Origin: an uncultured Pseudobdellovibrionaceae bacterium | GTDB lineage: Bacteria; Bdellovibrionota; FAC87; UBA2466 | Reading direction: 5' to 3' | Length of the DNA: 64,000 bases | NCBI GenBank assembly: GCA_964611895.1 | Contig: CAZTDN010000019.1 | Span: 577 to 64,576 of the forward strand | Shown: piece by piece, positions 1 through 64,000 of the stretch | Position numbering within the stretch: the first letter of the stretch is position 1 | Layout: each line of letters opens with the position of its first letter | Notes under the pieces: model-generated | Seen by the model: only the letters and a program-made list of their open reading frames with translations | What the model was told of the DNA's origin: nothing | Database searches by the model: none | Program-made: the position numbers and the translations under genes

Positions 1-1
1 C

Positions 2-1729
2 TTCGGCATTCTGGACGCTTCCGACGCAGGGTCCATAGTGAAAGAGCTGCTCAAAGACTTCAACTGCATGGGAAAAACAGCCTTTGATGCCGAGCGGATA
101 CTCTCTCTCCTGAGCCAATGGCGGGAAGAGGGGCGCACCGAGGCCCGTAAAGACGAAGATTATGAAACGGCTGTTGAATGGCTTTTGCCCCGGTACACCA
201 AACGGCTCGAGCACCTGGGTATGGTCGACTTTGACGGGCTGTTGCTGCTGCCTCTCATGTTGATGGAGAAAGACGCCGACATTCGCGCAGAAATTCAAAA
301 ATCTTTTGAACAGGTAATGGTGGACGAGTTTCAAGATACGAATCTGCTTCAAATGCGATTTCTAAAGCACCTCGTACATTCCCATCGTTGCCTGAGCGTG
401 GTGGGGGACGATGATCAGTCTATCTACGGCTGGCGGGGAGCAAGGGTGAGTAATATCTTGGATTTCCCCAAGCTATATAGTCGCTGCAAAGTCGTGCGAC
501 TCGAACGTAACTACCGTTCGACGCCTGCTATATTGGAGTTGGCAAACGCAGTTATTTCCAAGAATACCCAGCGGCACTCCAAAATTCTCAAGCCTGAAAA
601 ACATGGCGGTTCTAATGAACGGCCCGAGGTTTTTGTCTATGAAAATGAAGACGAAGAGGCCGAGTACACCGCTCTCGACGTGCAGCATCTGATCCATTCG
701 GGAACCAAGCGCCGCGATATCGCCATTTTGTACCGTTCCAACAGTCAGGGCGCGATGCTGGAAGCCGAGTTGCGCAAACATCAGATCCCCTACCTACTGA
801 GTGGTGGTACCGCGTTTTTTGATAGGCGCGAAACAAGAGACGTCCTGGCGTATCTTCGGTGCGGTCTAAAACCGAATGAGATTTCTCTGCGGCGAGTGCT
901 GAACGTCCCCCATCGCGGAATTGGGGATGCGACAATCGAAGCCTTGACGGCCCATAGCCGTTCTCATGGGGGTTCCTTTTTGGGGGCTCTACAGAATTGG
1001 CGCCAGGCAGGAGTGGAAGAGCGGCCGGGAAAAGCGATAGAGGGGTTTTTGCAGCTCGCTCAACAGCTGGTGCCAGAGATAATCCGCCCTGACCCGTCGA
1101 CGGGCGGGCAGCGTTTGGTCGCGTGGTTTGAGAAGATTGGCTATCGTGCATTTGTGGAGAAAAACGCACCTAATGCGATGGTTGCTCAAAAGCGCTGGCG
1201 CATTTTGGAGATGTTTTCTGGGATTCTCGACCGATTTCTGGCGACGGGTGGCAACAGCCGGGATTCAATTAAAGATTTTCTGGATGCCATGGAGTTGCGG
1301 GATGCCATGGACGAAAAAAAAGAAGATGAGGATCGTGTGCAGTTGCTGACTCTTCACGCGTGCAAAGGGCTGGAGTTTCCCAATGTGTTCTTGATCGGGG
1401 TGGAGGAAGATCTGATTCCACACAAGGTATTGGGTACGGATATCAGCGAGGAACGCAGGCTGTTTTACGTTGGGGTGACACGTGCGCAGACACGACTGAC
1501 GCTCTCCCGCGCCTGCCGTAGGCGTCGACATGGAAAATGGGCTCCGTGCGCCCCCTCCCGTTTTTTGCTCGAAATACCGCCAAAACTTCTTGTGGAAAAT
1601 GTAGGCCCTCGGCCTGTTCGAGAGAGTCACCGGCGCTCCATGGTGGACCAGCTTTTTCAAAAGCTAGATGCTCTCGATGAAAGAGCTGGCAAATCCTCTC
1701 TAGCAAAGACCGACTTGACCTCTTCCTGA
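2..1729 (+). CDS. UvrD/Rep/PcrA-family ATP-dependent DNA helicase, 5'-truncated by window start (C-terminal ~575 aa present)
   Basis: Frame is open from base 2 with no stop. Carries helicase motif II VMVDEFQDTN, motif III VVGDDDQSIYGWRGA, YRSTPAILELAN, and C-terminal LLTLHACKGLEFPNVFLIGVEEDLIPH plus VGVTRA typical of UvrD family. Confidence 0.85.
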   Translation, partial: FGILDASDAGSIVKELLKDFNCMGKTAFDAERILSLLSQWREEGRTEARKDEDYETAVEWLLPRYTKRLEHLGMVDFDGLLLLPLMLMEKDADIRAEIQKSFEQVMVDEFQDTNLLQMRFLKHLVHSHRCLSVVGDDDQSIYGWRGARVSNILDFPKLYSRCKVVRLERNYRSTPAILELANAVISKNTQRHSKILKPEKHGGSNERPEVFVYENEDEEAEYTALDVQHLIHSGTKRRDIAILYRSNSQGAMLEAELRKHQIPYLLSGGTAFFDRRETRDVLAYLRCGLKPNEISLRRVLNVPHRGIGDATIEALTAHSRSHGGSFLGALQNWRQAGVEERPGKAIEGFLQLAQQLVPEIIRPDPSTGGQRLVAWFEKIGYRAFVEKNAPNAMVAQKRWRILEMFSGILDRFLATGGNSRDSIKDFLDAMELRDAMDEKKEDEDRVQLLTLHACKGLEFPNVFLIGVEEDLIPHKVLGTDISEERRLFYVGVTRAQTRLTLSRACRRRRHGKWAPCAPSRFLLEIPPKLLVENVGPRPVRESHRRSMVDQLFQKLDALDERAGKSSLAKTDLTSS

Positions 1730-1820
1730 ACTCATTTGTTCTCACTAATGGCTTGGCCTGACCCGGTGCGGTGGACGGACTCTACTATTTGTTTTAAGAA
1801 CGAAACATGGGGGTTCGGCT

Positions 1821-2414
1821 ATGGGGATAGTTCGGGTTTTCGTTTTAGGCGCGGTTCTGGGGAGTGCAGCCTTTGGGGCTTGTACAGCACAGCAAAAACG
1901 TACGGTAGAAGCCGATGTTCGCCAGGCGTGTGCCGTGGTCAAGCGCTCGCTATATGTCCTAGAAAACTACGAAGGGTATTTGCGAAAGAACTTCGTCTAT
2001 AGTCTCGCTTTCAAGACCTATTTTGGTAATCAGAGTTTCTATAAAACTCTTTTGAAAAAAAGAATCAAAGCCTGCGAACAGGGCAAGATTTCCTACCAGT
2101 GTGTGGCCGACAACTCGGGCAACTGTGATTCGGAAAATGAGACGGATGCTTACGTATTGCACTACAAACCGTTGATTGGTTGGTACACCGTCCCTGGAAA
2201 TGTGATTCATTACTGCGACCGGTACTTTGCCTCCAATTCCATGCGCCGCCTGGATGATACGGTCCACGAGTTTGGGCGGTTGGAAGGCATTGGAGATGCG
2301 GAGACAGGAACCGATGATATCTACATGTGGGACGGGATCGTGAACCGCACCGGAATGGAACCCGGTTACTCCCAAGCCGTGAGCAGCGGTCACCCCGCAA
2401 TTGCTATTCGGTAA
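1821..2414 (+). CDS. hypothetical Cys-rich secreted protein
   Basis: N-terminal signal-peptide-like MGIVRVFVLGAVLGSAAFGA, multiple Cys, no recognisable catalytic motif. Competes with a less protein-like antisense ORF 1959..2468. Confidence 0.35.
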   Translation: MGIVRVFVLGAVLGSAAFGACTAQQKRTVEADVRQACAVVKRSLYVLENYEGYLRKNFVYSLAFKTYFGNQSFYKTLLKKRIKACEQGKISYQCVADNSGNCDSENETDAYVLHYKPLIGWYTVPGNVIHYCDRYFASNSMRRLDDTVHEFGRLEGIGDAETGTDDIYMWDGIVNRTGMEPGYSQAVSSGHPAIAIR

Positions 2415-3021
2415 TTTTGTCCGAGAGTTCGTTTGAGTCCTGCGGGCGGGGAGGGAACTCTTCAGCAAGCTTCGCGCCGATGTTCTGTATTACCGCGCAC
2501 AGCGCCGTGGCAGAATCTTTGCGTTTGATTCCGTCTACGAGTTTTGCAAGTTCATCATCCCAATACCCGGAAGGCACTCGCGAATGGATGCCTTTGTCCG
2601 CCAGTATTTCAGCGCAATTTTCAAACTCCGAAATGTAGATCAAAACGCCCGTGCGATCTTGTGTCTCGACAATCCCCTCCGCAACAAAACGTGCCAGGGC
2701 CTCCCGATGCACTTTGAATGCCCGTGTTTTGCGCGGCACAAGAAAACGCCGAACCTGCGGGGAAAAAGTTAGGCCTAGTCCAACGGCGAAACCCGCGAGC
2801 TGCCATTCCGCTAAACTAAGCGCCGAAGTGCCCCACTGAGGAAAGAGCCAATGCAATGCAGTGGCGCTTAACATCCCCGTATTGGCTAAGCACCAAGGGA
2901 CCCACGCGTACCCGCCACTCGAGCGCACTACCCGAACGACAATTTCTCCCGAAGTATTTTTTTCGGCGGTCGCGATGGCCTTTTCAATGCGGTCCTTATC
3001 CCCTTTTGAAAGCAAAGACAT
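2404..3021 (-). CDS. TPM-domain-like protein (third gene of lemA operon)
   Basis: ATG at 3019-3021 lies 3 nt after the stop of the upstream TPM gene. IEKAIATAEKNTSGEIVVRVV and GVLIYISEFENCAEILADKG resemble the TPM/DUF477 fold. Confidence 0.5.
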   Translation of the reverse strand: MSLLSKGDKDRIEKAIATAEKNTSGEIVVRVVRSSGGYAWVPWCLANTGMLSATALHWLFPQWGTSALSLAEWQLAGFAVGLGLTFSPQVRRFLVPRKTRAFKVHREALARFVAEGIVETQDRTGVLIYISEFENCAEILADKGIHSRVPSGYWDDELAKLVDGIKRKDSATALCAVIQNIGAKLAEEFPPRPQDSNELSDKITE

Positions 3022-3024
3022 GAT

Positions 3025-3762
3025 CTACCAGCTCGACGAAGAGCCGCCTCCTCCAAAGCTTCCGCCGCCACCACTAAACCCGCCTCCCCCAAAACCGCCT
3101 CCACCCCAGCCTCCGCCCCCGCCTCCGCGTCCCCAATGATCCCAGCCACTGGAGCGAGAGCCCCGCGCGTTTCGGAGTGCCCCATCAAAAAAGATCGCTG
3201 TGCCCGCGATAAAGATAAATAGCAAGATCGGGATCCACACTGGAATGACCTGTTCACGCCCCCGGGCATTTGCAAAATGAAGTTCTCTCCCTGTCTGGAC
3301 CTCAATACCCAGCAGCTGCCCTACAGCCATTACTGCTAGCGATAGCCCGTCTTCGTAGCGTTTTTTCTTAAAGTAGGGAGCGATTCCATCACTCAATATT
3401 CGCCGGGTTTGGACGTCGGTCAGTTCGCCCTCGAGGCCGTATCCGACTTCAAAGCGCATTTTGCGTTCGGCGGGCGCTACAACCAAAAGCAGTCCATTGT
3501 CGCTGCCTTTACGTCCAAGTTTCCACTCCTGCGCCACTGCGATCGAAAACGGCTCAATTTCTTCGCCTTGCAGAGACTCCGCGACCAAAATCGCCATCTG
3601 CACTTTGTGGCTTTGGTTGAGCTGAGCCAAAAGCCCTTCAACGCGGGAACGCTCAGTCGGTTTTAGCAGGGCGGCCGAGTCCACCAGCGGCCCAGACAAT
3701 GGTGGGACCGAAACAGCAATCGCTCCTAAGCAAAGCAATGCAAGCGCGAATGCGAACCTCAA
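3025..3762 (-). CDS. TPM domain protein (YgcG-like) with TM segment and Gly-rich C-terminal tail
   Basis: Signal peptide, DSAALLKPTERSRVEGLLAQLNQSHKVQMAILV, GLLLVVAPAERKMRFEVGYGLEG, a TM helix, then GGGGGGWGGGGFGGGGFSGGGGSFGGGG tail. Classic TPM_phosphatase/YgcG architecture, and overlaps lemA by 4 nt. Confidence 0.65.
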   Translation of the reverse strand: MRFAFALALLCLGAIAVSVPPLSGPLVDSAALLKPTERSRVEGLLAQLNQSHKVQMAILVAESLQGEEIEPFSIAVAQEWKLGRKGSDNGLLLVVAPAERKMRFEVGYGLEGELTDVQTRRILSDGIAPYFKKKRYEDGLSLAVMAVGQLLGIEVQTGRELHFANARGREQVIPVWIPILLFIFIAGTAIFFDGALRNARGSRSSGWDHWGRGGGGGGWGGGGFGGGGFSGGGGSFGGGGSSSSW

Positions 3763-4352
3763 AACTGAACCTTCGGCACGGACTTCGCTTCTTCACCGAT
3801 GGTAAAGTTTGCGCGGGGTTCCAGTTTCAAAATGTACCGCGCTGTTAGGTTGGTCGGAAAAAAGCGGACAGCCTTATTGTATTCCCCCACTTTGTCGATG
3901 TAGCGTTTTCGGGCCACGGTGATCCGGTTTTCCGTGCCCTCTAGCTGCGCCTGAAGATCTCTGAATCCAGTGTTTGCCTGAAGGGTAGGGTACTTCTCCA
4001 CCACGACCATTAGTCGAGAAAGTGCGCTACTCAATCCATCTTGAGCGCGCTGAAACCTACCAAATGCTTCGGGGTTGGAGAGCGCGTTTGCGTCTATTTT
4101 GGTTTGGGTGGCTTCGGCCCGCGCTTTTACCACGGCTTCTAGAGTCTCTTTTTCATGCTTCGCGTAACCTTTTACGGTGGCCACCAGGTTTGGAACCAGG
4201 TCCGTGCGCCGCTGGTATTGGTTTTCGACTTCGGACCAAGACATTTTTACGTCTTCGTCGAGGCCTTGGAGCTGATTGTAACCACAGCTGCTCAAGCTAA
4301 GAATCGTCAGCGGGAGCAGAGCTAAGAGAAAAGTTGGTTTAAATGCCTTCAC
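3759..4352 (-). CDS. lemA: LemA family lipoprotein
   Basis: LemA signature region SWSEVENQYQRRTDLVPNLVATVKGYAKHEKETLEAVVKAR...KYPTLQANTGFRDLQAQLEGTENRITVARKRYIDKVGEYN. Lipobox LSLSSCG. Probable GTG start at 4352 with a GGAG 9 nt upstream; the ORF track ATG is at 4376. Confidence 0.75.
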   Translation of the reverse strand: MKAFKPTFLLALLPLTILSLSSCGYNQLQGLDEDVKMSWSEVENQYQRRTDLVPNLVATVKGYAKHEKETLEAVVKARAEATQTKIDANALSNPEAFGRFQRAQDGLSSALSRLMVVVEKYPTLQANTGFRDLQAQLEGTENRITVARKRYIDKVGEYNKAVRFFPTNLTARYILKLEPRANFTIGEEAKSVPKVQF

Positions 4353-4480
4353 GGTAATTATCTCCAATGGGCACATTCCTGAGGCTGGCTAGCCGGAAGG
4401 TGCCGTAATTTGTCTCTCGTTTTATCGAAAGAACGGCCATGATACTACTGTCGTTTGGGTGGATTTGAAAGGTTGGCTTT

Positions 4481-4488
4481 GGTATAAT
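4481..4488 (+). promoter_or_regulatory. candidate sigma-70 extended -10 (TGgTATAAT) upstream of the Ser/Thr kinase
   Basis: Sequence tttggTATAATgc at 4478-4490, 19 nt upstream of the TTG start. No good -35, so only an extended -10 call. Confidence 0.25.
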
Positions 4489-4506
4489 GCGGCGCATTCG
4501 AACTAA

Positions 4507-6024
4507 TTGGGGGCTGTGGGGTTAGTGAGCGAAGAACAGTTGCATTCTTGCGTTCAGGCAGAAGGGTTCGAACTGCTCTCAGAAGTCGGGCGGGGGGCGT
4601 CGGCCCGTATTCTGCTCGCTCGAGAAATTTCTACGGGCGATAAAGTCTGTCTTAAACTCTTCCATCCCCGGCTTTTTCAAGAAGCCACCAGCCAGGCGCG
4701 CATACGTCGGGAAATGGAGCTCTCTTCGAAGCTTAAACACCCCCATATTCTAGCCGTGCGGCGTTTCGTTTTGGACACACCGTCGCCGTATATGGTGTTG
4801 GACTATGTTCCCGGAAAGAACCTAGAGAAGTTCCAAGCAAGCCTTCCTTATATTTTGCCCGAAGTCGCAGTGCAAATTTCGATACAGATTCTTAAAGCGC
4901 TTGAGTATTCCCATCGCAAAGGGATAGTGCACCGCGATCTTAAACCGGAAAATGTTTTGGTGCGTGAGGATGGCCAAGTGTTTGTTGCGGACTTTGGCTT
5001 AGCGAAGGGCCGCGATCACGCCGCGACAAATCTTTCCAATACTTTGGTGGGGTCAGTAGATTACATGTCTCCCGAGCAGGTAAAAGGAGACTCCGTCGGT
5101 CCGCAATCCGATCTCTTTTCGTTGGGGGCGGTGCTGTATTTCTTGACGACCGGAACTCGTCCGTTTTCGCGCGGCTCGATCGTGGCAACTCTGGAAGCTG
5201 TAAAAAACGCAGCTCCTGAGAGTCCGCTGAAGAGAAACCCGAAAATCAGTAACCGCTTGTCTGCCTTGATTCTTAAAGCGATGGCGCGGGACGTATCGGC
5301 TAGGTTTCAGAGCGCAACTGAAATGCGAACGGCGCTCGAAGGGTACTTAGCTGATACGGGCCTAAGCGAGAATACCTTCAATTTGCATGAGTGGATGGTG
5401 GATCCCTCCGCCGTAACCATGGACGCACTGGGGCGATGCGTGGAAACACTGACCGCTCGCGCGGAAAAGTTACTGGCGCAAAGGGAGTGGGATGCCTTTA
5501 CCGAAGTGCAATCGCACTTGAGTATCAAAGCCCCGGAAAGCGAATCGCTCAGGCGATTATCCACACTTTACCGAAGTACTCGTCGAGCCAAAACTCGTCC
5601 GGTCTTGCGGTGGTCCTTGGTTGCGGTCTGGTTGTTAGTCATTGTGGGAGCAGCTGTTTTTTACTGGCCGAAAAACCCACAACCCCAGAGTCTTCCATCT
5701 CCTGTTGTCGCAAATCCAGCCCCCGTCGAAGTCGCGCCAGCGGTTCCCGCTGAAACCATCATTCCCGATCCTAAACCTGCTCCCCACAAGTCGCCCGCGG
5801 CTGCCAAACTAAAGGCACCTTCCGCGGGTGCCGGGACGGTTTGGTTTCGTCTCCCCCAAGGCACTGAGGTTTATTGGAATGGGTTTCCGGTCGACCCGGA
5901 AAAACCGCTCTATAACCAGAAGTTCGGTTTGCACGATCTTAAAATGATCCGAGAGGGTTTTGATCCAATCACGGCCAAAGTTGAAGTGTCCGCCTCAAGG
6001 CCAACCATTATCAAGGTGAACTAA
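4507..6024 (+). CDS. Ser/Thr protein kinase (Hanks-type) with C-terminal TM helix and Pro-rich extracytoplasmic tail
   Basis: HRDLKPENVLV catalytic loop, DFGLAK, SPEQ. TM segment WSLVAVWLLVIVGAAVFYW followed by PQPQSLPSPVVANPAPVEVAPAVP. Start is TTG at 4507 (GTG 4522 is an alternative). Confidence 0.85.
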   Translation: MGAVGLVSEEQLHSCVQAEGFELLSEVGRGASARILLAREISTGDKVCLKLFHPRLFQEATSQARIRREMELSSKLKHPHILAVRRFVLDTPSPYMVLDYVPGKNLEKFQASLPYILPEVAVQISIQILKALEYSHRKGIVHRDLKPENVLVREDGQVFVADFGLAKGRDHAATNLSNTLVGSVDYMSPEQVKGDSVGPQSDLFSLGAVLYFLTTGTRPFSRGSIVATLEAVKNAAPESPLKRNPKISNRLSALILKAMARDVSARFQSATEMRTALEGYLADTGLSENTFNLHEWMVDPSAVTMDALGRCVETLTARAEKLLAQREWDAFTEVQSHLSIKAPESESLRRLSTLYRSTRRAKTRPVLRWSLVAVWLLVIVGAAVFYWPKNPQPQSLPSPVVANPAPVEVAPAVPAETIIPDPKPAPHKSPAAAKLKAPSAGAGTVWFRLPQGTEVYWNGFPVDPEKPLYNQKFGLHDLKMIREGFDPITAKVEVSASRPTIIKVN

Positions 6025-6026
6025 TC

Positions 6027-7829
6027 ATGATGTATCTCAAACTTTCCAATCAGGCGCCGCTTGGGATCGATAAAGCGGTTTTTACTGTGGGGTGGGGAAG
6101 GGCATTTGACGCTTCACTGGGTGATGGACCCGAGACCCTCTGTTTTTCCATTCAAAAAGAAGGCGAAACCTACCATCTCATTCCGGGCAGCGAACGCCTG
6201 CGCCTTAATGCGCGGATTGTTTCCGGAGTGGAACCTGTGCAGAGTTTGGATCGGATAAGCTGGCGGGAAGAAGCGGCGGTTTTGCTCACCGACATTCAGG
6301 TCGGAGAGACCGGCGAAAAACGAGACACTAGTCTAGAATGTCTGCGCATTTTGGAACAGTTGTCCATCCACTTGGAAAACTCCGAATCTCTGACGGGGGC
6401 GCTTCGCCAAGCGCTGAATGCGATGGCGAACGTAGCGGGAGCGCAGGGCGGAAATCTAGTGTCCGAAGTCGACCCCGGAAGTGGTTGGGAGTTGCTTGCA
6501 AGTTTTGGTTTGTCGTCAGGCGGCACTGCAGAAGAAAATCCCCGCAAGACCTTGCTCAGCCACACGGCGGTAAACGAAGCGATTCGTTCCCGGAAGCCAG
6601 TTTATGTCGAGAGCATCATCGGCCATGACTGGGCTGATCAGGCATCCATCTTAGGGGCCCGCATTTTTTCCCTAGCTTGCCTCCCTCTGGTTGTCGGAGA
6701 GCGTGTCTTTGGGTGTGTGTACTTGTTTACCAGGACGCCAGGAAAATCTATCCATCGGGATTCGCTCGCATCACTTTCCATTTTGGGCACACAGGTTGCC
6801 TTGCTTTTGGCTACCCGAGCTCAGTTGAATCGCGAGCGACAACGCAATCGGGAATTCAAAAACAAGTCGGGCGAAAAGAGCTTTGTGTACAACCGCGCCT
6901 TGGAAAATAGTCCGATGAAAGCTTTGGACCTGCGCATCTCAAAGCTTGCCCCAGCAGATCTAAACTTACTGGTCCTCGGAGAGACGGGTAGCGGCAAAGA
7001 GGTGATTGCTCGAGAACTCCATTTGCGGGGTGTCCGAAACAATGGGCCTTTTGTCGCTGTGAATTGCGGTGCCATTCCGGCAAGCCTGATTGAGTCTACG
7101 TTATTTGGATTTGTGAAAGGCTCCTTTACCGGAGCGACTCGCGATCAGGATGGGAAGTTTGTACAGGCAAACGGGGGGACGTTGTTTCTGGACGAGATTG
7201 GGGATCTCCCTTTGGATCTCCAAGTAAAGCTCTTGCGGGTTTTACAAGAGCGGAGCGTGGAACCGGTGGGCGGTTCCAAAGCAGTGCCAGTAGACTTTAA
7301 ACTGATTGCTGCCACTCACCAGGATTTGGAAGGGCTGGTCAAGAGTGGAAAGTTTCGACAGGATCTTTATTACCGGTTAAATGGCGCGTCTCTAGTGATT
7401 CCCCCTTTGCGTGAACGGACAGGCGATATTTTGCTTTTAGCGGAGTATTTTTTAGGCTTTTCGGGGATGGATCGCCGTTTTTCAATAGATGCAAAGCAGC
7501 GTCTATTACAGCATTCGTGGCCAGGAAATGTTCGGGAGCTGGAGCAAGTCGTTTGTCGGGCTGCAGCGCTTGCTGAGGGGGAGGAAATTTCGCCCGAGGA
7601 CCTGGAAATGGGAGTTTTGGCCACTTCAGGAAACGCCTCCAACTCTTTGGATATGGCCGATCTTCCTTCAGGATTGAGGGAAGCCCAAGAAACATTCACT
7701 CGGGAATTTGTTAGAGCTGCTCTGGAACAAAGTGGTGGCATGCGATCTAAAGCAGCCGCTCGGCTGGGAATTTCAGAGCGCACATTGTACCGCATTCTCT
7801 CCACTGCATCGTCTGACACTGCGATCTGA
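6027..7829 (+). CDS. sigma-54-dependent transcriptional activator with putative FHA-like N-terminus (central domain not classified)
   Basis: AAA+ sigma-54 interaction domain motifs GETGSGKEVIARELH, ESTLFGFVKGSFTGA, GGTLFLDEIGDL, and a C-terminal HTH (AARLGISERTLYRIL). An N-terminal ~90 aa beta-rich module (FTVGWGRAFDASLGD...LNARIVSG) resembles FHA; the segment between it and the AAA+ core is unclassified. Starts 2 nt after the kinase stop. Confidence 0.85.
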   Translation: MMYLKLSNQAPLGIDKAVFTVGWGRAFDASLGDGPETLCFSIQKEGETYHLIPGSERLRLNARIVSGVEPVQSLDRISWREEAAVLLTDIQVGETGEKRDTSLECLRILEQLSIHLENSESLTGALRQALNAMANVAGAQGGNLVSEVDPGSGWELLASFGLSSGGTAEENPRKTLLSHTAVNEAIRSRKPVYVESIIGHDWADQASILGARIFSLACLPLVVGERVFGCVYLFTRTPGKSIHRDSLASLSILGTQVALLLATRAQLNRERQRNREFKNKSGEKSFVYNRALENSPMKALDLRISKLAPADLNLLVLGETGSGKEVIARELHLRGVRNNGPFVAVNCGAIPASLIESTLFGFVKGSFTGATRDQDGKFVQANGGTLFLDEIGDLPLDLQVKLLRVLQERSVEPVGGSKAVPVDFKLIAATHQDLEGLVKSGKFRQDLYYRLNGASLVIPPLRERTGDILLLAEYFLGFSGMDRRFSIDAKQRLLQHSWPGNVRELEQVVCRAAALAEGEEISPEDLEMGVLATSGNASNSLDMADLPSGLREAQETFTREFVRAALEQSGGMRSKAAARLGISERTLYRILSTASSDTAI

Positions 7830-7879
7830 CAGTCCTGGCAGAAAGCGCTTTATTTGCGGAGCGGGGTGCCTGGTATTGC

Positions 7880-7895
7880 TGGCATCGACGTTGCA
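7880..7895 (+). promoter_or_regulatory. sigma-54 (-24/-12) promoter TGGCAT-N5-TTGCA
   Basis: ctGGcatcgacgttGCa has GG at 7881-82 and GC at 7893-94 (exact GG-N10-GC). It sits 50 nt after the sigma-54 activator stop and ~42 nt upstream of ATG 7938. Confidence 0.5.
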
Positions 7896-7937
7896 ATCGT
7901 TTTGTGTACCCAAAGTGGGCAAGAGGAGATTTCGAGT

Positions 7938-8741
7938 ATGAATATGCGGACTATTAGCATGTATTTGACCCTGACTGTTTTGCTATTTGCGATCATGACG
8001 GCTTCGGCTTTTGCGGATACGTACAATTTCTATTTTGATAAGAAAAAGAAAAGCCCGGATAATGCCGAAGCGATCGCTCCTCCACAGGCTGAGAATTCAA
8101 TAGAGGATTCGGCGGACTCTTACTCGAGACCGCTGCCTAAAGAGCCGCAGCCAGTCATCATTAACAACAACATTTCGACCCCGCGATCACCCGAGTATCT
8201 GGAGCCCACACCTAATGTCCCCACGCAAACGAGTGTTTCCTCCTATTCCTCTACGCCGCCGTATTCAGTGGAATCCGAAAAGCGGCTTAAGTGGAGTATC
8301 GGAACGTCCTTTTTGGTATGGGCGGGTCGAGAAAGGGTAGCGGATTTAGCCGATCCCAGCACCTACACAGACATTACCGCGAATCAAATTCTCCAGGGCG
8401 TGGGTGCTGCCGCTGCTGTTTCCCTTGGGTATCGAATACTGCCGGGATTGGGGGTCAGCGGTTATGTCGGAAATGCGAGTCGTGGGAGGGCGTTTGTGGG
8501 CGCTGATGTTGAGTGGTGGCCGCTGCGTTTGGATGTGGGTCGATTTGACCTGCTCGAACTTGCGCTTCTAGGTGGGGCATCCGATACGATTGCGTTTTCT
8601 GGGTACGGCTCTCCCGCTGTCTTGCCTCACTTGGGTACGCGACTGAACTTGAATCTTGGGCCGAGCTTTACACTGACGGCTTCGGTTCGGTTGAACCGCC
8701 AGGCGAGTATTGGTGAATTGGGAGTGGGAATCCATCTCTAA
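7938..8741 (+). CDS. hypothetical secreted/outer-membrane protein (low-complexity N-half, Gly/Ser/aromatic-rich C-half; beta-barrel-like guess)
   Basis: Signal peptide MNMRTISMYLTLTVLLFAIMTASAFA at the internal ATG 7938; the ORF-track start 7854 would overlap the sigma-54 promoter. C-half has alternating hydrophobic pattern, no conserved motif. Confidence 0.45.
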   Translation: MNMRTISMYLTLTVLLFAIMTASAFADTYNFYFDKKKKSPDNAEAIAPPQAENSIEDSADSYSRPLPKEPQPVIINNNISTPRSPEYLEPTPNVPTQTSVSSYSSTPPYSVESEKRLKWSIGTSFLVWAGRERVADLADPSTYTDITANQILQGVGAAAAVSLGYRILPGLGVSGYVGNASRGRAFVGADVEWWPLRLDVGRFDLLELALLGGASDTIAFSGYGSPAVLPHLGTRLNLNLGPSFTLTASVRLNRQASIGELGVGIHL

Positions 8742-8792
8742 TCCTAAATCGGTCCTAACACGAAACGAACAGTCGAGTGCGACAATGGGAGC

Positions 8793-9551
8793 ATGTTCTT
8801 GAGTGACTTCCATGTCCACTCGACGTTTAGCGACGGGAAACTGACGATTTCTCAACTCGTGGATATGTACGGCAGACAGGGGTTTGGAGCGATAGCCATC
8901 ACGGACCATCTGTGCGAAGAACGCACCGTCATCGGAAAAGCCGCCGCCTACATTGGGTGCTCGCTCACCCGGAGCAACTACGCACAGTACCTCTCCACCA
9001 TTCAGCAAGAAGCAGAACGAGCGTGGGAGCTGTATCAAATGGTGGTTCTGCCGGGGTACGAATTGACGAAGAATAGCCTTTCCAATCACCGTTCCGCCCA
9101 TGTCCTTGGACTGGGTGTAACGCAATACCTCCCTGCGGATGGAGATATTGTGGCCCTCGCTCGGCATATTCGTGCGCAAGGAGCGGTGGCGGTTGCAGCG
9201 CACCCCGTCTGGACTCGGGTGGTGGAAAGGCAGACCTATTACCTTTGGGATAGGCGAGATGAGTTAGAGGCAGAGTTTGACGCGTGGGAAGTCGCGAGCG
9301 GTCCTTATTGGTTTGAGGAGGTTGCTGCGACTCGATTGCCGAAGCTTGCGACCTCTGATTTGCACCAACCCAGGCAATTCACTTCTTGGAAAACCGTTTT
9401 GGATTGCGAGAAACACCCCGAAGCGATCTTGGATGCGATTCGCAGACAGGAGGTCAGCTTTCGCTTTTTCCAGGCGCCCGTTTCTTTTTTCAGGGACGTT
9501 GCTGCTGGGGTTGCTTCTAACACTTGGAGATCAGAGGCTAAAACAGCCTAG
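8793..9551 (+). CDS. PHP-domain metal-dependent phosphoesterase
   Basis: N-terminal FLSDFHVHSTFSDGKLTISQLVDMYGRQGFGAIAITDHL is the canonical PHP motif (HxH, D, H). Confidence 0.7.
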   Translation: MFLSDFHVHSTFSDGKLTISQLVDMYGRQGFGAIAITDHLCEERTVIGKAAAYIGCSLTRSNYAQYLSTIQQEAERAWELYQMVVLPGYELTKNSLSNHRSAHVLGLGVTQYLPADGDIVALARHIRAQGAVAVAAHPVWTRVVERQTYYLWDRRDELEAEFDAWEVASGPYWFEEVAATRLPKLATSDLHQPRQFTSWKTVLDCEKHPEAILDAIRRQEVSFRFFQAPVSFFRDVAAGVASNTWRSEAKTA

Positions 9552-9610
9552 TTGGGGCCGCTTTGACACCGGTTGGCCAATAGAAGCGGCTTCTGGCATA
9601 CTCCCGCGCT

Positions 9611-11713
9611 ATGCAAAAGATTCGGCAACTGCCGACGCTACCTTCTTTGCTCGCCCAACCAGGCATGCCCTTGATTCATAGGGATATTAGCTGGCTGCAT
9701 TTCAACGAACGGGTTTTGGACGAAGCTCGCCCATCGAGTGGCAATCCCTTGATTGAACGCGCGAAGTTTCTTGCGATCAGTAGCAGCAATTTAGACGAGT
9801 TTTTTATGATCCGTGTGGCTTCCATGAGCCGCAAACTTCGATCTCAAAACCGGATTTCTAAATGGAGGTCTGCCCATTCTCCACATCTGATAGGAGTGTG
9901 GAATTCGGTTTTGGAAACCGTGGCTAAATTTGGAGTAAAACAAACCGAAGTCTTAGAAATGCTGGTCCCAGAACTCAGGGCCCATGGCATCCATCTAGTG
10001 ACCAGCTCCTTGGACAATGAACTCACCGCAAACCTCGGTCGCGAAGTTTTTGAAACAGAGGTTCTGCCAAAACTAGCTCCGCCGGAGACTTTTGAACTCT
10101 CCAAGCTTTTAACGTTGCCTAACCTGAAGACGGCCGTGATTTTTCCGGACAAGCTGTGGTTTGCGGTGCCCCCGGGTCTGCCCTTCTTGCTCTCCGCTGT
10201 GCGCGGAAATGATAGGTATTATTTTTTCTTAGATGACTTGCTGGAAAGCTTCATGGGGCCCACCTTCGGTTTGCAAGGCAGGGTGGGCCTGGTGCGATTG
10301 ACTCGCGATGCGGACATTTCCGTGGATATCGCCGAAGAAGATCCTGAGTCTTTGCCCGACGTGGTTTTATCCCGACTCCTGTCTCGCGAAAAAGGCGTGC
10401 CGATGCGTCTGCAGTACCGCGGGCATCTCACTGACGATTTGCTTACACAGATGGCGGACGTGCTTAAGCTGCGTCCTCAGCAGGTATTGCCTGCAGCCGG
10501 AAGCTTGGTGCTGCAATCCCTTTGGGCGCTAGTAAAAGAAATGTCCCTGGATCGTGCGTCCGATCCCCAGCTTGTTTACGCTCCCTTGCATGCCCCACTC
10601 CCCGCATTTTTTGGCGATCGCTCCAAGATCTTTGAAAAGCTGAAGTCCCAGGATTACCTGCTTCATCACCCCTACGATCCTTTCGATGCATTTGTGGAGT
10701 TTACGCGCGCTGCAGCAGAGGACCCTCAAGTCGAGATGTTGGAACAGACGATCTATCGGATGGATGATGCCTCTCCCATCGTTGGCGTACTAAAAGAAGC
10801 CGCGTCCCGTGGAAAGAAAGTCCGAGTCATCATTGAGCTGCGTGCGCGATTTGACGAATATAATAATCTGCGCCTGGCGGATGAGTTGCGCAAGGGAGGG
10901 GTTGAAGTCGCCTACGGCTTTGGTGCCCTCAAGCTTCATGCGAAGGTAACCTTGGTCACCCGCAACGAAGGCGGGATTTCTCGACGTTATACCCACCTAT
11001 CCACGGGAAATTACAATGCCACGACAGCACGTCAGTATACCGATCTGGCGGTGCTGACCTCGAACGAGGAAATTGGAAACGATGCGCGCAAATTCCTCGA
11101 TGCTGCATGGGCAGGCAAACTCCCCAGCGCTTTCAAACGTCTGTTATCCGCGCCCACGGGGTTGCACCGCAAGCTTGTCAATTTGATCGAAGGCGAAATT
11201 CAGGCAGCCAAAAATGGCCTCAAGACCCGTATCGTCGCAAAAGTGAATGCTTTGGTGGACGAGAGTGTGATTCAAGCTCTGTATACTGCTTCACAAGCGG
11301 GGGTAAAAATCGATCTAATCGTCCGTGGTGCTTGTTCATTAATACCGGGTGTGCCCGGTCTTAGTGAGAATATTCAGGTCGTCAGTGTGGTAGATCGGTT
11401 CCTGGAACACAGTCGATTGTATTATTTCGAGAGCGCGGGAGTGTTGTATTTGTCGAGTGCTGATTGCATGCCGAGAAATTTTTTTTCGAGGCTGGAGTTA
11501 GCATTCCCAATCTTAGATCCAAAAATTTACCGCTATATTGAGCAAGTGGTGATTCCTGCCTATTTGAGAGACAACTCTAAGGCGCGGGAATTGACGCCTC
11601 AAGGTACTTGGAAAAAGCGCGTACGTCGATCCTCTGCGGAAAAAGCGCGTTCTCAAATGGTTTTTGAGAAGCTGGCGCGGGAGGCCTATCAAGGGACTAC
11701 TCTCGAAAGATGA
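9611..11713 (+). CDS. ppk: polyphosphate kinase 1
   Basis: ISWLHFNERVLDEA N-terminus, two PLD-like HxK motifs (KLHAKVTLV; RFLEHSRLYYFE), and PPK1 length. ATG 9665 (MPLIHRD...) is an alternative start. Confidence 0.9.
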   Translation: MQKIRQLPTLPSLLAQPGMPLIHRDISWLHFNERVLDEARPSSGNPLIERAKFLAISSSNLDEFFMIRVASMSRKLRSQNRISKWRSAHSPHLIGVWNSVLETVAKFGVKQTEVLEMLVPELRAHGIHLVTSSLDNELTANLGREVFETEVLPKLAPPETFELSKLLTLPNLKTAVIFPDKLWFAVPPGLPFLLSAVRGNDRYYFFLDDLLESFMGPTFGLQGRVGLVRLTRDADISVDIAEEDPESLPDVVLSRLLSREKGVPMRLQYRGHLTDDLLTQMADVLKLRPQQVLPAAGSLVLQSLWALVKEMSLDRASDPQLVYAPLHAPLPAFFGDRSKIFEKLKSQDYLLHHPYDPFDAFVEFTRAAAEDPQVEMLEQTIYRMDDASPIVGVLKEAASRGKKVRVIIELRARFDEYNNLRLADELRKGGVEVAYGFGALKLHAKVTLVTRNEGGISRRYTHLSTGNYNATTARQYTDLAVLTSNEEIGNDARKFLDAAWAGKLPSAFKRLLSAPTGLHRKLVNLIEGEIQAAKNGLKTRIVAKVNALVDESVIQALYTASQAGVKIDLIVRGACSLIPGVPGLSENIQVVSVVDRFLEHSRLYYFESAGVLYLSSADCMPRNFFSRLELAFPILDPKIYRYIEQVVIPAYLRDNSKARELTPQGTWKKRVRRSSAEKARSQMVFEKLAREAYQGTTLER

Positions 11714-12189
11714 AAGATCGTATTTTGATTTTAGTTCGACACGCACACCGAGATACCGACAAGGGCCGGGATCGAGACAATGGTCTAAGCGATCGCGGCA
11801 AGGTGCAGGCAAAGTCGGTTGCTCGGTTTTTTTTGGAACGCTTTGATGTTGCAACGCCTGTTCTATTGTCTAGCCCCAAAATTCGCTGTATCGAGACTTT
11901 GCTTCCCCTTAGCGACAAACTTGGAGTCGAGGTACAGGTGGTCGACCTGCTTAAAGAGCAAGCGGGCACTCAGAAAGAGTTTGATCGGCAAATTGAGAAA
12001 TTTTTCCGGTGGTGGAAACAGCGCGCCCCAGAAACAGTGGTGGTATGTTCGCATGGCGATTGGATTCCGCGTTTTGCTAAAAAAGTGTTTGGGTTGGAGA
12101 TAGAATTAAAAAAAGGCGGATGGATGGAGGTAGAAAGCTCTGGCGGGGCGATCCGTCTCCGTTGGCTATTGCAAAAACTACCGCGTTAA
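11710..12189 (+). CDS. histidine phosphatase superfamily protein, SixA-like phosphohistidine phosphatase
   Basis: ILILVRHAHRDTDKG (RHG-type catalytic His), LSDRGKVQA, CSHGDWIP. Size (159 aa) matches SixA. ATG overlaps the ppk stop (ATGA). Confidence 0.65.
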   Translation: MKDRILILVRHAHRDTDKGRDRDNGLSDRGKVQAKSVARFFLERFDVATPVLLSSPKIRCIETLLPLSDKLGVEVQVVDLLKEQAGTQKEFDRQIEKFFRWWKQRAPETVVVCSHGDWIPRFAKKVFGLEIELKKGGWMEVESSGGAIRLRWLLQKLPR

Positions 12190-13698
12190 AGTGATCAGGT
12201 TGCGCCGGAACACTTTCTCAAAAAGCGCCTTTTTTTGTTGAATCTTGAGTAGGGCAAGCTCAGTGGAGTCTCCACGACTCAGCCAAAACCGAACGGTTTT
12301 CGAGCGGATTTCTACACGCTCAGGCTCAACGCGCTTGGGTTTTGCATAGTCGAAACAATCAATCAACCTCAATAGTGCTAGAAGCTTCACAAACGCGGCG
12401 CCCTTGCTCTTGTTCTCCCCACTTTGGAATGGCAGCTTTCCAGTGCCGGACTTTCCATTCGTATGCCAAAAGCAAAGTTCTGCGACAAAATCGGTTTCCC
12501 AAGCCTCCGCTAGCGGAAGTTCCGCGTGTTGAACGATATAGGCGGAATGGGCTTCATATCCAGAGGGAGATACACTTCTCCCGGAGTTTCGAAACATGAC
12601 TGCCAAAGCAAGGTAGGCAAACCACTTGTCATCGAGTTTGTGCAGCGGGCGAAGTTTTCTAAATAGCCGTAGAGAAGCGCCGACGAGCCACCTCAAACGC
12701 GCTGGCTCTTCGCCAAACCGGACCGACTTTTCGAGAAAAGGTTCCAGGTCCCATCGGTCATTTTTCGGAGCGGGTTTGATCATTCTCAGCTGTTGATCCA
12801 AAATCCCATCTCTCAGGGAATATTCCGTTGAAGTGGCCGACTCCGCGCCTAAAGCACGCAAGGTTTCCGCTAAGACTACTGTCCCAGCTAGCATGAGATC
12901 CGCGCGACGGGGATCCATGCCCGGGAGGGACTGAATCTGTTTTATCGTCAATGGGGTCATGGTTCGAATGAGCTTTTCGAGCCATTTGGGAGTAATGTCC
13001 TTGCCCGTGTTTCGATTGCACATGCGATCGAGGGCCCGCGCGGTTCCGCTGGATGCGATGACCGATTTTGTTTTTGGCCAGTCGTTGTTCTTGATCGCTG
13101 TTTTGAGCAGGGTGCGGACATGGCCGCGTAGGTGTTTGACGGCTTCTTTGCCGTCTTCAGGGGGGATGGTTCGTAAAAAGATTTGTTGTAGCCTCGCGAC
13201 CCCAAGGGGGAAACTTTCGCTCACCACGAGCTTGTTGCCGCGGCAAACACTCACTTCGGTGCTGCCTCCCCCGATATCCACTAGTCCAAAAAAACCTTTG
13301 GGAGGTTTTTCGCGGTTTAAAATAGCGTCTGCAATCAAGGTGGCTTCTTCGCGGCCCGAAATGATGTGAACATCCATTCGCAGTGTTTTGCGTATTTTGA
13401 CAATGAGATCTTCAGCGTCGCTTGCATCTCGCAGCGCGCTGGTGGCGAAAGCGATGATTTTTTCTGTTTTTAGTTCTTCGGCGCGCTTTTTGAACGTGGA
13501 CAGGGCTTGCAGGGTGCGTCGGGAGGCCTTGGGGTCTAATTTGCCCGAGATAAAGACATTTTCACCCAACCTAACCATGAGCTTTTCTCGATGCAAGAGG
13601 CGGGTCTTATCTCGAGCGAGGGTTTCATGGACATCAAACCGGACTGAGTTCGTCCCTAAATCAATAATCGCAAAGCGTTTTTTCTTCCATTTTGCCAA
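12178..13698 (-). CDS. ppx: exopolyphosphatase / guanosine pentaphosphate phosphohydrolase (Ppx/GppA family)
   Basis: FAIIDLGTNSVRFDV, VDIGGGSTEV, ASSGTARAL actin-like ATPase motifs of Ppx/GppA. 506 aa. Confidence 0.85.
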   Translation of the reverse strand: MAKWKKKRFAIIDLGTNSVRFDVHETLARDKTRLLHREKLMVRLGENVFISGKLDPKASRRTLQALSTFKKRAEELKTEKIIAFATSALRDASDAEDLIVKIRKTLRMDVHIISGREEATLIADAILNREKPPKGFFGLVDIGGGSTEVSVCRGNKLVVSESFPLGVARLQQIFLRTIPPEDGKEAVKHLRGHVRTLLKTAIKNNDWPKTKSVIASSGTARALDRMCNRNTGKDITPKWLEKLIRTMTPLTIKQIQSLPGMDPRRADLMLAGTVVLAETLRALGAESATSTEYSLRDGILDQQLRMIKPAPKNDRWDLEPFLEKSVRFGEEPARLRWLVGASLRLFRKLRPLHKLDDKWFAYLALAVMFRNSGRSVSPSGYEAHSAYIVQHAELPLAEAWETDFVAELCFWHTNGKSGTGKLPFQSGENKSKGAAFVKLLALLRLIDCFDYAKPKRVEPERVEIRSKTVRFWLSRGDSTELALLKIQQKKALFEKVFRRNLITLTR

Positions 13699-13807
13699 GC
13701 GGCCCCACCCACCCGTTGTAATCTATTTTTAGTTCAAATTAAAATAAAACAAAAAAAGTTTGCGCTCACGCCAGTCCGGTCTGGTAAAAGGAGAGTACGA
13801 CTAATTT

Positions 13808-14710
13808 GTGCGTCCGTTTTGTGTGCCTGTTGTGTGTAAGAGGGACTTCAGATTGAGAAAAGGCCGGCCCAGTCTTAAAAGAGTGATTTCGCAGTACCTG
13901 TCGTATGCCGCTGTGCACAAGTTTCTCAGGTCCTTTCAACCTAAAATCCGTATCCATTTTGAGAAGGGCGGCTTTACGGTAAAAACCGTTGAAGGTTGGA
14001 CAGAGCTTGAACAGGTGCTTCGTCTTCGCCACGAAGTGTTCCACGAAGAGTTTATTGGTCAGCGCCTACCGCTTGGTTTGGATTTTGATCGTTATGATGC
14101 TCAAGGAGATCACCTTGTCATCATCGATCGCGAAGCTGGCAAAATCGTTGGAACCTACCGTTTGATCTGCTCTCGATTTGCTCAGGATTTCTATTCAGCC
14201 TCTGAGTTCCACTTAGACGCATTTTTGCAGCAGGATGGGGTGAAACTGGAATTAAGCCGCGCGTGTATCCACAAAGATTACCGCGATGGGGTTGTGATTT
14301 CGCTGCTCTGGCGCGGATTGGTTCAGTACATCCAACAAAGCCAGGCGGCCTTTTTGTTTGGATGTGCCAGTATTCGAAGTATGGATGTCGCGGAAGTTCA
14401 AACTCTGTATGGCTATCTGGGCGCAAAAGACTTTCTTTCCAACAATTTTGGAATTGGACCCGTTCCAGCGTATCAAATGCCGGGTTGGAGTTCTCCAACT
14501 CCCTCTTCGGTAGGGGATGAGGCAGGCAAACATCTGGTGCCGCCCTTGTTGAATTCCTATCTGCGAGCGGGGGCCAAGGTATACGGAGCGCCCGCACTCG
14601 ACACCGCTTTTCGGTGCGTGGATCTCTTTACCGTGCTGAAAATGGACAAGATAACACCTTTGTTCGAACGGCGTTATCAGACGGGTGAACCCACAAACCC
14701 GCAGTCGTAA
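13808..14710 (+). CDS. GNAT-like N-acyltransferase, OlsB/hemolysin-like family (putative ornithine/amino-acid lipid N-acyltransferase)
   Basis: LRLRHEVFHEEF...GDHLVIIDREAGKIVGTYRLI...LELSRACIHKDYRDGVVISLLWRGL pattern of Acetyltransf_5/OlsB family. True start may be downstream of 13808. Confidence 0.55.
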   Translation: MRPFCVPVVCKRDFRLRKGRPSLKRVISQYLSYAAVHKFLRSFQPKIRIHFEKGGFTVKTVEGWTELEQVLRLRHEVFHEEFIGQRLPLGLDFDRYDAQGDHLVIIDREAGKIVGTYRLICSRFAQDFYSASEFHLDAFLQQDGVKLELSRACIHKDYRDGVVISLLWRGLVQYIQQSQAAFLFGCASIRSMDVAEVQTLYGYLGAKDFLSNNFGIGPVPAYQMPGWSSPTPSSVGDEAGKHLVPPLLNSYLRAGAKVYGAPALDTAFRCVDLFTVLKMDKITPLFERRYQTGEPTNPQS

Positions 14711-14814
14711 TTAAGGAATTATCTTCACAGTTTTTTTCCCTGGCTTGAGTTCGTTAAGCGAATAACGCCACGCACCGATATGTAAATGGTACCGTTGCCA
14801 TAGGAGAGAACCGC

Positions 14815-15849
14815 TTGAAACCAGCCATGATGAGTCGTCTGCCCGAGCTCATTGAGCTGGAGCGCCTTCTCGATGAAATAGGCAACCGATCACGCGTAAA
14901 GGTATTAGGTCAGATTCATCACCAGGAACTTTCTTTTCCGCTCTATTCGGTCGCCATCGGGTCGAGCGATCCGGCCGCACCGACATTGGGCCTGTTTGGT
15001 GGAGTGCATGGACTAGAGCGGATCGGTACTCAAGTCCTTTTGTCGTATCTGCGCACGGTTTCCGAGTTAATGCGTTGGGACCATGCGATCGCCGCATTGC
15101 TAGAAAGATCCAAGCTCGTTTTTTTCCCCTTGGTAAATCCTGGCGGGATGTATTTGCTCTCGCGCGCCAATCCCAATGGGGTGGATCTCATGCGAAATGC
15201 GCCAGTCCACGCGGATAAAATGCCCGCCATGGCATTGTTCGGTGGGCATCGCATTTCTCCCAAGCTCCCTTGGTATCGAGGGCCCGCTGGAGCCCCCATG
15301 GAAGCCGAGGCCGTTGCAATCTGTGAACTTGTGCGGCAGGAGCTATTTCCCTCAAAAGTGTCCATAGCACTTGATGTGCACTCCGGTTTTGGAACCCGGG
15401 ATCGAGTGTGGTTTCCGTATGCTCGCACTCGAAAGCCATTTCCACATGTCACCGAGGTATTTTCGCTCAAGCAGATGTTGGACCGGACCTACCCTAATCA
15501 TGTCTACATAGTGGAACCTCAGTCTAAGCAGTACATGACTCACGGAGATATTTGGGACTATCTCTACGATGAGCAGCGTAAAAACGAAAATAATGGTTTC
15601 TTTCTCCCGCTGACCTTGGAAATGGGTTCGTGGGTTTGGGCTAAAAAGGACCTGCGGCAGATTTTTTCGGTGCTGGGAGCATTCAATCCTATGAAGCCAC
15701 ACCGGTTGCAACGCACGCTCCGAAGGCATTTGTTGTTTTTGGATTTTTTGCACCGCGCGGTTTTGTCGCCTCAAGAATGGGTTTCCCAGGCAAAAGAAAA
15801 AAAAGATCCTCTTCGTCGACGCGCGCTAGAGCTTTGGTATACACCGTAG
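14815..15849 (+). CDS. M14-family zinc carboxypeptidase-like protein (succinylglutamate desuccinylase/aspartoacylase-like, DUF2817-like)
   Basis: GGVHGLERIG (HxxE zinc ligands), LVNPGG, ALDVHSG (third His ligand) arranged as in M14/AstE-AspA enzymes. Confidence 0.5.
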   Translation: MKPAMMSRLPELIELERLLDEIGNRSRVKVLGQIHHQELSFPLYSVAIGSSDPAAPTLGLFGGVHGLERIGTQVLLSYLRTVSELMRWDHAIAALLERSKLVFFPLVNPGGMYLLSRANPNGVDLMRNAPVHADKMPAMALFGGHRISPKLPWYRGPAGAPMEAEAVAICELVRQELFPSKVSIALDVHSGFGTRDRVWFPYARTRKPFPHVTEVFSLKQMLDRTYPNHVYIVEPQSKQYMTHGDIWDYLYDEQRKNENNGFFLPLTLEMGSWVWAKKDLRQIFSVLGAFNPMKPHRLQRTLRRHLLFLDFLHRAVLSPQEWVSQAKEKKDPLRRRALELWYTP

Positions 15850-15855
15850 TGAACC

Positions 15856-16647
15856 ATGAAAAACCAGTCCACAAATTGGGTGTTTCTGCGCGGCCTATCT
15901 CGCGAAGCCGCCCATTGGGCAGAATTTCCCCGACTCTTTGAGGAAAAGTTCCCCGGGGCCAAGGCGATGGCAATAGATTTGCCAGGAAATGGCGAGTTTC
16001 ACGCGCAGAACACGCCCACTTCTTTGATTGGGATTGTGGAGCATGTCCGCGAAACCTGGTCAAAACGCAATCCCACTCCTGGCTCTCCGGTGCATTTGTT
16101 CGGAATGTCGCTGGGGGCCATGGTGAGTTTGCAGTGGATGCAACGTTATCCCGGCGAAATCGCATCAAGCGTCTTGATCAACACCAGCCTGCGGGGGTTC
16201 AGTCCTTTTTATGAAAGGATGTCTCCCAGCGCCTATGGTCTCCTTTTGCGTGTTTTTATCGAGTCAGATACCCGATCCAGGGAAGAGCTGATTTTGCGGT
16301 TGACCAGTCAGAAAAAAGACTGGGACGAGAATGAGCTCCGACAACGGGTAAAGATCCAAGAAAAGCATCCCGTGAGCAAGTGGAACGCAATTCGTCAGAT
16401 TGGAGCGGCGCTTTCTACTGTCGATTCAAACCAGCGCCCACCGCAACCCGTGTTGATTTTAAACAGTTTGGGTGATTTGTTGGTGCATCCCAAATGCTCG
16501 CAGGCCATTGCAAAAGCTTGGAGCGCGCCGATTGAGCGGCATGCCTGGGCGGGGCACGACCTAGTCTTGGACGATCCCCAGTGGACGTTAGAATCGCTGG
16601 CAAAATGGTACGGATATTTAACTAACCAAAACTCAATAGACGAATAA
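15856..16647 (+). CDS. alpha/beta-fold hydrolase
   Basis: Nucleophile elbow GMSLGAM, plus C-terminal WAGHDL region containing a His consistent with a catalytic His. Confidence 0.65.
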   Translation: MKNQSTNWVFLRGLSREAAHWAEFPRLFEEKFPGAKAMAIDLPGNGEFHAQNTPTSLIGIVEHVRETWSKRNPTPGSPVHLFGMSLGAMVSLQWMQRYPGEIASSVLINTSLRGFSPFYERMSPSAYGLLLRVFIESDTRSREELILRLTSQKKDWDENELRQRVKIQEKHPVSKWNAIRQIGAALSTVDSNQRPPQPVLILNSLGDLLVHPKCSQAIAKAWSAPIERHAWAGHDLVLDDPQWTLESLAKWYGYLTNQNSIDE

Positions 16648-16671
16648 ACTCCAATCGCCCAAAATGGGCGC

Positions 16672-18291
16672 ATGGATTTCACCACGCGTCGGCAGTTCTT
16701 GGTCTATCTGGGGATGGGCACCTATTCTTTATTGCGTTCCAGTTCTGGAATGGCTTCGGCGGCATTCCCCTTGGCGCGATCGAAGGCGAGTAATGGTCGA
16801 TTTAAGCCCATTCCCTCTAGCGTAAGTGATGAATTGATTTTGGCTCCCGGGTTTCGTTTCGATCGCATTGCGTCGTACGGGGACTCCCTGGGAAGCTTCG
16901 GGCCCTTTGGGGCTGAGCATTTTGGTTATGACAACGATTTTACTGCGTACTTTCCGATCGACGCACTAAGCGGTGGAAAAAAATCCGACCATGGTTTGCT
17001 CTGGGTCAATCATGAGTTTGTTTCGCCCTTTTTCCTGCATGGGGTTGCGGGGAATGCAGCGCGATCAGTGGATCGAATTCGCCAAGAGCAGCTCGCAGTG
17101 GGAGGGTCTGTGCTCGAGGTAAAAAGGAAGAACGGGAAATGGTCTTCGGTTGTTGGGTCGAGCTTTGCGCGTCGGTTTACGGCGCTTTACCCGCGATTTC
17201 AGGTCACAGGGCCTGCCACCGGGAGATTGGGCGAGCTTTCTGGAACTCTTGCAAACTGTTCTGGGGGGCGGACATTTTGGAATACCGCGCTTTCTGGCGA
17301 AGAAAACTTTCAACTCTTCAACCCTGCTCAGTCCGATAGCCTTAACTGGGCGCAGCATTCCCAGACAAAGATCCAAGAAGAGCACTTTGGGTGGATTGTC
17401 GAAATCGATCCTTTTGGGGAGTTGCCGCCCAAAAAACACACTTCATTGGGAAGGTTCTGTCATGAAAATGCCTCCCTTCGTTTGGGTGAATCGGGGCGGC
17501 TCGCTGTTTATATGGGGGACGATTCGGCGGATCAGTATTTTTATAAATACCTAAGCCGAGAAAAGTATCTGCCTAGCGCCAGTCGAGCCGTTTCCAGTGC
17601 TCTATTGGAGAATGGTGTTTTGTACGTCGCTGATTTTCGAAAAGGGCAGTGGGTACCATTGGATTTGCAGGCAAACCCCGCGCTCAAATCGGCGGGTTTC
17701 AAGTCTCAAGCGGAGGTTTTATTACGAACACGCGACGCAGCCAAAGCTGTCGGCGCAACACCTTTAGATCGCCCTGAAGATTGTGAAGTGCACCCCCGCG
17801 ATGGGAGTGTCTATCTTTCATTGACCAATAATGCGGGGCATGGGGATTTCCACGGAAAAATAATCCGCCTGGTGGAAAAGGACGACAACGCGGAGTCGTT
17901 AGAGTTTCGGTACGAAATTTTTTTGGCGGGAGGACCTCAGTCAGGACTAAGCTGTCCTGATAATCTGGTTTTTGATTCCAAAGGCAATCTTTGGGTGACT
18001 TGCGATGTGCCGGGCTACGCCATCGGGAAGGGTGCCTACAGTCAAGTGGGGAACAACGGGATGTTCATGATCCCCACTTCGGGGCGTTCAATGGGGGACG
18101 CTTTCCAGTTCGCTTCGGGTCCGGTGGGGGCAGAGCTGACCGGGCCAGGGTTTAATGAAAGTCAGGACACTCTCTTTCTTTCGGTCCAGCATCCGGGGGA
18201 GGGCAGCACTGACAGAGCCCATCCTACCAGTCATTGGCCGAGGGGAAAGGATCTTCCCTTGCCTTCAGTGGTCGCGATTACGGGGTTCTAA
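16672..18291 (+). CDS. Tat-secreted PhoX-family (DUF839) phosphatase
   Basis: Twin-arginine signal TRRQFLVYLGMG, then FGPFGAEHFGYDNDFTAY...GLLWVNHEF and a beta-propeller-like C-half, as in PhoX alkaline phosphatases. Sits directly upstream of pstS. Confidence 0.6.
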   Translation: MDFTTRRQFLVYLGMGTYSLLRSSSGMASAAFPLARSKASNGRFKPIPSSVSDELILAPGFRFDRIASYGDSLGSFGPFGAEHFGYDNDFTAYFPIDALSGGKKSDHGLLWVNHEFVSPFFLHGVAGNAARSVDRIRQEQLAVGGSVLEVKRKNGKWSSVVGSSFARRFTALYPRFQVTGPATGRLGELSGTLANCSGGRTFWNTALSGEENFQLFNPAQSDSLNWAQHSQTKIQEEHFGWIVEIDPFGELPPKKHTSLGRFCHENASLRLGESGRLAVYMGDDSADQYFYKYLSREKYLPSASRAVSSALLENGVLYVADFRKGQWVPLDLQANPALKSAGFKSQAEVLLRTRDAAKAVGATPLDRPEDCEVHPRDGSVYLSLTNNAGHGDFHGKIIRLVEKDDNAESLEFRYEIFLAGGPQSGLSCPDNLVFDSKGNLWVTCDVPGYAIGKGAYSQVGNNGMFMIPTSGRSMGDAFQFASGPVGAELTGPGFNESQDTLFLSVQHPGEGSTDRAHPTSHWPRGKDLPLPSVVAITGF

Positions 18292-18352
18292 TCAAAATCT
18301 AACACGACAGGTAGTCCACATTGGGTTAAATCCCAGCACTCGGAGGACCGCT

Positions 18353-19348
18353 ATGCGTATTTTCTTTTGGTTGGGCTTGGTTTCTTTTCCGGCGATGGCG
18401 TCGGCGCTCATTAATGGGGCGGGGGCGAGCTTTCCTTTCCCACTTTACGCAAAATGGTTCTCGGATTACCAAAAACTCCATCCCGACGTGCAGATCAACT
18501 ACCAGTCGATCGGAAGTGGCGGGGGAATTCGCCAGTTCACTCAAAAAACCGTCGATTTTGGAGCAAGTGATGCTCCCATGACAGCCGAACAGATGGCCGA
18601 TGCGAAACAGCCCATCTTGCATATTCCGACGGTATTGGGCGCGGTGGTGCTCACTTATAATCTCCCCGGTTTTACTGGTCCCCTCCATCTTTCGGGCGAA
18701 GTGATTGCTGCCGTATTTCAAGGAAGCATTACCCGATGGAACGATCCCAAAATTCGAAACACCAACCCAAAGGCAAATCTACCGGACATGCCGATTTTGG
18801 TGGTCCACCGGGCAGATGGAAGTGGAACGACCGCAATATTTACGGATTACCTCTCTAAACAAAATGGAATATGGAAGGCAGGCAGTGGCACCGCTGTGAA
18901 ATGGCCCGTTGGGTTAGGTGGCAAAGGGAACGAAGGTGTTGCTGGGCTGGTGAAGCAGACTCCTGGCTCGCTCGGGTATGTGGAGCTGATCTACGCAAAA
19001 AATAATCAGCTCGAGTATGCATCTGTTCGCAACAAAGCCGGGAGTTGGGTGGTGCCGGATTTGGCTTCGGTGAGTGCCGCGGCAAGTGGTGTTGTGGTTC
19101 CTGAGGATTTTCGGGTGTCGATTACCGATCCTGCGGGAAAGAGTGCTTATCCCATCGCTGGGTTTACTTACCTGTTGGTGTGGAAGGACCAGGCTGATGT
19201 CGACAAGGGCAAGAAGCTGGTCGATTTTCTGGGGTGGGCTCTAAAAGACGGGCAAAAGGCAGCTGCATCGCTTCATTATGCTCCACTTCCTCAGGGATTG
19301 GTTGCGAAGATTCAAGCAAAAATTGCTACGATAGCTGTAAAAAAGTAA
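18353..19348 (+). CDS. pstS: phosphate ABC transporter substrate-binding protein
   Basis: GGAGGA RBS at 18343, signal peptide MRIFFWLGLVSFPAMASA, and INGAGASFPFPLYAKW...YQSIGSGGG PstS motifs. The ORF-track start 18155 overlaps phoX. Confidence 0.85.
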   Translation: MRIFFWLGLVSFPAMASALINGAGASFPFPLYAKWFSDYQKLHPDVQINYQSIGSGGGIRQFTQKTVDFGASDAPMTAEQMADAKQPILHIPTVLGAVVLTYNLPGFTGPLHLSGEVIAAVFQGSITRWNDPKIRNTNPKANLPDMPILVVHRADGSGTTAIFTDYLSKQNGIWKAGSGTAVKWPVGLGGKGNEGVAGLVKQTPGSLGYVELIYAKNNQLEYASVRNKAGSWVVPDLASVSAAASGVVVPEDFRVSITDPAGKSAYPIAGFTYLLVWKDQADVDKGKKLVDFLGWALKDGQKAAASLHYAPLPQGLVAKIQAKIATIAVKK

Positions 19349-19448
19349 GTTATTCCAATGTCTTAATTGTGCCTAGACGGTGCCTGGGAACCCTAATGCA
19401 TTCCTAACATTCCGCGGAAGGGAATTTAGGATAAAACCAGTGCGCACT

Positions 19449-20459
19449 ATGAAAGCTGGTACTCTCCAAAGCCCCGCGGCGACGCACCATAGCGGTTGGT
19501 CACTCCCACTTCCGAGTGCTCGCCGTTTTGCGGCCAATCCAGGTCGGCGGGATCGTCACTGGGGCGATCGCTTTTTTTTCTGGCTAATGACTCTTGCAGG
19601 AATGAGCGTTTTTGCTCTGCTTGTCTTGATCGGCGTTTATTTGGCAGTGACCGCCTTGCCCACCGTCGAACAATTCGGCTGGAGCTTTTTAATTCGCAAT
19701 AACTGGGATCCAGTAAACGGCGAATTCGGTGCGTTGGCTTTTGTTTATGGAACCATCGTCTCCTCTCTGGTGGGCATGGTTCTGGCGACTCCTCTCAGTG
19801 TCGGGATTGCCCTGTTTCTGAATGAGCTGGCCCCACGAGCAGTTTCTAAAACTGTGGGTTTCTTGGTCGAGATGCTCGCAGCGATTCCCAGCGTGGTCTA
19901 TGGATTGTGGGGAATTTTTGTTTTAGCTCCGTGGTTACGCACCGACGTCGAGCCGTTCTTGGGAAAATACTTTGGTTTTATTCCGCTGTTTCAAGGAGCG
20001 CCTTACGGAGTGGGCATGATTACCGCCGGTATTATACTGGCGATTATGGTAGTGCCCACCATTTCGTCGCTTTGCCGCGAAGTGTTTCGGGCAATCCCGC
20101 GCTCCAGTCGGGAGGCCGCACTGGCGTTGGGGGCTACTCGGTGGGAGACAATGAGCCTTGCTGTCTTGAAATCTTCCAAAACGGGGATTTTTGGCGCTGT
20201 GATTTTGGGGCTGGGCAGGGCTTTGGGTGAGACCATGGCGGTGACGATGGTCATTGGAAACCGCAATGATATTTCTTTTTCGCTTTTTGACCCAGCCCAA
20301 ACCATGGCCAGTGTCATCGCCAATGAATATGCCGAAGCGACGACTAACCTGCATGTCGCTGCGCTCGCGCAAATTGGACTGACTCTGTTTGCTGTTACTT
20401 TTGTGATAAACGGCATTGCTCGTGTTTTCATTTGGCGAGTAAAAGGCAAGTCGCGATGA
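19449..20459 (+). CDS. pstC: phosphate ABC transporter permease PstC
   Basis: RRDRHWGDRFFFWLMTLAG N-terminus typical of PstC, an EAA-like loop, six TM helices. Start chosen at the internal ATG. Confidence 0.85.
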   Translation: MKAGTLQSPAATHHSGWSLPLPSARRFAANPGRRDRHWGDRFFFWLMTLAGMSVFALLVLIGVYLAVTALPTVEQFGWSFLIRNNWDPVNGEFGALAFVYGTIVSSLVGMVLATPLSVGIALFLNELAPRAVSKTVGFLVEMLAAIPSVVYGLWGIFVLAPWLRTDVEPFLGKYFGFIPLFQGAPYGVGMITAGIILAIMVVPTISSLCREVFRAIPRSSREAALALGATRWETMSLAVLKSSKTGIFGAVILGLGRALGETMAVTMVIGNRNDISFSLFDPAQTMASVIANEYAEATTNLHVAALAQIGLTLFAVTFVINGIARVFIWRVKGKSR

Positions 20460-21331
20460 AGGCTGTCCAGCTACAAGAATACATGAATGAGAGCTATGCG
20501 AAACGTCGCTGGTTCGATCGTTTTATGCGCTTGGTCTTGGTGGGAGCAGCTGTCGTAGCTCTGGCCCCCTTATTTAGCGTCCTCGCTTATGTAGTGAGCA
20601 AAGGGGCTGCGGGACTGAGCTGGGATTTTTTCACGCAGCTTCCTAAACCTGTCGGCGAGGTCGGTGGCGGAATGGCCAATGCACTGGTGGGTACGTGCAT
20701 TTTAGTCGGGCTGGCCGCGCTGATTGGAATTCCCTGGGGAGTAGCAGCGGGAGTGTATCTTTCGGAGTATGGCCGCACTCGCGTTGCCGGAGTGGTGCGG
20801 TTTGGAACAGATATGTTGGCCAGCGTGCCTTCAATCGTTATTGGGCTTTTTGTGTCCGCGCTTTTGGTCATTCCCATGGGCGGTTTTTCTGCACTGGCTG
20901 GAGGGGTAGCGCTGGGGATTATTATGATCCCTACAGTCGCTCGAAGTACTGAAGAAATGCTGCGTTTGGTGCCAACACATATTCGTGAGGCGGGCCTTGC
21001 TTTGGGGTTGCCTCGGTGGAAAGTGATTTTGCGAATTGTCTTGCGAGGGTGTGTCAGCGCGATTACCACCGGCGTCATGCTTGCGATTGCGCGGGTGGCG
21101 GGGGAAACGGCACCACTCCTTTTGACAGTCTTGAATAACCGATTTTGGCACCAAGGCCTTTCACAACCTATCGCTTCTTTACCTGTGCAAATTTATAATT
21201 ACGCGGCCTCCCCATTTGAAGAGTGGCATGCTCAGGCCTGGTCAGGAGCTTTGGTCTTGGTTTTGCTTGTTTTCGCAATGAACATCAGCGCTCGTCTTTT
21301 TTTTAAGACTGATGCAGTAGGACGCGAATGA
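20456..21331 (+). CDS. pstA: phosphate ABC transporter permease PstA
   Basis: ATGA overlap with the pstC stop. TM profile and EAA-like motif ([13 protein letters not shown]). Conserved order pstSCAB. Confidence 0.85.
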
Positions 21332-22107
21332 TGGAAGAAAAATCTACGGTCGAGCCGATTTTAAAGGTCCGTTCTCTCAATGCTTGGTTTGGAGAGAGTC
21401 ATGCGTTGAAAGATATCTCTTTGGATATTCCGCCCAACGCAGTTACCGCGGTCATTGGGCCGTCGGGTTGTGGGAAGTCGACTTTTATTCGTTGTTTGAA
21501 TCGCTTGCACGAAGAGGTCCCGTCTGCCGGCGCCCAGGGTGAGGTCCTGCTGGGGGGGATGAACATCTATGGAGACGGGGTGGATCCCGTCGGTATTCGC
21601 CGCAAAATTGGGATGGTATTTCAAAAGCCCAATCCTTTTCCTTCGCTGAGTATTTTTGACAATGTCGTCGTCGGGTTGAGGTTGGCTGGAATTCGGCGGC
21701 GTACCGTATTGCGCGAGATCGTGGAAAGAAGCTTACGCCAGGCAGCGCTTTGGGATGAGGTCAAAGATAAACTCCATGCGCCTGGGACAAGTTTGTCCGG
21801 AGGACAACAGCAGCGACTTTGCATTGCGCGCGCTCTGGCGGTGGATCCCCCGGTCTTGTTGATGGATGAGCCAACGAGTGCGTTGGATCCCATTGCGACG
21901 GCAAAAATCGAAGAATTGATCCTAGATCTCAAGAAACAGGTTACGATAGTGATCGTGACGCACAACATGCAGCAAGCGGCGCGTATATCGGATCGGACTG
22001 CATTTTTTCTGATGGGAGAGCTGGTAGAGTTTGGGGAAACCTCTACGGTATTTACTGTGCCTAAGGAAGAACGCACAGAGCGTTACATCACCGGGAAGTT
22101 TGGATGA
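21328..22107 (+). CDS. pstB: phosphate ABC transporter ATP-binding protein PstB
   Basis: Walker [10 protein letters not shown], signature [15 protein letters not shown], Walker [12 protein letters not shown]. Confidence 0.9.
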
Positions 22108-22123
22108 GTGAAGGGCTGTCGGC

Positions 22124-22798
22124 ATGAACCAACGACACATTGATGCTGGGTTGAGTAGTTTAAACCAGAAACTCCTTACGATGGCGGGGTTTGTGGAACA
22201 GGCAGTTGAATGTGCAACAGATGCCTGGCGATTTCGCAATATCGCCAAAATTGCGGATGTGTATGCCATCGAGCAAAAGGTGAACAAGGCTCACCTGGAT
22301 GTCGATGCGGCCTGTGTTCAGCTCCTAGCCTTGCAGCAGCCGATGGCTGCCGATCTGCGTTTCATTGTTTCGTGCATCAAGATCAACAACGACCTCGAAC
22401 GTATGGTGGATTTGGCAGTAAACATTGCTAACAACACCGAGTTTTACCTTCAGAACCCGCCTGCCATTCACATTGAAGATCTGTCCCAGATGGCGGACGA
22501 GGTAAGGGTGATGGTGCGTGAAGTCTTGGACGCTTTTGTAAAAACCGATGAACGTTTGGCGCGGCGAGTGCTCAGTCGAGACGATCGGGTCGACGCCTAT
22601 AAACGGAAAATAGTTCAGGATTGCCTGGATGAAATGAAAAAAGACACCAGGGTTACCGAGCAAGGGATGAACCTGATATTTATCGCTAAAAACCTAGAAC
22701 GCATCGGCGATCACGCTACGAACATTTCCGAAGATGTTATTTTCAGTGCTTCTGGTCAGGATATTCGCCATGCCACTGATCAGAAGCCTACCAAGTAA
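22124..22798 (+). CDS. phoU: phosphate signalling complex protein PhoU
   Basis: Two PhoU repeats (DLRFIVSCIKINNDLERMVD; NLIFIAKNLERIGDHATNI), ~224 aa. Confidence 0.85.
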   Translation: MNQRHIDAGLSSLNQKLLTMAGFVEQAVECATDAWRFRNIAKIADVYAIEQKVNKAHLDVDAACVQLLALQQPMAADLRFIVSCIKINNDLERMVDLAVNIANNTEFYLQNPPAIHIEDLSQMADEVRVMVREVLDAFVKTDERLARRVLSRDDRVDAYKRKIVQDCLDEMKKDTRVTEQGMNLIFIAKNLERIGDHATNISEDVIFSASGQDIRHATDQKPTK

Positions 22799-22815
22799 TT
22801 CCGTGTTGAAGAGGA

Positions 22816-23523
22816 GTGGAGATGGGCTCCCAAGTTCTCATTGTTGAAGACGAAAAAGACATCGCTGATTTGATGACCTTGCACCTAAAGCGAGAAGGGC
22901 ATCAAGTAGTGTCGGTCGACAATGGCGAAGAGGCCATACGACTCTTAACCTCATCCTTGTCCCCATCCAGCTCATTTGAGCTGTTGATTTTGGATTGGAT
23001 GTTGCCGGGTTTGTCGGGCCTAGAACTGATAAAAAAGATCCGGACAGAAAAAGGGGCTACGAACGTTCCCGTGTTGATGGTCACAGCGCGTGCGCATACT
23101 TCAGACATTGTTTTAGGGTTGGAAATGGGTGCGGATGATTACCTGACAAAACCCTTTGAGCTTCCAATATTTTTAGCTCGGGTCCGCGCGCTTCTGCGTC
23201 GGGGTAAGGCAGTAACGTCGGCCGAAGAGGTCACTACTTACTCTATGGGTGATCTGCACTTAGACCTCGCTGCGTATCAAGTCACTTGCGGCAAAAAAGA
23301 GCTCCAACTCACGCCAAGCGAGTTCAAACTTCTAGTGGCTTTGGCCAAGAGCCAAGGACGCGTACTCACCCGCGAGCGGCTGATTGACCTGGTGCAAGGA
23401 GAAGGAGTCACAGTCGTAGATCGGGCCATCGACACCCATATTTTTGGACTGAGAAAGAAATTGGGAAAGTGCGCCGACGTCGTCGAAACCATCCGGGGTG
23501 TAGGGTACCGGGTTCGAATTTGA
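22816..23523 (+). CDS. phoB: phosphate regulon response regulator PhoB (OmpR family)
   Basis: Receiver domain (VLIVEDEKDIADL...LILDWMLPGLSGLEL...KPF) plus OmpR-type winged helix (ETIRGVGYRV). Sits immediately after phoU. Confidence 0.85.
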   Translation: MEMGSQVLIVEDEKDIADLMTLHLKREGHQVVSVDNGEEAIRLLTSSLSPSSSFELLILDWMLPGLSGLELIKKIRTEKGATNVPVLMVTARAHTSDIVLGLEMGADDYLTKPFELPIFLARVRALLRRGKAVTSAEEVTTYSMGDLHLDLAAYQVTCGKKELQLTPSEFKLLVALAKSQGRVLTRERLIDLVQGEGVTVVDRAIDTHIFGLRKKLGKCADVVETIRGVGYRVRI

Positions 23524-23558
23524 GTGTGTTAAGATAGGGGCTCTTAACCTTTGTCAGG

Positions 23559-25253
23559 TTGCAGATGCTCCCGGTAGATACTCTAAGAAAAGTTACCCAA
23601 TGCATCGGAACCCTTTGTGGGGTGATTTTAATTTCTACCTGTGGTTCCTCGACTCAGTGCGAGACGATTTCTGGGACTCAGTGGGTCCCTTCGGTTCCGA
23701 GCGCCAGCGCGTCAAACCACAACTCCGGCATCACTGTCACTTCTTCCACGCAAACAAGTGCTGTCCCGATTATCGGAATGGGGCAGGCCGCCCCATCGAG
23801 TGTGGAAGTCAGTTTTACCATCGACATGACCCAAGACTTGGGGGCTCTGGGTTCGATCACTCTCGTGGCTAAGACGAAGGATTACCCCAGCTCCTTGAGC
23901 GGAGGAGCGTTTCCGATGCTCGTATCGCTGCACGACGGGACGAACGAATACATTAATTTGGCGCGGTCGGGCTCGGGAGGAGACTGTGCTCAGAGCGGCT
24001 ACTTTACCTGCAGCGGCGGCAGTTGTTCTGCCAACTCCGCTTGTACCATTAGCTACCCAAGCGCCTACGCCAGTCGAACACACTGGGAACAACATCAAGC
24101 ACCGAATGTATCAGCGGAGGATTCCCCAAGTACCAATACTTTTCCCACCTGTAATTGGTCCGGCGGGACGAATGGATCGGCAACCCGGCCTTCGTGTGCG
24201 TTTAACTCGACTTTTTTTCCGGGGGCGTATTCTCCAGCGCGTTTGCGTTATGGGGTTTCCTATACGGCAAAGTATGTCTTGGTGGCGGATTCTTATTCGA
24301 CCGTCACTTCCAAAACTGCATCCATCGAGCTGACCGTCTATAAACGCCAGACACCGGCGTCCGCTGCCGCCTCGGCAGGGGCCGTCGATCTCAATATTTT
24401 TCTTGTGGGTGATACCAATGTCCAGGCTTCGCGTACGGCTATCGGGCAGAGGAACCTGAACACACTCGTAAACTCCGTCGGGGATTATTACAATCAAGCG
24501 GGCGCAGAGGTGAAACTGGGGAGTGTGAATGCGGTAGAGTGGGCTTGCGCGACCGGGGGAGAGTCTTATTCCGCGCTCAACGTGAGTAGTTTAGGGACGA
24601 TGCTTAAGGACGGAAGCGCATTGGCTCCGAGTGGCACTGAAGGCAAGGCAGTGAATGTTTTTCTGGTGAGCACTATAACGGATGATACCGATTCCACCGC
24701 TTCGGGTTTTACTATCCTGGGATTCGATGGCGCAATCGGAGCTCCGCCCATTAATTCCACGGCGATCAGCGGGCTTACAGTAGCGACCTTTGATAATCTG
24801 GACAGCTTTAACCCAGCTTGTCCGAGCGAAGATTCTCTTTGTGCCGCGAACGAGCAAGACGCGGATTTCCAAGAGCTCGGTATCGTCGTAGGACATGAGA
24901 TTGGGCACTTTTTTGGTTTGAACCATTTGAGCGAATCGACCGGGGATTCGCACGACGGAATTACCGACACCCCAATCTGCCAGCTGCCGGGTGGTTACTC
25001 TTATATCTCACTCAATGTTTGCTTGAATCATGACACTTCCGTTTACCCGGAGACCGGACAGACATGTAATGCGTCTTGTTCTGGCTACAACTCCAGCACG
25101 GGGACGTTTTGTCCCACGAATGCCGCCTGTAGTTTTAATCACCTGATGTGGTGGACGACCAAGAATTTTCACGAGGCTTCGGGTGCCGGCGATGGCAATC
25201 TGATCACAGCAGATACCGGGGTGGTTCTAAATTACAGTCCTTTTGTTCAGTAA
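23559..25253 (+). CDS. secreted Cys-rich metzincin zinc metalloprotease, M43 (pappalysin/cytophagalysin)-like
   Basis: Signal peptide, Ser/Thr/Cys-rich body, and HEIGHFFGLNH (HExxHxxGxxH) followed by DGITDTP, as in M43 metzincins. Confidence 0.55.
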   Translation: MQMLPVDTLRKVTQCIGTLCGVILISTCGSSTQCETISGTQWVPSVPSASASNHNSGITVTSSTQTSAVPIIGMGQAAPSSVEVSFTIDMTQDLGALGSITLVAKTKDYPSSLSGGAFPMLVSLHDGTNEYINLARSGSGGDCAQSGYFTCSGGSCSANSACTISYPSAYASRTHWEQHQAPNVSAEDSPSTNTFPTCNWSGGTNGSATRPSCAFNSTFFPGAYSPARLRYGVSYTAKYVLVADSYSTVTSKTASIELTVYKRQTPASAAASAGAVDLNIFLVGDTNVQASRTAIGQRNLNTLVNSVGDYYNQAGAEVKLGSVNAVEWACATGGESYSALNVSSLGTMLKDGSALAPSGTEGKAVNVFLVSTITDDTDSTASGFTILGFDGAIGAPPINSTAISGLTVATFDNLDSFNPACPSEDSLCAANEQDADFQELGIVVGHEIGHFFGLNHLSESTGDSHDGITDTPICQLPGGYSYISLNVCLNHDTSVYPETGQTCNASCSGYNSSTGTFCPTNAACSFNHLMWWTTKNFHEASGAGDGNLITADTGVVLNYSPFVQ

Positions 25254-25256
25254 GAG

Positions 25257-25835
25257 GTGTGTATGTTTCACAAGATTTTGGGGGTGTTGGCTTTGTGTGG
25301 CCTGGGTGCCTATGCAGATAGTGCCCCATTGAAAGCTAGGCTGGAAGAGGCCTTGCGTCAGCGAAATGTTCCTCGATCGGCACAGTGGTGGACCGAGCAG
25401 GGGGCTGAAGTTCCCGGGCTCTTGGTACAGATTTATCAGGAGAACAAAGGAATTCGCTCCCGTATTTCTGCGATAGAAGCATTGAGGTTTTTTTCAGATG
25501 CAGACACGGCTGTGTTCTTAAAAAAAGAAGCATTGGGTGCGAGCAACTTGTCGGTGAGGCGCTTGGCATTGCGTTCGATAGCGCTTTCGCAAGGGCTGAA
25601 AGAAAAAGCTTTTTTCCAAGAGGTTTTCAAAGATCCCAATCCACAGATTCGTTGCGCTGCCGCGGAAGCATTAATCCAGCTAAAAACAGAAGAGGCGAAC
25701 GCTCTGGTAACTGAATACCTCGCAAACGAAACAGTGCCCTGGATTCATACGCGTCTTGACCCTCCCAAAAGACGCGGGTTGCATCGACAAGCAGTCCGAC
25801 GAGCGACTCCGCCAGGGTTAGATCCACGCATGTAA
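25257..25835 (+). CDS. periplasmic HEAT-repeat (PBS-lyase-like) protein
   Basis: Signal peptide MCMFHKILGVLALCGLGAYA, then several ~30-aa repeats (IRSRISAIEALRFF..., VRRLALRSIALSQ..., DPNPQIRCAAAEALIQL) typical of HEAT/PBS-lyase repeats. Confidence 0.5.
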   Translation: MCMFHKILGVLALCGLGAYADSAPLKARLEEALRQRNVPRSAQWWTEQGAEVPGLLVQIYQENKGIRSRISAIEALRFFSDADTAVFLKKEALGASNLSVRRLALRSIALSQGLKEKAFFQEVFKDPNPQIRCAAAEALIQLKTEEANALVTEYLANETVPWIHTRLDPPKRRGLHRQAVRRATPPGLDPRM

Positions 25836-25878
25836 AGGGTATGACAGGCCTTTGCCCTTGGGGTAGTGTTTAGGTCCG

Positions 25879-27654
25879 ATGGCAGCCGGAACGGTAGCAA
25901 AACTTTTTCCCTGGCGTATTTTTTATCGAGTAGCGCTAGTTCAGTCTCTGCTTATTCTACTGGCTCTAGCGTCATCGGGTCTGGTGGCTCGGCAGTTGCT
26001 AAAACGCCAGTTTGTCCTCGAAATCCAAAGTCGAGTAAATGATGTCTTGTCTCTTGTCCTGCAGAGAGTCCCCGCTTCTCCCAATGCAGATTGGTGCAAA
26101 ACCCAATCCCTACCCAGCTCAATTCGCCTGACCTTGATCCGAAAGGATGGCTCGACGGTTTGTGATTCTAAGTCAGAGCCTCAATCTTTGGGCAACTTGT
26201 CCGATAGGGAAGATTTTCAAGCCGCCCTCAAAACCGCACAGATTGCTTTTGATCGATCTCCTGGTTTGTTGTCGGGGGCGCTTTTGCATCCAGCGAGTGG
26301 GGCGGTTCTACGCGCGGAAATTTCGCTTCTAGAACTGGAGCAAACCCTGCGCGTGTTTGATACGAGCTTTGGAATCGCACTGGCGGTAGTGGCGTCCATT
26401 CTGGGTGGTTTGGCGATTTGGCTTGCAAGGCGTTTGGTGTTCCCTCTGGGGCGTTTGATTCTCAAAACGCAGCGACTTGTCTCTCAACAGCCGGAGATGG
26501 TCTCTCGTGATGATCTGACCAAAGAAGTTTTTGATGAGTGGGCAGACTTGGAGTCCAACATCGATCGCCTCAAGCGAGATCTCGCTGCTAAAACGCAAAG
26601 TCTGTCCATGGAGCAGTTGGAGCTGGACACGATCATGGGCGCTATTTCTGACGCTATTTTGGCGGTGGACCCTGAGGGCAATCTGCTTTTTTATAACAGT
26701 CGTTTTGAAGTGCTTTTTGGTAGTGACGCCTTGCGGAGCCGGAACCTCAAACTGTGGGGGATTTTTCGGGAGCCGGATATCTTGAGCACCTTTGAAGCCG
26801 CGCTAAAACAGGGGAGGGCCGGTGGAACCAAAGCTATCTCCCTAGAACAAAACCAGGGGCCCCGTCGTTTTTTTGCGCTATCGGTGTCACCACTCCGAAA
26901 ACAAGATGGCGCAATCTATGGCGCGCTGGGAATTTTTCACGATGTCACTGAACTAAAGTCAGCAGAACAAATGCGCATTGATTTTGTGGCAAATGTGTCG
27001 CACGAGCTGCGCACTCCGCTCACGGTGATCAAAGGGTACGCAGATACGCTCCTGTTGGATTTCAAAGATAAAAACTCTGATGCACTCGAGTTTTTGAACA
27101 GTATCGCCCGCAATAGCGATCGGCTCATGAATTTAATGAACGACCTGCTGGATCTTTCGTCCTTGGAATCTGACAGCATTATCCAGAAAGACGCTATCAG
27201 TACGGAAGAGATTACCCAGCGAATCGTCAAGCAGTTGCAGGGCGCCTTTGATGCAAAGCAGCAACACATCGAAACCACGTTTGAGGCAAAGACTGTGGTG
27301 GCTGACGCCCAGCGACTAGAGCAGGTTTTGGTCAATTTGTTGAGCAATGCGAATAAATACACTCCGTCCGGTGGCGAGATCCGAGTGAACTGGTTGCCCA
27401 GTGGTAGAGACACATTGCTGCAGGTGGCCGACTCGGGTCCCGGAATTCCGGTGGAGCATCACGGCCGATTGTTCGAGCGGTTTTACCGAGTAGACAAGGC
27501 GCGTTCGCGAGAGCAGGGTGGCACAGGATTGGGGCTCGCGATTGTGAAGCACATTATGCAAAGGCATGAGGGAGCGGTTTGGGTGGAAAGCACTCCGGGC
27601 GCGGGAAGCGCGTTCTTCTGTCGTTTTCCCAAAAGAGAAGTTGAAAAAGTATAG
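25879..27654 (+). CDS. phoR: phosphate regulon sensor histidine kinase PhoR-like (TM, HAMP, PAS, HisKA, HATPase)
   Basis: H-box SHELRTPLT, N-box LLSNANKYT, G-boxes DSGPGIP and GGTGLGLAIV. A PAS-like segment precedes HisKA. Confidence 0.8.
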   Translation: MAAGTVAKLFPWRIFYRVALVQSLLILLALASSGLVARQLLKRQFVLEIQSRVNDVLSLVLQRVPASPNADWCKTQSLPSSIRLTLIRKDGSTVCDSKSEPQSLGNLSDREDFQAALKTAQIAFDRSPGLLSGALLHPASGAVLRAEISLLELEQTLRVFDTSFGIALAVVASILGGLAIWLARRLVFPLGRLILKTQRLVSQQPEMVSRDDLTKEVFDEWADLESNIDRLKRDLAAKTQSLSMEQLELDTIMGAISDAILAVDPEGNLLFYNSRFEVLFGSDALRSRNLKLWGIFREPDILSTFEAALKQGRAGGTKAISLEQNQGPRRFFALSVSPLRKQDGAIYGALGIFHDVTELKSAEQMRIDFVANVSHELRTPLTVIKGYADTLLLDFKDKNSDALEFLNSIARNSDRLMNLMNDLLDLSSLESDSIIQKDAISTEEITQRIVKQLQGAFDAKQQHIETTFEAKTVVADAQRLEQVLVNLLSNANKYTPSGGEIRVNWLPSGRDTLLQVADSGPGIPVEHHGRLFERFYRVDKARSREQGGTGLGLAIVKHIMQRHEGAVWVESTPGAGSAFFCRFPKREVEKV

Positions 27655-27705
27655 CGATTCCGAATAACTTAGTGATGGCGCGGATTTCCAACCTGGGGAT
27701 ACAAC

Positions 27706-28854
27706 ATGGTCAGCTTTCAGCTTACGGAAGAACAAGAATCCTTAAAACAGATGGTGGCCAAGTTTGTACAAAACGAGGTGATTCCCGTTTGTGCAAAGTA
27801 TGATGAGAGTGGGGAGTTCCCTACCGACGTGATCAAAAAAGCCTGGGAACTGGGCATTATGAACATCACGGTGCCCCAAAAGCATGGCGGCATGGGCCTA
27901 GGAGTTTTGGACGACGTTATCATCAACGAAGAAATGGGCGCGGGTTGTCTCGGGATTACGACGAGCATCGCGGTAAATACATTGGCCTTGTACCCCATCC
28001 TTTTGTTCGGTACCGACGATCAAATCAAAGAATTTATCACCCCCTTTCTCGAAGCTCCTCTGCTGGCTTCGTTTTGTCTCACGGAGCCGGGTGCGGGCTC
28101 GGATGCCGGGTCCTTATCCACAACAGCTCGCGACGAGGGGAGTCATTATGTGATCAATGGTTCCAAGATGTGGATCACGAATGCTGGGCACGCCTCGCTC
28201 TTTTCTGTGTTTTGCACCGTCGACAAGGGCTTGAAGCAAAAAGGAATCATTTGTCTCGCGGTACCAGCGAACACTCCCGGTATCCATTTGGGTAAGGCGG
28301 AGAACAAGCTCGGGCAACGCGCTTCGGATACGCGTGCGATCACTTTCGAAAATGTGAAAGTGCCCAAGAAAAATCTGATTGGAAAGGTCGGTGAAGGATT
28401 CAAGGTTGCGCTGCGGACGTTGGATCGGACACGCCCACCTATCGCCGCGGGCGCTGTGGGAGCAGCTCGTGCCGCTTTGCACCATTCGATCCGTTACGCC
28501 AAAGAGCGCAAGCAGTTCAATCAGCCCATTGCAAACTTCCAGGCAATTCAGTTCATGCTCGCAGACATGGCCACTAAAGTCGAAGCAGGCCGTGCGCTCT
28601 GTTACCGGGCTTCCTCCTTACTGGATGCGGGGCGAGAAGAAGAAGCAAACCTAGCTTCTTCGCATGCAAAACGTTTTTCAGCAGACATGGCCATGGAGGT
28701 TGCCACCGATGCCGTTCAGATTTTTGGTGGGTATGGCTACACTAAAGAGTATCCGGTCGAAAAAATCATGCGCGACGTTAAGCTCGTGCAGATTTACGAA
28801 GGGACCTCGCAAATTCAGCGTGTGGTGATAGCGCGGCATCTTTTGAAGGATTAG
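27706..28854 (+). CDS. acyl-CoA dehydrogenase (short/medium-chain type)
   Basis: FCLTEPGAGSDAG, YKMWITNAG-like GSKMWITNAG, C-terminal IYEGTSQIQRVVIARHLL. 382 aa. Confidence 0.85.
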   Translation: MVSFQLTEEQESLKQMVAKFVQNEVIPVCAKYDESGEFPTDVIKKAWELGIMNITVPQKHGGMGLGVLDDVIINEEMGAGCLGITTSIAVNTLALYPILLFGTDDQIKEFITPFLEAPLLASFCLTEPGAGSDAGSLSTTARDEGSHYVINGSKMWITNAGHASLFSVFCTVDKGLKQKGIICLAVPANTPGIHLGKAENKLGQRASDTRAITFENVKVPKKNLIGKVGEGFKVALRTLDRTRPPIAAGAVGAARAALHHSIRYAKERKQFNQPIANFQAIQFMLADMATKVEAGRALCYRASSLLDAGREEEANLASSHAKRFSADMAMEVATDAVQIFGGYGYTKEYPVEKIMRDVKLVQIYEGTSQIQRVVIARHLLKD

Positions 28855-28863
28855 GAGGCATTC

Positions 28864-29640
28864 ATGAATCTATTTGTGCTTTTGAAGCAAGTTCCCGATA
28901 CCGAGACCAAAATCCGAATCACGGGCGACGCCAACGGAATTGAGCAGTCGGATATTAAATGGATTTTGAATCCTTATGACGAATTCGCCATCGAAGAAGC
29001 CATCAAGACTCGGGAGAAGTTTAAAGAAGGCTCTGTCACTGTGGTAAGTGCCGGCCCCGATCGAGTGGTTGAGGCTTTGAGAACGGCTGTGGCCATGGGA
29101 GCGGATAACGCAATTCATGTTAAAACGGATGGTGTGGGAGACTCCTTCCTCATCGCTCGTGCCCTGGCAGAAGTTTGCAAGAAAGAAAACGCCAGCTTGG
29201 TGTTTACCGGAAAACAGGCCATTGACGACGATCAGGCCGCCCTTTTTGGGTACGTCGCTGAATTCCTCGATATGCCATCGGTTTCTGTTGTCGTGAAGCT
29301 CGATATTGCGGCTGACAAGAAATCTTTTCGAGCGGAGCGCGAGGTGGAAGGGGGGACCAAACATTTGATCGACGGTCCTTTGCCTGCGGTGATTGCAGTT
29401 AACAAGGGCATCAATAGCCCTCGTTACGCGAGTTTGCCTGGCATCATGAAGGCGAAGAAAAAAGAAATCAAAGCATACGCGTTAGCGGATCTGGGCTTGG
29501 GCTCTGAATCGCCTCGGACCAAAGATTTAGCCTATGCGTTGCCACCCGAACGAAAAGCAGGGATCAAGATCGCGGGCGATGCTGCGGCTCAGGCCAAAGA
29601 ACTCGTCCGTCTATTGCGGGAAGAAGCTAAAGTCATCTAA
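28864..29640 (+). CDS. etfB: electron transfer flavoprotein beta subunit
   Basis: MNLFVLLKQVPDTETKIRI...LNPYDEFAIEEAIK canonical EtfB N-terminus. Directly follows the acyl-CoA dehydrogenase. Confidence 0.85.
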   Translation: MNLFVLLKQVPDTETKIRITGDANGIEQSDIKWILNPYDEFAIEEAIKTREKFKEGSVTVVSAGPDRVVEALRTAVAMGADNAIHVKTDGVGDSFLIARALAEVCKKENASLVFTGKQAIDDDQAALFGYVAEFLDMPSVSVVVKLDIAADKKSFRAEREVEGGTKHLIDGPLPAVIAVNKGINSPRYASLPGIMKAKKKEIKAYALADLGLGSESPRTKDLAYALPPERKAGIKIAGDAAAQAKELVRLLREEAKVI

Positions 29641-29650
29641 GGAGAATCGC

Positions 29651-30619
29651 ATGGCAGCCGAAGTCGCTCTTATTGGAGAAGTAAAAGACGGACAGGTGAA
29701 ACGAGTTACCTATGAGATTTTAGGTGAATGCGTTCGCCAGGGGCTCGACCCTGTTGTGCTTTTAGTCGGAAACGGTCTGCCAGAGAGCGTGAAGGGGGAG
29801 TTAGGTCAGCATGGAGCCACTAAAGTCGTATTTCTTGAGCACGCCGATCTTGCTCAGTATTCGACCGAGGGCTATGCAAACGCGATCCATGCGTACCTAT
29901 CCGCTAAGCCTCCCGCGGCGGTGATTACCGGAGCGACGTCGCAGGGGAAAGACTTTTTACCAAGACTTGCCGCAAAGTTTGCCGTGGGCATGGCTGCTGA
30001 CTGCACCGAATTCAAAGTCGACGGCGCTGCTTTTTCGATTCGTCGACCGGTTTACGCGGGCAAGTGTTCCAAGGCAGTGCAGTTTTTGAAGGCCCCGGCC
30101 GTTTTCTCGGTTCGGCCCAATGTGTTGGCGGTTCAGTCCGCGGGAAAAACCGCCACCATCGAAAAAGCAGCTGCGAACCCAGGAAAAATTCGGGCCAAAA
30201 TCGCCGAAGTCAAAGCCTCAGCAGCCAAGAAAGTCGAGCTGACCGAAGCGGATGTGATTATTTCCGGTGGCCGTTCGTTGAAGAATTCAGACAACTTCAA
30301 AATCTTGTTTGAGTGTGCTGACACCATCGGCGCTGCGGTGGGAGCGAGCCGCGCCGCGGTGGACGCTGGGTATGCTTCGCACGATATGCAAGTGGGTCAG
30401 ACGGGGAAAACCGTCAGTCCGAAGCTTTATGTGGCGTGCGGAATTTCTGGGGCGATTCAGCATTTGGCAGGCATGCGCACTTCAAAAGTCATCGTAGCCA
30501 TCAATAAAGATCCCGAGGCGCCTATTTTTTCAAAAGCGGACTATGGGATTGTGGGTGATCTCTTCGAAGTGGTCCCTGCGCTCACCCAAGAGCTCAAAGC
30601 GCTTAAATCCAAGTCCTAA
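29651..30619 (+). CDS. etfA: electron transfer flavoprotein alpha subunit
   Basis: RBS GGAGAA then ATG 29651 (MAAEVALIGEV). FAD-binding C-terminal half ADVIISGGRSLKNSDNF...PKLYVACGISGAIQHLAGM. Confidence 0.85.
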   Translation: MAAEVALIGEVKDGQVKRVTYEILGECVRQGLDPVVLLVGNGLPESVKGELGQHGATKVVFLEHADLAQYSTEGYANAIHAYLSAKPPAAVITGATSQGKDFLPRLAAKFAVGMAADCTEFKVDGAAFSIRRPVYAGKCSKAVQFLKAPAVFSVRPNVLAVQSAGKTATIEKAAANPGKIRAKIAEVKASAAKKVELTEADVIISGGRSLKNSDNFKILFECADTIGAAVGASRAAVDAGYASHDMQVGQTGKTVSPKLYVACGISGAIQHLAGMRTSKVIVAINKDPEAPIFSKADYGIVGDLFEVVPALTQELKALKSKS

Positions 30620-30621
30620 CC

Positions 30622-31908
30622 ATGTCTGCCACCTCGTTGGAATGGTTTGCCACGGCATTTTTCGCCTTGGCGATAGTGCACACGTTTTCGACTTCTGCTT
30701 TGCGTGGACTGGGTAACCGCTTTGCGCAGGGCTCGGTGGCTGAGAACTTCTTTCATTTTCTAGGAGAAGTAGAAGCCGTCTTTGGCACTTGGGCGGCCGC
30801 CCTTTTTATCGCGATGACTTTTTATAGCGGCTATCCCAGTGCGGTCCATTACCTCGAAACCCTCGATTTCACCGAACCGCTCTTCGTTTTTGTGATTATG
30901 GCGGTTGCCGCCACTAAGCCAGTATTGCAATTGGCGAGGGCTTGCATTCAAAGTATCGCGCGGTGGTTCCCCTTGAAAGAAGAAGCTTCTTATGTATTCG
31001 CCGCGTTGGTGGTAGGGCCGTTGTTGGGGAGTTTTATCACCGAGCCCGCTGCAATGACGGTTACAGCGATTTTATTAAAAGAACGGCTTTTTGATGTTCC
31101 AAAGATTTCGAAACGAGTAAAATATTTCGCACTGGGTGTTTTGTTTGTGAATGTTTCCATCGGCGGAGTGTTGACTCCGTACGCCGCGCCCCCGGTTTTG
31201 ATGGTGGCCAAGGCATGGGGTTGGGATTTTCCTTTCATGCTTCAGCATTTTGGATGGAAGGCGGCGTTGGCAGTTTGTTGTAATGCGGCTTTGTTAGTGG
31301 CCTATGCAGGAAGACAGCTACGCGAGTCCGGCCCGGTTGCCAAAGCCAGCAAAGGATTGCGGGTGCCGGGATGGGTGGTGTTGGTGCATGTCGGCGTGCT
31401 TGCTGGGGTGGTTTTGAATGCGCATCACCCCGTCGTTTTTTTTGGTGTGTTTTTGTTTTTTTTGGCCTTTGTAGAAGTGACGAGCGAATTTCAGTTCTCG
31501 TTGAAGCTTAAGGAGAGTTTGCTCGTCGGGTGTTTTTTGGCGGGCCTGGTGGTTTTGGGTGGGATGCAGGCTTGGTGGCTCCAGCCGCTTTTGTCGTCGT
31601 TATCTGAGCCGGCTTTGTTTTTGGGAAGCACGGCGCTGACCGCGGTGACGGATAATGCAGCGCTTACTTTTTTGGGCGCGCAGGTGCAGGGGCTTTCTGA
31701 GTCGATGAAGTATGCGTTGGTTGCAGGAGCAGTGGCGGGCGGTGGTCTGACCGTTATCGCCAACGCACCTAATCCAGCAGGTTATTCCATTTTGCAAAAA
31801 AGTTTCGGGCGCAGTGGGGTGAATCCGATTGGGCTTTTGTTGGGAGCGGCAGTTCCAACGCTGGTAGTTGTTTTATGTTTTTGGTTTTTGCCGCACTTTT
31901 CAAATTGA
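30622..31908 (+). CDS. polytopic inner-membrane protein of unknown function (possibly putative Na+/H+ antiporter-like family)
   Basis: ~11 predicted hydrophobic helices, no soluble domain. Family assignment is a recollection and not verifiable here. Confidence 0.45.
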   Translation: MSATSLEWFATAFFALAIVHTFSTSALRGLGNRFAQGSVAENFFHFLGEVEAVFGTWAAALFIAMTFYSGYPSAVHYLETLDFTEPLFVFVIMAVAATKPVLQLARACIQSIARWFPLKEEASYVFAALVVGPLLGSFITEPAAMTVTAILLKERLFDVPKISKRVKYFALGVLFVNVSIGGVLTPYAAPPVLMVAKAWGWDFPFMLQHFGWKAALAVCCNAALLVAYAGRQLRESGPVAKASKGLRVPGWVVLVHVGVLAGVVLNAHHPVVFFGVFLFFLAFVEVTSEFQFSLKLKESLLVGCFLAGLVVLGGMQAWWLQPLLSSLSEPALFLGSTALTAVTDNAALTFLGAQVQGLSESMKYALVAGAVAGGGLTVIANAPNPAGYSILQKSFGRSGVNPIGLLLGAAVPTLVVVLCFWFLPHFSN

Positions 31909-31972
31909 CTGATCTCTTCATGTGCTCGAATATTAGGCACAAATTTAACTTCTGTGAGTTGAAAGCGAATTC

Positions 31973-32641
31973 ATGTCGCAGCTCTTTGATCGCAGCGCGA
32001 ATACTCTAGCATTGGTAATCATCGCCGTCGTTGGCATCACGGGCGCGGTGGGCGTAGGACTTTTATACGCCTTCCAAAGTTCCTCCTACGTCACGGAAGT
32101 GGATACCTACAAACAACAACCGGTGCCATTTAGTCACCAGCATCATGTCGGTGGATTGGGGATCGATTGCCGCTACTGCCACACTTCTGTGGAAGTTTCG
32201 GGCAATGCGGGTATCCCGCCCGTCGCCACTTGCATGAATTGTCACAAGATGCTCTGGGCGGACCAGCCGATGCTCAAACCCATTCGGGATGCCTTCAAAG
32301 GTGGGGCACCTATCGAATGGAACCGAGTGCACAAGCTTCCTGAGTTTGTCTATTTCAATCACAGCGCGCACGTGAACAAAGGTGTCGGTTGTGTTTCTTG
32401 TCACGGCCGCGTCGATAAAATGCCTCTGATGGCGAAGGCCAATACGCTTTACATGAAGTGGTGTTTGGATTGCCACCGCAACCCTGGTCCGAATCTTCGT
32501 CCGGTCAGCCAGATCACCAACATGGATTGGCATCCGGATGAAGCGTGGAAAAACATGAACAAGCTGGAACACCATGGCATTCGGGAAAAACACCGATTCC
32601 AAGTGGATCAGCTCACCAACTGCTCGGTGTGTCATCGATGA
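31973..32641 (+). CDS. actA: alternative complex III subunit ActA (pentaheme cytochrome c)
   Basis: N-terminal TM anchor and five CxxCH motifs (CRYCH, CMNCH, CVSCH, CLDCH, CSVCH). First gene of the act operon. Confidence 0.8.
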   Translation: MSQLFDRSANTLALVIIAVVGITGAVGVGLLYAFQSSSYVTEVDTYKQQPVPFSHQHHVGGLGIDCRYCHTSVEVSGNAGIPPVATCMNCHKMLWADQPMLKPIRDAFKGGAPIEWNRVHKLPEFVYFNHSAHVNKGVGCVSCHGRVDKMPLMAKANTLYMKWCLDCHRNPGPNLRPVSQITNMDWHPDEAWKNMNKLEHHGIREKHRFQVDQLTNCSVCHR

Positions 32642-35562
32642 GTGATATCAAAAATAAGATGTGGCGCAGTCTCGAGGAACGCACTGACGGTCCTAAGGCC
32701 AACGAGCGTTTTAACCCTTTTAATAACGATTTCTTGAGTCGCCGCGAGTTCATGGAGTGGACGAGCGGGATGGTGGCTGTATTAGGCGCCACCGCGTGCA
32801 CGCGGATGCCGGATCAGAAAATGATCCCATATACGAAACAACCCGAGCGCGTGATTCCGGGGCAGCCTTTGTTTTTTGCTACTTCGATGGCGCTTAACGG
32901 TCGCGCAATTGGATTGTTGGTCGAAAGCCATATGGGGCGCCCCACGAAGATTGAGGGTAATCCCGAGCACCCTGCGAGCTTGGGTACCTCGGACGCTTAC
33001 GCCCAAGCGTCGGTTCTCTCTCTTTATGATCCCGATCGTTCCCAAACGTTTTCTGCACAGGGTGATCTGGTTTATTGGAATAACTTCGTATCGAAGCTTT
33101 CGGCAATCGTATCGGGCCATGCAGCGGCTGGGGGCGAAGGGTTGCGTCTGCTGACCGAAACTGTGGTTTCTCCCACTTTGGCGGCGCAGATCCAGGAGCT
33201 TTTGCGAAAGTACCCACAAGCTCAGTGGCACCAGTATGAACCCGTGAATAGAGATGGTGAGCGGGAAGGGGCCTTGTTGGCCTTTGGTGAAGACGTCACC
33301 GCAGTATTTGATTTTGCTAAAGCGAAAACAGTAGTTTCTCTGGATAGTGATTTTCTTTCTGATCCAGCGTGTCCTCGGTACGCCAAAGATTTTGCTCTGG
33401 GGCGGCGGCCCGGCTCGGGTTGGATGAACCGCCTGTTTGCGGTAGAGCCTTCTCCCACAATTACGGGTGCGAAGGCGGATCATAAACTGGTTGCACGCGC
33501 TTCGGAGATTGAGGCGATCGCGGGTGCGCTGGCGGCAAGCTGTGGAGTGAGTGTTTCTGGGGTTCCGTCGCTCTCGGCGGAGAAAACCAAATGGGTCAAA
33601 GCAGCAGCCGAAGACCTAAAGGCCAATAGCGGAAGCTCGATTGTCGTGGCTGGCCGCTGGCAATCGCCTTTAGTGCATGCATTGGCGGCAGCTATCAACG
33701 TTCAACTCAAGAACGTAGGGCAAACGGTAAAATTCACGGCCCCGGTAGAGTTCAGCCCTGTAAACCAGACCGAATCGATTCAAAAGCTTGCGGCAGACAT
33801 GAATGCTGGCAAAGTAACGAGCTTGGTCATTTTGGGGGGGAACCCCGTATACAATGCTCCCGCAGGAACGCATTTTGAAACGGGCTTGGCTAAAGTCAAA
33901 AATCGCGTGCATTGCGGTCTCTATGTCGACGAAACCGGCTCGCTTTGCAATTACCACATTCCTGAAGCGCACTACCTCGAACAGTGGAGTGATGCGCGAG
34001 CATACGATGGCACGGCGGGCATCACGCAGCCTTTAATTGCTCCGCTGTTTGGCGGCAAGTCGCATCACGAAGTCGTGTCGGCGCTCTTGGGTCAAACGAC
34101 GAGTGACTACGATTCTGTGCGCGCTCATTGGAAGGCGAAGGCTTCTGGAGATTTTGAGAAGTTCTGGACCGGTGCATTGAACGATGGGTTTGTAAGCGGT
34201 ACCGCTTCGGCCTCGAAGAACGTCTCCCTTCGTTCTCCATCCAGTTGGGCGACCGTTTCGTCGGTCCCTTCAGAGGAAAAAGTCGAAGTCGTCTTTCGTC
34301 CGGATTCTTCTGTTTTTGACGGGCGCTTTTCCAATAGTGGTTGGCTACAGGAGTTGGCAAAGCCCATATCTAAGCTTGTCTGGGACAATGCAGCCTATAT
34401 TAGCGCGGGCACCGCGGCTAAGTGGAATGTCAAGAATGGACGCATGGTGCGCTTTACGATGGGAGAGCTCTCTGTAGACCTGCCTGTTTGGATCCTGCCG
34501 GGGCACGCTGCAAACAGTGTGACCTTGCCGTTGGGTTATGGTCGTAAAAAAGCCGGCAAGCTCGGGAGTCAGATCGGATTCGATGTTTATCCCTTGCGCA
34601 AGAACGGCGCCTGGCAGTTGGTGGGTGCAGATACGCAAGTTTTGGCGGGGTCTTATACTTTAACGAGTACCCAGGACCACCATAGTATGGAGAATCGTCC
34701 TATCGTTCGGACGACCTCCTTCGAGAATCACCAGCACCACCCACATTGGGCGCATCTTCATGAACACGTTCCTTCTGCTCTTGAAGGAAAGGACCTCGGT
34801 ACTGCTGGGGGCGAAATGGCTCCCGTGGCTCCAGCGGATTATCAGTGGGGAATGGCCATCAATCTAAGTGCGTGCACTGGTTGCAACGCCTGTGTGGTTG
34901 CTTGCCAATCGGAAAACAACATCCCTGTCGTCGGCAAAGAGGAAGTCGCTCGCGGTCGAGAAATGTCGTGGATCCGAATGGACCGGTATTACGAAGGGGA
35001 TTTGGAGAATCCGCAGACGCACTTTCAGCCGGTTGCCTGTGTGCAGTGCGAAACAGCCCCTTGCGAAATTGTTTGTCCTGTCGGAGCGACTGTGCACGAT
35101 AACGAGGGTTTGAACAATATGGTCTACAACCGATGTGTTGGGACGAAGTATTGTTCGAATAACTGCCCGTACAAGGCTCGGCGCTTTAACTTTTATGAAT
35201 ACACAAAGACCATCACGCCGACGGTAAAGATGGTGCAGAACCCCAATGTGACCGTGCGTAACCGAGGGGTGATGGAGAAGTGCACTTATTGCGTTCAGCG
35301 CATTAGCAGTGCTCGAATCACGGCAAAGAATGAAGGGCGCAAGATCCGAGACGGCGAGGTGCGCACTGCTTGCCAATCCGCTTGTCCCAGTCAGGCGATT
35401 TTCTTTGGAAACATTTCTGATCCCGAAAGCCTGGTATCAAAGATTAAAGCAGAACCTCAGAATTATGGTTTGCTTGAGGAATTGAACACCAAACCTCGTA
35501 CGACATACCTGGGGAAGGTCACTAACCCAGCTCCCTCACTGAAGGCGGAGAAACCAGCATGA
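32638..35562 (+). CDS. actB: alternative complex III subunit ActB (Tat-signal molybdopterin-oxidoreductase-like domain fused to 4Fe-4S ferredoxin domain)
   Basis: ATGA overlap with the actA stop. Tat signal SRREFMEWTSGMVAVLGATA, CISM-like body, C-terminal Cys clusters (CTGCNACVVACQSEN; CVQCETAPCEIVCP; CVGTKYCSNNCP; CTYCVQRI). Confidence 0.85.
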   Translation: MSDIKNKMWRSLEERTDGPKANERFNPFNNDFLSRREFMEWTSGMVAVLGATACTRMPDQKMIPYTKQPERVIPGQPLFFATSMALNGRAIGLLVESHMGRPTKIEGNPEHPASLGTSDAYAQASVLSLYDPDRSQTFSAQGDLVYWNNFVSKLSAIVSGHAAAGGEGLRLLTETVVSPTLAAQIQELLRKYPQAQWHQYEPVNRDGEREGALLAFGEDVTAVFDFAKAKTVVSLDSDFLSDPACPRYAKDFALGRRPGSGWMNRLFAVEPSPTITGAKADHKLVARASEIEAIAGALAASCGVSVSGVPSLSAEKTKWVKAAAEDLKANSGSSIVVAGRWQSPLVHALAAAINVQLKNVGQTVKFTAPVEFSPVNQTESIQKLAADMNAGKVTSLVILGGNPVYNAPAGTHFETGLAKVKNRVHCGLYVDETGSLCNYHIPEAHYLEQWSDARAYDGTAGITQPLIAPLFGGKSHHEVVSALLGQTTSDYDSVRAHWKAKASGDFEKFWTGALNDGFVSGTASASKNVSLRSPSSWATVSSVPSEEKVEVVFRPDSSVFDGRFSNSGWLQELAKPISKLVWDNAAYISAGTAAKWNVKNGRMVRFTMGELSVDLPVWILPGHAANSVTLPLGYGRKKAGKLGSQIGFDVYPLRKNGAWQLVGADTQVLAGSYTLTSTQDHHSMENRPIVRTTSFENHQHHPHWAHLHEHVPSALEGKDLGTAGGEMAPVAPADYQWGMAINLSACTGCNACVVACQSENNIPVVGKEEVARGREMSWIRMDRYYEGDLENPQTHFQPVACVQCETAPCEIVCPVGATVHDNEGLNNMVYNRCVGTKYCSNNCPYKARRFNFYEYTKTITPTVKMVQNPNVTVRNRGVMEKCTYCVQRISSARITAKNEGRKIRDGEVRTACQSACPSQAIFFGNISDPESLVSKIKAEPQNYGLLEELNTKPRTTYLGKVTNPAPSLKAEKPA

Positions 35563-36938
35563 GTAAGACAACCCTCTCTCCAGAACCGGTATTGGGTGGC
35601 GAGTACGGATACGGTTCCGTAACGGACAAGATCAACAATATCGTTGTCCGGGAGAAGATCCGGCCGGGTTGGATTTTGGGGTTCGGGCTTGGGTTTACTT
35701 TCCTGATGATGCTTTTGTTCACCATTGGGATGCTCTTTAAATACTGCGTCGGGATTTGGGGGATTAATATCCCGGTGGGTTGGGGTTTCGATATCATCAA
35801 CTTTGTTTGGTGGATCGGGATTGGTCACGCGGGAACTTTGATTTCCGCGATTTTGCTTTTGTTCCGGCAAGACTGGCGGACCTCCATTAACCGTTTTGCA
35901 GAGGCAATGACTCTGTTTGCGGTAGCTTGCGCAGCTTTGTTTCCAATCATGCACATGGGGCGGCCCGAAGTGGGCGCTTATTGGGTCCTGCCTTACCCAA
36001 ATGTCATGGGTATTTGGCCCCAGTTTCGCAGTCCCCTCATGTGGGACGTTTTTGCGATTTCGACTTACGGTTTGGTCTCGTTGCTCTTCTGGTTGGTAGG
36101 GCTATTACCCGATTTCGCGGCCCTGCGCGATCATTCTCCCCACAAATGGCAACGCCAGATTTACGGGATTCTATCTTTGGGTTGGAGAGGGTCCGCCGTC
36201 CACTGGGACCGGTATGAGACGATCTATCTGATCTTGGCAGGTCTAGCGACGCCACTCGTGCTTTCGGTACATACGATCGTTAGCTTCGACTTCTCCGTGG
36301 GGATAGTTCCAGGCTGGCATACGACGATTTTCCCACCCTATTTCGTCGCGGGAGCGATTTATTCCGGGTTTGCGATGGTGCTCACTTTGATGATCCCCAC
36401 TCGGCATTTTTTCGGTTTGCAGGATTTCATTACTCTCCGTCATTTGAACAACATGGCCAAAGTGATGCTTCTCACCGGCCTTATTGTTGCTTACGGGTAT
36501 TTTATTGAGGGTTTTATTGGTTGGTACAGCGGCAGCGAGTACGAGAAATACATGCTGCTCAACCGGTTTGTGGGGCCTTATAAGTACCTCTACTACGCCC
36601 TACTTGCCTGCAATGTTTTCATTCCGCAATTGCTCTGGTTCCGGAGCTTGCGCAGAAACATCCCGCTGCTTTTTGTGATGTCTCTCATCGTCAACACGGG
36701 AATGTGGCTAGAGCGGTTTGTCATCATCGTCGTGAGCCTATCGGCGGATTTCCTGCCGGGGGCTTGGGGGATGTACTACCCGCATGCCTTCGACTGGACC
36801 ATGTATCTTGGCACCATCGGGCTTTTCTTTTCGCTACTGTTTATCTTCATCCGTGTATTGCCGATGATCTCGGTTTTCGAGATGCGAGTGCTCATTACAG
36901 AAGAAGATCACAAGAAAAAAGGAATCCACCATGGATAA
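35559..36938 (+). CDS. actC: alternative complex III subunit ActC (NrfD/PsrC-like quinol-interacting membrane subunit)
   Basis: ~10 TM helices, NrfD-like profile. ATGA overlap with actB. Confidence 0.8.
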   Translation: MSKTTLSPEPVLGGEYGYGSVTDKINNIVVREKIRPGWILGFGLGFTFLMMLLFTIGMLFKYCVGIWGINIPVGWGFDIINFVWWIGIGHAGTLISAILLLFRQDWRTSINRFAEAMTLFAVACAALFPIMHMGRPEVGAYWVLPYPNVMGIWPQFRSPLMWDVFAISTYGLVSLLFWLVGLLPDFAALRDHSPHKWQRQIYGILSLGWRGSAVHWDRYETIYLILAGLATPLVLSVHTIVSFDFSVGIVPGWHTTIFPPYFVAGAIYSGFAMVLTLMIPTRHFFGLQDFITLRHLNNMAKVMLLTGLIVAYGYFIEGFIGWYSGSEYEKYMLLNRFVGPYKYLYYALLACNVFIPQLLWFRSLRRNIPLLFVMSLIVNTGMWLERFVIIVVSLSADFLPGAWGMYYPHAFDWTMYLGTIGLFFSLLFIFIRVLPMISVFEMRVLITEEDHKKKGIHHG

Positions 36939-37476
36939 GGTTCAAGAACCAAAAATCTATGGCCTTATCGCCGAGTTTGATTCAGTAGAGACGTTACTGC
37001 ATGCGGCCGAAAAGACACGCGACGCGGGGTATTCCAGCACGGATGCGTACTCTCCTTTTCCGGTAGAAGGAATCATGGAGGCTCTGGGTAAACGGCATTC
37101 TCGGATTGCGTATCTGATCTTCTGTTTCGGGCTGACTGGCTGTGCCCTGGCGTTTGGGATGATGTTTTATACGAATGTCTGGGATTACCCGATCAATGTT
37201 GGTGGGCGGCCATTGTTAAGCTGGCCAATGTATCTTCCAATTATGTTTGAATTGACGGTACTGCTTTCGGCCTTTTCGGCAGTGTTCGGGATGATTGCTC
37301 TAAACGGGCTCCCCAAACATTATCATCCGCTGTTCAATGTCCCTGAGTTTCTCAAAGCTTCAAGAGACACTTTTTTTATTGCCATTGAGTCGACGGATCC
37401 CAAGTTTGATTTGTCAAAAACCAAAGACTTCTTACAGAGTTTGCATCCGAGAGGCGTCCATGAAGTGCAGCCGTAG
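36931..37476 (+). CDS. actD: alternative complex III subunit ActD
   Basis: Position in the operon; ~180 aa with a soluble N-part and two C-terminal TM helices, as described for ActD. Confidence 0.6.
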   Translation: MDKVQEPKIYGLIAEFDSVETLLHAAEKTRDAGYSSTDAYSPFPVEGIMEALGKRHSRIAYLIFCFGLTGCALAFGMMFYTNVWDYPINVGGRPLLSWPMYLPIMFELTVLLSAFSAVFGMIALNGLPKHYHPLFNVPEFLKASRDTFFIAIESTDPKFDLSKTKDFLQSLHPRGVHEVQP

Positions 37477-38038
37477 TGCAGTCGCCGTTCTTTTGCTCAC
37501 CACCTTGGCTTTGGTAGGGTGCGAGCGCCGGCAGGCCATGTACAAACAGCCCAAGTTTAAACCTTATCAAGAGAACGACTTTTTCGAAGACAAGCGTTCG
37601 GCTCGGCCTTTAGTTGAGGGGACAGTTCCTCGAGGGGTGATAGACGATCATCTCAACAAGGGGATTGTCGATGGCAAGCCAGTTTCGGATTTTCCGTTCC
37701 CCATCACTCGAAAAGAAATGGATCGGGGAATGGATCGTTACAATATCTACTGTGCACCTTGCCACAGTCGAACCGGAGACGGATGGGGAATGGTCGCTCA
37801 GCGTGGGATCAAACGCCCTCCCTCTTTTCACGAGGCCCGCTTGAAGGCCGCCCCAGTTAGCCATTTCTTCAATGTGGTTAGCAACGGCATCGGGATGATG
37901 TCTGGGTATTCGGCTCAGATATCTCCCGCCGATCGGTGGGCGATCATCGCATACGTGCGAGCCCTTCAACAGAGTCAAGATGCGCGTTTGGCAGACGTTC
38001 CAGAATCTGAGCGCGCTCAGATGGAGGCAGGCAAATGA
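37460..38038 (+). CDS. actE: alternative complex III subunit ActE (monoheme cytochrome c lipoprotein)
   Basis: Internal ATG 37460 gives lipoprotein signal MKCSRSAVAVLLLTTLALVGC. Single CAPCH heme site plus distal Met region (GIGMMSGY). Confidence 0.7.
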   Translation: MKCSRSAVAVLLLTTLALVGCERRQAMYKQPKFKPYQENDFFEDKRSARPLVEGTVPRGVIDDHLNKGIVDGKPVSDFPFPITRKEMDRGMDRYNIYCAPCHSRTGDGWGMVAQRGIKRPPSFHEARLKAAPVSHFFNVVSNGIGMMSGYSAQISPADRWAIIAYVRALQQSQDARLADVPESERAQMEAGK

Positions 38039-47753: not shown

Positions 47754-48656
47754 ATGCCTCGCTACCTTGTGACCGGCGCCGCGGGTTTTATCGGCTCCAA
47801 TCTCGCCCTCCACCTCGAAGCTCTGGGGCATGAAGTGGTGGCTCTGGACTCTTTGAAAACCGGTAGCTCGGATAACTTGCGGGGGTTTCGCGGGCGGTTT
47901 CTTCGGGCAGATCTTACGCAGATTTCGATGGTCGAAGGGCAGTGGGACGGTGTTTTTCACCAGGGCGATATTACCGATCCCCGTCATCCCGATGATGCTC
48001 AAGTGCTCCGGTGCAATCGGTTAGGTTTTGAAGCCGTGCTGAATACCGCGAAGCAGAGTGGCTGCCGCTTGGTTTACGCCTCTACGGCAGGACTTTATGG
48101 CAATGGCCCAGTGCCGATGCGTGAAGATCAGCCGCAGCAGTTGATCACTGCCTATGGCCGTTCCAAATCCGAGATGGATGTGTTGGGACAGCAAAGTGCC
48201 ACCGCACATACGCCGGTGGTGGGATTGCGGTATTTCAATGTGTATGGCCCGAGGGAGGCGGCCAAGGGACGAGCCGCATCCATGGTATGGCATTTGTTTC
48301 GTCAGATGCAAAGCGGTGAAGCTCCTCGATTGTTCGAGTGGGGGGAACAGGTACGAGATTTTGTTTATGTCAAAGATGTAGTGACCGCAAACATGTGCGC
48401 GTTGCGAGCTCCTAGCGGAGTTTACAATGTCGGCACAGGTTTGGGATCGACGTTCAACCAGCTAGTAGAGGCGTTGAATTTGGCACTGAAAACAGACTTT
48501 CAGGCCCAGTACTTTCCCATGCCCTACGACCCGCATTCCTACCAAGGAAATACCGTCGCAGACACTCGCAAGGCGGAGTCGGTGCTCGGGTTTAAGGCGA
48601 GCTGGGATTTGGTCCGTGGCGTGGGGGACTACGTGGAGTGGCTGAAGCAGCAATGA
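47754..48656 (+). CDS. hldD: ADP-L-glycero-D-manno-heptose 6-epimerase
   Basis: Rossmann GAAGFIGSN. Long identity-like stretch to HldD: YASTAGLYG..., GLRYFNVYGPRE..KG.AS, GE.PRLFE...RDFVYVKDV. 300 aa from internal ATG 47754. Confidence 0.85.
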   Translation: MPRYLVTGAAGFIGSNLALHLEALGHEVVALDSLKTGSSDNLRGFRGRFLRADLTQISMVEGQWDGVFHQGDITDPRHPDDAQVLRCNRLGFEAVLNTAKQSGCRLVYASTAGLYGNGPVPMREDQPQQLITAYGRSKSEMDVLGQQSATAHTPVVGLRYFNVYGPREAAKGRAASMVWHLFRQMQSGEAPRLFEWGEQVRDFVYVKDVVTANMCALRAPSGVYNVGTGLGSTFNQLVEALNLALKTDFQAQYFPMPYDPHSYQGNTVADTRKAESVLGFKASWDLVRGVGDYVEWLKQQ

Positions 48657-49177
48657 AAAAGCTATTGGCGATGGCGGTAGTTTGCCTTGGGGCATTTGCC
48701 TGGGCGTTTCCTTCTATTCACGGGGAGGATCTTGTTTCTGGAAAAAACGTCGATTGGAAGTCGGGCGAAAAGGTCTCGGTGCTGGTGTTTCTGTCAGATC
48801 ACTGCCCTTGTTCGATTGCGCATCAGCCGGCGCTCGAAAAATTGGCTAAAGAATATGGTGAATTTTCGTTTCTTGGGATCGTATCGAATGCGCACGATTT
48901 GCGTGCGGCGCGATCGCATTTTAGCAAAACCAAACTGCCTTTTCCGGTGATTGCGGAGCCGGGGCATGATTGGGCAGATGCTCTGGGGGCGTTGAACACT
49001 CCCCACGTGTTTGTGGTTCGGGGAGACGCGGTTTTGTACCGCGGGTCTATCGACAATTCTCGAGACGCCGTCACGGCGGATCAGCACTTTTTATCAGCAG
49101 CTTTGGAAGACTTGCGTCAGGGGCGCGCCATTCGAGTGAATGAGTCGCGGCCTTTGGGCTGTGCCATCAGAAGGTGA
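48653..49177 (+). CDS. secreted thioredoxin-fold protein (redoxin/AhpC-TSA-like) with CPC motif
   Basis: Signal peptide MKKLLAMAVVCLGAFAWA. VLVFLSDHCPCS at the position of the redoxin active site. ATG overlaps the hldD stop. Confidence 0.45.
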   Translation: MKKLLAMAVVCLGAFAWAFPSIHGEDLVSGKNVDWKSGEKVSVLVFLSDHCPCSIAHQPALEKLAKEYGEFSFLGIVSNAHDLRAARSHFSKTKLPFPVIAEPGHDWADALGALNTPHVFVVRGDAVLYRGSIDNSRDAVTADQHFLSAALEDLRQGRAIRVNESRPLGCAIRR

Positions 49178-49632
49178 GGTCGATCATGAAGGGGTGTCTT
49201 AAAGCGAAGGGTTTTGTTCTTTTTGCGATTGCTTGTGGATTGGCGTCCTGTGGGAGGGAACCCGTAGAGGTGTTCGATTCCGTCGATAGAGTGGCTGCCA
49301 GTTGCGATTTGGAGTTCCCCAAAGCCGGGCTTTGTGCCGAAGTGAAATGGACCAAACCACCCACTGCTGACGAGCCCAATGGTTTTACGGTGCGTTTTTG
49401 GGAAAAAGCTAAAGGTTCACCCACAGGGCCTTTTGTGGAGCCAGCAAGCGCGCCGAGTTCTTTTCTCATCATGACTTGCTGCAAGACGCCCACGCGTTGC
49501 CCTCTGAAAAAGTCTCGTGCAGGGGAGTACGAAGCTTCGGGAATTACACTCGCGTCGGGGAAGAAATATTGGCAGTACGTCGTGGTGGGCTCCGAAAAAG
49601 TGAAGCTCGCTGGGGAAGTGAGCGTGAAGTGA
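49174..49632 (+). CDS. hypothetical lipoprotein
   Basis: Lipobox LASCG after a hydrophobic leader. No known domain. Confidence 0.45.
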   Translation: MRSIMKGCLKAKGFVLFAIACGLASCGREPVEVFDSVDRVAASCDLEFPKAGLCAEVKWTKPPTADEPNGFTVRFWEKAKGSPTGPFVEPASAPSSFLIMTCCKTPTRCPLKKSRAGEYEASGITLASGKKYWQYVVVGSEKVKLAGEVSVK

Positions 49633-50543
49633 AGCCGCGGGGGTTTGTTGTCGCTCTGCTACTGGGGGCTGCGGCGCGGTTTACTTGGGCCGCTGCTTGT
49701 TGTGGGGGGAACAACCTGGTCCCTTCTTTGATTTCTGGAGATCAGCGCACTCAAGTCACGGCGACCACCGCCTATTCCCGCGTTTTGGGTGAGGTCCCCA
49801 TCGAGGGAGCCACGCAGTGGCGTGACGAGGCAGACGTGGAGTCGCGGTCGTCCATGCGCCTGGATGCGGCGACACTTCTCTCGGATCGGTGGCAGGTGGG
49901 ATTGAGCCTGCCGGTAGTGCGGCGTTTTCGTGAACGCAATGGCGTGCAGGCACAAGCGATGGGAGTCGGCGATGTGGCGGTCCACCTTGGCTATGAAGTG
50001 TTGCCCCAGTGGACTTATTCGCCGTGGAAACCGAAGGGATGGCTGTTTGCTAGTTTGACGGCACCCACCGGCGTGGCTCCGGAAAATTCAACCGCCCTGT
50101 ATCAGATTGACTCCCTGGGACGCGGGTACTGGAATGTTGCTCTGGGCGGGATGCTTTTGAAAACCTGGGCCGACTGGGACGTTTTGTTTCTGGCGCAGGT
50201 GAATCAATCCTTTGCCAAGATCCTTACCAGCGATGCAGGCGACTTTATCCTTCGCCCTGGACTGGGCGGTTCTGCGGCTCTGGGCATTGGATGGAGCCGG
50301 GATGCTTTGCGCATTGGAGTGAACGGGAGTGTATTGTATGAAGGTGCTGTCGCTACCCAAGGTTTGGTAGATGAAGTGGGAACACGCCAGATTTCATTTC
50401 CGCTGAGTTTGCAGGTTTCCTATTTGATCTCTGACGCGTGGTCGTTGGGCGCTTTGTATTCGGACAACGGCTGGTTTGGTCCACAAAACGTGACTCTGAA
50501 TCAGTCGATTAGTTTGGTGGTGCAGACGCGTTGGGATCGGTAG
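49629..50543 (+). CDS. hypothetical secreted/outer-membrane protein
   Basis: GTG start overlapping the upstream stop. Signal peptide VKPRGFVVALLLGAAARFTWAAA. Alternating amphipathic beta-like C-half. Confidence 0.4.
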   Translation: MKPRGFVVALLLGAAARFTWAAACCGGNNLVPSLISGDQRTQVTATTAYSRVLGEVPIEGATQWRDEADVESRSSMRLDAATLLSDRWQVGLSLPVVRRFRERNGVQAQAMGVGDVAVHLGYEVLPQWTYSPWKPKGWLFASLTAPTGVAPENSTALYQIDSLGRGYWNVALGGMLLKTWADWDVLFLAQVNQSFAKILTSDAGDFILRPGLGGSAALGIGWSRDALRIGVNGSVLYEGAVATQGLVDEVGTRQISFPLSLQVSYLISDAWSLGALYSDNGWFGPQNVTLNQSISLVVQTRWDR

Positions 50544-51363
50544 GGGGCTGAGGCAGCGCGGAACGTTTAGGCGGTTTGGTCAGGCCTTTGAGACCCGTCA
50601 TCAGGAAAAAGTACTCTATGGAATCCCTAGCAATCCAGGTGGCTCCCATCCGATTCAAATGGGTTTGATTTGCTTCGGGGTGCAGCCGGTAATAGGTAAT
50701 GAGCGCGCCATCAGAACGGCGCACTATCGCTAGTTCACCGGTGTGGGGATTGAGTTTGTAATCCAAGACGGTTTCCGCCCCGGCATTGGCTCCGTCTTTT
50801 GCGGGCCGAGTCACCACGATGCACGCGGGGTCACTGTTCGAGGAAAACGCGACAGCTGCTTTTTCATAAGCCGCCAGAGCCTCTTCTAGAAGCGCGCTTT
50901 TTTCGGCGATGGTTTTGGCGTTGGCCATGGCTTTGCGGAACGGGATTTCGATTTCTGGGTAGTCGCCCCCCGACCCGGGGAGGTGGGCGAGTAGTTCTGC
51001 GGTGTACTTTTTTGTACCTTTACGGTGCTCGATTTGGGCCACTCCCAACACGTGCTTGATAAAGTGTTGAATCCGAGTGAGTTCTGAAAAACCATCGGTG
51101 GGGATCTGCTTAGAGCGGGGCATTCCGGGGACGGACCCGTTGCCCATTGGAATCGGTCTGCTGAGATTTTCCAGTATGTCGCTCCAGGTGACTTGTTTGC
51201 CGGATTCTAAGTCTGCTGCAACGACGCGATCTAGGGGGACCGTGACCAGGGTGCGAGGGTTGGTCTTGGGGTTAAGCCAGCCAAACAAGCAATGGCTCCA
51301 GTCAAACATCGCGTGGGCTGGCGAGTAGATCAGAAATACGGCTAAAAACAGGGGCTTGCGCAT
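50509..51363 (-). CDS. hypothetical secreted protein
   Basis: Signal peptide MRKPLFLAVFLIYSPAHA from internal ATG 51363. Helical Ala/Glu-rich middle. No motif recognised. Confidence 0.4.
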   Translation of the reverse strand: MRKPLFLAVFLIYSPAHAMFDWSHCLFGWLNPKTNPRTLVTVPLDRVVAADLESGKQVTWSDILENLSRPIPMGNGSVPGMPRSKQIPTDGFSELTRIQHFIKHVLGVAQIEHRKGTKKYTAELLAHLPGSGGDYPEIEIPFRKAMANAKTIAEKSALLEEALAAYEKAAVAFSSNSDPACIVVTRPAKDGANAGAETVLDYKLNPHTGELAIVRRSDGALITYYRLHPEANQTHLNRMGATWIARDSIEYFFLMTGLKGLTKPPKRSALPQPPTDPNASAPPN

Positions 51364-51475
51364 ACGCTTTAGGCTCTCCGGCGGGGATTTGTCCATTATA
51401 GCGCAAATCACGGGGTTTCATTGATCCAGGCTTCGAAACCTGCTAAAAGTCCCTTCTTTTAGAGGGGTTATCAGA

Positions 51476-52828
51476 GTGAAATTGCGGCTGCTTGTTTTGT
51501 TTCAAATTGTCTGTGTCGCTTGGAACAGTTTTGCCGAGAAACCGATTGTCGATGGGCCAGCGACACGGGTGCATTTCCTGCTGGTGGCGGACATCGAGGC
51601 GACCAACATTGGAAAGAGCACCGTACGCGACGTCGAAAGATTTGAGTCCCTGATCCGAGGCTACTTTGAAGATGAAAACCATCCCGAGCGGCGCAGCCAG
51701 TTCACTCTGACCAAAATGGGGTTCAGCGGCACCGTTTCCCCCCAGGATGTGATTGCTTATTACAAAGCGGTACAAATGGTTTCTAGCGTGAACGAAGCCA
51801 TTGTTTTTTATTACTCGGGCCATGGCGATTCGAATGCGCGGGGTGGGCAAAACTTTACCATGAGTGGAGGGGTATTGCCTCGGCCCGACTTTCGATTGGC
51901 TCTGGAAGGTTTGGGGGTGAAATCGCTCATCATTTTATCGGATGCGTGTAGCCCCGAATCGCGAGAGACGTTGGCCCGAACCCAGCCAAAGTCGTTTACC
52001 GGAGACTATTTAAATCGAAAAGCACCGGCGATGGCCTTGAGTGAAGAACAGCAGTTTATTTTTCATGATCTCTTTGTGCGGGGACAGGGGACGGTAGATA
52101 TAAACTCTTCGAGTTATGGGGAATATTCCTGGTCGAGCGAAAATTTGGGTGGCCTGTTTACCAGGAGATTATTTGATCTGATTTTGAATAGTGAGCTGGA
52201 GAAGTTGGATTCGAATAGCGATGAGTTTCTTTCTTGGGAGGAGTTTTTCCCGAGGCTGAAAAGAGACGTGTCGGATTATTTTCAAACGATGAAAGAGTCT
52301 GCGCCGGATGATGCGCCGATCAAGGAGTCTAAAGCTCAGACTCCCTATGCATTTACCTATCCAAGCTACCGCGATTTAGCTGGTTCGGTAGCAGGCAGTC
52401 CTCTGCAACCGGGGGTCTTGCAGCTGGTTAGCTATTCGCAGGCCTATGACTACCGTGTTTCGGGGTTTACGGGGCATTTGGTCATGTTTCAGCTTGTGAC
52501 GAGTCAGCCGGTTGCCAAGATAGAAGCTTTGGATGTGGCGATCCGATTCCGTCAGCAGGACGGCACTTTTTTGCCTAGTACAGCCGTGTCGCCCGCTTTC
52601 AAAGCTGTAGATGGAACGGTGGCGGCTTACGCTACCATTGTGATACTGGGCAAAAACTTCAACCGGGGCACGTTTTTCGTTCCCAACCTGGCAATTTTTC
52701 CCAATCCATTGCCGAACGGGACCCAAGTCACGCTCACCCCCGTTCTGCAGATTTTCACTCGGGGGCCACTGCGCCTGATCGCGCAGCACGATTTGCGAGA
52801 CATCGTCTTTGTTCAAAATGATCCGTAG
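51476..52828 (+). CDS. secreted caspase-like (peptidase C14) protein with EF-hand-like Ca-binding loop and C-terminal beta-rich domain
   Basis: Signal peptide. Caspase His-Cys dyad in correct order and spacing (IVFYYSGHGDS...LIILSDACSPE). DSNSDEFLSWEE matches EF-hand loop positions 1, 3, 5, 12. Confidence 0.6.
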   Translation: MKLRLLVLFQIVCVAWNSFAEKPIVDGPATRVHFLLVADIEATNIGKSTVRDVERFESLIRGYFEDENHPERRSQFTLTKMGFSGTVSPQDVIAYYKAVQMVSSVNEAIVFYYSGHGDSNARGGQNFTMSGGVLPRPDFRLALEGLGVKSLIILSDACSPESRETLARTQPKSFTGDYLNRKAPAMALSEEQQFIFHDLFVRGQGTVDINSSSYGEYSWSSENLGGLFTRRLFDLILNSELEKLDSNSDEFLSWEEFFPRLKRDVSDYFQTMKESAPDDAPIKESKAQTPYAFTYPSYRDLAGSVAGSPLQPGVLQLVSYSQAYDYRVSGFTGHLVMFQLVTSQPVAKIEALDVAIRFRQQDGTFLPSTAVSPAFKAVDGTVAAYATIVILGKNFNRGTFFVPNLAIFPNPLPNGTQVTLTPVLQIFTRGPLRLIAQHDLRDIVFVQNDP

Positions 52829-52877
52829 ACGTGGCAAAGCGGCCTGTGGTAACCGTCTGACTTGATTCCGTTTATGG

Positions 52878-52953
52878 GCGGGCGTAGCTCAGTTGGTAGA
52901 GCATCAGCTTCCCAAGCTGAGGGCCGAGGGTTCGAACCCCTTCGCCCGCTCCA
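52878..52953 (+). tRNA. tRNA-Gly (anticodon CCC), 76 nt with encoded CCA
   Basis: Hand-folded cloverleaf. Acceptor GCGGGCG/CGCCCGC, D-arm GCTC-AGTTGGTA-GAGC, anticodon stem TCAGC/GCTGA with loop TTCCCAA, T-arm GAGGG-TTCGAAC-CCCTT, discriminator T, CCA. Confidence 0.9.
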
Positions 52954-53019
52954 AAGTCATTTGCCGTTCTTTAGAAACATGCTAATACCCCCCCCTCGCG
53001 AACTCACTGAGGGAAAGCC

Positions 53020-54279
53020 ATGCGAAATCTGTTCTTTGGTCTCATAACGACGGTGGTTTTGAGTAGCTGCAATACACGGCTAATTTTGCAGGGGGCCGGG
53101 GCGCCATCCTCAGGAGAGAGGTTGCCCGGCAAATACGCCCCCGCTACGCCCGATACAGAAGAAAATACAGATCCACTCAAGCTTGTTTCGATTTATATGT
53201 CGGGATGGTCGGCTTGCGGTCTAACTCCGGAAAAGCGGACCTACTGCTGGGGAGCGCGTCCTCCAGGGTGGCGAGACGCGGGCTACGATCTACCTCCTTA
53301 TGTCCTCGCAAGTGAGTGGCGATTTGAGTCCTTGGCCAGTACCGGCGATGCTGCTTGCGGCCTAGACATGAACGGCAAGGCCTTTTGCTGGGGAGAAAAC
53401 GAATTCGGAGCACTGGGAATTGGTAAGATAGGCAGAGAGTATAGCTCTCTCTCCCCCAAAGAAGTCAGTGGAGGGCTGCTTTTTTCGACGATAAAGGGAA
53501 GCGGCAGTCACTTTTGTGGGCTCACTCTAAATGACCAAACAGCCTACTGTTGGGGTGCTAACACTGACGGCCGCCTCGGTGTAGGCGATGAACTACCTCG
53601 TGGAACCCCCACCGCCGTCGCAGGAGGAATGCGTTTCAAAACCCTCGATGCTGGTACTTTTACTTGTGGAATAGCTTTTGATGATCGGCTTTATTGTTGG
53701 GGAAATACGGCCTACATTACTGTTCGATTTGGTTCGTTGGCTTCTGAGTATATAAGCAACGTTCCAATGTTGTTTGAAATGCCAGAGAGGCTAGTCTCTA
53801 TATCCGTGGGAAGTGCTAGCGCGTGTGGATTGACCGAGGAAGGTAAAGCCTATTGCTGGGGATATGGGGTGCACGGTCAACTCGGGTCAGGTATTAATGA
53901 CGTGACCAAGATTCCTCAGCCTGTAAGCGGGGGTTTGCGTTTCTCAGACATTCAACTCGGCAGCTATGCAAGCTGGGGCCTCACTTTGGACGGAAAAGTT
54001 TATCTCTGGGGAATGAATATACTCGGCGACCTCAACCCGGCCATGAGTGCGAATGAAATTACGAATGTACCTATTGAGGTTCCGACCGCGCTGCGGTTCT
54101 CTCGTATTTCGGGAGATGCAGCTGGAGTGTGCGGCCTTGAGAAGGACACCGGTTTGCTCTATTGCTGGGGCAATAGCTATGACTCAAAGCTATTTGTTAA
54201 GCAAGCAGCGGCACCTGGCAGTCAAGTAGGAACGCACGTTCCGACGCTGGTTCGCATTCGAAAAGAACTTTTGAATTAA
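53020..54279 (+). CDS. RCC1-repeat (beta-propeller) lipoprotein
   Basis: Lipobox VLSSCN. Six or more repeats of the CGLTxxGxxYCWGxNxxGxLG pattern (e.g. CGLTPEKRTYCWGA; CGLDMNGKAFCWGENEFGALGIG; CGLTLNDQTAYCWGANTDGRLGVGD; CGLTEEGKAYCWGYGVHGQLGSG). Confidence 0.7.
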   Translation: MRNLFFGLITTVVLSSCNTRLILQGAGAPSSGERLPGKYAPATPDTEENTDPLKLVSIYMSGWSACGLTPEKRTYCWGARPPGWRDAGYDLPPYVLASEWRFESLASTGDAACGLDMNGKAFCWGENEFGALGIGKIGREYSSLSPKEVSGGLLFSTIKGSGSHFCGLTLNDQTAYCWGANTDGRLGVGDELPRGTPTAVAGGMRFKTLDAGTFTCGIAFDDRLYCWGNTAYITVRFGSLASEYISNVPMLFEMPERLVSISVGSASACGLTEEGKAYCWGYGVHGQLGSGINDVTKIPQPVSGGLRFSDIQLGSYASWGLTLDGKVYLWGMNILGDLNPAMSANEITNVPIEVPTALRFSRISGDAAGVCGLEKDTGLLYCWGNSYDSKLFVKQAAAPGSQVGTHVPTLVRIRKELLN

Positions 54280-54295
54280 AGCCGCTCGCGATACC

Positions 54296-54775
54296 TCAAG
54301 CCGCTTTTTGAACGAGATCGATGACTTTGCCCTTGAGCGAAGCTTTCGCTTTTACAAATGCGTTAGCGATGTAGTCCAACTCCTCCTTGGTAAAGGCTTT
54401 TTTCATTTTGGGAAACATTTCCATCTCTTCTTCTTTTACATGATGCTCGACGATCTCTCTCAAGGTGGTAATTCGTGCGATAAACTCATGGGCCTCTGTG
54501 GGGGTTGCGTCGAGCTTGCTCAGTAAAAACTTGATCAATGAGTGTTCCTCCGTACCTTCGTAGCCAATTTCCAGAGTGCGTTCGGTGACCCTGAGGGAAG
54601 GGTAGAGTGCTTTTTCTTCTGCTTCGGCATGATGCGTGAGTTCGGTGCGGAGCGCATTGTAAAGGCGCTCTCGAGTCTGAGTAGACTTTTCAGTAGTTCT
54701 TTCTATCCGGGTGAAGAGCTCACCTACTTTTCTATGATCTGTTTTAATCAAATTGAAAATATTTTCATTCTTCAT
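54296..54775 (-). CDS. hemerythrin-like (HHE cation-binding) domain protein
   Basis: DHRKVGELF...HHAEAEEKALYP...EHH..EE..MFP pattern of His/Glu ligands of hemerythrin-like domains. 159 aa. Confidence 0.7.
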   Translation of the reverse strand: MKNENIFNLIKTDHRKVGELFTRIERTTEKSTQTRERLYNALRTELTHHAEAEEKALYPSLRVTERTLEIGYEGTEEHSLIKFLLSKLDATPTEAHEFIARITTLREIVEHHVKEEEMEMFPKMKKAFTKEELDYIANAFVKAKASLKGKVIDLVQKAA

Positions 54776-55025
54776 GGGGTTCTCCTTTTACCTACGAAAA
54801 AGTAGTACGAGCAAAACGACAACTAAGATCAAACTTGCGCTGGGGTAGTAACCGTATTGCCAGGCTGAGGAATAGGGCCACACGGGTAACAGGCCGATCA
54901 CTAATAGAACTAACAAAACCAGAAGTATTGTATGCACCCTGTCCCTCCTTTGTTATTCACCTCATAAGCAACTCGCGTGCCGACCACTCCTAGGCTTGAA
55001 GGCCTAGAATCTGTTGCGCATTGAA

Positions 55026-55715
55026 TCAGTGAGCTGCGTGAGGATAAGAGAAGCTGTGCGCATTTGGGCCCAGATCTAACAGGGTTTCCACTTCAAAGCG
55101 GAGTGTGGTTTGCTTTGGAAACTGGAACTCGGATCGGCGTAACCCGCGCTCGATCAGCAGCGTTTGGACGTTACGGTAGGGATGGTTCAACCAGGCAAGC
55201 CTCTTTTCCAGGCTCTGCGGCAAAAAAGTTTCAAAGTCAGCTTGAGGTTGAGTGGGCATTTCCGTTGCAGCGAATTGGAGCTCGTTTCGCACCGTACTGA
55301 ACGGGTACTCCTCTACTCGAGAGGATAAACCCGCCTCCACGGGATTGCGGAACACGTACTTATATGCGTGCGAGTAATAGATACCGTACGTGATCAGCGA
55401 CCAGTGGTACCTGGCTCCGAAAATCCGATTGATTCGTCCGGAAACGCGACCGATTTCCTTGCTTACTTCCCTGAGAAAGTAGTTCATGCACTCTCCCAAA
55501 TCCGCCTCGGGAGTCGATGCGATTAAGTGAAAGTGATTCGACATCAAGACAAAGGAGTGGATGTTCCAGCCGTAGCGATTGCGTACGATTTCGAGTATTT
55601 CTTTGAAGATTCTCCAAACGACATCGGTTGGTAAATAGAATGGCTCGCGGTTATTGCAGCGGGCAGTGACATGATAGGGAAACTGTTTTGTTCGATACAA
55701 GGGTTTTCTTGGCAT
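55026..55715 (-). CDS. REP-associated tyrosine transposase (RAYT) / IS200-like Y1 transposase family protein
   Basis: HuH motif SNHFHLIAS and catalytic-Tyr region YKYVFRNPVEAGL (Y..Y..NPV characteristic of RAYTs/COG1943). Flanked by REP-like palindromes. Confidence 0.75.
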   Translation of the reverse strand: MPRKPLYRTKQFPYHVTARCNNREPFYLPTDVVWRIFKEILEIVRNRYGWNIHSFVLMSNHFHLIASTPEADLGECMNYFLREVSKEIGRVSGRINRIFGARYHWSLITYGIYYSHAYKYVFRNPVEAGLSSRVEEYPFSTVRNELQFAATEMPTQPQADFETFLPQSLEKRLAWLNHPYRNVQTLLIERGLRRSEFQFPKQTTLRFEVETLLDLGPNAHSFSYPHAAH

Positions 55716-55752
55716 ATGCGGTCTTTAGCAGAAGCCATGCCAACTCGAGGTA

Positions 55753-55796
55753 GGTACGCGGTACCTTTTCAACAAAAGGTACCGCGTACCGGATTA
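55753..55796. repeat. REP-like perfect hairpin (17-bp arms GGTACGCGGTACCTTTT / AAAAGGTACCGCGTACC, 4-nt loop) followed by CGGAT
   Basis: Read directly: ggtacgcggtacctttt caac aaaaggtaccgcgtacc at 55753-55790, 38 nt upstream of the RAYT start codon. Confidence 0.65.
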
Positions 55797-56216
55797 AAAG
55801 GATGCTCGGCAGGCGTTGAATAGCCGATCGTCTACTAGGTACTGTGTTTTGTAATAGGCCGCCCAATACTGGTTTAGGTTGGCCAGGTAGTTTTTGTAGC
55901 TGGCGTCCTTACGCTGTTTCAGCGGGGCGATCTGGCAGTCGAGCTTTGCCCATCCGGTAGCAAAGTTTTGATAAATCGCATTGCTCGTAATCCAGAGCTC
56001 TAGGTATCGGCCTTGGTCGGCTGGCTGAAAAACATGGATGCCTTCACTAAATTGATAAACAGCCAGGTATTGAGTCGAGTCGCCATGCACTTGTAACGGA
56101 ATAGCGATGTGTGAACCGTCGACATAGTAGGTGAGTCCATTGAGGGTTGCCGGCGCCCACTGGGCCGAAGCAAGGGTGGTCAAGGCGGCAAAAGCCAAAG
56201 TGAAAAGTCTTTTCAT
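55794..56216 (-). CDS. small secreted protein bracketed by REP elements
   Basis: Signal peptide MKRLFTLAFAALTTLASA from internal ATG 56216. ~140 aa, Tyr/Trp-rich. No homology recognised. Confidence 0.45.
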   Translation of the reverse strand: MKRLFTLAFAALTTLASAQWAPATLNGLTYYVDGSHIAIPLQVHGDSTQYLAVYQFSEGIHVFQPADQGRYLELWITSNAIYQNFATGWAKLDCQIAPLKQRKDASYKNYLANLNQYWAAYYKTQYLVDDRLFNACRASF

Positions 56217-56372
56217 TTTCGTTTCTCCTGGTGAATAAATCGGTGGGTTGCCACCGCGGTACACCGGCACCTTGTGCAACGTCGATGCCAAGTCTCAAGG
56301 GCAGAAAGCGCAGCCAAAACCCCGGAGAATCCTTAGTTTTGTATCAAAGCTGAGATAGTCGTTCTCAAAAAA

Positions 56373-56445
56373 GGTACGCGCTACCTTTTCAAGAAAGGTA
56401 CGCGCTACCTTTTTCACGAAAGTAACCGCGTACCGGATAACGCGG
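56373..56445. repeat. REP-like cluster: two direct copies of AAAGGTACGCGCTACCTTTT plus an inverted partial copy GTAACCGCGTACCGGATAACGCGG
   Basis: 56373-56389 and 56397-56414 are near-identical units (each a small hairpin). 56422-56445 shares GCGTACCGGAT with the 55778-55796 copy. Confidence 0.55.
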
Positions 56446-56524
56446 AGCGGTCGAGTTAAGCGTCGGAAATGCCGATGTTTTAGAGCTGGGGTTCTCCCCC
56501 ACTTTAAAACGCTGAGGAGATTTC

Positions 56525-57940
56525 ATGCGCTTGCTTTGTGTAGTTTTTGGAGTGTTGTCGGCTTCGCTCGCTTTGGCCAAGAGTAACTGCCACTTTGAAC
56601 GGCTATTGCCCGCAGCACCTGTGGCGCCTCCAAAACCCGTCACTCCCCCTAAACCCAAACCCGCACCCATGCCCTCTCCCGCTCCAGCGCAACCCGATCC
56701 CGGACGGCGTCTGCCCGATCGGTTTCCCGATCGCCCGGTGAAGCCCACAACCGATCCCCAAAACATCAACCCGTTTGGTCTGTACAAAGACAAAAGCAAT
56801 GCACGTTTTTTGGGGCAAGTCCCAGAGCCCGTTAGAGAAAACTGGTCGCGGAGCTTCGAGGAAGAGCGCACCCGCTTGCAAGCAGAAGCAGCAAAGCTGG
56901 GCGTAACCGACCCTTCGCAGCTAATGCCCAAACTCTTTCAAAATAAATATAAACTCCTCGAAATCGAAGAAAAGCATCGGCCGGAAATCGAAAAACTGCT
57001 CCGCCGAATGGCGTCAGAAGTCTATGGGGAGGACGCCACGCAGTTCTTAGAAATCCGGATCAGCAATCAGCTCCCCGCATGGCCAGAAATTGAAAAAGCA
57101 CCCGCTTCTAGCCGCCTGGGGCAGTGGTTTGCGCAGCTCAAGAAGCGGTTTTCTCGAAAGGGCAGGCAGCAGATACTATCCCAAAAACAAGACATCGAGT
57201 TTCTGAAATACCGTCGAGAGCTGTACAACATGCTCTCCCAAGCGCACGGCTACTACGGTGTGAAACGTTTTTACTCAATGTACGAAAAAGAACTGCGCGC
57301 GCTCGATCCCGAACTCCCCGAACTGCTTCGCAACGACCTTACCCTTGCCATGTATGGTAATAGCCTCATGATCCAGGGCATGCCACAGGGGCATGTCCCG
57401 CGGTTTAAGAACCGGCAAGCGATGGAAGGCATGGTGCATGGCCGCAATATCACCGAGGTGGCGGCCGAGAGAAAACAAGACGAAGACGGCTCAACCTATC
57501 TCCAAATGGGCCATCGCCGTGGAACGGCGGTAGGGCACAACTCCCACGATGCAGCCCACGAAACGGCAAAGGCCGGGTTCAAGCTCGCCACCGCCTCAGA
57601 AGCTGTTGTGCGCTCCACATTGACCGCTACAGAGCGAAAAGTTCTCGATGAGGCGACCAATACCCCTCTTGCCGAAATTCGTCAGGGAGTCTTTGGGCCT
57701 TATCTCGACGTCACCTTGAGAAAATCCATTCGTGCGTTGGTGCATCCGAATAACAGCGCGCAGCAGCTCACGGATGCGCAATACCTCACTGTAATCGACC
57801 GCGTTTTTAGTGAGTTGCCGCCAGCTCAGTTTAATTTGTTTATTGAAAAAGCAGCGGATCCGGGTTTTGCCGCAAGTCCGGAAGCCGTGGCGGAATTGCG
57901 CAATACACTCGGAGATTTTGATCTGTTTCCAAAGCCATGA
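56525..57940 (+). CDS. secreted Pro-rich protein of unknown function, translationally coupled to the giant ORF
   Basis: Signal peptide MRLLCVVFGVLSASLALA, then PPKPVTPPKPKPAPMPSPAPAQPDP linker and a ~380-aa helical domain. Stop TGA overlaps ATG 57937 (ATGA). Confidence 0.55.
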   Translation: MRLLCVVFGVLSASLALAKSNCHFERLLPAAPVAPPKPVTPPKPKPAPMPSPAPAQPDPGRRLPDRFPDRPVKPTTDPQNINPFGLYKDKSNARFLGQVPEPVRENWSRSFEEERTRLQAEAAKLGVTDPSQLMPKLFQNKYKLLEIEEKHRPEIEKLLRRMASEVYGEDATQFLEIRISNQLPAWPEIEKAPASSRLGQWFAQLKKRFSRKGRQQILSQKQDIEFLKYRRELYNMLSQAHGYYGVKRFYSMYEKELRALDPELPELLRNDLTLAMYGNSLMIQGMPQGHVPRFKNRQAMEGMVHGRNITEVAAERKQDEDGSTYLQMGHRRGTAVGHNSHDAAHETAKAGFKLATASEAVVRSTLTATERKVLDEATNTPLAEIRQGVFGPYLDVTLRKSIRALVHPNNSAQQLTDAQYLTVIDRVFSELPPAQFNLFIEKAADPGFAASPEAVAELRNTLGDFDLFPKP

Positions 57941-60900
57941 TTCGACTGATTTACATTTTGCTCCTCATTGCCTGTGGGACACTTGTGGTGTCTTCGCGCG
58001 CAGAGAACGAAGCTAGGCCCCCCGAAGGGGACCGCGATCCCGTGATCCGATTTCCTCAGTGGATGGAAGATGGCGAGGTGTTATTGCCCGAGGAAGAAAC
58101 CGATGCCTGGAAGCCTAAAAAGTATTTCCGTCGGTCTCCTCTGCTGGGAACGTCCGCCACGGAGGAGCTCTACAACATCGATCGCATCATCCAAAGAGAC
58201 TTTGAGGCACAGGACCTAGAGAAACACTGGATAGAGAACTATACAAAAGTGGCCGACGTCGCTAAACCGCCGGTGCGGGTAAACATGGCCAACGTCGGCG
58301 GGACAGTGTTTTTAGAAAACATATTGGCGTCTGAAAACCAAAAGGCTCGCCGATTTGACTCTATTCGATTCGCGGAAAGGCACCTTGAGGACATTTTGAA
58401 TGCTCTCACCAAGCCTGGCGATCCGCCTATTTCAGTCATTTTTGGAAACGGTTTCCGATCTCGAAAAATAGAAACCAAGGTTGATCTGCTCCGTGGTGGC
58501 GTGATCGAAATCGAGCCTGGGGCATTGGTCGACACCAAGAATTTGAGTGAACTCGCCGCGCTTTTTGCAACGGAAATCGCAAAAATCAAACCTGAGTTTG
58601 AGGCAAAGCACGTGGATATGTTGCGCGATTTGGATGTACCGAAGGATGTGCTTGCTAGCGAGTATATTCGAAAGCGAATTGAAGGCATGGGCAAGGGCGG
58701 GAGTGAAGAGATCCTGAACGAGAAACGCAAGCTGCTCGATGCGTATCGTCTGGCCTTGCAACAAGAACACTACGCCTTGCGCAAGGAAAACACCGACGTC
58801 AAAAGGCTAATGTCCGAAACAGGATTCAAAATAGATGTCGATGGAGTAACGGAACTGCGCGTGCGCCAGGCAGTAGACGCAGTCGATCGTCTCACCGGAA
58901 GTCCAGATGGAACGGGGAGTGAAGGGGGATTCGATCCCTGGGGAATCGTTGGCCCCAAACGCAGTCGTTCAGAAATAGAACTGCTCGGAGCCAATCCAAA
59001 GGGCCGTATCCGCAGTGCTCTTGAGCTGATCTTTGGGCGCGCTTCCGCCCAGAACACTCCTCAAAAAAGAAGCACGCAGGCGATGGAACTCGAGTTTGTG
59101 GAAAAGTACGTGCTCTGGCTAGAGAACCGAGAGCAGGGCAACTTTGCTCGCCTCAAACACCGCGGACAACCCCTCGATCCCAGTCACGACGCCATCCGTG
59201 CAAACGCGCGCTTTGCTCAAAAATTTTACTTCGGTCCGGAGATGCAGGACATCGCCTTAATCGGGGGGATTGGGGTTATTGCCTTGGGTGGCTACATCAA
59301 GGGCGTTGATGTCTTGAGTAGTATTGGCACGGGCGTATCAACCACGTGGGATACGGGAAAAATGGGTGCGTGGAATCTGTGGAGCTATATTTCCAGTTTT
59401 TTTACTTCGTCCAACCCAGGTCCAGCCCCGGTCGAACAACCTCGAGGTCCCGGTTTTCTGGATCGAATAGGGCAGTGGATCTCCAATGTCGGCGAATGGT
59501 TTGGGGGACTGTGGCCCAAGGGCGAGCCCAGTACTTCGAAGTGGGCTTGGAAAGATTATCTTCCCCCCATGCCGGAGTGGGTTGGCGAAATGGCCACATG
59601 GACAGGCAAAACCGCGTACTACCCCTTGGGCGTGATCGAGAGCCAAGTCCTATCGCCACTGGCGGAGTTTGCGACTCGACAGGGATGGCCCGGTGTGGCA
59701 GCGGTGGGGGCAGTGGCAGCTGCGTACGCTCTAGAGCGGTTGGTGGCAGCGCCCATCCAAACGCGTTCTGCCCGTTTTTTTCATCGTTACCGTATAAACC
59801 TGCAGGAGCAAGCGCACCTATTTAACCGACTGCGAAAAGTCGTCAATGCGGGGCCGCCTTCGGTAGAGGACATCGCCGATCTCGCCAAACATCAAAACCT
59901 CGCGACGGAATTCATCGAAGCCGGAAACGGGGATAAGTACGAGTTCCTGCGCAATCGCCTCGTGTATATGGTGCTTTTTGGAAAAAACGCCGCTTGGCAC
60001 CAGTATGCCAGCAAAAAGCGAGAGTATGTTTCAAATTTATACAACCAGCTTATCGAGGCAGTCGAAACGGAACTCAAAAACCAAACCGGAAAAGATCGCG
60101 TTCCCGCCCGCAAAGTCAAAAAACTCGCCCGCCAGATACTGGCGGAGGACTATATCGACCGCGGTTCCAATACCCCGGTGTCAGGGGCACAGCAGCTCCA
60201 GGGTATAGAGGGCCATGCTCAGAAGACCCAAAAACTCTTGTACTTTATGTTTGGAGCATTGGCTCAGAGAGCCGCGGAGACCAATACGACGCTCTTGCTC
60301 CGGCTCATCGACACCAAACTCTCAGAGCCGGGGCTCACCTCCGCTGATAAGAGTGCGTTGCGTGAGCAGTTATTGGCGTTGAGTTCTCTGCCACATTTGC
60401 GCAAACAAGTGCAATCTAAGTACATCGCTATTTGGCGCAAGCATTTTCCTCAAGACGTGTTGGGCACCGTGCATTCCGCCCGGCAGCTCCTCGAGCTGCA
60501 TAATGGCAAGGCTGTCCCCGAATTTGTGTTGCGATTACGGGCGCGGGAGCTTGCTACCGAAAAACTCCCCCCAGCGGAACTGGCCGAAGTGTTGCGCGCC
60601 TTGGTCGCCATGCGGATGCATACCGATGCCGCACGATTCTTGTACAAGCACCTTCCCGAAGTCGCTGCTTATAGCCACGACGCTCAAGTCCCACCAGAGC
60701 TCAGGGCAGCGACGCGCAAGAGCATTGCCACTCTTTTGGCTCAATGGCGGTCGAATTACGAAGAAAAACTTTTTCCGATCAAAGAGGCTGGAAAACGGAA
60801 TTTCTTCAAGATCGCTCTGCTTTTGCGAGCAGCCTATCTCTCGGATCCCAAAACTCGCTTTGCCTTCGGAACCCACCTGCGTGAAGCGGTAGACACGGCG

Positions 60901-63900
60901 ACTCTTTCTGCGTCGGACCTCGCTTTGAAGTGGTACTCCAAGCGCATCAACCGCACGGAGCTCGATCCGAGCAAAGATGCCGTGGAACAAATCGAGACCC
61001 TGCACCGAGAACACGATGTGGAAAGCCGTTTCCTTGCCGAGCTGTTTCTTTCGAACTTGGAAAAAAATCCAGAGATCTTACCCAACAAAACAGCAGTGTT
61101 TCGAGTCCTGGGCAGCGAACAGCCTTGGCATAATCTCAAATCCGTGGCGCAACAAAGTGGGGCTCCGTGGGAAGCAAAGCTCTTCCAGCGGTATTCCGAT
61201 CTCTCCAAAAAGTACCCGTCCTATAACTACAACCCCGGCCATTCCGAAAAAGTGCAGCGTCTTTTGCTCCGGCGTTTTGAGCAACTCGCTCCCACCGCAG
61301 AGTTGAGCGAAAGGCTTTTGTTGTGGCGCATGATGGCCGGTCGAGGGCCGACCGGAGTGACCGATGCTTACATGGAGAAGCTCGTATCGGAAATGACTCC
61401 GGCTGAGGCGAGTGGGATCTCGCTCAAGGCTCTGGAGAATGGGTGGATTTGGGATCCTCAGATTCGTTCGACGCTCTACAAAAAGTACGCGGAGCCGCGC
61501 CTGGGTCCACAAACTTTGGTAGAGGTCGATCGCGAGCAGTGGAAAAAAACTGCACAACAGCTCCAATCTCACAAGGCAGAACTGCCGTCGATAGAATCCG
61601 CCGAAGCAAAGCAGGAAAAGCTCGGAGAGATTTTGGCTACTTTCGATTCCATGGAGTTTGATGTTCCCAGCGAAAAATCCCGTTTTCGTGCGGAGGTGGA
61701 GGCACAGCTTCTCAAGCCAGATGAGGTCGATTTCGGCAAGGTGATTGAGCCCTTCAAAAAAGGCGGGCACTTTATGGATGCGCGCAACGCAGTTATCCAA
61801 GCCGAGCTGGAAAAGATTTCGGGATACTTTCCGGAGTCGGGCTACGCGGCGGCACACTTGTTTGATTGGGTGAGCCACCGTCTCCAAACGCGGGAGAGCG
61901 AAGCGCGCGGGGTTAAAGATCGTTTTGTCTCTCGAAACACTGAGGAAAAAGATCTCGGGTTTTCGGTGGTGAACGAAATCATCGAAGAAGCCAGTGGTTG
62001 GGATCCAGTAGACAAATGGAAACTGATTCGTTGGTTGCGAGGCGCTGCTGGGCCACCTGAAATCATCGTGAAGAAAATGCGCCGCATGGGGCCCGAGACG
62101 GTGCGGCGTCTGTACAGCACTTTGCCCACGCTCGTGCGCAGCACGTTTATCAGCACCTTGCTCGGAGCCCCCAAAACAGGGTTGCTAGAGAACAGTGGGA
62201 AAAATCTCTACTACGAACAGGTTCTCAACGAGATCATGCCCCGTGGAGAAAAAGCGGCCAATATCGCCAATGATCTGCTGGAGAGTTTTTTGGTCGCCAT
62301 GGAAAGAGTCTCCAATCCCGCAAAACGCCGCGCGGTTCTGTCGTACTTGCTCGCGCACCCAGTGGAGCAATCCGATACGGGAACCGTACTGAAAAACCTT
62401 CTCGAGTCCTATGGAGTTCCCGGGATTAAGCTCGGGCAAACCATGGCCGCGGGAGATTTTCTACCGGAGCATATCCGCAGCAAGCTTGCCGACCTGCACG
62501 ATCGGGCCAAGGAGCCTTATCGTCATGAAATTTTTGAACGATTGAAAGAGACTCTAAAAACCGAACATATCGAGCCACTATTTGTGGTGGAGGATCTGCG
62601 CGGATCGGCGTCGATGAAGTACACCGTCTCTGTCCTAGACGGAGAAGGGAAGCGTCATGCTATCCAGATCAAGCGCGAAGAGGCCGAAGCAGCGCTGCTG
62701 CGCAACTTCGAAGAGCTGCGCATTGTGGTGGACGAGCTTATCAAGAAGTCACCCCAGCTGTATTCCTTTCTCAAGGGCATGGTGCGGGCGACACGGGATG
62801 CGATCCGGCGTGAGTTGAGTCTGGTGCGAGAGGGACAGAAGGCGGATCTGGCCAAGGCTGAGTACTTAAAGCTTCCCCTCAAAGACAATGTCCTGGTCGA
62901 AGTTTCCCAAACCACTCCACTCATTGAAAAAGTTGCAAACGATCCGGCTGCTTTGTACCAGTTGCGAAGCTCGGAGTTTTCGGAAGGTCGAAGTATCAAT
63001 GCATTCCCGCCCTCGGTGCAAGCGCAGATGGCCGAGTTTGTCCTCACAGCCGAATCGGAAATTCTCTTCCCGCAGGACGGTCGATCCACGCACGCGGATC
63101 CCGATCGTCATCCGGGAAACATCCTCTGGGCCGTGGAAGACCAGGGAAAAGAGCTCTTGTACCGTTTTCAGCCCATCGACTGGGGGCAGCAGTTCCAGTT
63201 GACCGAAGCCGATCGAAACCGGGTGGTAGAACTCGTAGCGTTCTCGCAGATTTTTGAGAATGTCGGTGCGGAGCCCGCTCTTGTGGACCGGCTCATCGCG
63301 TTTGTGGGGATCGAGCCGAGCCAGCAGGCGGCCTTGCGCAAAGCGCTGAGCGGGTACTTTCCCAATACAAACGCAAAGCCTCGCTCGATGCTAGGCCCGT
63401 ATTACTTTCTCTTGTCGGCGCTAGAAGGGGCGGGGATGCGGTCGAATATGCTCAACTATGATCTGATCAACGGGATCTTTCGTCTGCAAGCCTACGAGAG
63501 CAAGACGCAGAATAAGAACTACCGATCTCCGAAGAAAGTGTTTACCGATCGGGTGATGAAACGGGTGAGTCAATTAGTCGACGCGACGGGCCCCAAAATG
63601 AGCCGCATTCGGTATGCATTGAACAATTCCAATCCGACCAAGTGGAAAGTCGCCCTACGCAATCAGGGCTTGCACGCCCAGGGCAAGCTCTCCGTAGATA
63701 AGTTTCTGGCCGAAATGGGAGTCTCCTCAGCCACGCGCGACCGCGCGTTGGCGGGCGTGAAACCGGAGCGGGTGGAAGCGTTGTCCACTGCCGAGGGCCT
63801 GACGCACTGGTTGGGCGAAGTGTCCACCAACCCCAAACTCCGCGCTTCTGATCGTGCGCTCATTGGGCGGTGGCTAGCGCACCCTCGGATGGAGTCGGTG

Positions 63901-64000
63901 CAACGCAATCTCCCTCTGCTCACAGCCGAAGATGTGCGTGCGGTCATGAACTCCTCTCAAGTGCTCTCTGAGATTAGCCAAGCCAAGGAAAAGACGCGTT
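57937..64000 (+). CDS. giant ORF (>2021 aa, 3'-truncated by window end): lipoprotein-like signal, ~1450-aa unknown helical region, then ABC1/UbiB-type atypical protein-kinase-like domain
   Basis: Codon-by-codon read from ATG 57937 in frame 1 finds no stop to base 64000. N-terminus MIRLIYILLLIACGTLVV. Kinase-like motifs GVPGIKLGQTMAAGDFLPEHIRSKLADLHDRAKEPY, KRHAIQIKREE, HADPDRHPGNILW near nt 62400-63350. No competing ORF >270 aa on either strand. Confidence 0.75.
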   Translation, partial: MIRLIYILLLIACGTLVVSSRAENEARPPEGDRDPVIRFPQWMEDGEVLLPEEETDAWKPKKYFRRSPLLGTSATEELYNIDRIIQRDFEAQDLEKHWIENYTKVADVAKPPVRVNMANVGGTVFLENILASENQKARRFDSIRFAERHLEDILNALTKPGDPPISVIFGNGFRSRKIETKVDLLRGGVIEIEPGALVDTKNLSELAALFATEIAKIKPEFEAKHVDMLRDLDVPKDVLASEYIRKRIEGMGKGGSEEILNEKRKLLDAYRLALQQEHYALRKENTDVKRLMSETGFKIDVDGVTELRVRQAVDAVDRLTGSPDGTGSEGGFDPWGIVGPKRSRSEIELLGANPKGRIRSALELIFGRASAQNTPQKRSTQAMELEFVEKYVLWLENREQGNFARLKHRGQPLDPSHDAIRANARFAQKFYFGPEMQDIALIGGIGVIALGGYIKGVDVLSSIGTGVSTTWDTGKMGAWNLWSYISSFFTSSNPGPAPVEQPRGPGFLDRIGQWISNVGEWFGGLWPKGEPSTSKWAWKDYLPPMPEWVGEMATWTGKTAYYPLGVIESQVLSPLAEFATRQGWPGVAAVGAVAAAYALERLVAAPIQTRSARFFHRYRINLQEQAHLFNRLRKVVNAGPPSVEDIADLAKHQNLATEFIEAGNGDKYEFLRNRLVYMVLFGKNAAWHQYASKKREYVSNLYNQLIEAVETELKNQTGKDRVPARKVKKLARQILAEDYIDRGSNTPVSGAQQLQGIEGHAQKTQKLLYFMFGALAQRAAETNTTLLLRLIDTKLSEPGLTSADKSALREQLLALSSLPHLRKQVQSKYIAIWRKHFPQDVLGTVHSARQLLELHNGKAVPEFVLRLRARELATEKLPPAELAEVLRALVAMRMHTDAARFLYKHLPEVAAYSHDAQVPPELRAATRKSIATLLAQWRSNYEEKLFPIKEAGKRNFFKIALLLRAAYLSDPKTRFAFGTHLREAVDTATLSASDLALKWYSKRINRTELDPSKDAVEQIETLHREHDVESRFLAELFLSNLEKNPEILPNKTAVFRVLGSEQPWHNLKSVAQQSGAPWEAKLFQRYSDLSKKYPSYNYNPGHSEKVQRLLLRRFEQLAPTAELSERLLLWRMMAGRGPTGVTDAYMEKLVSEMTPAEASGISLKALENGWIWDPQIRSTLYKKYAEPRLGPQTLVEVDREQWKKTAQQLQSHKAELPSIESAEAKQEKLGEILATFDSMEFDVPSEKSRFRAEVEAQLLKPDEVDFGKVIEPFKKGGHFMDARNAVIQAELEKISGYFPESGYAAAHLFDWVSHRLQTRESEARGVKDRFVSRNTEEKDLGFSVVNEIIEEASGWDPVDKWKLIRWLRGAAGPPEIIVKKMRRMGPETVRRLYSTLPTLVRSTFISTLLGAPKTGLLENSGKNLYYEQVLNEIMPRGEKAANIANDLLESFLVAMERVSNPAKRRAVLSYLLAHPVEQSDTGTVLKNLLESYGVPGIKLGQTMAAGDFLPEHIRSKLADLHDRAKEPYRHEIFERLKETLKTEHIEPLFVVEDLRGSASMKYTVSVLDGEGKRHAIQIKREEAEAALLRNFEELRIVVDELIKKSPQLYSFLKGMVRATRDAIRRELSLVREGQKADLAKAEYLKLPLKDNVLVEVSQTTPLIEKVANDPAALYQLRSSEFSEGRSINAFPPSVQAQMAEFVLTAESEILFPQDGRSTHADPDRHPGNILWAVEDQGKELLYRFQPIDWGQQFQLTEADRNRVVELVAFSQIFENVGAEPALVDRLIAFVGIEPSQQAALRKALSGYFPNTNAKPRSMLGPYYFLLSALEGAGMRSNMLNYDLINGIFRLQAYESKTQNKNYRSPKKVFTDRVMKRVSQLVDATGPKMSRIRYALNNSNPTKWKVALRNQGLHAQGKLSVDKFLAEMGVSSATRDRALAGVKPERVEALSTAEGLTHWLGEVSTNPKLRASDRALIGRWLAHPRMESVQRNLPLLTAEDVRAVMNSSQVLSEISQAKEKTR

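Follow-up and report, generated by a model that had tools for sequence, protein, structure and literature searches.

REP-associated tyrosine transposases (RAYTs) and their REP palindromes are the standard example of a transposase retained by its host over a very long time, and to our knowledge the choice of target is understood structurally for one RAYT only. REPINs proper keep a conserved spacer and replicate as one unit.

Several described systems come close to the locus reported here. In the REP/BIME REPtron of E. coli (Quentin subclass 2.2, Bertels Group 2), the single-copy gene for the Y1/HUH enzyme TnpA-REP (YafM) lies beside short palindromic repeats, some of them arranged as inverted doublets, and PDB entry 4ER8 holds this enzyme in complex with a REP hairpin. 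The REPIN-RAYT systems of Pseudomonas (Bertels and Rainey 2011; Group 3, subclass 2.5) comprise a single, vertically inherited RAYT with flanking doublets, and the extragenic inverted doublets fold into long hairpins. TIRYTs, or TIRtrons (Di Nocera 2013; subclass 2.1 of Quentin 2018; Bertels Group 1), encode a longer protein with an NH[YF]H motif and a C-terminal extension, tightly flanked by self-complementary terminal inverted repeats (TIRs) whose families are only moderately abundant (Di Nocera et al.), while subclass 2.1 is prevalent in delta-proteobacteria and was reported without REP (Quentin et al.). The TnpA proteins of IS200/IS605 elements, including IS608 and ISDra2, share the HUH/Y1 fold; the signature Y---NP belongs to class 2 (TnpA-REP), whereas IS200 has Y---Q (PMC6006769). 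A search of papers and supplements for Bdellovibrio REPs or RAYTs found nothing, and the repeat family presented below is apparently undescribed so far in Bdellovibrionota.

A RAYT-type transposase without the E. coli GTAG-reading residues

The window, that is, the whole 64-kb stretch of DNA analysed here, carries at 55026..55715 on the minus strand a gene for a 229-aa RAYT-type Y1/HUH tyrosine transposase, an assignment based on profile, PDB, alignment and model evidence. The earlier note, made from the sequence alone, had claimed a Y1/HUH RAYT protein at this place, and the claim was confirmed by the Pfam Y1_Tnp profile (30.6 bits, above the gathering score of 23) and by 4ER8 as the best match in both sequence and fold. 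The best NCBIfam model was NF047646 (REP_Tyr_transpos) with 70.2 bits, under its cut-off of 80, and the IS200 model transpos_IS200 (NF033573) reached 18.5 bits against a cut-off of 55. No Pfam match to the C-terminal HTH-like domains of TIRYTs (Bac_DnaA_C, HTH_23 or HTH_28) was obtained in the protein at E up to 0.01. E. coli TnpA-REP was the sole sequence match in the PDB (4ER8, E 2e-8, 24% identity), with the HUH motif and the tyrosine aligned. The AF2 model, run on the family alignment minus one locus-derived row, had a pLDDT of 90.8, and its top Foldseek match was again 4ER8 (E 4.8e-11, TM 0.74 on target), ranked before the IS200/IS605 TnpAs.

The SNHFHLIAS segment contains the HUH motif, N60-H61-F62-H63, which aligns with H-M-H of 4ER8. 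The tyrosine box YKYVFRNPVEAGL corresponds to Y118-K-Y120, and the predicted catalytic tyrosine is Y120 within Y120-VFR-N124-P125, aligned with Y115 of the E. coli enzyme. Residues N60, H61, H63, Y120, N124 and P125 were invariant in family alignments of 41 and 42 sequences. The alignment to TnpA-REP that the earlier note had named as a check thus showed the HUH histidines and the tyrosine to be kept. Compared with the E. coli enzyme, with which it shares the Y1/HUH fold and both motifs, the protein has about 65 extra conserved C-terminal residues, helical in the AF2 model and bearing the motif W175-L-N177. The final ~15 aa show no conservation, and confidence in them is low; residues about 215–229 are unmatched in the alignment, and pLDDT falls below 50 at residues 222–229.

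The residues with which E. coli TnpA-REP reads GTAG (W94, Q95, E100, H101 and R104) are not conserved and align with F, G, W, S and T. Therefore, target recognition must differ from that of the E. coli enzyme, and a cleavage site cannot be predicted. The protein is also set apart from IS200/IS605 TnpAs by Y---NP in place of Y---Q, by its 229 aa against the ~130–150 aa of core-only proteins, by the lack of tnpB, by a single copy of the gene in the window where IS200/IS605 elements reach high copy number, and by the gene order, which is conserved among the Bdellovibrio loci of the homologues. This order round the homologue is common to two loci, L080 and L081, and the GC and GC3 of the transposase gene equal the host values. 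Together with the single copy in the window, these sequence features may indicate domesticated, vertical behaviour.

Palindromic repeats upstream of the gene

Both repeat clusters of the window lie 5' of the transposase gene. In the proximal REP doublet (55753..55794, without assigned strand) the core GGTACGCGGTACC(TTTT) occurs twice, in inverted orientation, and the tail GGAT comes after the pair. Its arms, GGTACGCGGTACCTTTT at 55753-55769 and AAAAGGTACCGCGTACC at 55774-55790, are 100% complementary over 17 bp around a 4-nt loop, as the earlier note had described, with the correction that the hairpin lies 37 nt, not 38, upstream of the RAYT start ATG. Folded as single-stranded DNA it reaches −20.9 kcal/mol, with z = −8.8 on the plus strand and −9.5 on the minus strand (200 shuffles), and 55753-55790 ranks first among the local inverted repeats of the window. 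The covariance model R1 matched the two copies with 31.7 and 30.5 bits (E about 1e-6). The GGAT tail ends at 55794, the first base of the stop codon of a small gene, so the doublet abuts that codon.

The distal cluster is located 600 bp further on, beyond the small gene, in the divergent intergenic region from 56216 to 56525. It spans 56370-56438 and comprises, as the earlier note had stated, two direct copies of AAAGGTACGCGCTACCTTTT and an inverted copy, which is degenerate. Unit 1 (56370..56389, plus strand) is a C-variant of the core with an R1 score of 37.4 bits (E 1.4e-8), and unit 2 (56394..56413, plus strand), also matched by R1, repeats it at a 24-nt period. Unit 3 (56416..56438, minus strand) reads ATCCGGTACGCGGTTACTTTC on the minus strand and scores 11.6 bits (E about 1); it is a GGTTAC variant, the same as that flanking the closest homologues, L078 and L092. 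It also bears the common 3' tail reported earlier: GCGTACCGGAT occurs exactly twice in the window, at 55784 and at 56428.

The core GGTACGCGSTACC with up to two mismatches gave six matches in the window against 1.42 expected, five of them in the two clusters. Mismatch searches and R1 detected no repeat unit 3' of 55026, and the remaining 62 kb contained no copies in mismatch searches, inverted-repeat searches or R1 runs with filters off, so that, by our own Poisson estimate, only densities higher than about 5 per 100 kb are excluded. A match at 12215-12239 was considered as a degenerate copy and rejected, being merely AAAAAGCGCCTTTTTTT. Rfam families gave no match to the repeats. A metagenome scan with the window-type unit AAAGKWACCGCGTACCGGAT returned a single match, within a GH1 glycosidase gene, which was taken as chance. 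The dispersal expected earlier for the source organism therefore gained no support from the sequence covered, with no further copies in 62 kb and only this chance match from the metagenome.

Repeats at homologous loci and in other genomes

Inverted GGTAC-N3-GTACC copies occur on both sides of the gene in eight of nine homologue loci from distant genomes (L004, L078, L079, L080, L081, L083, L085 and L092), about 10–160 nt from the gene ends. L092 had been left out when R1 was built, yet R1 detects its repeats. Throughout 140 kb of homologue loci each R1 match adjoins a homologue, and in the ±10 kb around seven homologues the repeats are confined to the neighbourhood of the gene. Homologues are also carried by the complete genomes of B. 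bacteriovorus (CP102930) and P. exovorus (CP003537), whose repeat is a GCC-centred variant. In both L078 and L092, the 3' repeat (AAGTAACCGCGTACC) contains the gene's stop codon. Across the family the palindrome has the consensus AAAAGGTACGCGGTACCTTTT, with A/T-rich shoulders around GGTAC-N3-GTACC, and the conserved GT[AG]G foot of E. coli REPs is absent; the proximal copy of the window is the only one that happens to follow GTAG.

Wider dispersal was found in JAURQB01, a Bdellovibrionota MAG of 38% GC, where 138 kb of loci contain 46 copies of the exact 17-mer of the core. Only three of the 46 lie within ORFs of 120 aa or more, though such ORFs make up 89% of the bases; in at least this related genome the core, whose dispersal the earlier note had proposed, is thus a dispersed repeat situated almost wholly outside long ORFs. 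The units are near-identical over 25 nt at the 46 sites, and the same 17-mer also flanks the RAYT homologue. Many copies are inverted doublets folding into long hairpins, with −38.5 kcal/mol and z = −13 for the one at L039. This extragenic arrangement resembles that of the Pseudomonas REPINs, from which it differs in that different doublets have unrelated sequences between their two cores; the window doublet has a loop of only 4 nt, and both the protein clade and the repeat sequence are other than those of Pseudomonas. The 17-mer is multi-copy in several other MAGs, and the 17-nt core is multi-copy in Planctomycetota MAGs of 58–66% GC as well. The same core is kept beside enzymes only about 30% identical.

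With eight of nine loci flanked and 46 dispersed copies in JAURQB01, the palindromes of the window look like cognate REP-type repeats of the RAYT-type protein, as judged by comparison of sequences.

The gene between the repeat clusters

The gene at 55794..56216 on the minus strand, situated between the two repeat clusters, encodes a 140-aa signal-peptide protein that begins MKRLFTLAFAALTTLASAQ and is preceded by an AGGAG Shine-Dalgarno sequence. The protein had no Pfam or NCBIfam match, and a search of 5.8e9 proteins returned only itself. Three weak relatives were found among 1.8e9 representatives, the nearest with 44% identity on a 70% GC contig that has neither RAYT nor cores. The GC and GC3 of the gene equal the host values. 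The earlier note was right that REPs bracket this gene in position, and no sign of a cargo role was seen; it is probably an ordinary rare secreted protein, a neighbour of the system rather than its cargo or a part of it.

Two further links of the neighbourhood were dropped. A shared tRNA-linked synteny was rejected, since L078 has a tRNA-Val by the 3' repeat and the window a tRNA-Gly 2 kb off. A DUF2330 link between the 471-aa gene of the window and the neighbours of RAYT or small-gene homologues was rejected as well, BLASTP giving no similarity.

A probable REPtron-like unit lacking one side

The best explanation, with a probability of about 0.72, is that the locus is a REPtron-like unit minus one side, with a RAYT-type Y1/HUH enzyme beside its cognate short palindromic repeats. 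Like the E. coli REPtron, it combines a gene present once, here as counted in the window, with short palindromic repeats, some as inverted doublets, and it differs in the GGTAC-N3-GTACC core and in having repeats on one side. If it works like E. coli TnpA-REP and the TnpAs of IS608 and ISDra2, the 229-aa protein would bind single-stranded DNA in which the repeat is folded into a hairpin; recognition of subterminal hairpins on such DNA is the presumed mechanism that it has in common with the IS200/IS605 TnpAs. H61 and H63 would coordinate a metal ion, and Y120 would cleave the strand beside the hairpin and reseal it through a 5'-phosphotyrosine link, chemistry that could move or copy repeats.

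Five units would then remain in two 5' clusters, one a compact inverted doublet and the other, 600 bp on, two direct copies with one inverted. The 3' unit, where the coding sequence ends in the closest relatives, may have been lost, leaving a slightly longer, non-conserved C-terminal tail; such a loss is suggested because L078 and L092 stop in the 3' repeat, the window lacks it and residues 215–229 are unmatched. This putative loss on the opposite side of the gene is the sole hint towards the recombination boundary proposed earlier, which gained no direct support. The earlier description of a classic RAYT/REP arrangement holds as far as a RAYT with family-specific repeats is concerned and fails in the layout, which is one-sided, without the 3' repeat and without a GTAG foot. 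The locus is probably a degraded one-sided form of the usual layout and gives no hint of a new system type; bacterial systems of this kind are already known, and the present one is incomplete and belongs to Bdellovibrionota.

Alternative readings of the palindromes

A possible, though rather unlikely, alternative is a TIRtron-like relic, in which the palindromes are the terminal inverted repeats of the gene itself (TIRYT, subclass 2.1), duplicated locally and partly lost, with no dispersed family here and an enzyme doing other single-stranded DNA work or none. Confinement of the repeats to the surroundings of the gene at most loci, both in the 64 kb of the window and within ±10 kb of the seven homologues, fits this picture as well as the REP picture, and the self-complementary TIRs of Di Nocera et al. 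are only moderately abundant too. Further likenesses to subclass 2.1 are NH[F]H, F-G at the 'W' position, a length of ~212–229 aa and the C-terminal extension, and the score under the RAYT cut-off of NCBIfam (70.2 against 80) points the same way. Set against the published description, the motifs match only in part, with YV[FY]RNP instead of Y[IV]HLNP or YIELNP and F-G instead of W[EQ]/FQ. The TIRYT consensus GGGGWSAS is missing from the repeat units read, no Bac_DnaA_C or HTH domain was detected by Pfam, and the distal cluster lies 600 bp off, past another gene, rather than at the gene terminus. Also against the relic reading stands the REP-like proliferation of the repeats in at least one genome, with the 46-copy 17-mer of JAURQB01 found largely outside long ORFs, in inverted doublets and flanking the homologue, and with multiple copies in several further MAGs.

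It is highly unlikely that the palindromes are mainly host signals (a terminator, an mRNA-stabilizing hairpin or an operator) to which the transposase is adjacent incidentally or for autoregulation. The contact of the proximal hairpin with the stop codon of the small gene, 37 nt before the RAYT start, and the place of the distal cluster in a divergent intergenic region would suit such a role; GGTACGCGGTACC followed by TTTTGTTG on the minus strand scores terminator-like, a T-rich tract directly follows the stem in 11 of 44 JAURQB01 units, and REPs of other bacteria act as terminators and stabilizers according to PMC3733652. Neither the inverted copies flanking RAYT homologues in eight of nine distant loci nor the near-identical 25-nt units at 46 sites would be explained, the U-run lies mostly within the stem rather than after it, and the repeats match no Rfam family. 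The related idea that the JAURQB01 repeats sit in terminator loops was rejected, since only those 11 of 44 have the T-rich tract and most stems are the unit's own 10–12 bp. A host-signal function is compatible with the REPtron-like reading as a secondary role. Least probable of all is a mobilizable cassette at 55745-56438, with direct-orientation hairpin units as IS200/IS605-like left and right ends and the 140-aa gene as cargo. Two hairpin units do point the same way, with 82% identity over 50 nt and the common GCGTACCGGAT tail, the putative cargo belongs to a very rare protein family of patchy distribution, and L004 has a parallel layout of repeat, small secreted gene, repeat and RAYT. Yet neither a second copy nor an empty site was found, the nearest cargo homologue has no repeats or RAYT nearby, GC and GC3 are the same as in the host, the small genes of the window and L004 are unrelated, and any intergenic repeat is expected between consecutive genes.

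Possible hairpin recognition without a GTAG guide

The locus adds to the RAYTs a clade without a GTAG guide, whose repeat core is constant across very divergent enzymes. Since the repeats lack this guide, the protein lacks the GTAG readers and the core is conserved, a second model for hairpin recognition may be at hand. More far-reaching, and distinctly doubtful, is the proposal that the GGTAC-N3-GTACC hairpin is read by a code other than GTAG with the help of the C-terminal WLN domain, and that the core is so constrained that it persists beside ~30% identical enzymes. If true, the REP-RAYT pair would be unusually old or would have been transferred between phyla, and the direct hairpin pair around the 140-aa gene of the window could be a substrate that lets the enzyme move a gene.

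Database records of the locus

Two further records, an NCBI contig of 24 kb and a Logan contig of 1.3 kb, cover the region and add no new sequence; contigs of the source organism are in GCA_013565695.1 and SRR10036065. The full-length 229-aa protein is absent from protein records, and the public annotation of the transposase gene begins at M77, giving a 153-aa product without the HUH motif that is probably too short.

Transposase and its annotation

The RAYT-type Y1/HUH transposase is encoded by a 229-aa minus-strand ORF (55026-55715) with the N-terminus MPRKPLYRT. The HUH motif and tyrosine box claimed for it in an earlier note were both read in this frame: NHFH spans residues 60-63, and YKYVFRNP residues 118-125. 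The public NCBI annotation of the gene (GCA_013565695.1, JACCDT010230141.1; 5239-5700 of fetched locus L001) gives a 153-aa product that starts at M77 and is without the HUH motif. The MPRK start is conserved family-wide, which argues for the 229-aa form as the probable real product.

The protein passed the Pfam model Y1_Tnp (30.6 bits versus 23), and its best NCBIfam model was REP_Tyr_transpos with 70.2 bits, under the curated cut-off of 80, compared with 18.5 bits for the IS200 model (cut-off 55). The sole PDB sequence match was 4ER8 (E 2e-8), a complex of E. coli TnpA-REP with a REP hairpin. Alignment to TnpA-REP had been proposed as a check, and it matched the H-F-H of the window protein to the H-M-H of the E. 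coli enzyme, and Y120 to the catalytic Y115, showing the HUH motif and catalytic Tyr to be present. The AlphaFold model, made from an alignment of 41 homologues, was confident (pLDDT 90.8); its top structural match was again 4ER8 (E 4.8e-11, TM 0.74 on the target), with the ISDra2, IS608 and IS200 transposases ranking behind.

The family, with proteins of ~212 aa mostly from Bdellovibrionota, kept N60, H61, H63, Y120, N124, P125 and W175 invariant in an alignment of 42 sequences. Y---NP is the mark of class 2 (TnpA-REP-like) of Quentin et al., in contrast to Y---Q in IS200 proteins (PMC6006769). W175 is part of a C-terminal WLN motif, and therefore the ~65-residue extension past the E. coli core is a conserved domain. 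In the alignment, the residues W94, Q95, E100, H101 and R104, which contact the GTAG guide in E. coli, are replaced by F, G, W, S and T, so target reading would have to differ from that of E. coli TnpA-REP.

Palindromic repeats around the gene

The proximal doublet (55753-55790), GGTACGCGGTACCTTTT-CAAC-AAAAGGTACCGCGTACC, retained the perfect 17-bp arms and CAAC loop of its earlier description, with its distance upstream of the RAYT ATG corrected from 38 to 37 nt. Its 17-nt arms are 100% complementary, each strand as single-stranded DNA folds at about -21 kcal/mol (z = -8.8 and -9.5 versus shuffles), and no other local inverted repeat in the whole 64-kb window is as strong. The second cluster, described as two direct copies and one inverted partial copy, was found ~600 bp further on, past the 140-aa ORF, at 56370-56438: units 1 and 2, AAAGGTACGCGCTACCTTTT (56370-56389 and 56394-56413), are direct copies 24 nt apart, and unit 3 (56416-56438) is inverted and degenerate. 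The window has exactly two occurrences of the tail GCGTACCGGAT, one per cluster, in agreement with the earlier remark that the loci share it, and the two hairpin-plus-tail units lie in direct orientation with 82% identity over 50 nt. The earlier description of these features is thus confirmed. In gene orientation the proximal doublet has one unit per polarity, GCG-centred then CGC-centred, and the distal cluster has one GGTTAC-type unit followed by two of opposite polarity; the core of the GGTTAC-type unit is identical to the 5' units of the homologue loci L078 and L092. The distal cluster shows a 24-nt tandem duplication and the 5' units of L092 (1323-1393) lie within a 38-nt one; local tandem copying of units beside the RAYT gene seems to recur.

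Neither mismatch searches nor a covariance model of 37 repeat units, run with filters off, found further core copies in the window outside these clusters, so the association of palindrome and RAYT family rests on relatives. Flanks were read at nine other homologue loci, and inverted GGTA[CG]-N3-[CG]TACC cores stood near both gene ends in eight. L004 (31% identity to the window protein) has one copy 87 nt ahead of the start codon and another 12 nt past the stop; L078 (58%) has a 5' copy and a 3' copy that overlaps the stop codon, and L092 (58%) two direct 5' copies and a 3' copy that supplies the stop codon TAA. Copies lie on both sides of the homologue in L079, L081 (B. bacteriovorus CP102930), L083 (Pseudobdellovibrio exovorus CP003537) and L085; L080 has a 31-nt inverted repeat with half a core, and L087 a degenerate 3' copy only. 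The covariance model detected L092, a locus that had no part in its building, and across 140 kb of homologue loci each match adjoined a homologue. The link between this palindrome and the RAYT family is therefore solid.

The two closest homologues, L078 (10657-10771) and L092 (2055-2075), thus have the stop codon within the 3' repeat, AAG-TAA-CCGCGTACC. A tRNA-Val gene lies on the opposite strand <40 nt past the 3' repeat of L078, and a candidate tRNA-like sequence lies directly after the degenerate 3' unit of L087. L080 (6185-13104, a JGI metagenome Bdellovibrio contig) and L081 (6100-13036) have a common gene order of thiolase, short-chain dehydrogenase, HD-domain protein, RAYT homologue and two flagellin genes, which indicates probable vertical inheritance of this homologue at a fixed site.

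In relatives the gene stands between a 5' and a 3' repeat. All five units of the window are on the 5' side, and mismatch searches and the covariance model gave no 3' repeat at the RAYT gene. Its product is ~3-10 residues longer than those of the nearest relatives, with a tail unmatched in the alignment and residues 222-229 at pLDDT <50. Most simply, a rearrangement may have removed the 3' end of the unit. The earlier label of a classic RAYT/REP arrangement holds for the kind of system and goes too far in calling the layout classic.

Dispersal of the core

The exact 17-mer GGTACGCGSTACCTTTT was scanned over one genome per species in GTDB (596 Gb), yielding 76 stretches, most of their matches being singletons in unrelated taxa, against an estimated ~140 chance matches. 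The Bdellovibrionota MAG JAURQB01 (SFB_South_Co_50; 38% GC) stood out, with the exact 17-mer present 46 times across 22 fetched stretches totalling 138 kb (L004, L010, L012, L013, L018, L029, L030, L036-L039, L044-L046, L057-L059, L066, L067, L069, L075 and L077). Their consensus is the 25-nt palindrome cCAAAAGGTACGCGGTACCTTTTGGc, the RAYT homologue of JAURQB01 (L004) is flanked by copies, and ORFs of at least 120 aa span 89% of those bases yet hold only 3/46 copies. Many are inverted doublets 20-45 nt apart that fold to long hairpins; true REPINs copy as a unit, whereas the spacers between these cores are unrelated from doublet to doublet. A few single units are embedded in complementary stems that are longer (15-19 bp) and variable. 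The core thus appears to behave as a REP in at least some lineages. The other 62 kb of the window held no extra copies, which excludes high densities only. Scanning metagenome data for the window-type unit gave one match, inside a glycosidase gene and taken as chance.

Several other MAGs have multiple 17-mer copies. DATKVD01 ('Planctomycetota', 66% GC; L007, L032, L043, L053, L074 and L076) has 10 exact copies, including several inverted doublets ~60 nt apart, and the A/T-shouldered 17-mer core is multi-copy in JACZKQ01 (Phycisphaerae, 58% GC; L022, L023, L025 and L026); no RAYT homologue was found in the fetched flanks of either. Finding this core in several copies in such GC-rich Planctomycetota MAGs suggests that the repeat has either crossed between phyla or been conserved for a very long time.

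Comparison with known systems

A REPtron, as reported by Nunvar 2010, Ton-Hoang 2012 and Messing 2012, pairs one RAYT gene with palindromes cognate to it. PMC6006769 and PMC3733652 describe such systems, and the window locus probably works in this way. TIRYT, or subclass 2.1 (Di Nocera; Quentin), is a RAYT-related group reported without REPs (PMC6006769). The window protein resembles it in its NHFH motif, length and C-terminal extension, and the repeats do so in lacking a GTAG foot and in being usually of low abundance; however, the GGGGWSAS repeat motif of that group is absent here, and its HTH domains are absent from the protein by Pfam. The locus is an addition to a known kind of system, RAYT plus repeats, and its modest interest lies in a non-GTAG core that is unchanged beside enzymes only ~30% identical and multi-copy in GC-rich Planctomycetota MAGs, together with the apparent loss of a 3' repeat. 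A searchable literature library gave no paper on REPs or RAYTs in Bdellovibrio-like bacteria, which is absence of evidence only.

Bracketed gene and neighbourhood

The repeats do bracket, as previously stated, the 140-aa ORF at 55794-56216 (minus strand), which has a signal-peptide-like N-terminus. It matched no Pfam or NCBIfam family and no relative beyond itself among 5.8 billion proteins, and an exhaustive HMMER search of 1.8 billion representatives returned three weak relatives; it is a member of a very rare family. The nearest (44% identity; L091, 6001-6414) lies on a 70% GC contig with neither RAYT nor cores, next to a DUF2330 gene in the very fragmented assembly GCA_016307145.1. Nothing marks the 140-aa gene as cargo, given this contig and the fact that its GC and GC3, like those of the RAYT gene, equal those of neighbouring genes. 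Any intergenic repeat would give repeats on both sides, and L004 has a like layout with an unrelated small gene. The proximal hairpin lies directly against the stop codon of the 140-aa gene and has a weak terminator score, so a secondary transcription role is possible.

Downstream of the RAYT gene lie a 49-aa hydrophobic ORF (54788-54937, minus), a hemerythrin-domain protein (54296-54775, minus), an RCC1-repeat protein with a lipoprotein-like N-terminus (53020-54279, plus) and tRNA-Gly(CCC) (52878-52953, plus). The window's GC is at its lowest in this 2-kb stretch, with 0.487 for 54001-56000.

Follow-up and report, generated by a model that had tools for sequence, protein, structure and literature searches.

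Genes and features at the locus

The window, that is, the whole 64,000-nt stretch of DNA analysed here, closes within a giant open reading frame on the forward strand (Table 1). As the preliminary description of this DNA had read, translation of frame 1 runs without a stop through 2021 codons from the ATG at 57937 to base 64000, and the start is well defined, with an in-frame stop five codons upstream of this ATG. Given the base composition of the window, a run of 2021 open codons has a chance of ∼1e-40; the second-longest open stretch within the window is 1006 codons. The coding signal, which had been described as consistent throughout, was borne out by a GC1/GC2/GC3 pattern that is even along the ORF and matches that of neighbouring genes.

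Table 1. Features of the giant gene and its upstream neighbour, in window coordinates.
Feature	Position	Strand	Residues	Basis or remark
Pro-rich protein with signal peptide, 5' of the giant gene	56525..57940	+	471 aa	Its TGA and the ATG of the giant gene overlap as ATGA
Giant ORF	57937..64000	+	1-2021 of 2373	Frame 1, no in-frame stop
Signal peptide	57937..58002	+	1-22	MIRLIYILLLIACGTLVVSSRA, followed by EN; read directly from sequence
Degenerate M48-peptidase-like domain	58339..59241	+	~135-435	Giant-subclade profile matches relatives' N-domains
Columns of zinc-binding HExxH in active relatives	58570..58584	+	T212-E213-I214-A215-K216	MAFFT alignment
Gly/Ala-rich hydrophobic segment	59251..59307	+	439-457	IALIGGIGVIALGGYIKGV; Kyte-Doolittle 19-residue mean 1.82
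Weak hydrophobic segment	59695..59751	+	587-605	VAAVGAVAAAYALERLVAA; Kyte-Doolittle windows
Family-wide helical middle domain	61024..61716	+	~1030-1260 (approximate)	hmmsearch; includes PSYNYNPGHSE and WIWDPQIRS
ABC1/UbiB-like atypical kinase (ATPase) module	62125..63576	+	~1397-1880	ABC1 core ~1475-1770
KxGQ motif, ABC1-specific N-terminal-extension signature	62422..62439	+	G1496-I-K1498-L-G-Q1501	Alignments
A-rich-loop equivalent	62602..62619	+	G1556-S-A-S1559-M-K1561	Alignments
beta3 strand	62665..62673	+	Q1577-I-K1579	Canonical Lys column = Gln1577; Lys at +2
Catalytic loop	63097..63120	+	D1721-P-D1723-R-H1725-P-G-N1728	Alignments
DFG equivalent	63175..63189	+	I1747-D1748-W-G-Q1751	Alignments
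Start of C-terminal extension	63634..64000	+	~1900-2373, mostly past the window	Common only to P0002, P0089, P0090, P0091

The true stop and total length, which had been left to be sought by extending the contig, came from a public protein of 2373 aa (P0003) that is identical to the giant ORF across 2021/2021 residues; on this identity the gene should end near 65058, ∼1058 nt past the window. A metagenomic copy (L002), 99% identical, differs by eight synonymous changes and one non-synonymous change in 1807 nt, a ratio that indicates purifying selection on the giant gene. The homologue P0002 is 47% identical and collinear with the giant protein over its full length, the kinase region being the best-conserved part (55–90% identity). 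Very long ORFs from metagenome-assembled contigs are sometimes chimeric; nevertheless, a misassembly, several genes read through or a decaying pseudogene is hardly credible here, given the same sequence in three independent assemblies (P0001, P0003 and L002), the collinear homologue, the 8:1 ratio, the uniform codon-position composition and the recurrence of the same domain order in ∼40 clusters. These comparisons show the ORF to be, as predicted from its sequence, a functional 2373-aa gene of an uncharacterised large-protein family, and we hold its identity and family placement to be very probable.

In the upstream Pro-rich protein no domain was found. It has no homologue at any related locus, and its 90% cluster contains itself alone. 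The two genes, which had been described as co-transcribed, do overlap, but the Pro-rich gene is not conserved in related loci; it is locus-specific, outside the conserved unit. The conserved partner is instead the downstream gene, which overlaps the stop codon of the giant gene and is found with it in four loci; the giant gene is translationally coupled to this neighbour. Besides a signal peptide, the downstream protein carries a ‘CPW’ motif and one transmembrane (TM) segment. It is an ATLF-like zincin in relatives, and the zincin motif has been lost in the giant protein's organism. A RAYT/REP neighbour, whose adjacency had been pointed out, has no detectable link to the giant gene. Respiratory complexes, for example ACIII and cytochrome oxidase, are also encoded in the window.

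The N-terminal, middle and C-terminal regions

Calls of signal peptides and hydrophobic segments rest on visual inspection and Kyte-Doolittle windows. The proposed N-terminal signal peptide is upheld by equivalents in P0002 (with a TTG start), P0089 and most family members, and SPase I is likely to cleave after SRA, at the AXA-like junction of SRA and EN. The accompanying view of the protein as a lipoprotein with a lipobox-like LIAC was not supported. The Cys lies at position 13 (14 in P0002), inside the hydrophobic core and ahead of the AXA-like site, the PROSITE PS51257 lipobox pattern (Cys at 15–35 after an uncharged hydrophobic stretch) was unmatched in the giant protein, and the signal peptides of relatives are mostly of the SPase I type.

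Two possible membrane helices had been suggested at residues ∼440–580. The first, at 439–457, is strong, with a weaker counterpart in P0002 (Kyte-Doolittle 1.41) and comparable segments in only some relatives; the second, at 587–605, is weak, has both Glu and Arg within it and lacks conservation in P0002; it probably does not form a membrane helix. Across the family, the number of hydrophobic segments between the signal peptide and the kinase varies from 0 to 2, with no conserved TM segment; in at least 12 relatives, among them every clade A/B GTDB locus, no hydrophobic segment separates the signal peptide from an intact kinase module. Lys and Arg residues flanking these segments are usually more numerous on the N-terminal side (3 versus 1 in the giant protein), opposite to the positive-inside expectation for an N-out/C-in (type I) anchor.

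The first ∼1450 residues, earlier said to match nothing recognisable, contain a putative degenerate M48-like domain and a middle domain, common to ∼40 clusters of large proteins. A direct Pfam search of the giant protein gave no match for the M48 domain. A profile built from the N-domains of the giant subclade (the giant protein, P0002, P0089, P0090 and P0091) matched HExxH-bearing N-domains in a set of ∼50 sequences at full-sequence E-values of 1e-13 to 1e-8, and these relatives score above threshold for Pfam Peptidase_M48 (PF01435). The M48 homology of the giant protein's N-domain would thus be transitive, via the relatives that pass PF01435; an earlier hhalign comparison with clades A/B, which are more distant, gave no significant match (E=0.12).

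When 20 family N-domains were aligned with MAFFT, the HExxH columns read HEMTH, HELTH or HELSH in 13 members, and TEIAK in the giant protein, LALAK in P0002 and QSLSK in P0089. HExxH is absent anywhere in the giant protein, and the upstream PNA motif has also been lost from its N-domain. As judged from this alignment, the catalytic M48 motif is lost, and with both motifs gone canonical zinc binding is predicted to be impossible. The M48 metalloproteases of the periplasm and membrane (PF01435: BepA, LoiP, YcaL and HtpX) offer the nearest known comparison: in BepA, LoiP and YcaL the M48 domain follows a signal peptide, as does the M48-type domain of the giant protein. The latter, in contrast to these enzymes, carries TEIAK for HExxH, lacks PNA and goes unrecognised by Pfam.

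Beyond the middle domain itself, a wider stretch (∼590–1270) is common to the giants P0089–P0091. A profile of residues 150–1290 matched 42 proteins at E≤1e-3 in an exhaustive hmmsearch of 1.84 billion representatives, most matches falling at profile positions ∼880–1110, which correspond to about residues 800–1200 of 1500–2100-aa proteins. The C-terminal extension of ∼470 aa comprises a small helical domain and then five long helices that span a conserved, moderately hydrophobic stretch (∼2032–2207). Pfam gave no match on this extension, and its AF2 model (pLDDT 57.6 overall, 76–88 for ∼1905–2010) gave no significant fold match.

The kinase-like module

An ABC1/UbiB-type kinase-like domain had been claimed towards the C-terminus, and the alignments support it. 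Of the motifs cited, GIKLGQ, IQIKRE, DPDRHPGN and IDWGQ are all present, although the Lys of IQIKRE lies two residues past the beta3-Lys column. The Lys and Gln of KxGQ are invariant in all 47 family modules and in canonical UbiB (36-sequence alignment). GSAS aligns with the canonical A-S-A-S, the Ala/Ser-rich loop that replaces the Gly-rich nucleotide loop, and S1559 is present in 47/47 modules. Across the 36 sequences, DPDRHPGN and canonical HADMHPGN occupy the same columns without insertion, the canonical His being replaced by Asp1721; D1723 and H1725 are each kept in 46/47 modules and N1728 in 42/47 (plus four with Gln), while D1748 is kept in 46/47. Two further residues are family-specific: K1561 (43/47), which is Ala or Gly in canonical UbiB, and Q1751 (46/47), which is Ile or Met there.

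The exception is the beta3 Lys (VAVKVQ), invariant in PF03109 and represented by Gln1577 in the giant protein. This column holds Lys in 27/47 and Gln in 11/47 modules; in seven, including the giant subclade, a Lys is found at +2. By contrast, K1498, Q1501, S1559, E1626, D1723, H1725, N1728 and D1748 are kept in 42–47 of the 47 modules and in the giant protein. By alignment, all nucleotide-binding, Mg-binding and catalytic residues are kept save the canonical beta3 Lys, for which Lys1579 or Lys1561 could substitute. Because that Lys is missing in the giant subclade, the module could be a pseudo-enzyme.

The Pfam search that had been suggested as a check fell short of the threshold. PF03109 scored 21.6 bits on the module sub-sequence against a gathering threshold of 22.9, and gave no match on the whole giant protein. 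As a control, a canonical Ser/Thr kinase encoded in the window reaches 31.4 bits with PF03109, so this threshold alone is not discriminating. The module has the ABC1 three-dimensional fold, a protein-kinase-like core with the N-terminal extension. The best named match was TIGR01982 UbiB, at 37.1 bits, far short of the equivalog cutoff, 487.55. UbiB proper (∼540 aa, with a C-terminal TM pair) was rejected on this score and on the length, signal peptide and different C-terminal regions of the giant protein.

COQ8A/ADCK3, COQ8B, yeast Coq8 and bacterial UbiB (PF03109) are 12–20% identical to the module, which differs from them in having DPDRHPGN for HADxHPGN, the shifted beta3 Lys and the family-specific Lys1561 and Gln1751. 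Whereas these known members are ∼450–650 aa long, the module occupies residues ∼1400–1880 of a 2373-aa protein with a signal peptide. Mycobacterial Rv3197 and MSMEG_1954 (PDB 5yjz, 5yk0-2, 7cy2, 7cyr, 7cz2) are stand-alone proteins of ∼440 aa and, unlike the giant protein, have no signal peptide, M48 domain or long helical regions. Secreted bacterial effectors such as NleH1 and OspG are minimal kinases of the eukaryotic type, delivered through type III secretion; they are not of the ABC1 type and are not known to have a Sec signal peptide.

Family and giant subclade

An exhaustive HMMER search recovered ∼40 clusters of 1500–2600-aa proteins with the same plan: a Sec-type signal peptide, an M48 zinc-metalloprotease domain, a helical region with the middle domain, and a divergent ABC1/UbiB-fold kinase-like module with the signature KxGQ, GSASxK, D[PT]DRHxGN and DFGQ. 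Of this plan, the giant protein has the signal peptide, the middle domain and, towards its C-terminus, the module with D[PT]DRHxGN and DFGQ. In relatives, Peptidase_M48 and ABC1 both score above the Pfam threshold and are visible in precomputed Pfam annotation. A GTDB scan yielded 10 loci, eight of them in Bdellovibrionota MAGs, with host ORFs of 1500–1834 aa that have a signal peptide; none of the GTDB species representatives has a close homologue of the giant protein. A literature search for the signal peptide–M48–ABC1 family found no paper. The architecture is indeed unlike that of any characterised ABC1 protein, as had been claimed, but the plan occurs in at least 40 clusters; as judged from these searches, it is unstudied rather than unique.

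Loss of HExxH, the ∼470-aa extension and the translational coupling to a downstream gene set the giant subclade apart. Other unstudied proteins of the family (for example L004, L007, L008 and L012; P0099, P0102 and P0115) have the same domain order, kinase signature and middle domain. These Bdellovibrionota-MAG proteins are 1500–2100 aa long, mostly retain HExxH and stop shortly beyond the kinase, and no ATLF-like partner gene accompanies them in the loci that were inspected, whereas the giant subclade has a dead M48 domain, the extension and the partner. The paired loss of catalytic motifs, from the M48 domain and from the ATLF-like partner, looks like co-ordinated pseudo-enzyme evolution.

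Possible location and function

We propose that the giant protein would be exported by Sec and that its kinase-like module may act outside the producer's cytoplasm, either within the envelope or once delivered to another cell. The module is probably extracytoplasmic, because at least 12 relatives combine a signal peptide with no later hydrophobic segment. It might use ATP to bind, extract or modify a hydrophobic membrane ligand; in that case the dead M48 domain would have a binding role, and membrane association would fall to the Gly/Ala-rich segment together with the C-terminal helices. Characterised ABC1/UbiB proteins are linked to the handling of quinones and lipids, and what they do biochemically has for years been disputed; Rv3197 and MSMEG_1954 bind nucleotide and macrolides. 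COQ8, an ATPase, extracts isoprenoid lipid intermediates and chaperones them (PMC13418538). By analogy with COQ8 and the mycobacterial proteins, ATP-driven handling of a hydrophobic membrane ligand would be the most likely activity, and that of a classical protein kinase less likely. We lean slightly towards the package as a whole, family identity together with an exported, lipid-handling module; the exported, lipid-handling mechanism, taken by itself, is tentative. An extracytoplasmic ATP-dependent domain has no obvious ATP source, which counts against an exported module.

The strong hydrophobic segment after the N-domain, present in the giant protein and ∼20 relatives, could return the kinase to the cytoplasm. 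The protein would then be type I receptor-like, with a cleaved signal peptide, a periplasmic pseudo-M48 sensor (24–438), a TM helix at 439–457 and the rest, including the kinase, in the cytoplasm, using cytoplasmic ATP for signalling or for lipid and quinone homeostasis. ATP is available only in the cytoplasm, the second segment is weak and unconserved in P0002, and the downstream partner likewise has a signal peptide and one TM segment. We nevertheless consider this topology unlikely, given the inconstant number of segments, the members that have none and yet keep a classical signal peptide and intact kinase module, the Gly/Ala-rich composition of the segments and their reversed charge bias. 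Were the kinase cytoplasmic, this would be an unusual receptor-like ABC1 protein, less striking and still undescribed.

It is decidedly improbable that both enzyme-like domains are pseudo-enzymes in a catalytically dead scaffold, a structural component of the envelope or surface. Loss of HExxH, of the partner's zincin motif and of the canonical beta3 Lys (to Gln), and the sub-threshold Pfam ABC1 score, would fit such a scaffold; conservation of every other catalytic and nucleotide-binding residue, the two candidate replacement Lys residues and the high conservation of the kinase region do not. A fused or extended UbiB orthologue in quinone biosynthesis, which the best named match and the respiratory complexes might suggest, is very improbable given 37 bits against 487.55, only 16–20% identity to canonical UbiB, the signal peptide, the different catalytic-loop signature, the lack of a UbiB-type C-terminal TM pair and the family's standing as a separate group with its own invariant K1561 and Q1751.

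A tentative link to predation is suggested by the lineages in which relatives occur. The Sec-exported UbiB-like ATPase or kinase could be a weapon of a predator or competitor, inserting into the target membrane via the Gly/Ala-rich segment and C-terminal helices and drawing on ATP from the target. Isoprenoid quinones or other membrane lipids would then be extracted, sequestered or phosphorylated, and the ATLF-like partner would serve as a co-factor or an immunity-like protein; we think this scenario quite unlikely. To our knowledge, all characterised ABC1/UbiB proteins (UbiB, COQ8A/B, plant ABC1Ks and Rv3197) are of medium size and oriented towards the cytoplasm, matrix or stroma. In the ∼40 clusters a clearly related module is joined to an M48 protease and preceded by a Sec signal peptide, in lineages that are known to kill other bacteria. 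If the module is indeed exported, the ABC1/UbiB fold would be found in a cellular compartment new to it, and possibly also in attack between bacteria; this would be its first role outside the cytoplasm or between bacteria. For structure–function work on UbiB-type proteins, the family also provides natural variants in the shifted beta3 Lys, the loop Lys1561 and DFGQ.

The giant gene and its extent

The ORF that starts at ATG 57937 runs in frame 1 through 2021 sense codons to the end of the window without a stop. An in-frame stop lies five codons before this ATG, which is therefore the earliest possible start and overlaps the TGA of the upstream ORF as ATGA. The chance of such an open frame, computed from the base composition of the window, is ∼1e-40; no other open stretch, in any frame, exceeds 1006 codons. 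Codon-position GC is even along the ORF and similar to that of adjacent genes. The public protein P0003 (2373 aa) is identical to the ORF across all 2021 residues, and the gene is therefore expected to end ∼1.06 kb beyond the window; in P0001, a near-identical protein, 5 positions differ. A metagenomic contig carrying a 99% identical copy (L002) spans residues 1420–2373 and shows 8 synonymous substitutions and 1 non-synonymous substitution over 1807 nt when compared with the window. The open frame, the identity of P0003 and the 8:1 substitution ratio bear out the giant ORF proposed in the preliminary description, and indicate a genuine gene subject to purifying selection. The rest of the window contains no paralogue or other family member.

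A divergent ABC1 kinase-like domain

Pfam gave no match for the whole giant protein and a whole-protein PDB sequence search returned nothing useful; because such queries were uninformative, the kinase domain was cut out and used as the query, both by itself and in profile form. Residues 1441–1888 score 21.6 bits with Pfam ABC1, slightly below the 22.9 cutoff, and the NCBIfam UbiB model matches residues 1475–1766 (E=1.3e-9) with 37 bits versus an equivalog cutoff of 487. A control, the Ser/Thr kinase (ePK) encoded elsewhere in the window, obtains 31 bits on PF03109, more than the giant protein. Weak PF03109 matches thus fail to discriminate ABC1 from ordinary kinases, and the Pfam match alone was discarded as evidence; the assignment consequently rests on profile matches and invariant columns. 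A profile of four sequences (the giant protein, its full-length homologue P0002, the stand-alone kinase P0011 and the kinase-profile member P0012) retrieved UbiB/ABC1 proteins only from 5.8 billion sequences, with E down to 2e-13, and in the PDB it matched Rv3197, an ABC1 protein of solved structure (E=1e-4). When 36 sequences including canonical UbiB are aligned, the columns that never vary are those of the ABC1 signature: K1498/Q1501 (KxGQ), S1559 (Ala-rich loop), E1626/E1632, D1723/H1725/N1728 and D1748.

The ABC1 domain first proposed from motifs therefore stands, as do the motifs. Two details depart from that proposal: DPDRHPGN aligns gap-free to HADMHPGN, and the canonical beta3 Lys column is occupied by Gln1577, with Lys1579 two residues further. 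Catalytic and nucleotide-binding residues are kept in 42–47 of the 47 family kinase modules, in which Lys1561 and Gln1751 are conserved residues particular to this family. Conservation of this kind is more in keeping with an active enzyme than with a scaffold. LepB_N/LepB matches at the catalytic loop (E 0.2 and 0.68) were not significant and were taken as generic kinase-loop similarity.

A family of M48–ABC1 proteins with signal peptides

Word-indexed searches found P0002 (47% identity, 2396 aa as called) as the sole full-length relative, together with P0011 (455 aa, 44% identity). When the kinase region alone was the query, P0001 and P0002 (∼62% identical there) were not listed despite containing it, which may reflect how the search selects candidates. 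A kinase-subfamily pattern scan of one genome per GTDB species yielded 10 loci, eight in Bdellovibrionota MAGs (Bdellovibrionales, Pseudobdellovibrionaceae, Bacteriovoracaceae), one in Elusimicrobiota and one labelled ‘Pseudomonadota’. There the kinase lies near the C-terminus of 1500–1834-aa ORFs with signal-peptide starts, in which N-terminal Peptidase_M48 and C-terminal ABC1 both score above the Pfam threshold. Peptides specific to the giant protein had no close homologue on the contigs of the GTDB species representatives. The suggested link to predatory bacteria rests on the distribution of these relatives.

A trimmed profile of residues 150–1290, run exhaustively with HMMER against 1.84 billion representatives, found 42 proteins at E<=1e-3, nearly all of 1400–2600 aa. 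Nearly all begin with a signal peptide and contain a kinase module of the D[PT]DRHxGN type. A middle domain is common to most of them (∼residues 1000–1260 of the giant protein), and three further giants, P0089–P0091 (2172–2627 aa), align from ∼residue 590 to 1270. HExxH occurs at residues 127–354 in 15 of these relatives; Pfam M48 and ABC1 both pass in P0099, P0102 and P0115, and for P0099 the pair was already in the collection's precomputed annotation. The N-terminal ∼1450 residues can accordingly no longer be regarded as lacking any match, as the middle domain and an M48-like N-domain are common to relatives.

Alignment of the N-domain with M48 domains of more distant family groups (clades A and B) by hhalign covered 15 columns and was not significant (E=0.12); the M48 link was made afterwards via closer relatives. 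The N-domain profile of the giant subclade (the giant protein, P0002 and P0089–P0091) was run against ∼50 sequences and matches N-domains of relatives that carry HExxH, at full-sequence E values between 1e-13 and 1e-8; the joint alignment keeps the scaffold G-L-x-x-T-x-N-x-[DS]-E-[LF]-A-x-V-[IL]-A. Aligned with HExxH are TEIAK (T212–K216) in the giant protein, LALAK in P0002 and QSLSK in P0089, and the PNA motif upstream of these residues is also lost in the giant protein. By transitivity through these relatives, we infer that its N-domain is a dead M48 domain.

Two small stand-alone signal-peptide proteins, P0103 (185 aa) and P0110 (173 aa), are homologous to residues ∼135–255 only, with YKLAS and YQIAQ in the HExxH columns. 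They suggest that the dead-protease module may also occur as an independent secreted protein.

Residues ∼1900–2373 are common only to the five members of the giant subclade. For this C-terminal extension Pfam found nothing and fold comparison nothing significant; a low-confidence AF2 model places a small helical domain before five helices of 24–31 residues, which span a conserved, moderately hydrophobic stretch (∼2032–2207).

A conserved downstream partner

The neighbour singled out in the preliminary description, the upstream gene for a 471-aa Pro-rich protein, is not the conserved one. It has no homologue in related loci, and its product has no similarity to the Pro-rich N-terminus of P0002; it was therefore left out of the conserved unit. 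The conserved partner lies downstream, overlapping the stop of the giant gene in L002 (416 aa) and in two contigs with relatives' loci, L014 (427 aa) and L001, the last holding only the start of the downstream gene. In L003 the homologue is two genes away from the stand-alone kinase. Common to the partner proteins are a signal peptide, a ‘CPW’ motif and a TM segment. An ATLF-like zincin domain with HExxH is present in L014 (HEMGH) and L003 (HELAH; Pfam ATLF, E=1e-8); in the window organism's partner the aligned segment is GGWRGH and the zincin motif is gone. With HExxH lost from the M48 domain and from the partner, both protease-like modules of the pair are thus motif-less in this organism. 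A PADLOC defence-system scan returned nothing for the giant protein or for either flanking protein.

Features of the window and partner genes in related loci
Feature	Sequence	Position	Strand	Remarks
Eukaryote-type Ser/Thr kinase	window	4507-6024	+	
GAF-sigma54-activator-HTH regulator	window	6027-7829	+	
J-domain (DnaJ) protein	window	43999-45909	-	636 aa; matches at ∼48-86, 125-206, 354-410
Peptidase_C14 protein	window	51476-52828	+	
tRNA-Gly(CCC)	window	52878-52953		
RCC1-repeat protein	window	53020-54279	+	
PA2171-family homologue	window	54296-54775	-	NCBIfam NF053874, E=3.5e-30, under curated cutoff
RAYT	window	55026-55715	-	NCBIfam NF047646, E=1.6e-19
REP-like palindromes	window	55745-55794; 56365-56438		
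Pro-rich protein	window	56525-57940		
Giant ORF	window	57937-64000	+	open at window end
Downstream partner	L002	2862-4112		conserved
Downstream partner	L014	14222-15505		conserved
Downstream partner	L003	2870-4036		conserved

REP-like palindromes flank the gene for the REP-associated tyrosine transposase (RAYT). One, GGTACGCGGTACCTTTT/AAAAGGTACCGCGTACC, is a perfect 17-nt hairpin (55753–55790); two related copies (56365–56438) lie directly upstream of the Pro-rich gene. No connection of this element to the giant gene was seen.

Predicted export, topology and possible function

The N-terminus of the giant protein carries R3, a hydrophobic core and then SRA|EN; equivalent signal peptides are present in P0089 and, from a TTG start 44 codons upstream, in P0002. 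The lipoprotein reading made earlier was rejected, Cys 13/14 lying within the hydrophobic core and the PROSITE lipobox rule failing. The protein would probably be exported by Sec, and the ABC1-like module would act outside the cytoplasm. The strongest competing reading puts the kinase in the cytoplasm, in a type I receptor-like topology. Family members do carry hydrophobic segments between signal peptide and kinase, but their number is 0, 1 or 2 and at least 12 members have none; the segments are Gly/Ala-rich, with K/R usually more numerous on the N-terminal flank. Since the count varies and K/R are mostly N-terminal, a conserved type I anchor does not fit, and for the TM-less members a signal peptide without a later hydrophobic segment implies that the kinase module is exported.

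A recent study identified COQ8 as an ATPase by which CoQ lipid intermediates are extracted and chaperoned (PMC13418538), and Rv3197 binds nucleotide and macrolides (PDB entry titles). By analogy, the ABC1-like module may have an ATP-gated function on a hydrophobic ligand. The fold and both domain families are already known, and a literature search found no papers on signal peptide–M48–ABC1 proteins or exported UbiB-like domains; what is new is the domain combination, the predicted compartment, the dead protease of the subclade, the shifted Lys, the C-terminal extension and the ATLF-like partner.

Other genes of the window

On either side of tRNA-Gly(CCC) are genes for a protein that has a signal peptide and a caspase-like Peptidase_C14 domain, and for a lipoprotein-like beta-propeller protein made of RCC1 repeats; a further gene, at 54296–54775, encodes a homologue of the ribosome-binding persister protein family PA2171. 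GC falls to 0.47–0.50 across 54000–56500. The region between the tRNA and the giant gene may form an island coding for exported or unusual proteins. Elsewhere, the eukaryote-type Ser/Thr kinase gene is directly followed by that for the GAF-sigma54-activator-HTH regulator, and the 636-aa protein with J-domain matches at several separate positions has an unusual multi-J-domain layout.

Follow-up and report, generated by a model that had tools for sequence, protein, structure and literature searches.

A predicted exported protein of an unannotated Bdellovibrionota family, encoded in tight coupling with a giant downstream open reading frame

In the window, that is, the whole stretch of 64,000 nucleotides that was analysed, an open reading frame for a 471-aa protein ends inside the start of a giant open reading frame. 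This arrangement raises the question of what the smaller protein is and whether it acts together with the product of the gene that follows it. The features of the small gene are as follows.

56525..57940, + strand: small gene, 471 aa, ATG start, member of an unannotated family found in Bdellovibrionota only
56514..56519, + strand: strong Shine-Dalgarno sequence GAGGAG, 5 nt ahead of the small-gene ATG, read from the sequence
56525..56578, + strand: signal peptide, aa 1-18, predicted cleavage ALA/KS, from the sequence and hydropathy
56588..56590, + strand: Cys22, the sole Cys of the mature small protein
56609..56737, + strand: Pro-rich linker, aa 29-71, from the sequence, the family alignment and AlphaFold confidence
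56726..57937, + strand: globular domain, aa 68-471, mostly helical in the AlphaFold model, with one long beta-hairpin (aa 306-337)
57937..57940, + strand: ATGA stop/start overlap (ATG 57937-57939, TGA 57938-57940)

The open reading frame 56525-57940 is a real gene. When compared with its 55% identical orthologue in lineage L002, mismatches per codon position were 0.38/0.25/0.64, and differing codons were used at 136 of the 220 identical residues. This coding-type substitution pattern, together with the Shine-Dalgarno sequence and the signal peptide, identifies it as a coding gene. Only three in-frame sense codons are present 5' of 56525, so this ATG is the sole possible start. The objection raised in the sequence-only reading, that the frame might be an artefact or its start misplaced, thus failed.

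Two repeat features lie upstream.

56365..56438, no strand assigned: REP-like palindrome cluster in the 233-nt intergenic region 5' of the small gene
55745-55794: further REP-like copy, found by motif search

The motif GGTACGCG[GC]TACCTTT occurs five times in the window (0.02 expected), all copies being located at 55753-55790 and 56373-56434, and the segment 56360-56450 gave a single-stranded DNA fold of -24.6 kcal/mol (z -4.75). The REP cluster that had been noticed just before the gene pair is therefore real. The repeats adjoin a Y1-transposase (RAYT-like) open reading frame (55026-55715). The pair had also been said to lack an obvious upstream gene on the same strand, and indeed the nearest plus-strand gene ends at 54279, with three minus-strand open reading frames in between. 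A promoter scan of 56446-56524, suggested at the same time, detected no sigma-70-like site, but such a scan is not informative for this phylum. The search of Rfam yielded a chance-level match only (E 0.67). With a GC content of 0.53-0.54 the pair matches the 3 kb before it (0.47-0.55), and no evidence was obtained for the independently acquired two-gene module suggested in the sequence-only reading. The flanks of the pair differ in all three lineages compared, the neighbours in L002 and L003 being absent from the window; because protein identity is only 45-55%, these differences say nothing on acquisition.

The N-terminus of the small protein, MRLLCVVFGVLSASLALA followed by KSNC, was recognized by eye as a Sec signal peptide with an AxA site, in agreement with hydropathy; a hydrophobic core of about 13-16 residues precedes ALA and the K that would become the new N-terminus. 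The same type of start was found in all full-length family members. It is followed by a Pro-rich segment, PPKPVTPPKPKPAPMPSPAPAQPDP at aa 35-59, and a spacer of this kind is present in all full-length relatives. AlphaFold confidence is low up to about aa 60 (pLDDT <50 at aa 1-27 and 54-56, 55-69 between). Signal peptide, Pro-rich linker and helical domain, as originally read from the sequence, were all borne out. A Cys at the position of Cys22 is kept in 12 of the 13 full-length members, located 3-20 residues beyond the hydrophobic core and preceded by KSN, EPP, VAE, DEQ and other triplets. An isolated Cys near the N-terminus with a Pro-rich spacer behind it resembles a tether. A lipoprotein was considered and dropped, as the signal peptide does not end in a lipobox [LVI][ASTVI][GAS]C. 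For the pair in the window, a disulfide linking Cys22 to the giant protein was ruled out as well: the giant has only two cysteines, C13 inside its signal peptide and C2177, and thus none in its periplasmic part once mature.

When 1.84 billion representatives were scanned exhaustively with HMMER, only 25 clusters were returned, approximately 30% identical to the small protein. All eight of the eight genome matches of the family were metagenome-assembled genomes of Bdellovibrionota. The exhaustive scan was needed; word-seeded protein searches recovered just two or three members. No member was found by a single-sequence scan of genome contigs, a viral-contig scan or two metagenome scans, and tblastn with three family members against a phage collection gave no homologue (one chance-level match, E 0.9). 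The small protein had no match above threshold in Pfam-A, NCBIfam, PHROGs or PADLOC; its best Pfam match was DUF6030 (E 0.045, 13.7 bits, cut-off 26.7). Curated-family searches with 18 family members gave nothing consistent, and a profile search of PDB sequences with the family reached a best E of 0.43. The earlier remark that the product has no placeable motif was upheld by these searches. The window contains neither an M28 peptidase nor a paralogue of the small gene, and no paper on the assembly or on operons of this kind was found. The small proteins of the window and of L002 form their own clade in a neighbour-joining tree. Judged by these searches, the small protein represents a new, unannotated family seen only in Bdellovibrionota, relatives of predatory bacteria.

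The downstream gene has the following features.

57937..64000, + strand: giant open reading frame, open to the window end (2021 codons); the full protein (P0003) has 2373 aa
58006..59250, + strand: predicted periplasmic N-terminal domain, approximately aa 24-438, between the signal peptide and one strong hydrophobic segment
59251..59307, + strand: predicted transmembrane helix, aa 439-457, Kyte-Doolittle score 1.82
62359..63234, + strand: divergent UbiB/ABC1 atypical-kinase-like domain, aa 1475-1766, from profile matches and motifs

From its hydropathy the giant would be a single-pass membrane protein: some 410 aa would form a periplasmic domain, and the cytoplasmic part, about 1900 aa long, would include the UbiB/ABC1 kinase-like domain. 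The profile matches of this domain remained below the cut-offs (TIGR01982, E 1.3e-9, 37.1 bits, cut-off 487.6; Pfam ABC1, PF03109, E 7.6e-5, 22.4 bits, cut-off 22.9). The translation carries the motifs KLGQ, AIQIK, HADPDRHPGNI and IDWG, which are conserved in P0004. No PDB sequence matched the giant. The structure model of its N-terminal domain, built from two sequences, was too poor for use (pLDDT 44), and Foldseek on this model returned noise (best E 1.3).

The overlap of the small-gene stop with the giant start, reported in the sequence-only reading, is an exact ATGA, and there is no GGAGG-like Shine-Dalgarno sequence within 15 nt upstream of the giant start. In 13 of 14 lineages the next gene on the same strand lies at -23 to +12 nt from the small gene, with an exact 4-nt ATGA/GTGA overlap in 8 of 13 junctions (those read base by base). 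Coupling is kept down to approximately 27% identity, amid completely different surrounding genes, and every downstream partner starts with a signal peptide. Short overlaps of 4 nt are common in compact bacterial genomes, L015/L016 have a 157-nt spacer between the small gene and the next gene, and L003 and L015 break the pattern; these facts would suit incidental gene packing without functional meaning. With the arrangement recurring in 13 of 14 lineages over such divergence, we consider this explanation very unlikely. The tight coupling of the small gene to the next gene is not due to chance.

The identity of the partner, however, is not constant. The small-giant pair recurs in L002 (small protein 55%, giant 45% identical), but in L003, one of the two other known giant homologues, no small gene lies upstream, so the giant was found on its own once. 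A 34-aa start, MSTLKTVARILVTAVLVFPQLASGIETNCPWMLE, is compatible with a small-family gene following the giant in L003. Across the relatives, the small proteins are coupled to at least five large proteins without detectable similarity to one another. Hidden homology among these partner classes was looked for and dropped: phmmer and blastp were negative, and all hhalign probabilities were below 1%. Thus, of the earlier proposal of co-translation and a 1:1 partnership, the coupling stood while a fixed partner did not, and conservation of the pair, when followed into relatives as suggested, held for L002 and broke down in L003. A 1:1 physical partnership between each small protein and its own partner would fit the gene order. 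The tight coupling and the shared compartment might also bring to mind an immunity or inhibitor protein guarding the producer against the large partner. Such proteins fit one toxin domain, whereas here one family occurs beside five unrelated partners; the conserved small gene lies 5' of its partners, where an immunity gene would be expected after the toxin; the partner in the window is a predicted kinase-like membrane protein rather than a toxin; and PADLOC was empty. A protective role is therefore extremely improbable.

The AlphaFold model of the small protein predicts its fold with confidence (pLDDT 84.5, pTM 0.83). Structure prediction followed by Foldseek had been proposed for this protein, and with this model no match was obtained in PDB (best E about 0.5 (0.53), TM <=0.12). 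The sole structural match was found in BFVD: A0A6J5Q1V8, an uncharacterized protein of an uncultured Caudovirales phage, which is similar in fold (Foldseek E 3.4e-6, probability 1.0, TM 0.46/0.44 over 439 columns) and in length (499 aa compared with 471 aa) but only 14% identical to the small protein. Conservation within the family is concentrated in three blocks, aa 68-89, 226-262 and 301-395. The most frequent residue per column averages 0.51-0.68 in these blocks, as against 0.32-0.39 in the variable helices. The residues G306, H345, E346, K349, A350, E359, R363, R386, Q387, G391, F428 and F436 are invariant. The sequence HDAAH at aa 341-345 of the window protein had suggested a zincin; this reading was dropped, as the motif is not kept in the family and there is no conserved HExxH. 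Relatives carry WALAHE at this site, and only H345-E346 is invariant there.

Invariant polar residues clustering round one hairpin-helix region (G306-R307, H345-E346-K349, E359, R363, E384, R386-Q387) are typical of active sites, and they could indicate a stand-alone periplasmic or secreted enzyme, with the cell wall, material of the prey envelope or the N-termini of proteins as its substrate. The operon with large envelope proteins and M28 peptidases would then represent one pathway and no complex. This would agree with partners unrelated to one another, and M28 peptidases and FGE-sulfatase domains, both protein-processing enzyme types, recur in the neighbourhoods of the family, an M28 peptidase often lying beside the small gene and its partner. 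On the other hand, the small protein is unlike any known enzyme family or fold, the same residues could equally form a structural salt-bridge network, and exact 4-nt overlaps kept in very divergent lineages would rather be expected for subunits produced in a fixed ratio. We regard an independent enzyme as possible but rather doubtful.

We tentatively prefer, although with slightly less than even confidence, that the 471-aa product serves, in the periplasm or envelope, as an accessory subunit of the large protein whose gene follows directly. The small protein would leave the cytoplasm through the Sec pathway and lose its signal peptide. Because of the ATGA overlap and because the giant has no ribosome-binding site of its own, ribosomes ending the small gene would restart on the giant gene, so that both proteins would be made together and enter the envelope together. 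The small protein would most likely bind or act on the periplasmic domain of the giant. The conserved blocks, with their invariant polar G-R, H-E..K, E...R and E.RQ, may carry a common activity, perhaps catalytic, or a docking function, and the variable helices may fit the lineage-specific partner. The lack of shared sequence or profile similarity among the partner classes, the solitary giant of L003 and the 157-nt spacer of L015/L016 are observations that speak against an accessory subunit: as no common binding surface is evident among the partners, the genes could be adjacent simply because they serve one pathway or are co-regulated.

Two further roles would make more of the diversity of the partners. 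Bdellovibrionota secrete many large hydrolases, and a conserved small gene ahead of variable large signal-peptide proteins follows a logic that resembles the adaptor-effector pairs of secretion systems. The small protein might then be a dedicated periplasmic chaperone or export pilot for very large exported proteins, for example for delivery to prey. We consider this unlikely: by hydropathy the partner in the window is an inner-membrane, mostly cytoplasmic protein and not a secreted effector, no secretion-system genes lie beside the pairs, and a simple holdase would hardly be expected to reach 45-50 kDa and to carry an invariant polar site. Alternatively, the family could be a modular periplasmic adaptor of previously unseen fold that links unrelated large envelope proteins (FGE-domain proteins, M28 peptidases and the giant UbiB-like kinase) to a common site or machinery. 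The single-Cys tag and the Pro-rich spacer would make the link, and the signal-peptide-plus-Cxxx[LIV] start, which is common to the M28 peptidases and to the class A and D partners, would serve as a docking tag. If this were true, predatory Bdellovibrionota would possess their own, previously undescribed system for assembly or display, but it is a speculative proposal, to which we assign a low probability.

In the Bdellovibrionota, which comprise predatory bacteria and their relatives, most exported proteins have yet to be characterized. The present analysis defines a family by an unmatched predicted fold, an invariant polar site and a gene-order rule (before a coupled gene in 13 of 14 lineages). 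For experimenters it offers a few residues to mutate, one defined partner per lineage to pull down, and a 2373-aa predicted membrane protein joining a putative periplasmic domain to a UbiB-type kinase-like domain, a domain family whose biochemical role is still debated. What is new is the protein family and its fold rather than a demonstrated mechanism. If the small protein should prove to be an adaptor shared by unrelated partners, envelope proteins would be organised in a way not seen before; should it be only an uncharacterized enzyme, it would be one more domain of unknown function.

Among known systems, the type VI secretion adaptors Eag/DUF1795 and DUF4123 are likewise encoded by a conserved small gene directly 5' of variable, unrelated large proteins. 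Unlike members of the small family, these adaptors are cytoplasmic proteins that lack a signal peptide; they share no sequence similarity with the family, and no secretion-system genes flank the pairs. Proteins of the TonB/TolA type resemble the small protein in the order of their parts: first a hydrophobic N-terminus, then an extended, Pro-rich spacer of some 40-60 aa, and finally a periplasmic globular domain at the C-terminus. The small protein differs in having a short, cleavable signal peptide instead of an uncleaved membrane anchor, and it has no match to the TonB_C or TolA domains of Pfam and no ExbBD or TolQR genes nearby. In LuxP-LuxQ and TorT-TorS, a soluble periplasmic protein is encoded beside a membrane protein with a cytoplasmic kinase-type domain and works by way of the periplasmic domain of that protein, as is proposed here. 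The partners in those systems are a periplasmic-binding-protein fold and histidine kinases, in contrast to the unmatched fold and the UbiB/ABC1-type domain of the present pair, and most members of the small family are paired with non-kinases. With UbiB/COQ8/ABC1K proteins the giant shares KxGQ, the Lys of AxK, a HADPxxHPGN-type loop and DxG. It differs from them in size, 2373 aa being about four times the usual length, and adds a signal peptide, a predicted periplasmic domain and, ahead of the kinase-like domain, a helical, unannotated stretch of approximately 1000 aa.

The ORF at 56525-57940 (+ strand, ATG start, 471 aa), which the sequence-only reading had taken to encode a secreted proline-rich protein, was present as described. 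Position 56525 is supported as the true start, as only three in-frame sense codons precede the ATG, and a Shine-Dalgarno-like GAGGAG could be read 5 nt 5' of it. The N-terminus of the small protein, MRLLCVVFGVLSASLALA followed by KSNC, looks like a typical Sec-type signal peptide. The proline-rich linker spans aa 29-71 and contains the PPKPVTPPKPKPAPMPSPAPAQPDP stretch noted earlier, and the rest of the protein is predicted to be mostly helical, again as suggested. The relative used for comparison was P0002, the 487-aa small protein of locus L002 (Logan assembly), which is 55% identical to the window protein across aa 72-470. In the codon alignment of the pair the mismatches at the three codon positions were 0.38, 0.25 and 0.64, and different codons were used at 136 of 220 identical residues. 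Since such a pattern is characteristic of a protein under purifying selection, the ORF is a real gene and not a non-coding artefact. A second contig of the window's own assembly, JACCDT010230141.1 (L001; 24,287 bp), duplicates window positions 46525-60725; the two differ at only 3 nucleotides, and two of these sit at the end of L001.

The protein had been reported to carry no placeable motif, and indeed it belongs to no annotated family. Neither the window protein nor 18 relatives matched Pfam, NCBIfam, PHROGs or PADLOC, and the profile of the small family found no match among PDB sequences (best E-value 0.43). Word-seeded searches of 5.8 billion proteins returned only the window protein itself, P0002 and one further member. 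When 1.84 billion cluster representatives were scanned exhaustively with phmmer, 25 clusters were detected at E <1e-3 (19 of them <1e-10), at approximately 27-36% identity. A pattern search across GTDB species, each represented by one genome, yielded 8 loci, all in MAGs, labelled Oligoflexia, Bdellovibrionales, Pseudobdellovibrionaceae or Bacteriovoracaceae, plus one legacy "Deltaproteobacteria"; of the named taxa, Oligoflexia and Bacteriovoracaceae were looked up, and both lie in the phylum Bdellovibrionota. The small family is previously unannotated and restricted to Bdellovibrionota.

The TGA of the small gene (57938-57940) overlaps the ATG (57937) of the next ORF, the giant, as had been noticed, and co-translation and a 1:1 partnership had been proposed on this ground. 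Coupling proved to be a property of the family: among 14 lineages with DNA downstream of a small-family gene, the next same-strand gene starts -23 to +12 nt from it in 13. Thirteen junctions were read base by base, and showed the exact ATGA/GTGA overlap (8), a longer overlap (2), spacers of 2-6 nt (2) or a 157-nt spacer (1, L015/L016); the junction of P0015, an 11-nt spacer, was taken from called-gene coordinates alone. In the lineages examined, every protein encoded downstream begins with a signal peptide. A small-family gene followed by a closely spaced gene for a signal-peptide protein is a conserved gene-order rule; that the coupling reflects incidental gene packing is highly improbable. 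However, the partner is not fixed, and five classes were distinguished:

Class A (L004, L005, L008, L009, L010, L011): approximately 1050 aa, N-terminal domain with RGCYGGDCS motif, C-terminal FGE-sulfatase domain (E 1e-29 to 1e-33)
Class B (L014): 733-aa protein, with a 1121-aa relative in L015
Class C (L013): 977-aa protein
Class D (L012): 674-aa protein
Class E (window and L002): the giant

The 1121-aa relative of class B is encoded several genes downstream of the small gene, not directly after it. No similarity between classes was found by phmmer, blastp or profile-profile hhalign (all probabilities <1%). When the small proteins were placed in a neighbour-joining tree, those of the window and L002 grouped as one clade, and class A partners occurred on two separate clades; this tree, which is not robust, suggests occasional replacement of the partner. 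An M28 peptidase recurs as a third component. In L013 and L015 its gene is upstream, overlapping by 4 nt; in L010 it separates the small gene from the partner, and in L006 it is downstream. None was found within the window.

Two further features of these loci were recorded. In the class A ORFs of L005 and L008-L011 an unannotated N-terminal region (approximately 800 aa), in which a RGCYGGDCSILSVPYY motif is conserved, is joined to the C-terminal FGE-sulfatase (SUMF1-like) domain. L015 (2396-14977) and L016 carry a long same-strand cluster encoding signal-peptide proteins of 528, 515, 454, 369 and 1121 aa without Pfam matches, flanked by two M28 peptidase genes, with the small-family gene in second place.

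The region upstream of the small gene in the window contains the following features:

51476-52828, + strand: 450-aa protein with a caspase-like Peptidase_C14 domain (E 5e-5)
53020-54279, + strand: RCC1-repeat lipoprotein (LSSC lipobox)
54296-54775, - strand: hemerythrin-domain protein
55026-55715, - strand: Y1-transposase (RAYT-like) ORF (Pfam Y1_Tnp, E 4e-7), adjoining two REP-like palindrome clusters
55794-56216/56291, - strand: small secreted ORF, flanked on both sides by REP-like clusters

As the sequence-only reading had it, there is no + strand gene from 54279 to 56525, and the REP cluster is real: GGTACGCG[GC]TACCTTT occurs in 5 copies against 0.02 expected (fold z -4.75). All 5 copies in the 64-kb window sit here, and the REP-like palindromes cluster at 55745-55794 and 56365-56438. 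Neither a sigma-70-like site nor a known RNA element was found in the stretch from the REP cluster to the start codon; a promoter may still lie there. Composition shows no sign of recent acquisition of the small/giant pair (GC 0.53-0.54, against 0.47-0.55 across the 3 kb preceding it). The gene neighbours differ among the window, L002 and L003, as expected at their divergence.

In the family alignment the signal peptide is followed by a Cys 3-20 residues past the hydrophobic core (12 of 13 full-length members), the sole Cys of the mature protein in several members including that of the window, and by a proline-rich linker of approximately 40-60 aa. Then come the motif P-[DE]-R-P-x-x-P-T-x-D-P-[KQ]-[DN]-x-x-P-x-x-L-Y, a variable helical region and the motifs YRRELYNLLxQAxGWxGM, GREIV, GVAVGxNxWALAHEAxKAGFQ, TALEATQR and TNSNxAEIRQGI[YF]G. 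Invariant residues are G306, H345, E346, K349, A350, E359, R363, R386, Q387, G391, F428 and F436 (window numbering). Conservation is mosaic: averaged over columns, the commonest residue is found in 0.51-0.68 of the sequences within blocks 68-89, 226-262 and 301-395, and in only 0.32-0.39 within the other helices. AlphaFold2, run on a 20-sequence alignment, gave a confident model (pLDDT 84.5, pTM 0.83; aa 1-60 at low confidence), with a predicted long beta-hairpin (aa 306-337) leading directly into the helix that bears H345-E346-K349. Foldseek found no PDB fold match (best E 0.53, TM <=0.12) and one true match in BFVD, an uncharacterized 499-aa protein of an uncultured Caudovirales phage (E 3.4e-6, probability 1.0, TM 0.46, identity 14%). 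We regard the family and its predicted fold as new, the fold relative to solved (PDB) and viral (BFVD) structures only.

One type of N-terminus is common to the small proteins, the M28 peptidases of the operons and the partners of classes A and D: a signal peptide, then a few polar residues and Cys-x-x-x-[LIV] (window 56579-56608; N-termini of proteins in L004-L015). This start is not a lipobox, and it is absent from class B, C and E partners.

The main alternative, which we consider rather unlikely, is an enzyme that acts on its own and has only an operon in common with its partner; the invariant polar cluster and the mutually unrelated partners would suit it. A chaperone or export pilot is less likely still, and an immunity protein hardly probable at all. 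We tentatively favour a Sec-exported accessory subunit of a large envelope protein, a reading in which the gene-level facts are shown and interaction, topology and activity are inferred. The two proteins would be made together by termination-reinitiation coupling, and the small one would act with or on the exported part of its partner. Its conserved blocks would serve a common function, catalytic or docking, its variable helices partner specificity, and its single Cys and proline-rich spacer would form a tether. Cys22 cannot form a disulfide with the giant, since no Cys is present in the periplasmic part of the mature giant. The earlier observation is confirmed and its interpretation in part supported.

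The giant ORF (57937-64000, + strand) is open through the window end; the full protein is P0003. Among 5.8 billion proteins homologues occur in only three lineages (window, L002 and L003; mutual identity 45-48%). The pair is kept in L002, whereas in L003 a minus-strand gene precedes the giant homologue P0004 (47% identical) and no small-family gene was found in the 910 nt upstream, so the giant can exist without one there. The L003 giant has its own proline-rich stretch past the signal peptide (L003 770-960). At its stop codon a new ORF begins by ATGA overlap (L003 8098-8199; the contig ends after 34 codons), and its first 34 residues, a signal peptide and then NCPWMLE, resemble a small-family start. 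Judged from these residues, the gene order may be swapped in this lineage.

Hydropathy pointed to a signal peptide on the giant and to a single strong transmembrane segment (aa 439-457), with a second, weak one at 587-605; this would place a domain of approximately 410 aa in the periplasm and the remaining 1900 aa or so in the cytoplasm. The model of the N-terminal domain (pLDDT 44) was too poor for use, and its Foldseek matches were noise. Residues 1475-1766 match UbiB (TIGR01982, E 1.3e-9) and Pfam ABC1 (E 7.6e-5; 22.4 bits, cut-off 22.9), and the signature motifs KLGQ, AIQIK, HADPDRHPGNI and IDWG are kept in P0004. By sequence, the giant is a divergent UbiB/ABC1-kinase relative, below curated thresholds. 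Besides the periplasmic and kinase-like domains, it has approximately 1000 aa of unannotated helical sequence. For the accessory subunit of the window, the target would be the periplasmic domain of this single-pass UbiB-like protein. Compared with the UbiB/ABC1 superfamily, the giant is very unusual in its length of 2373 aa and in its predicted exported domain.
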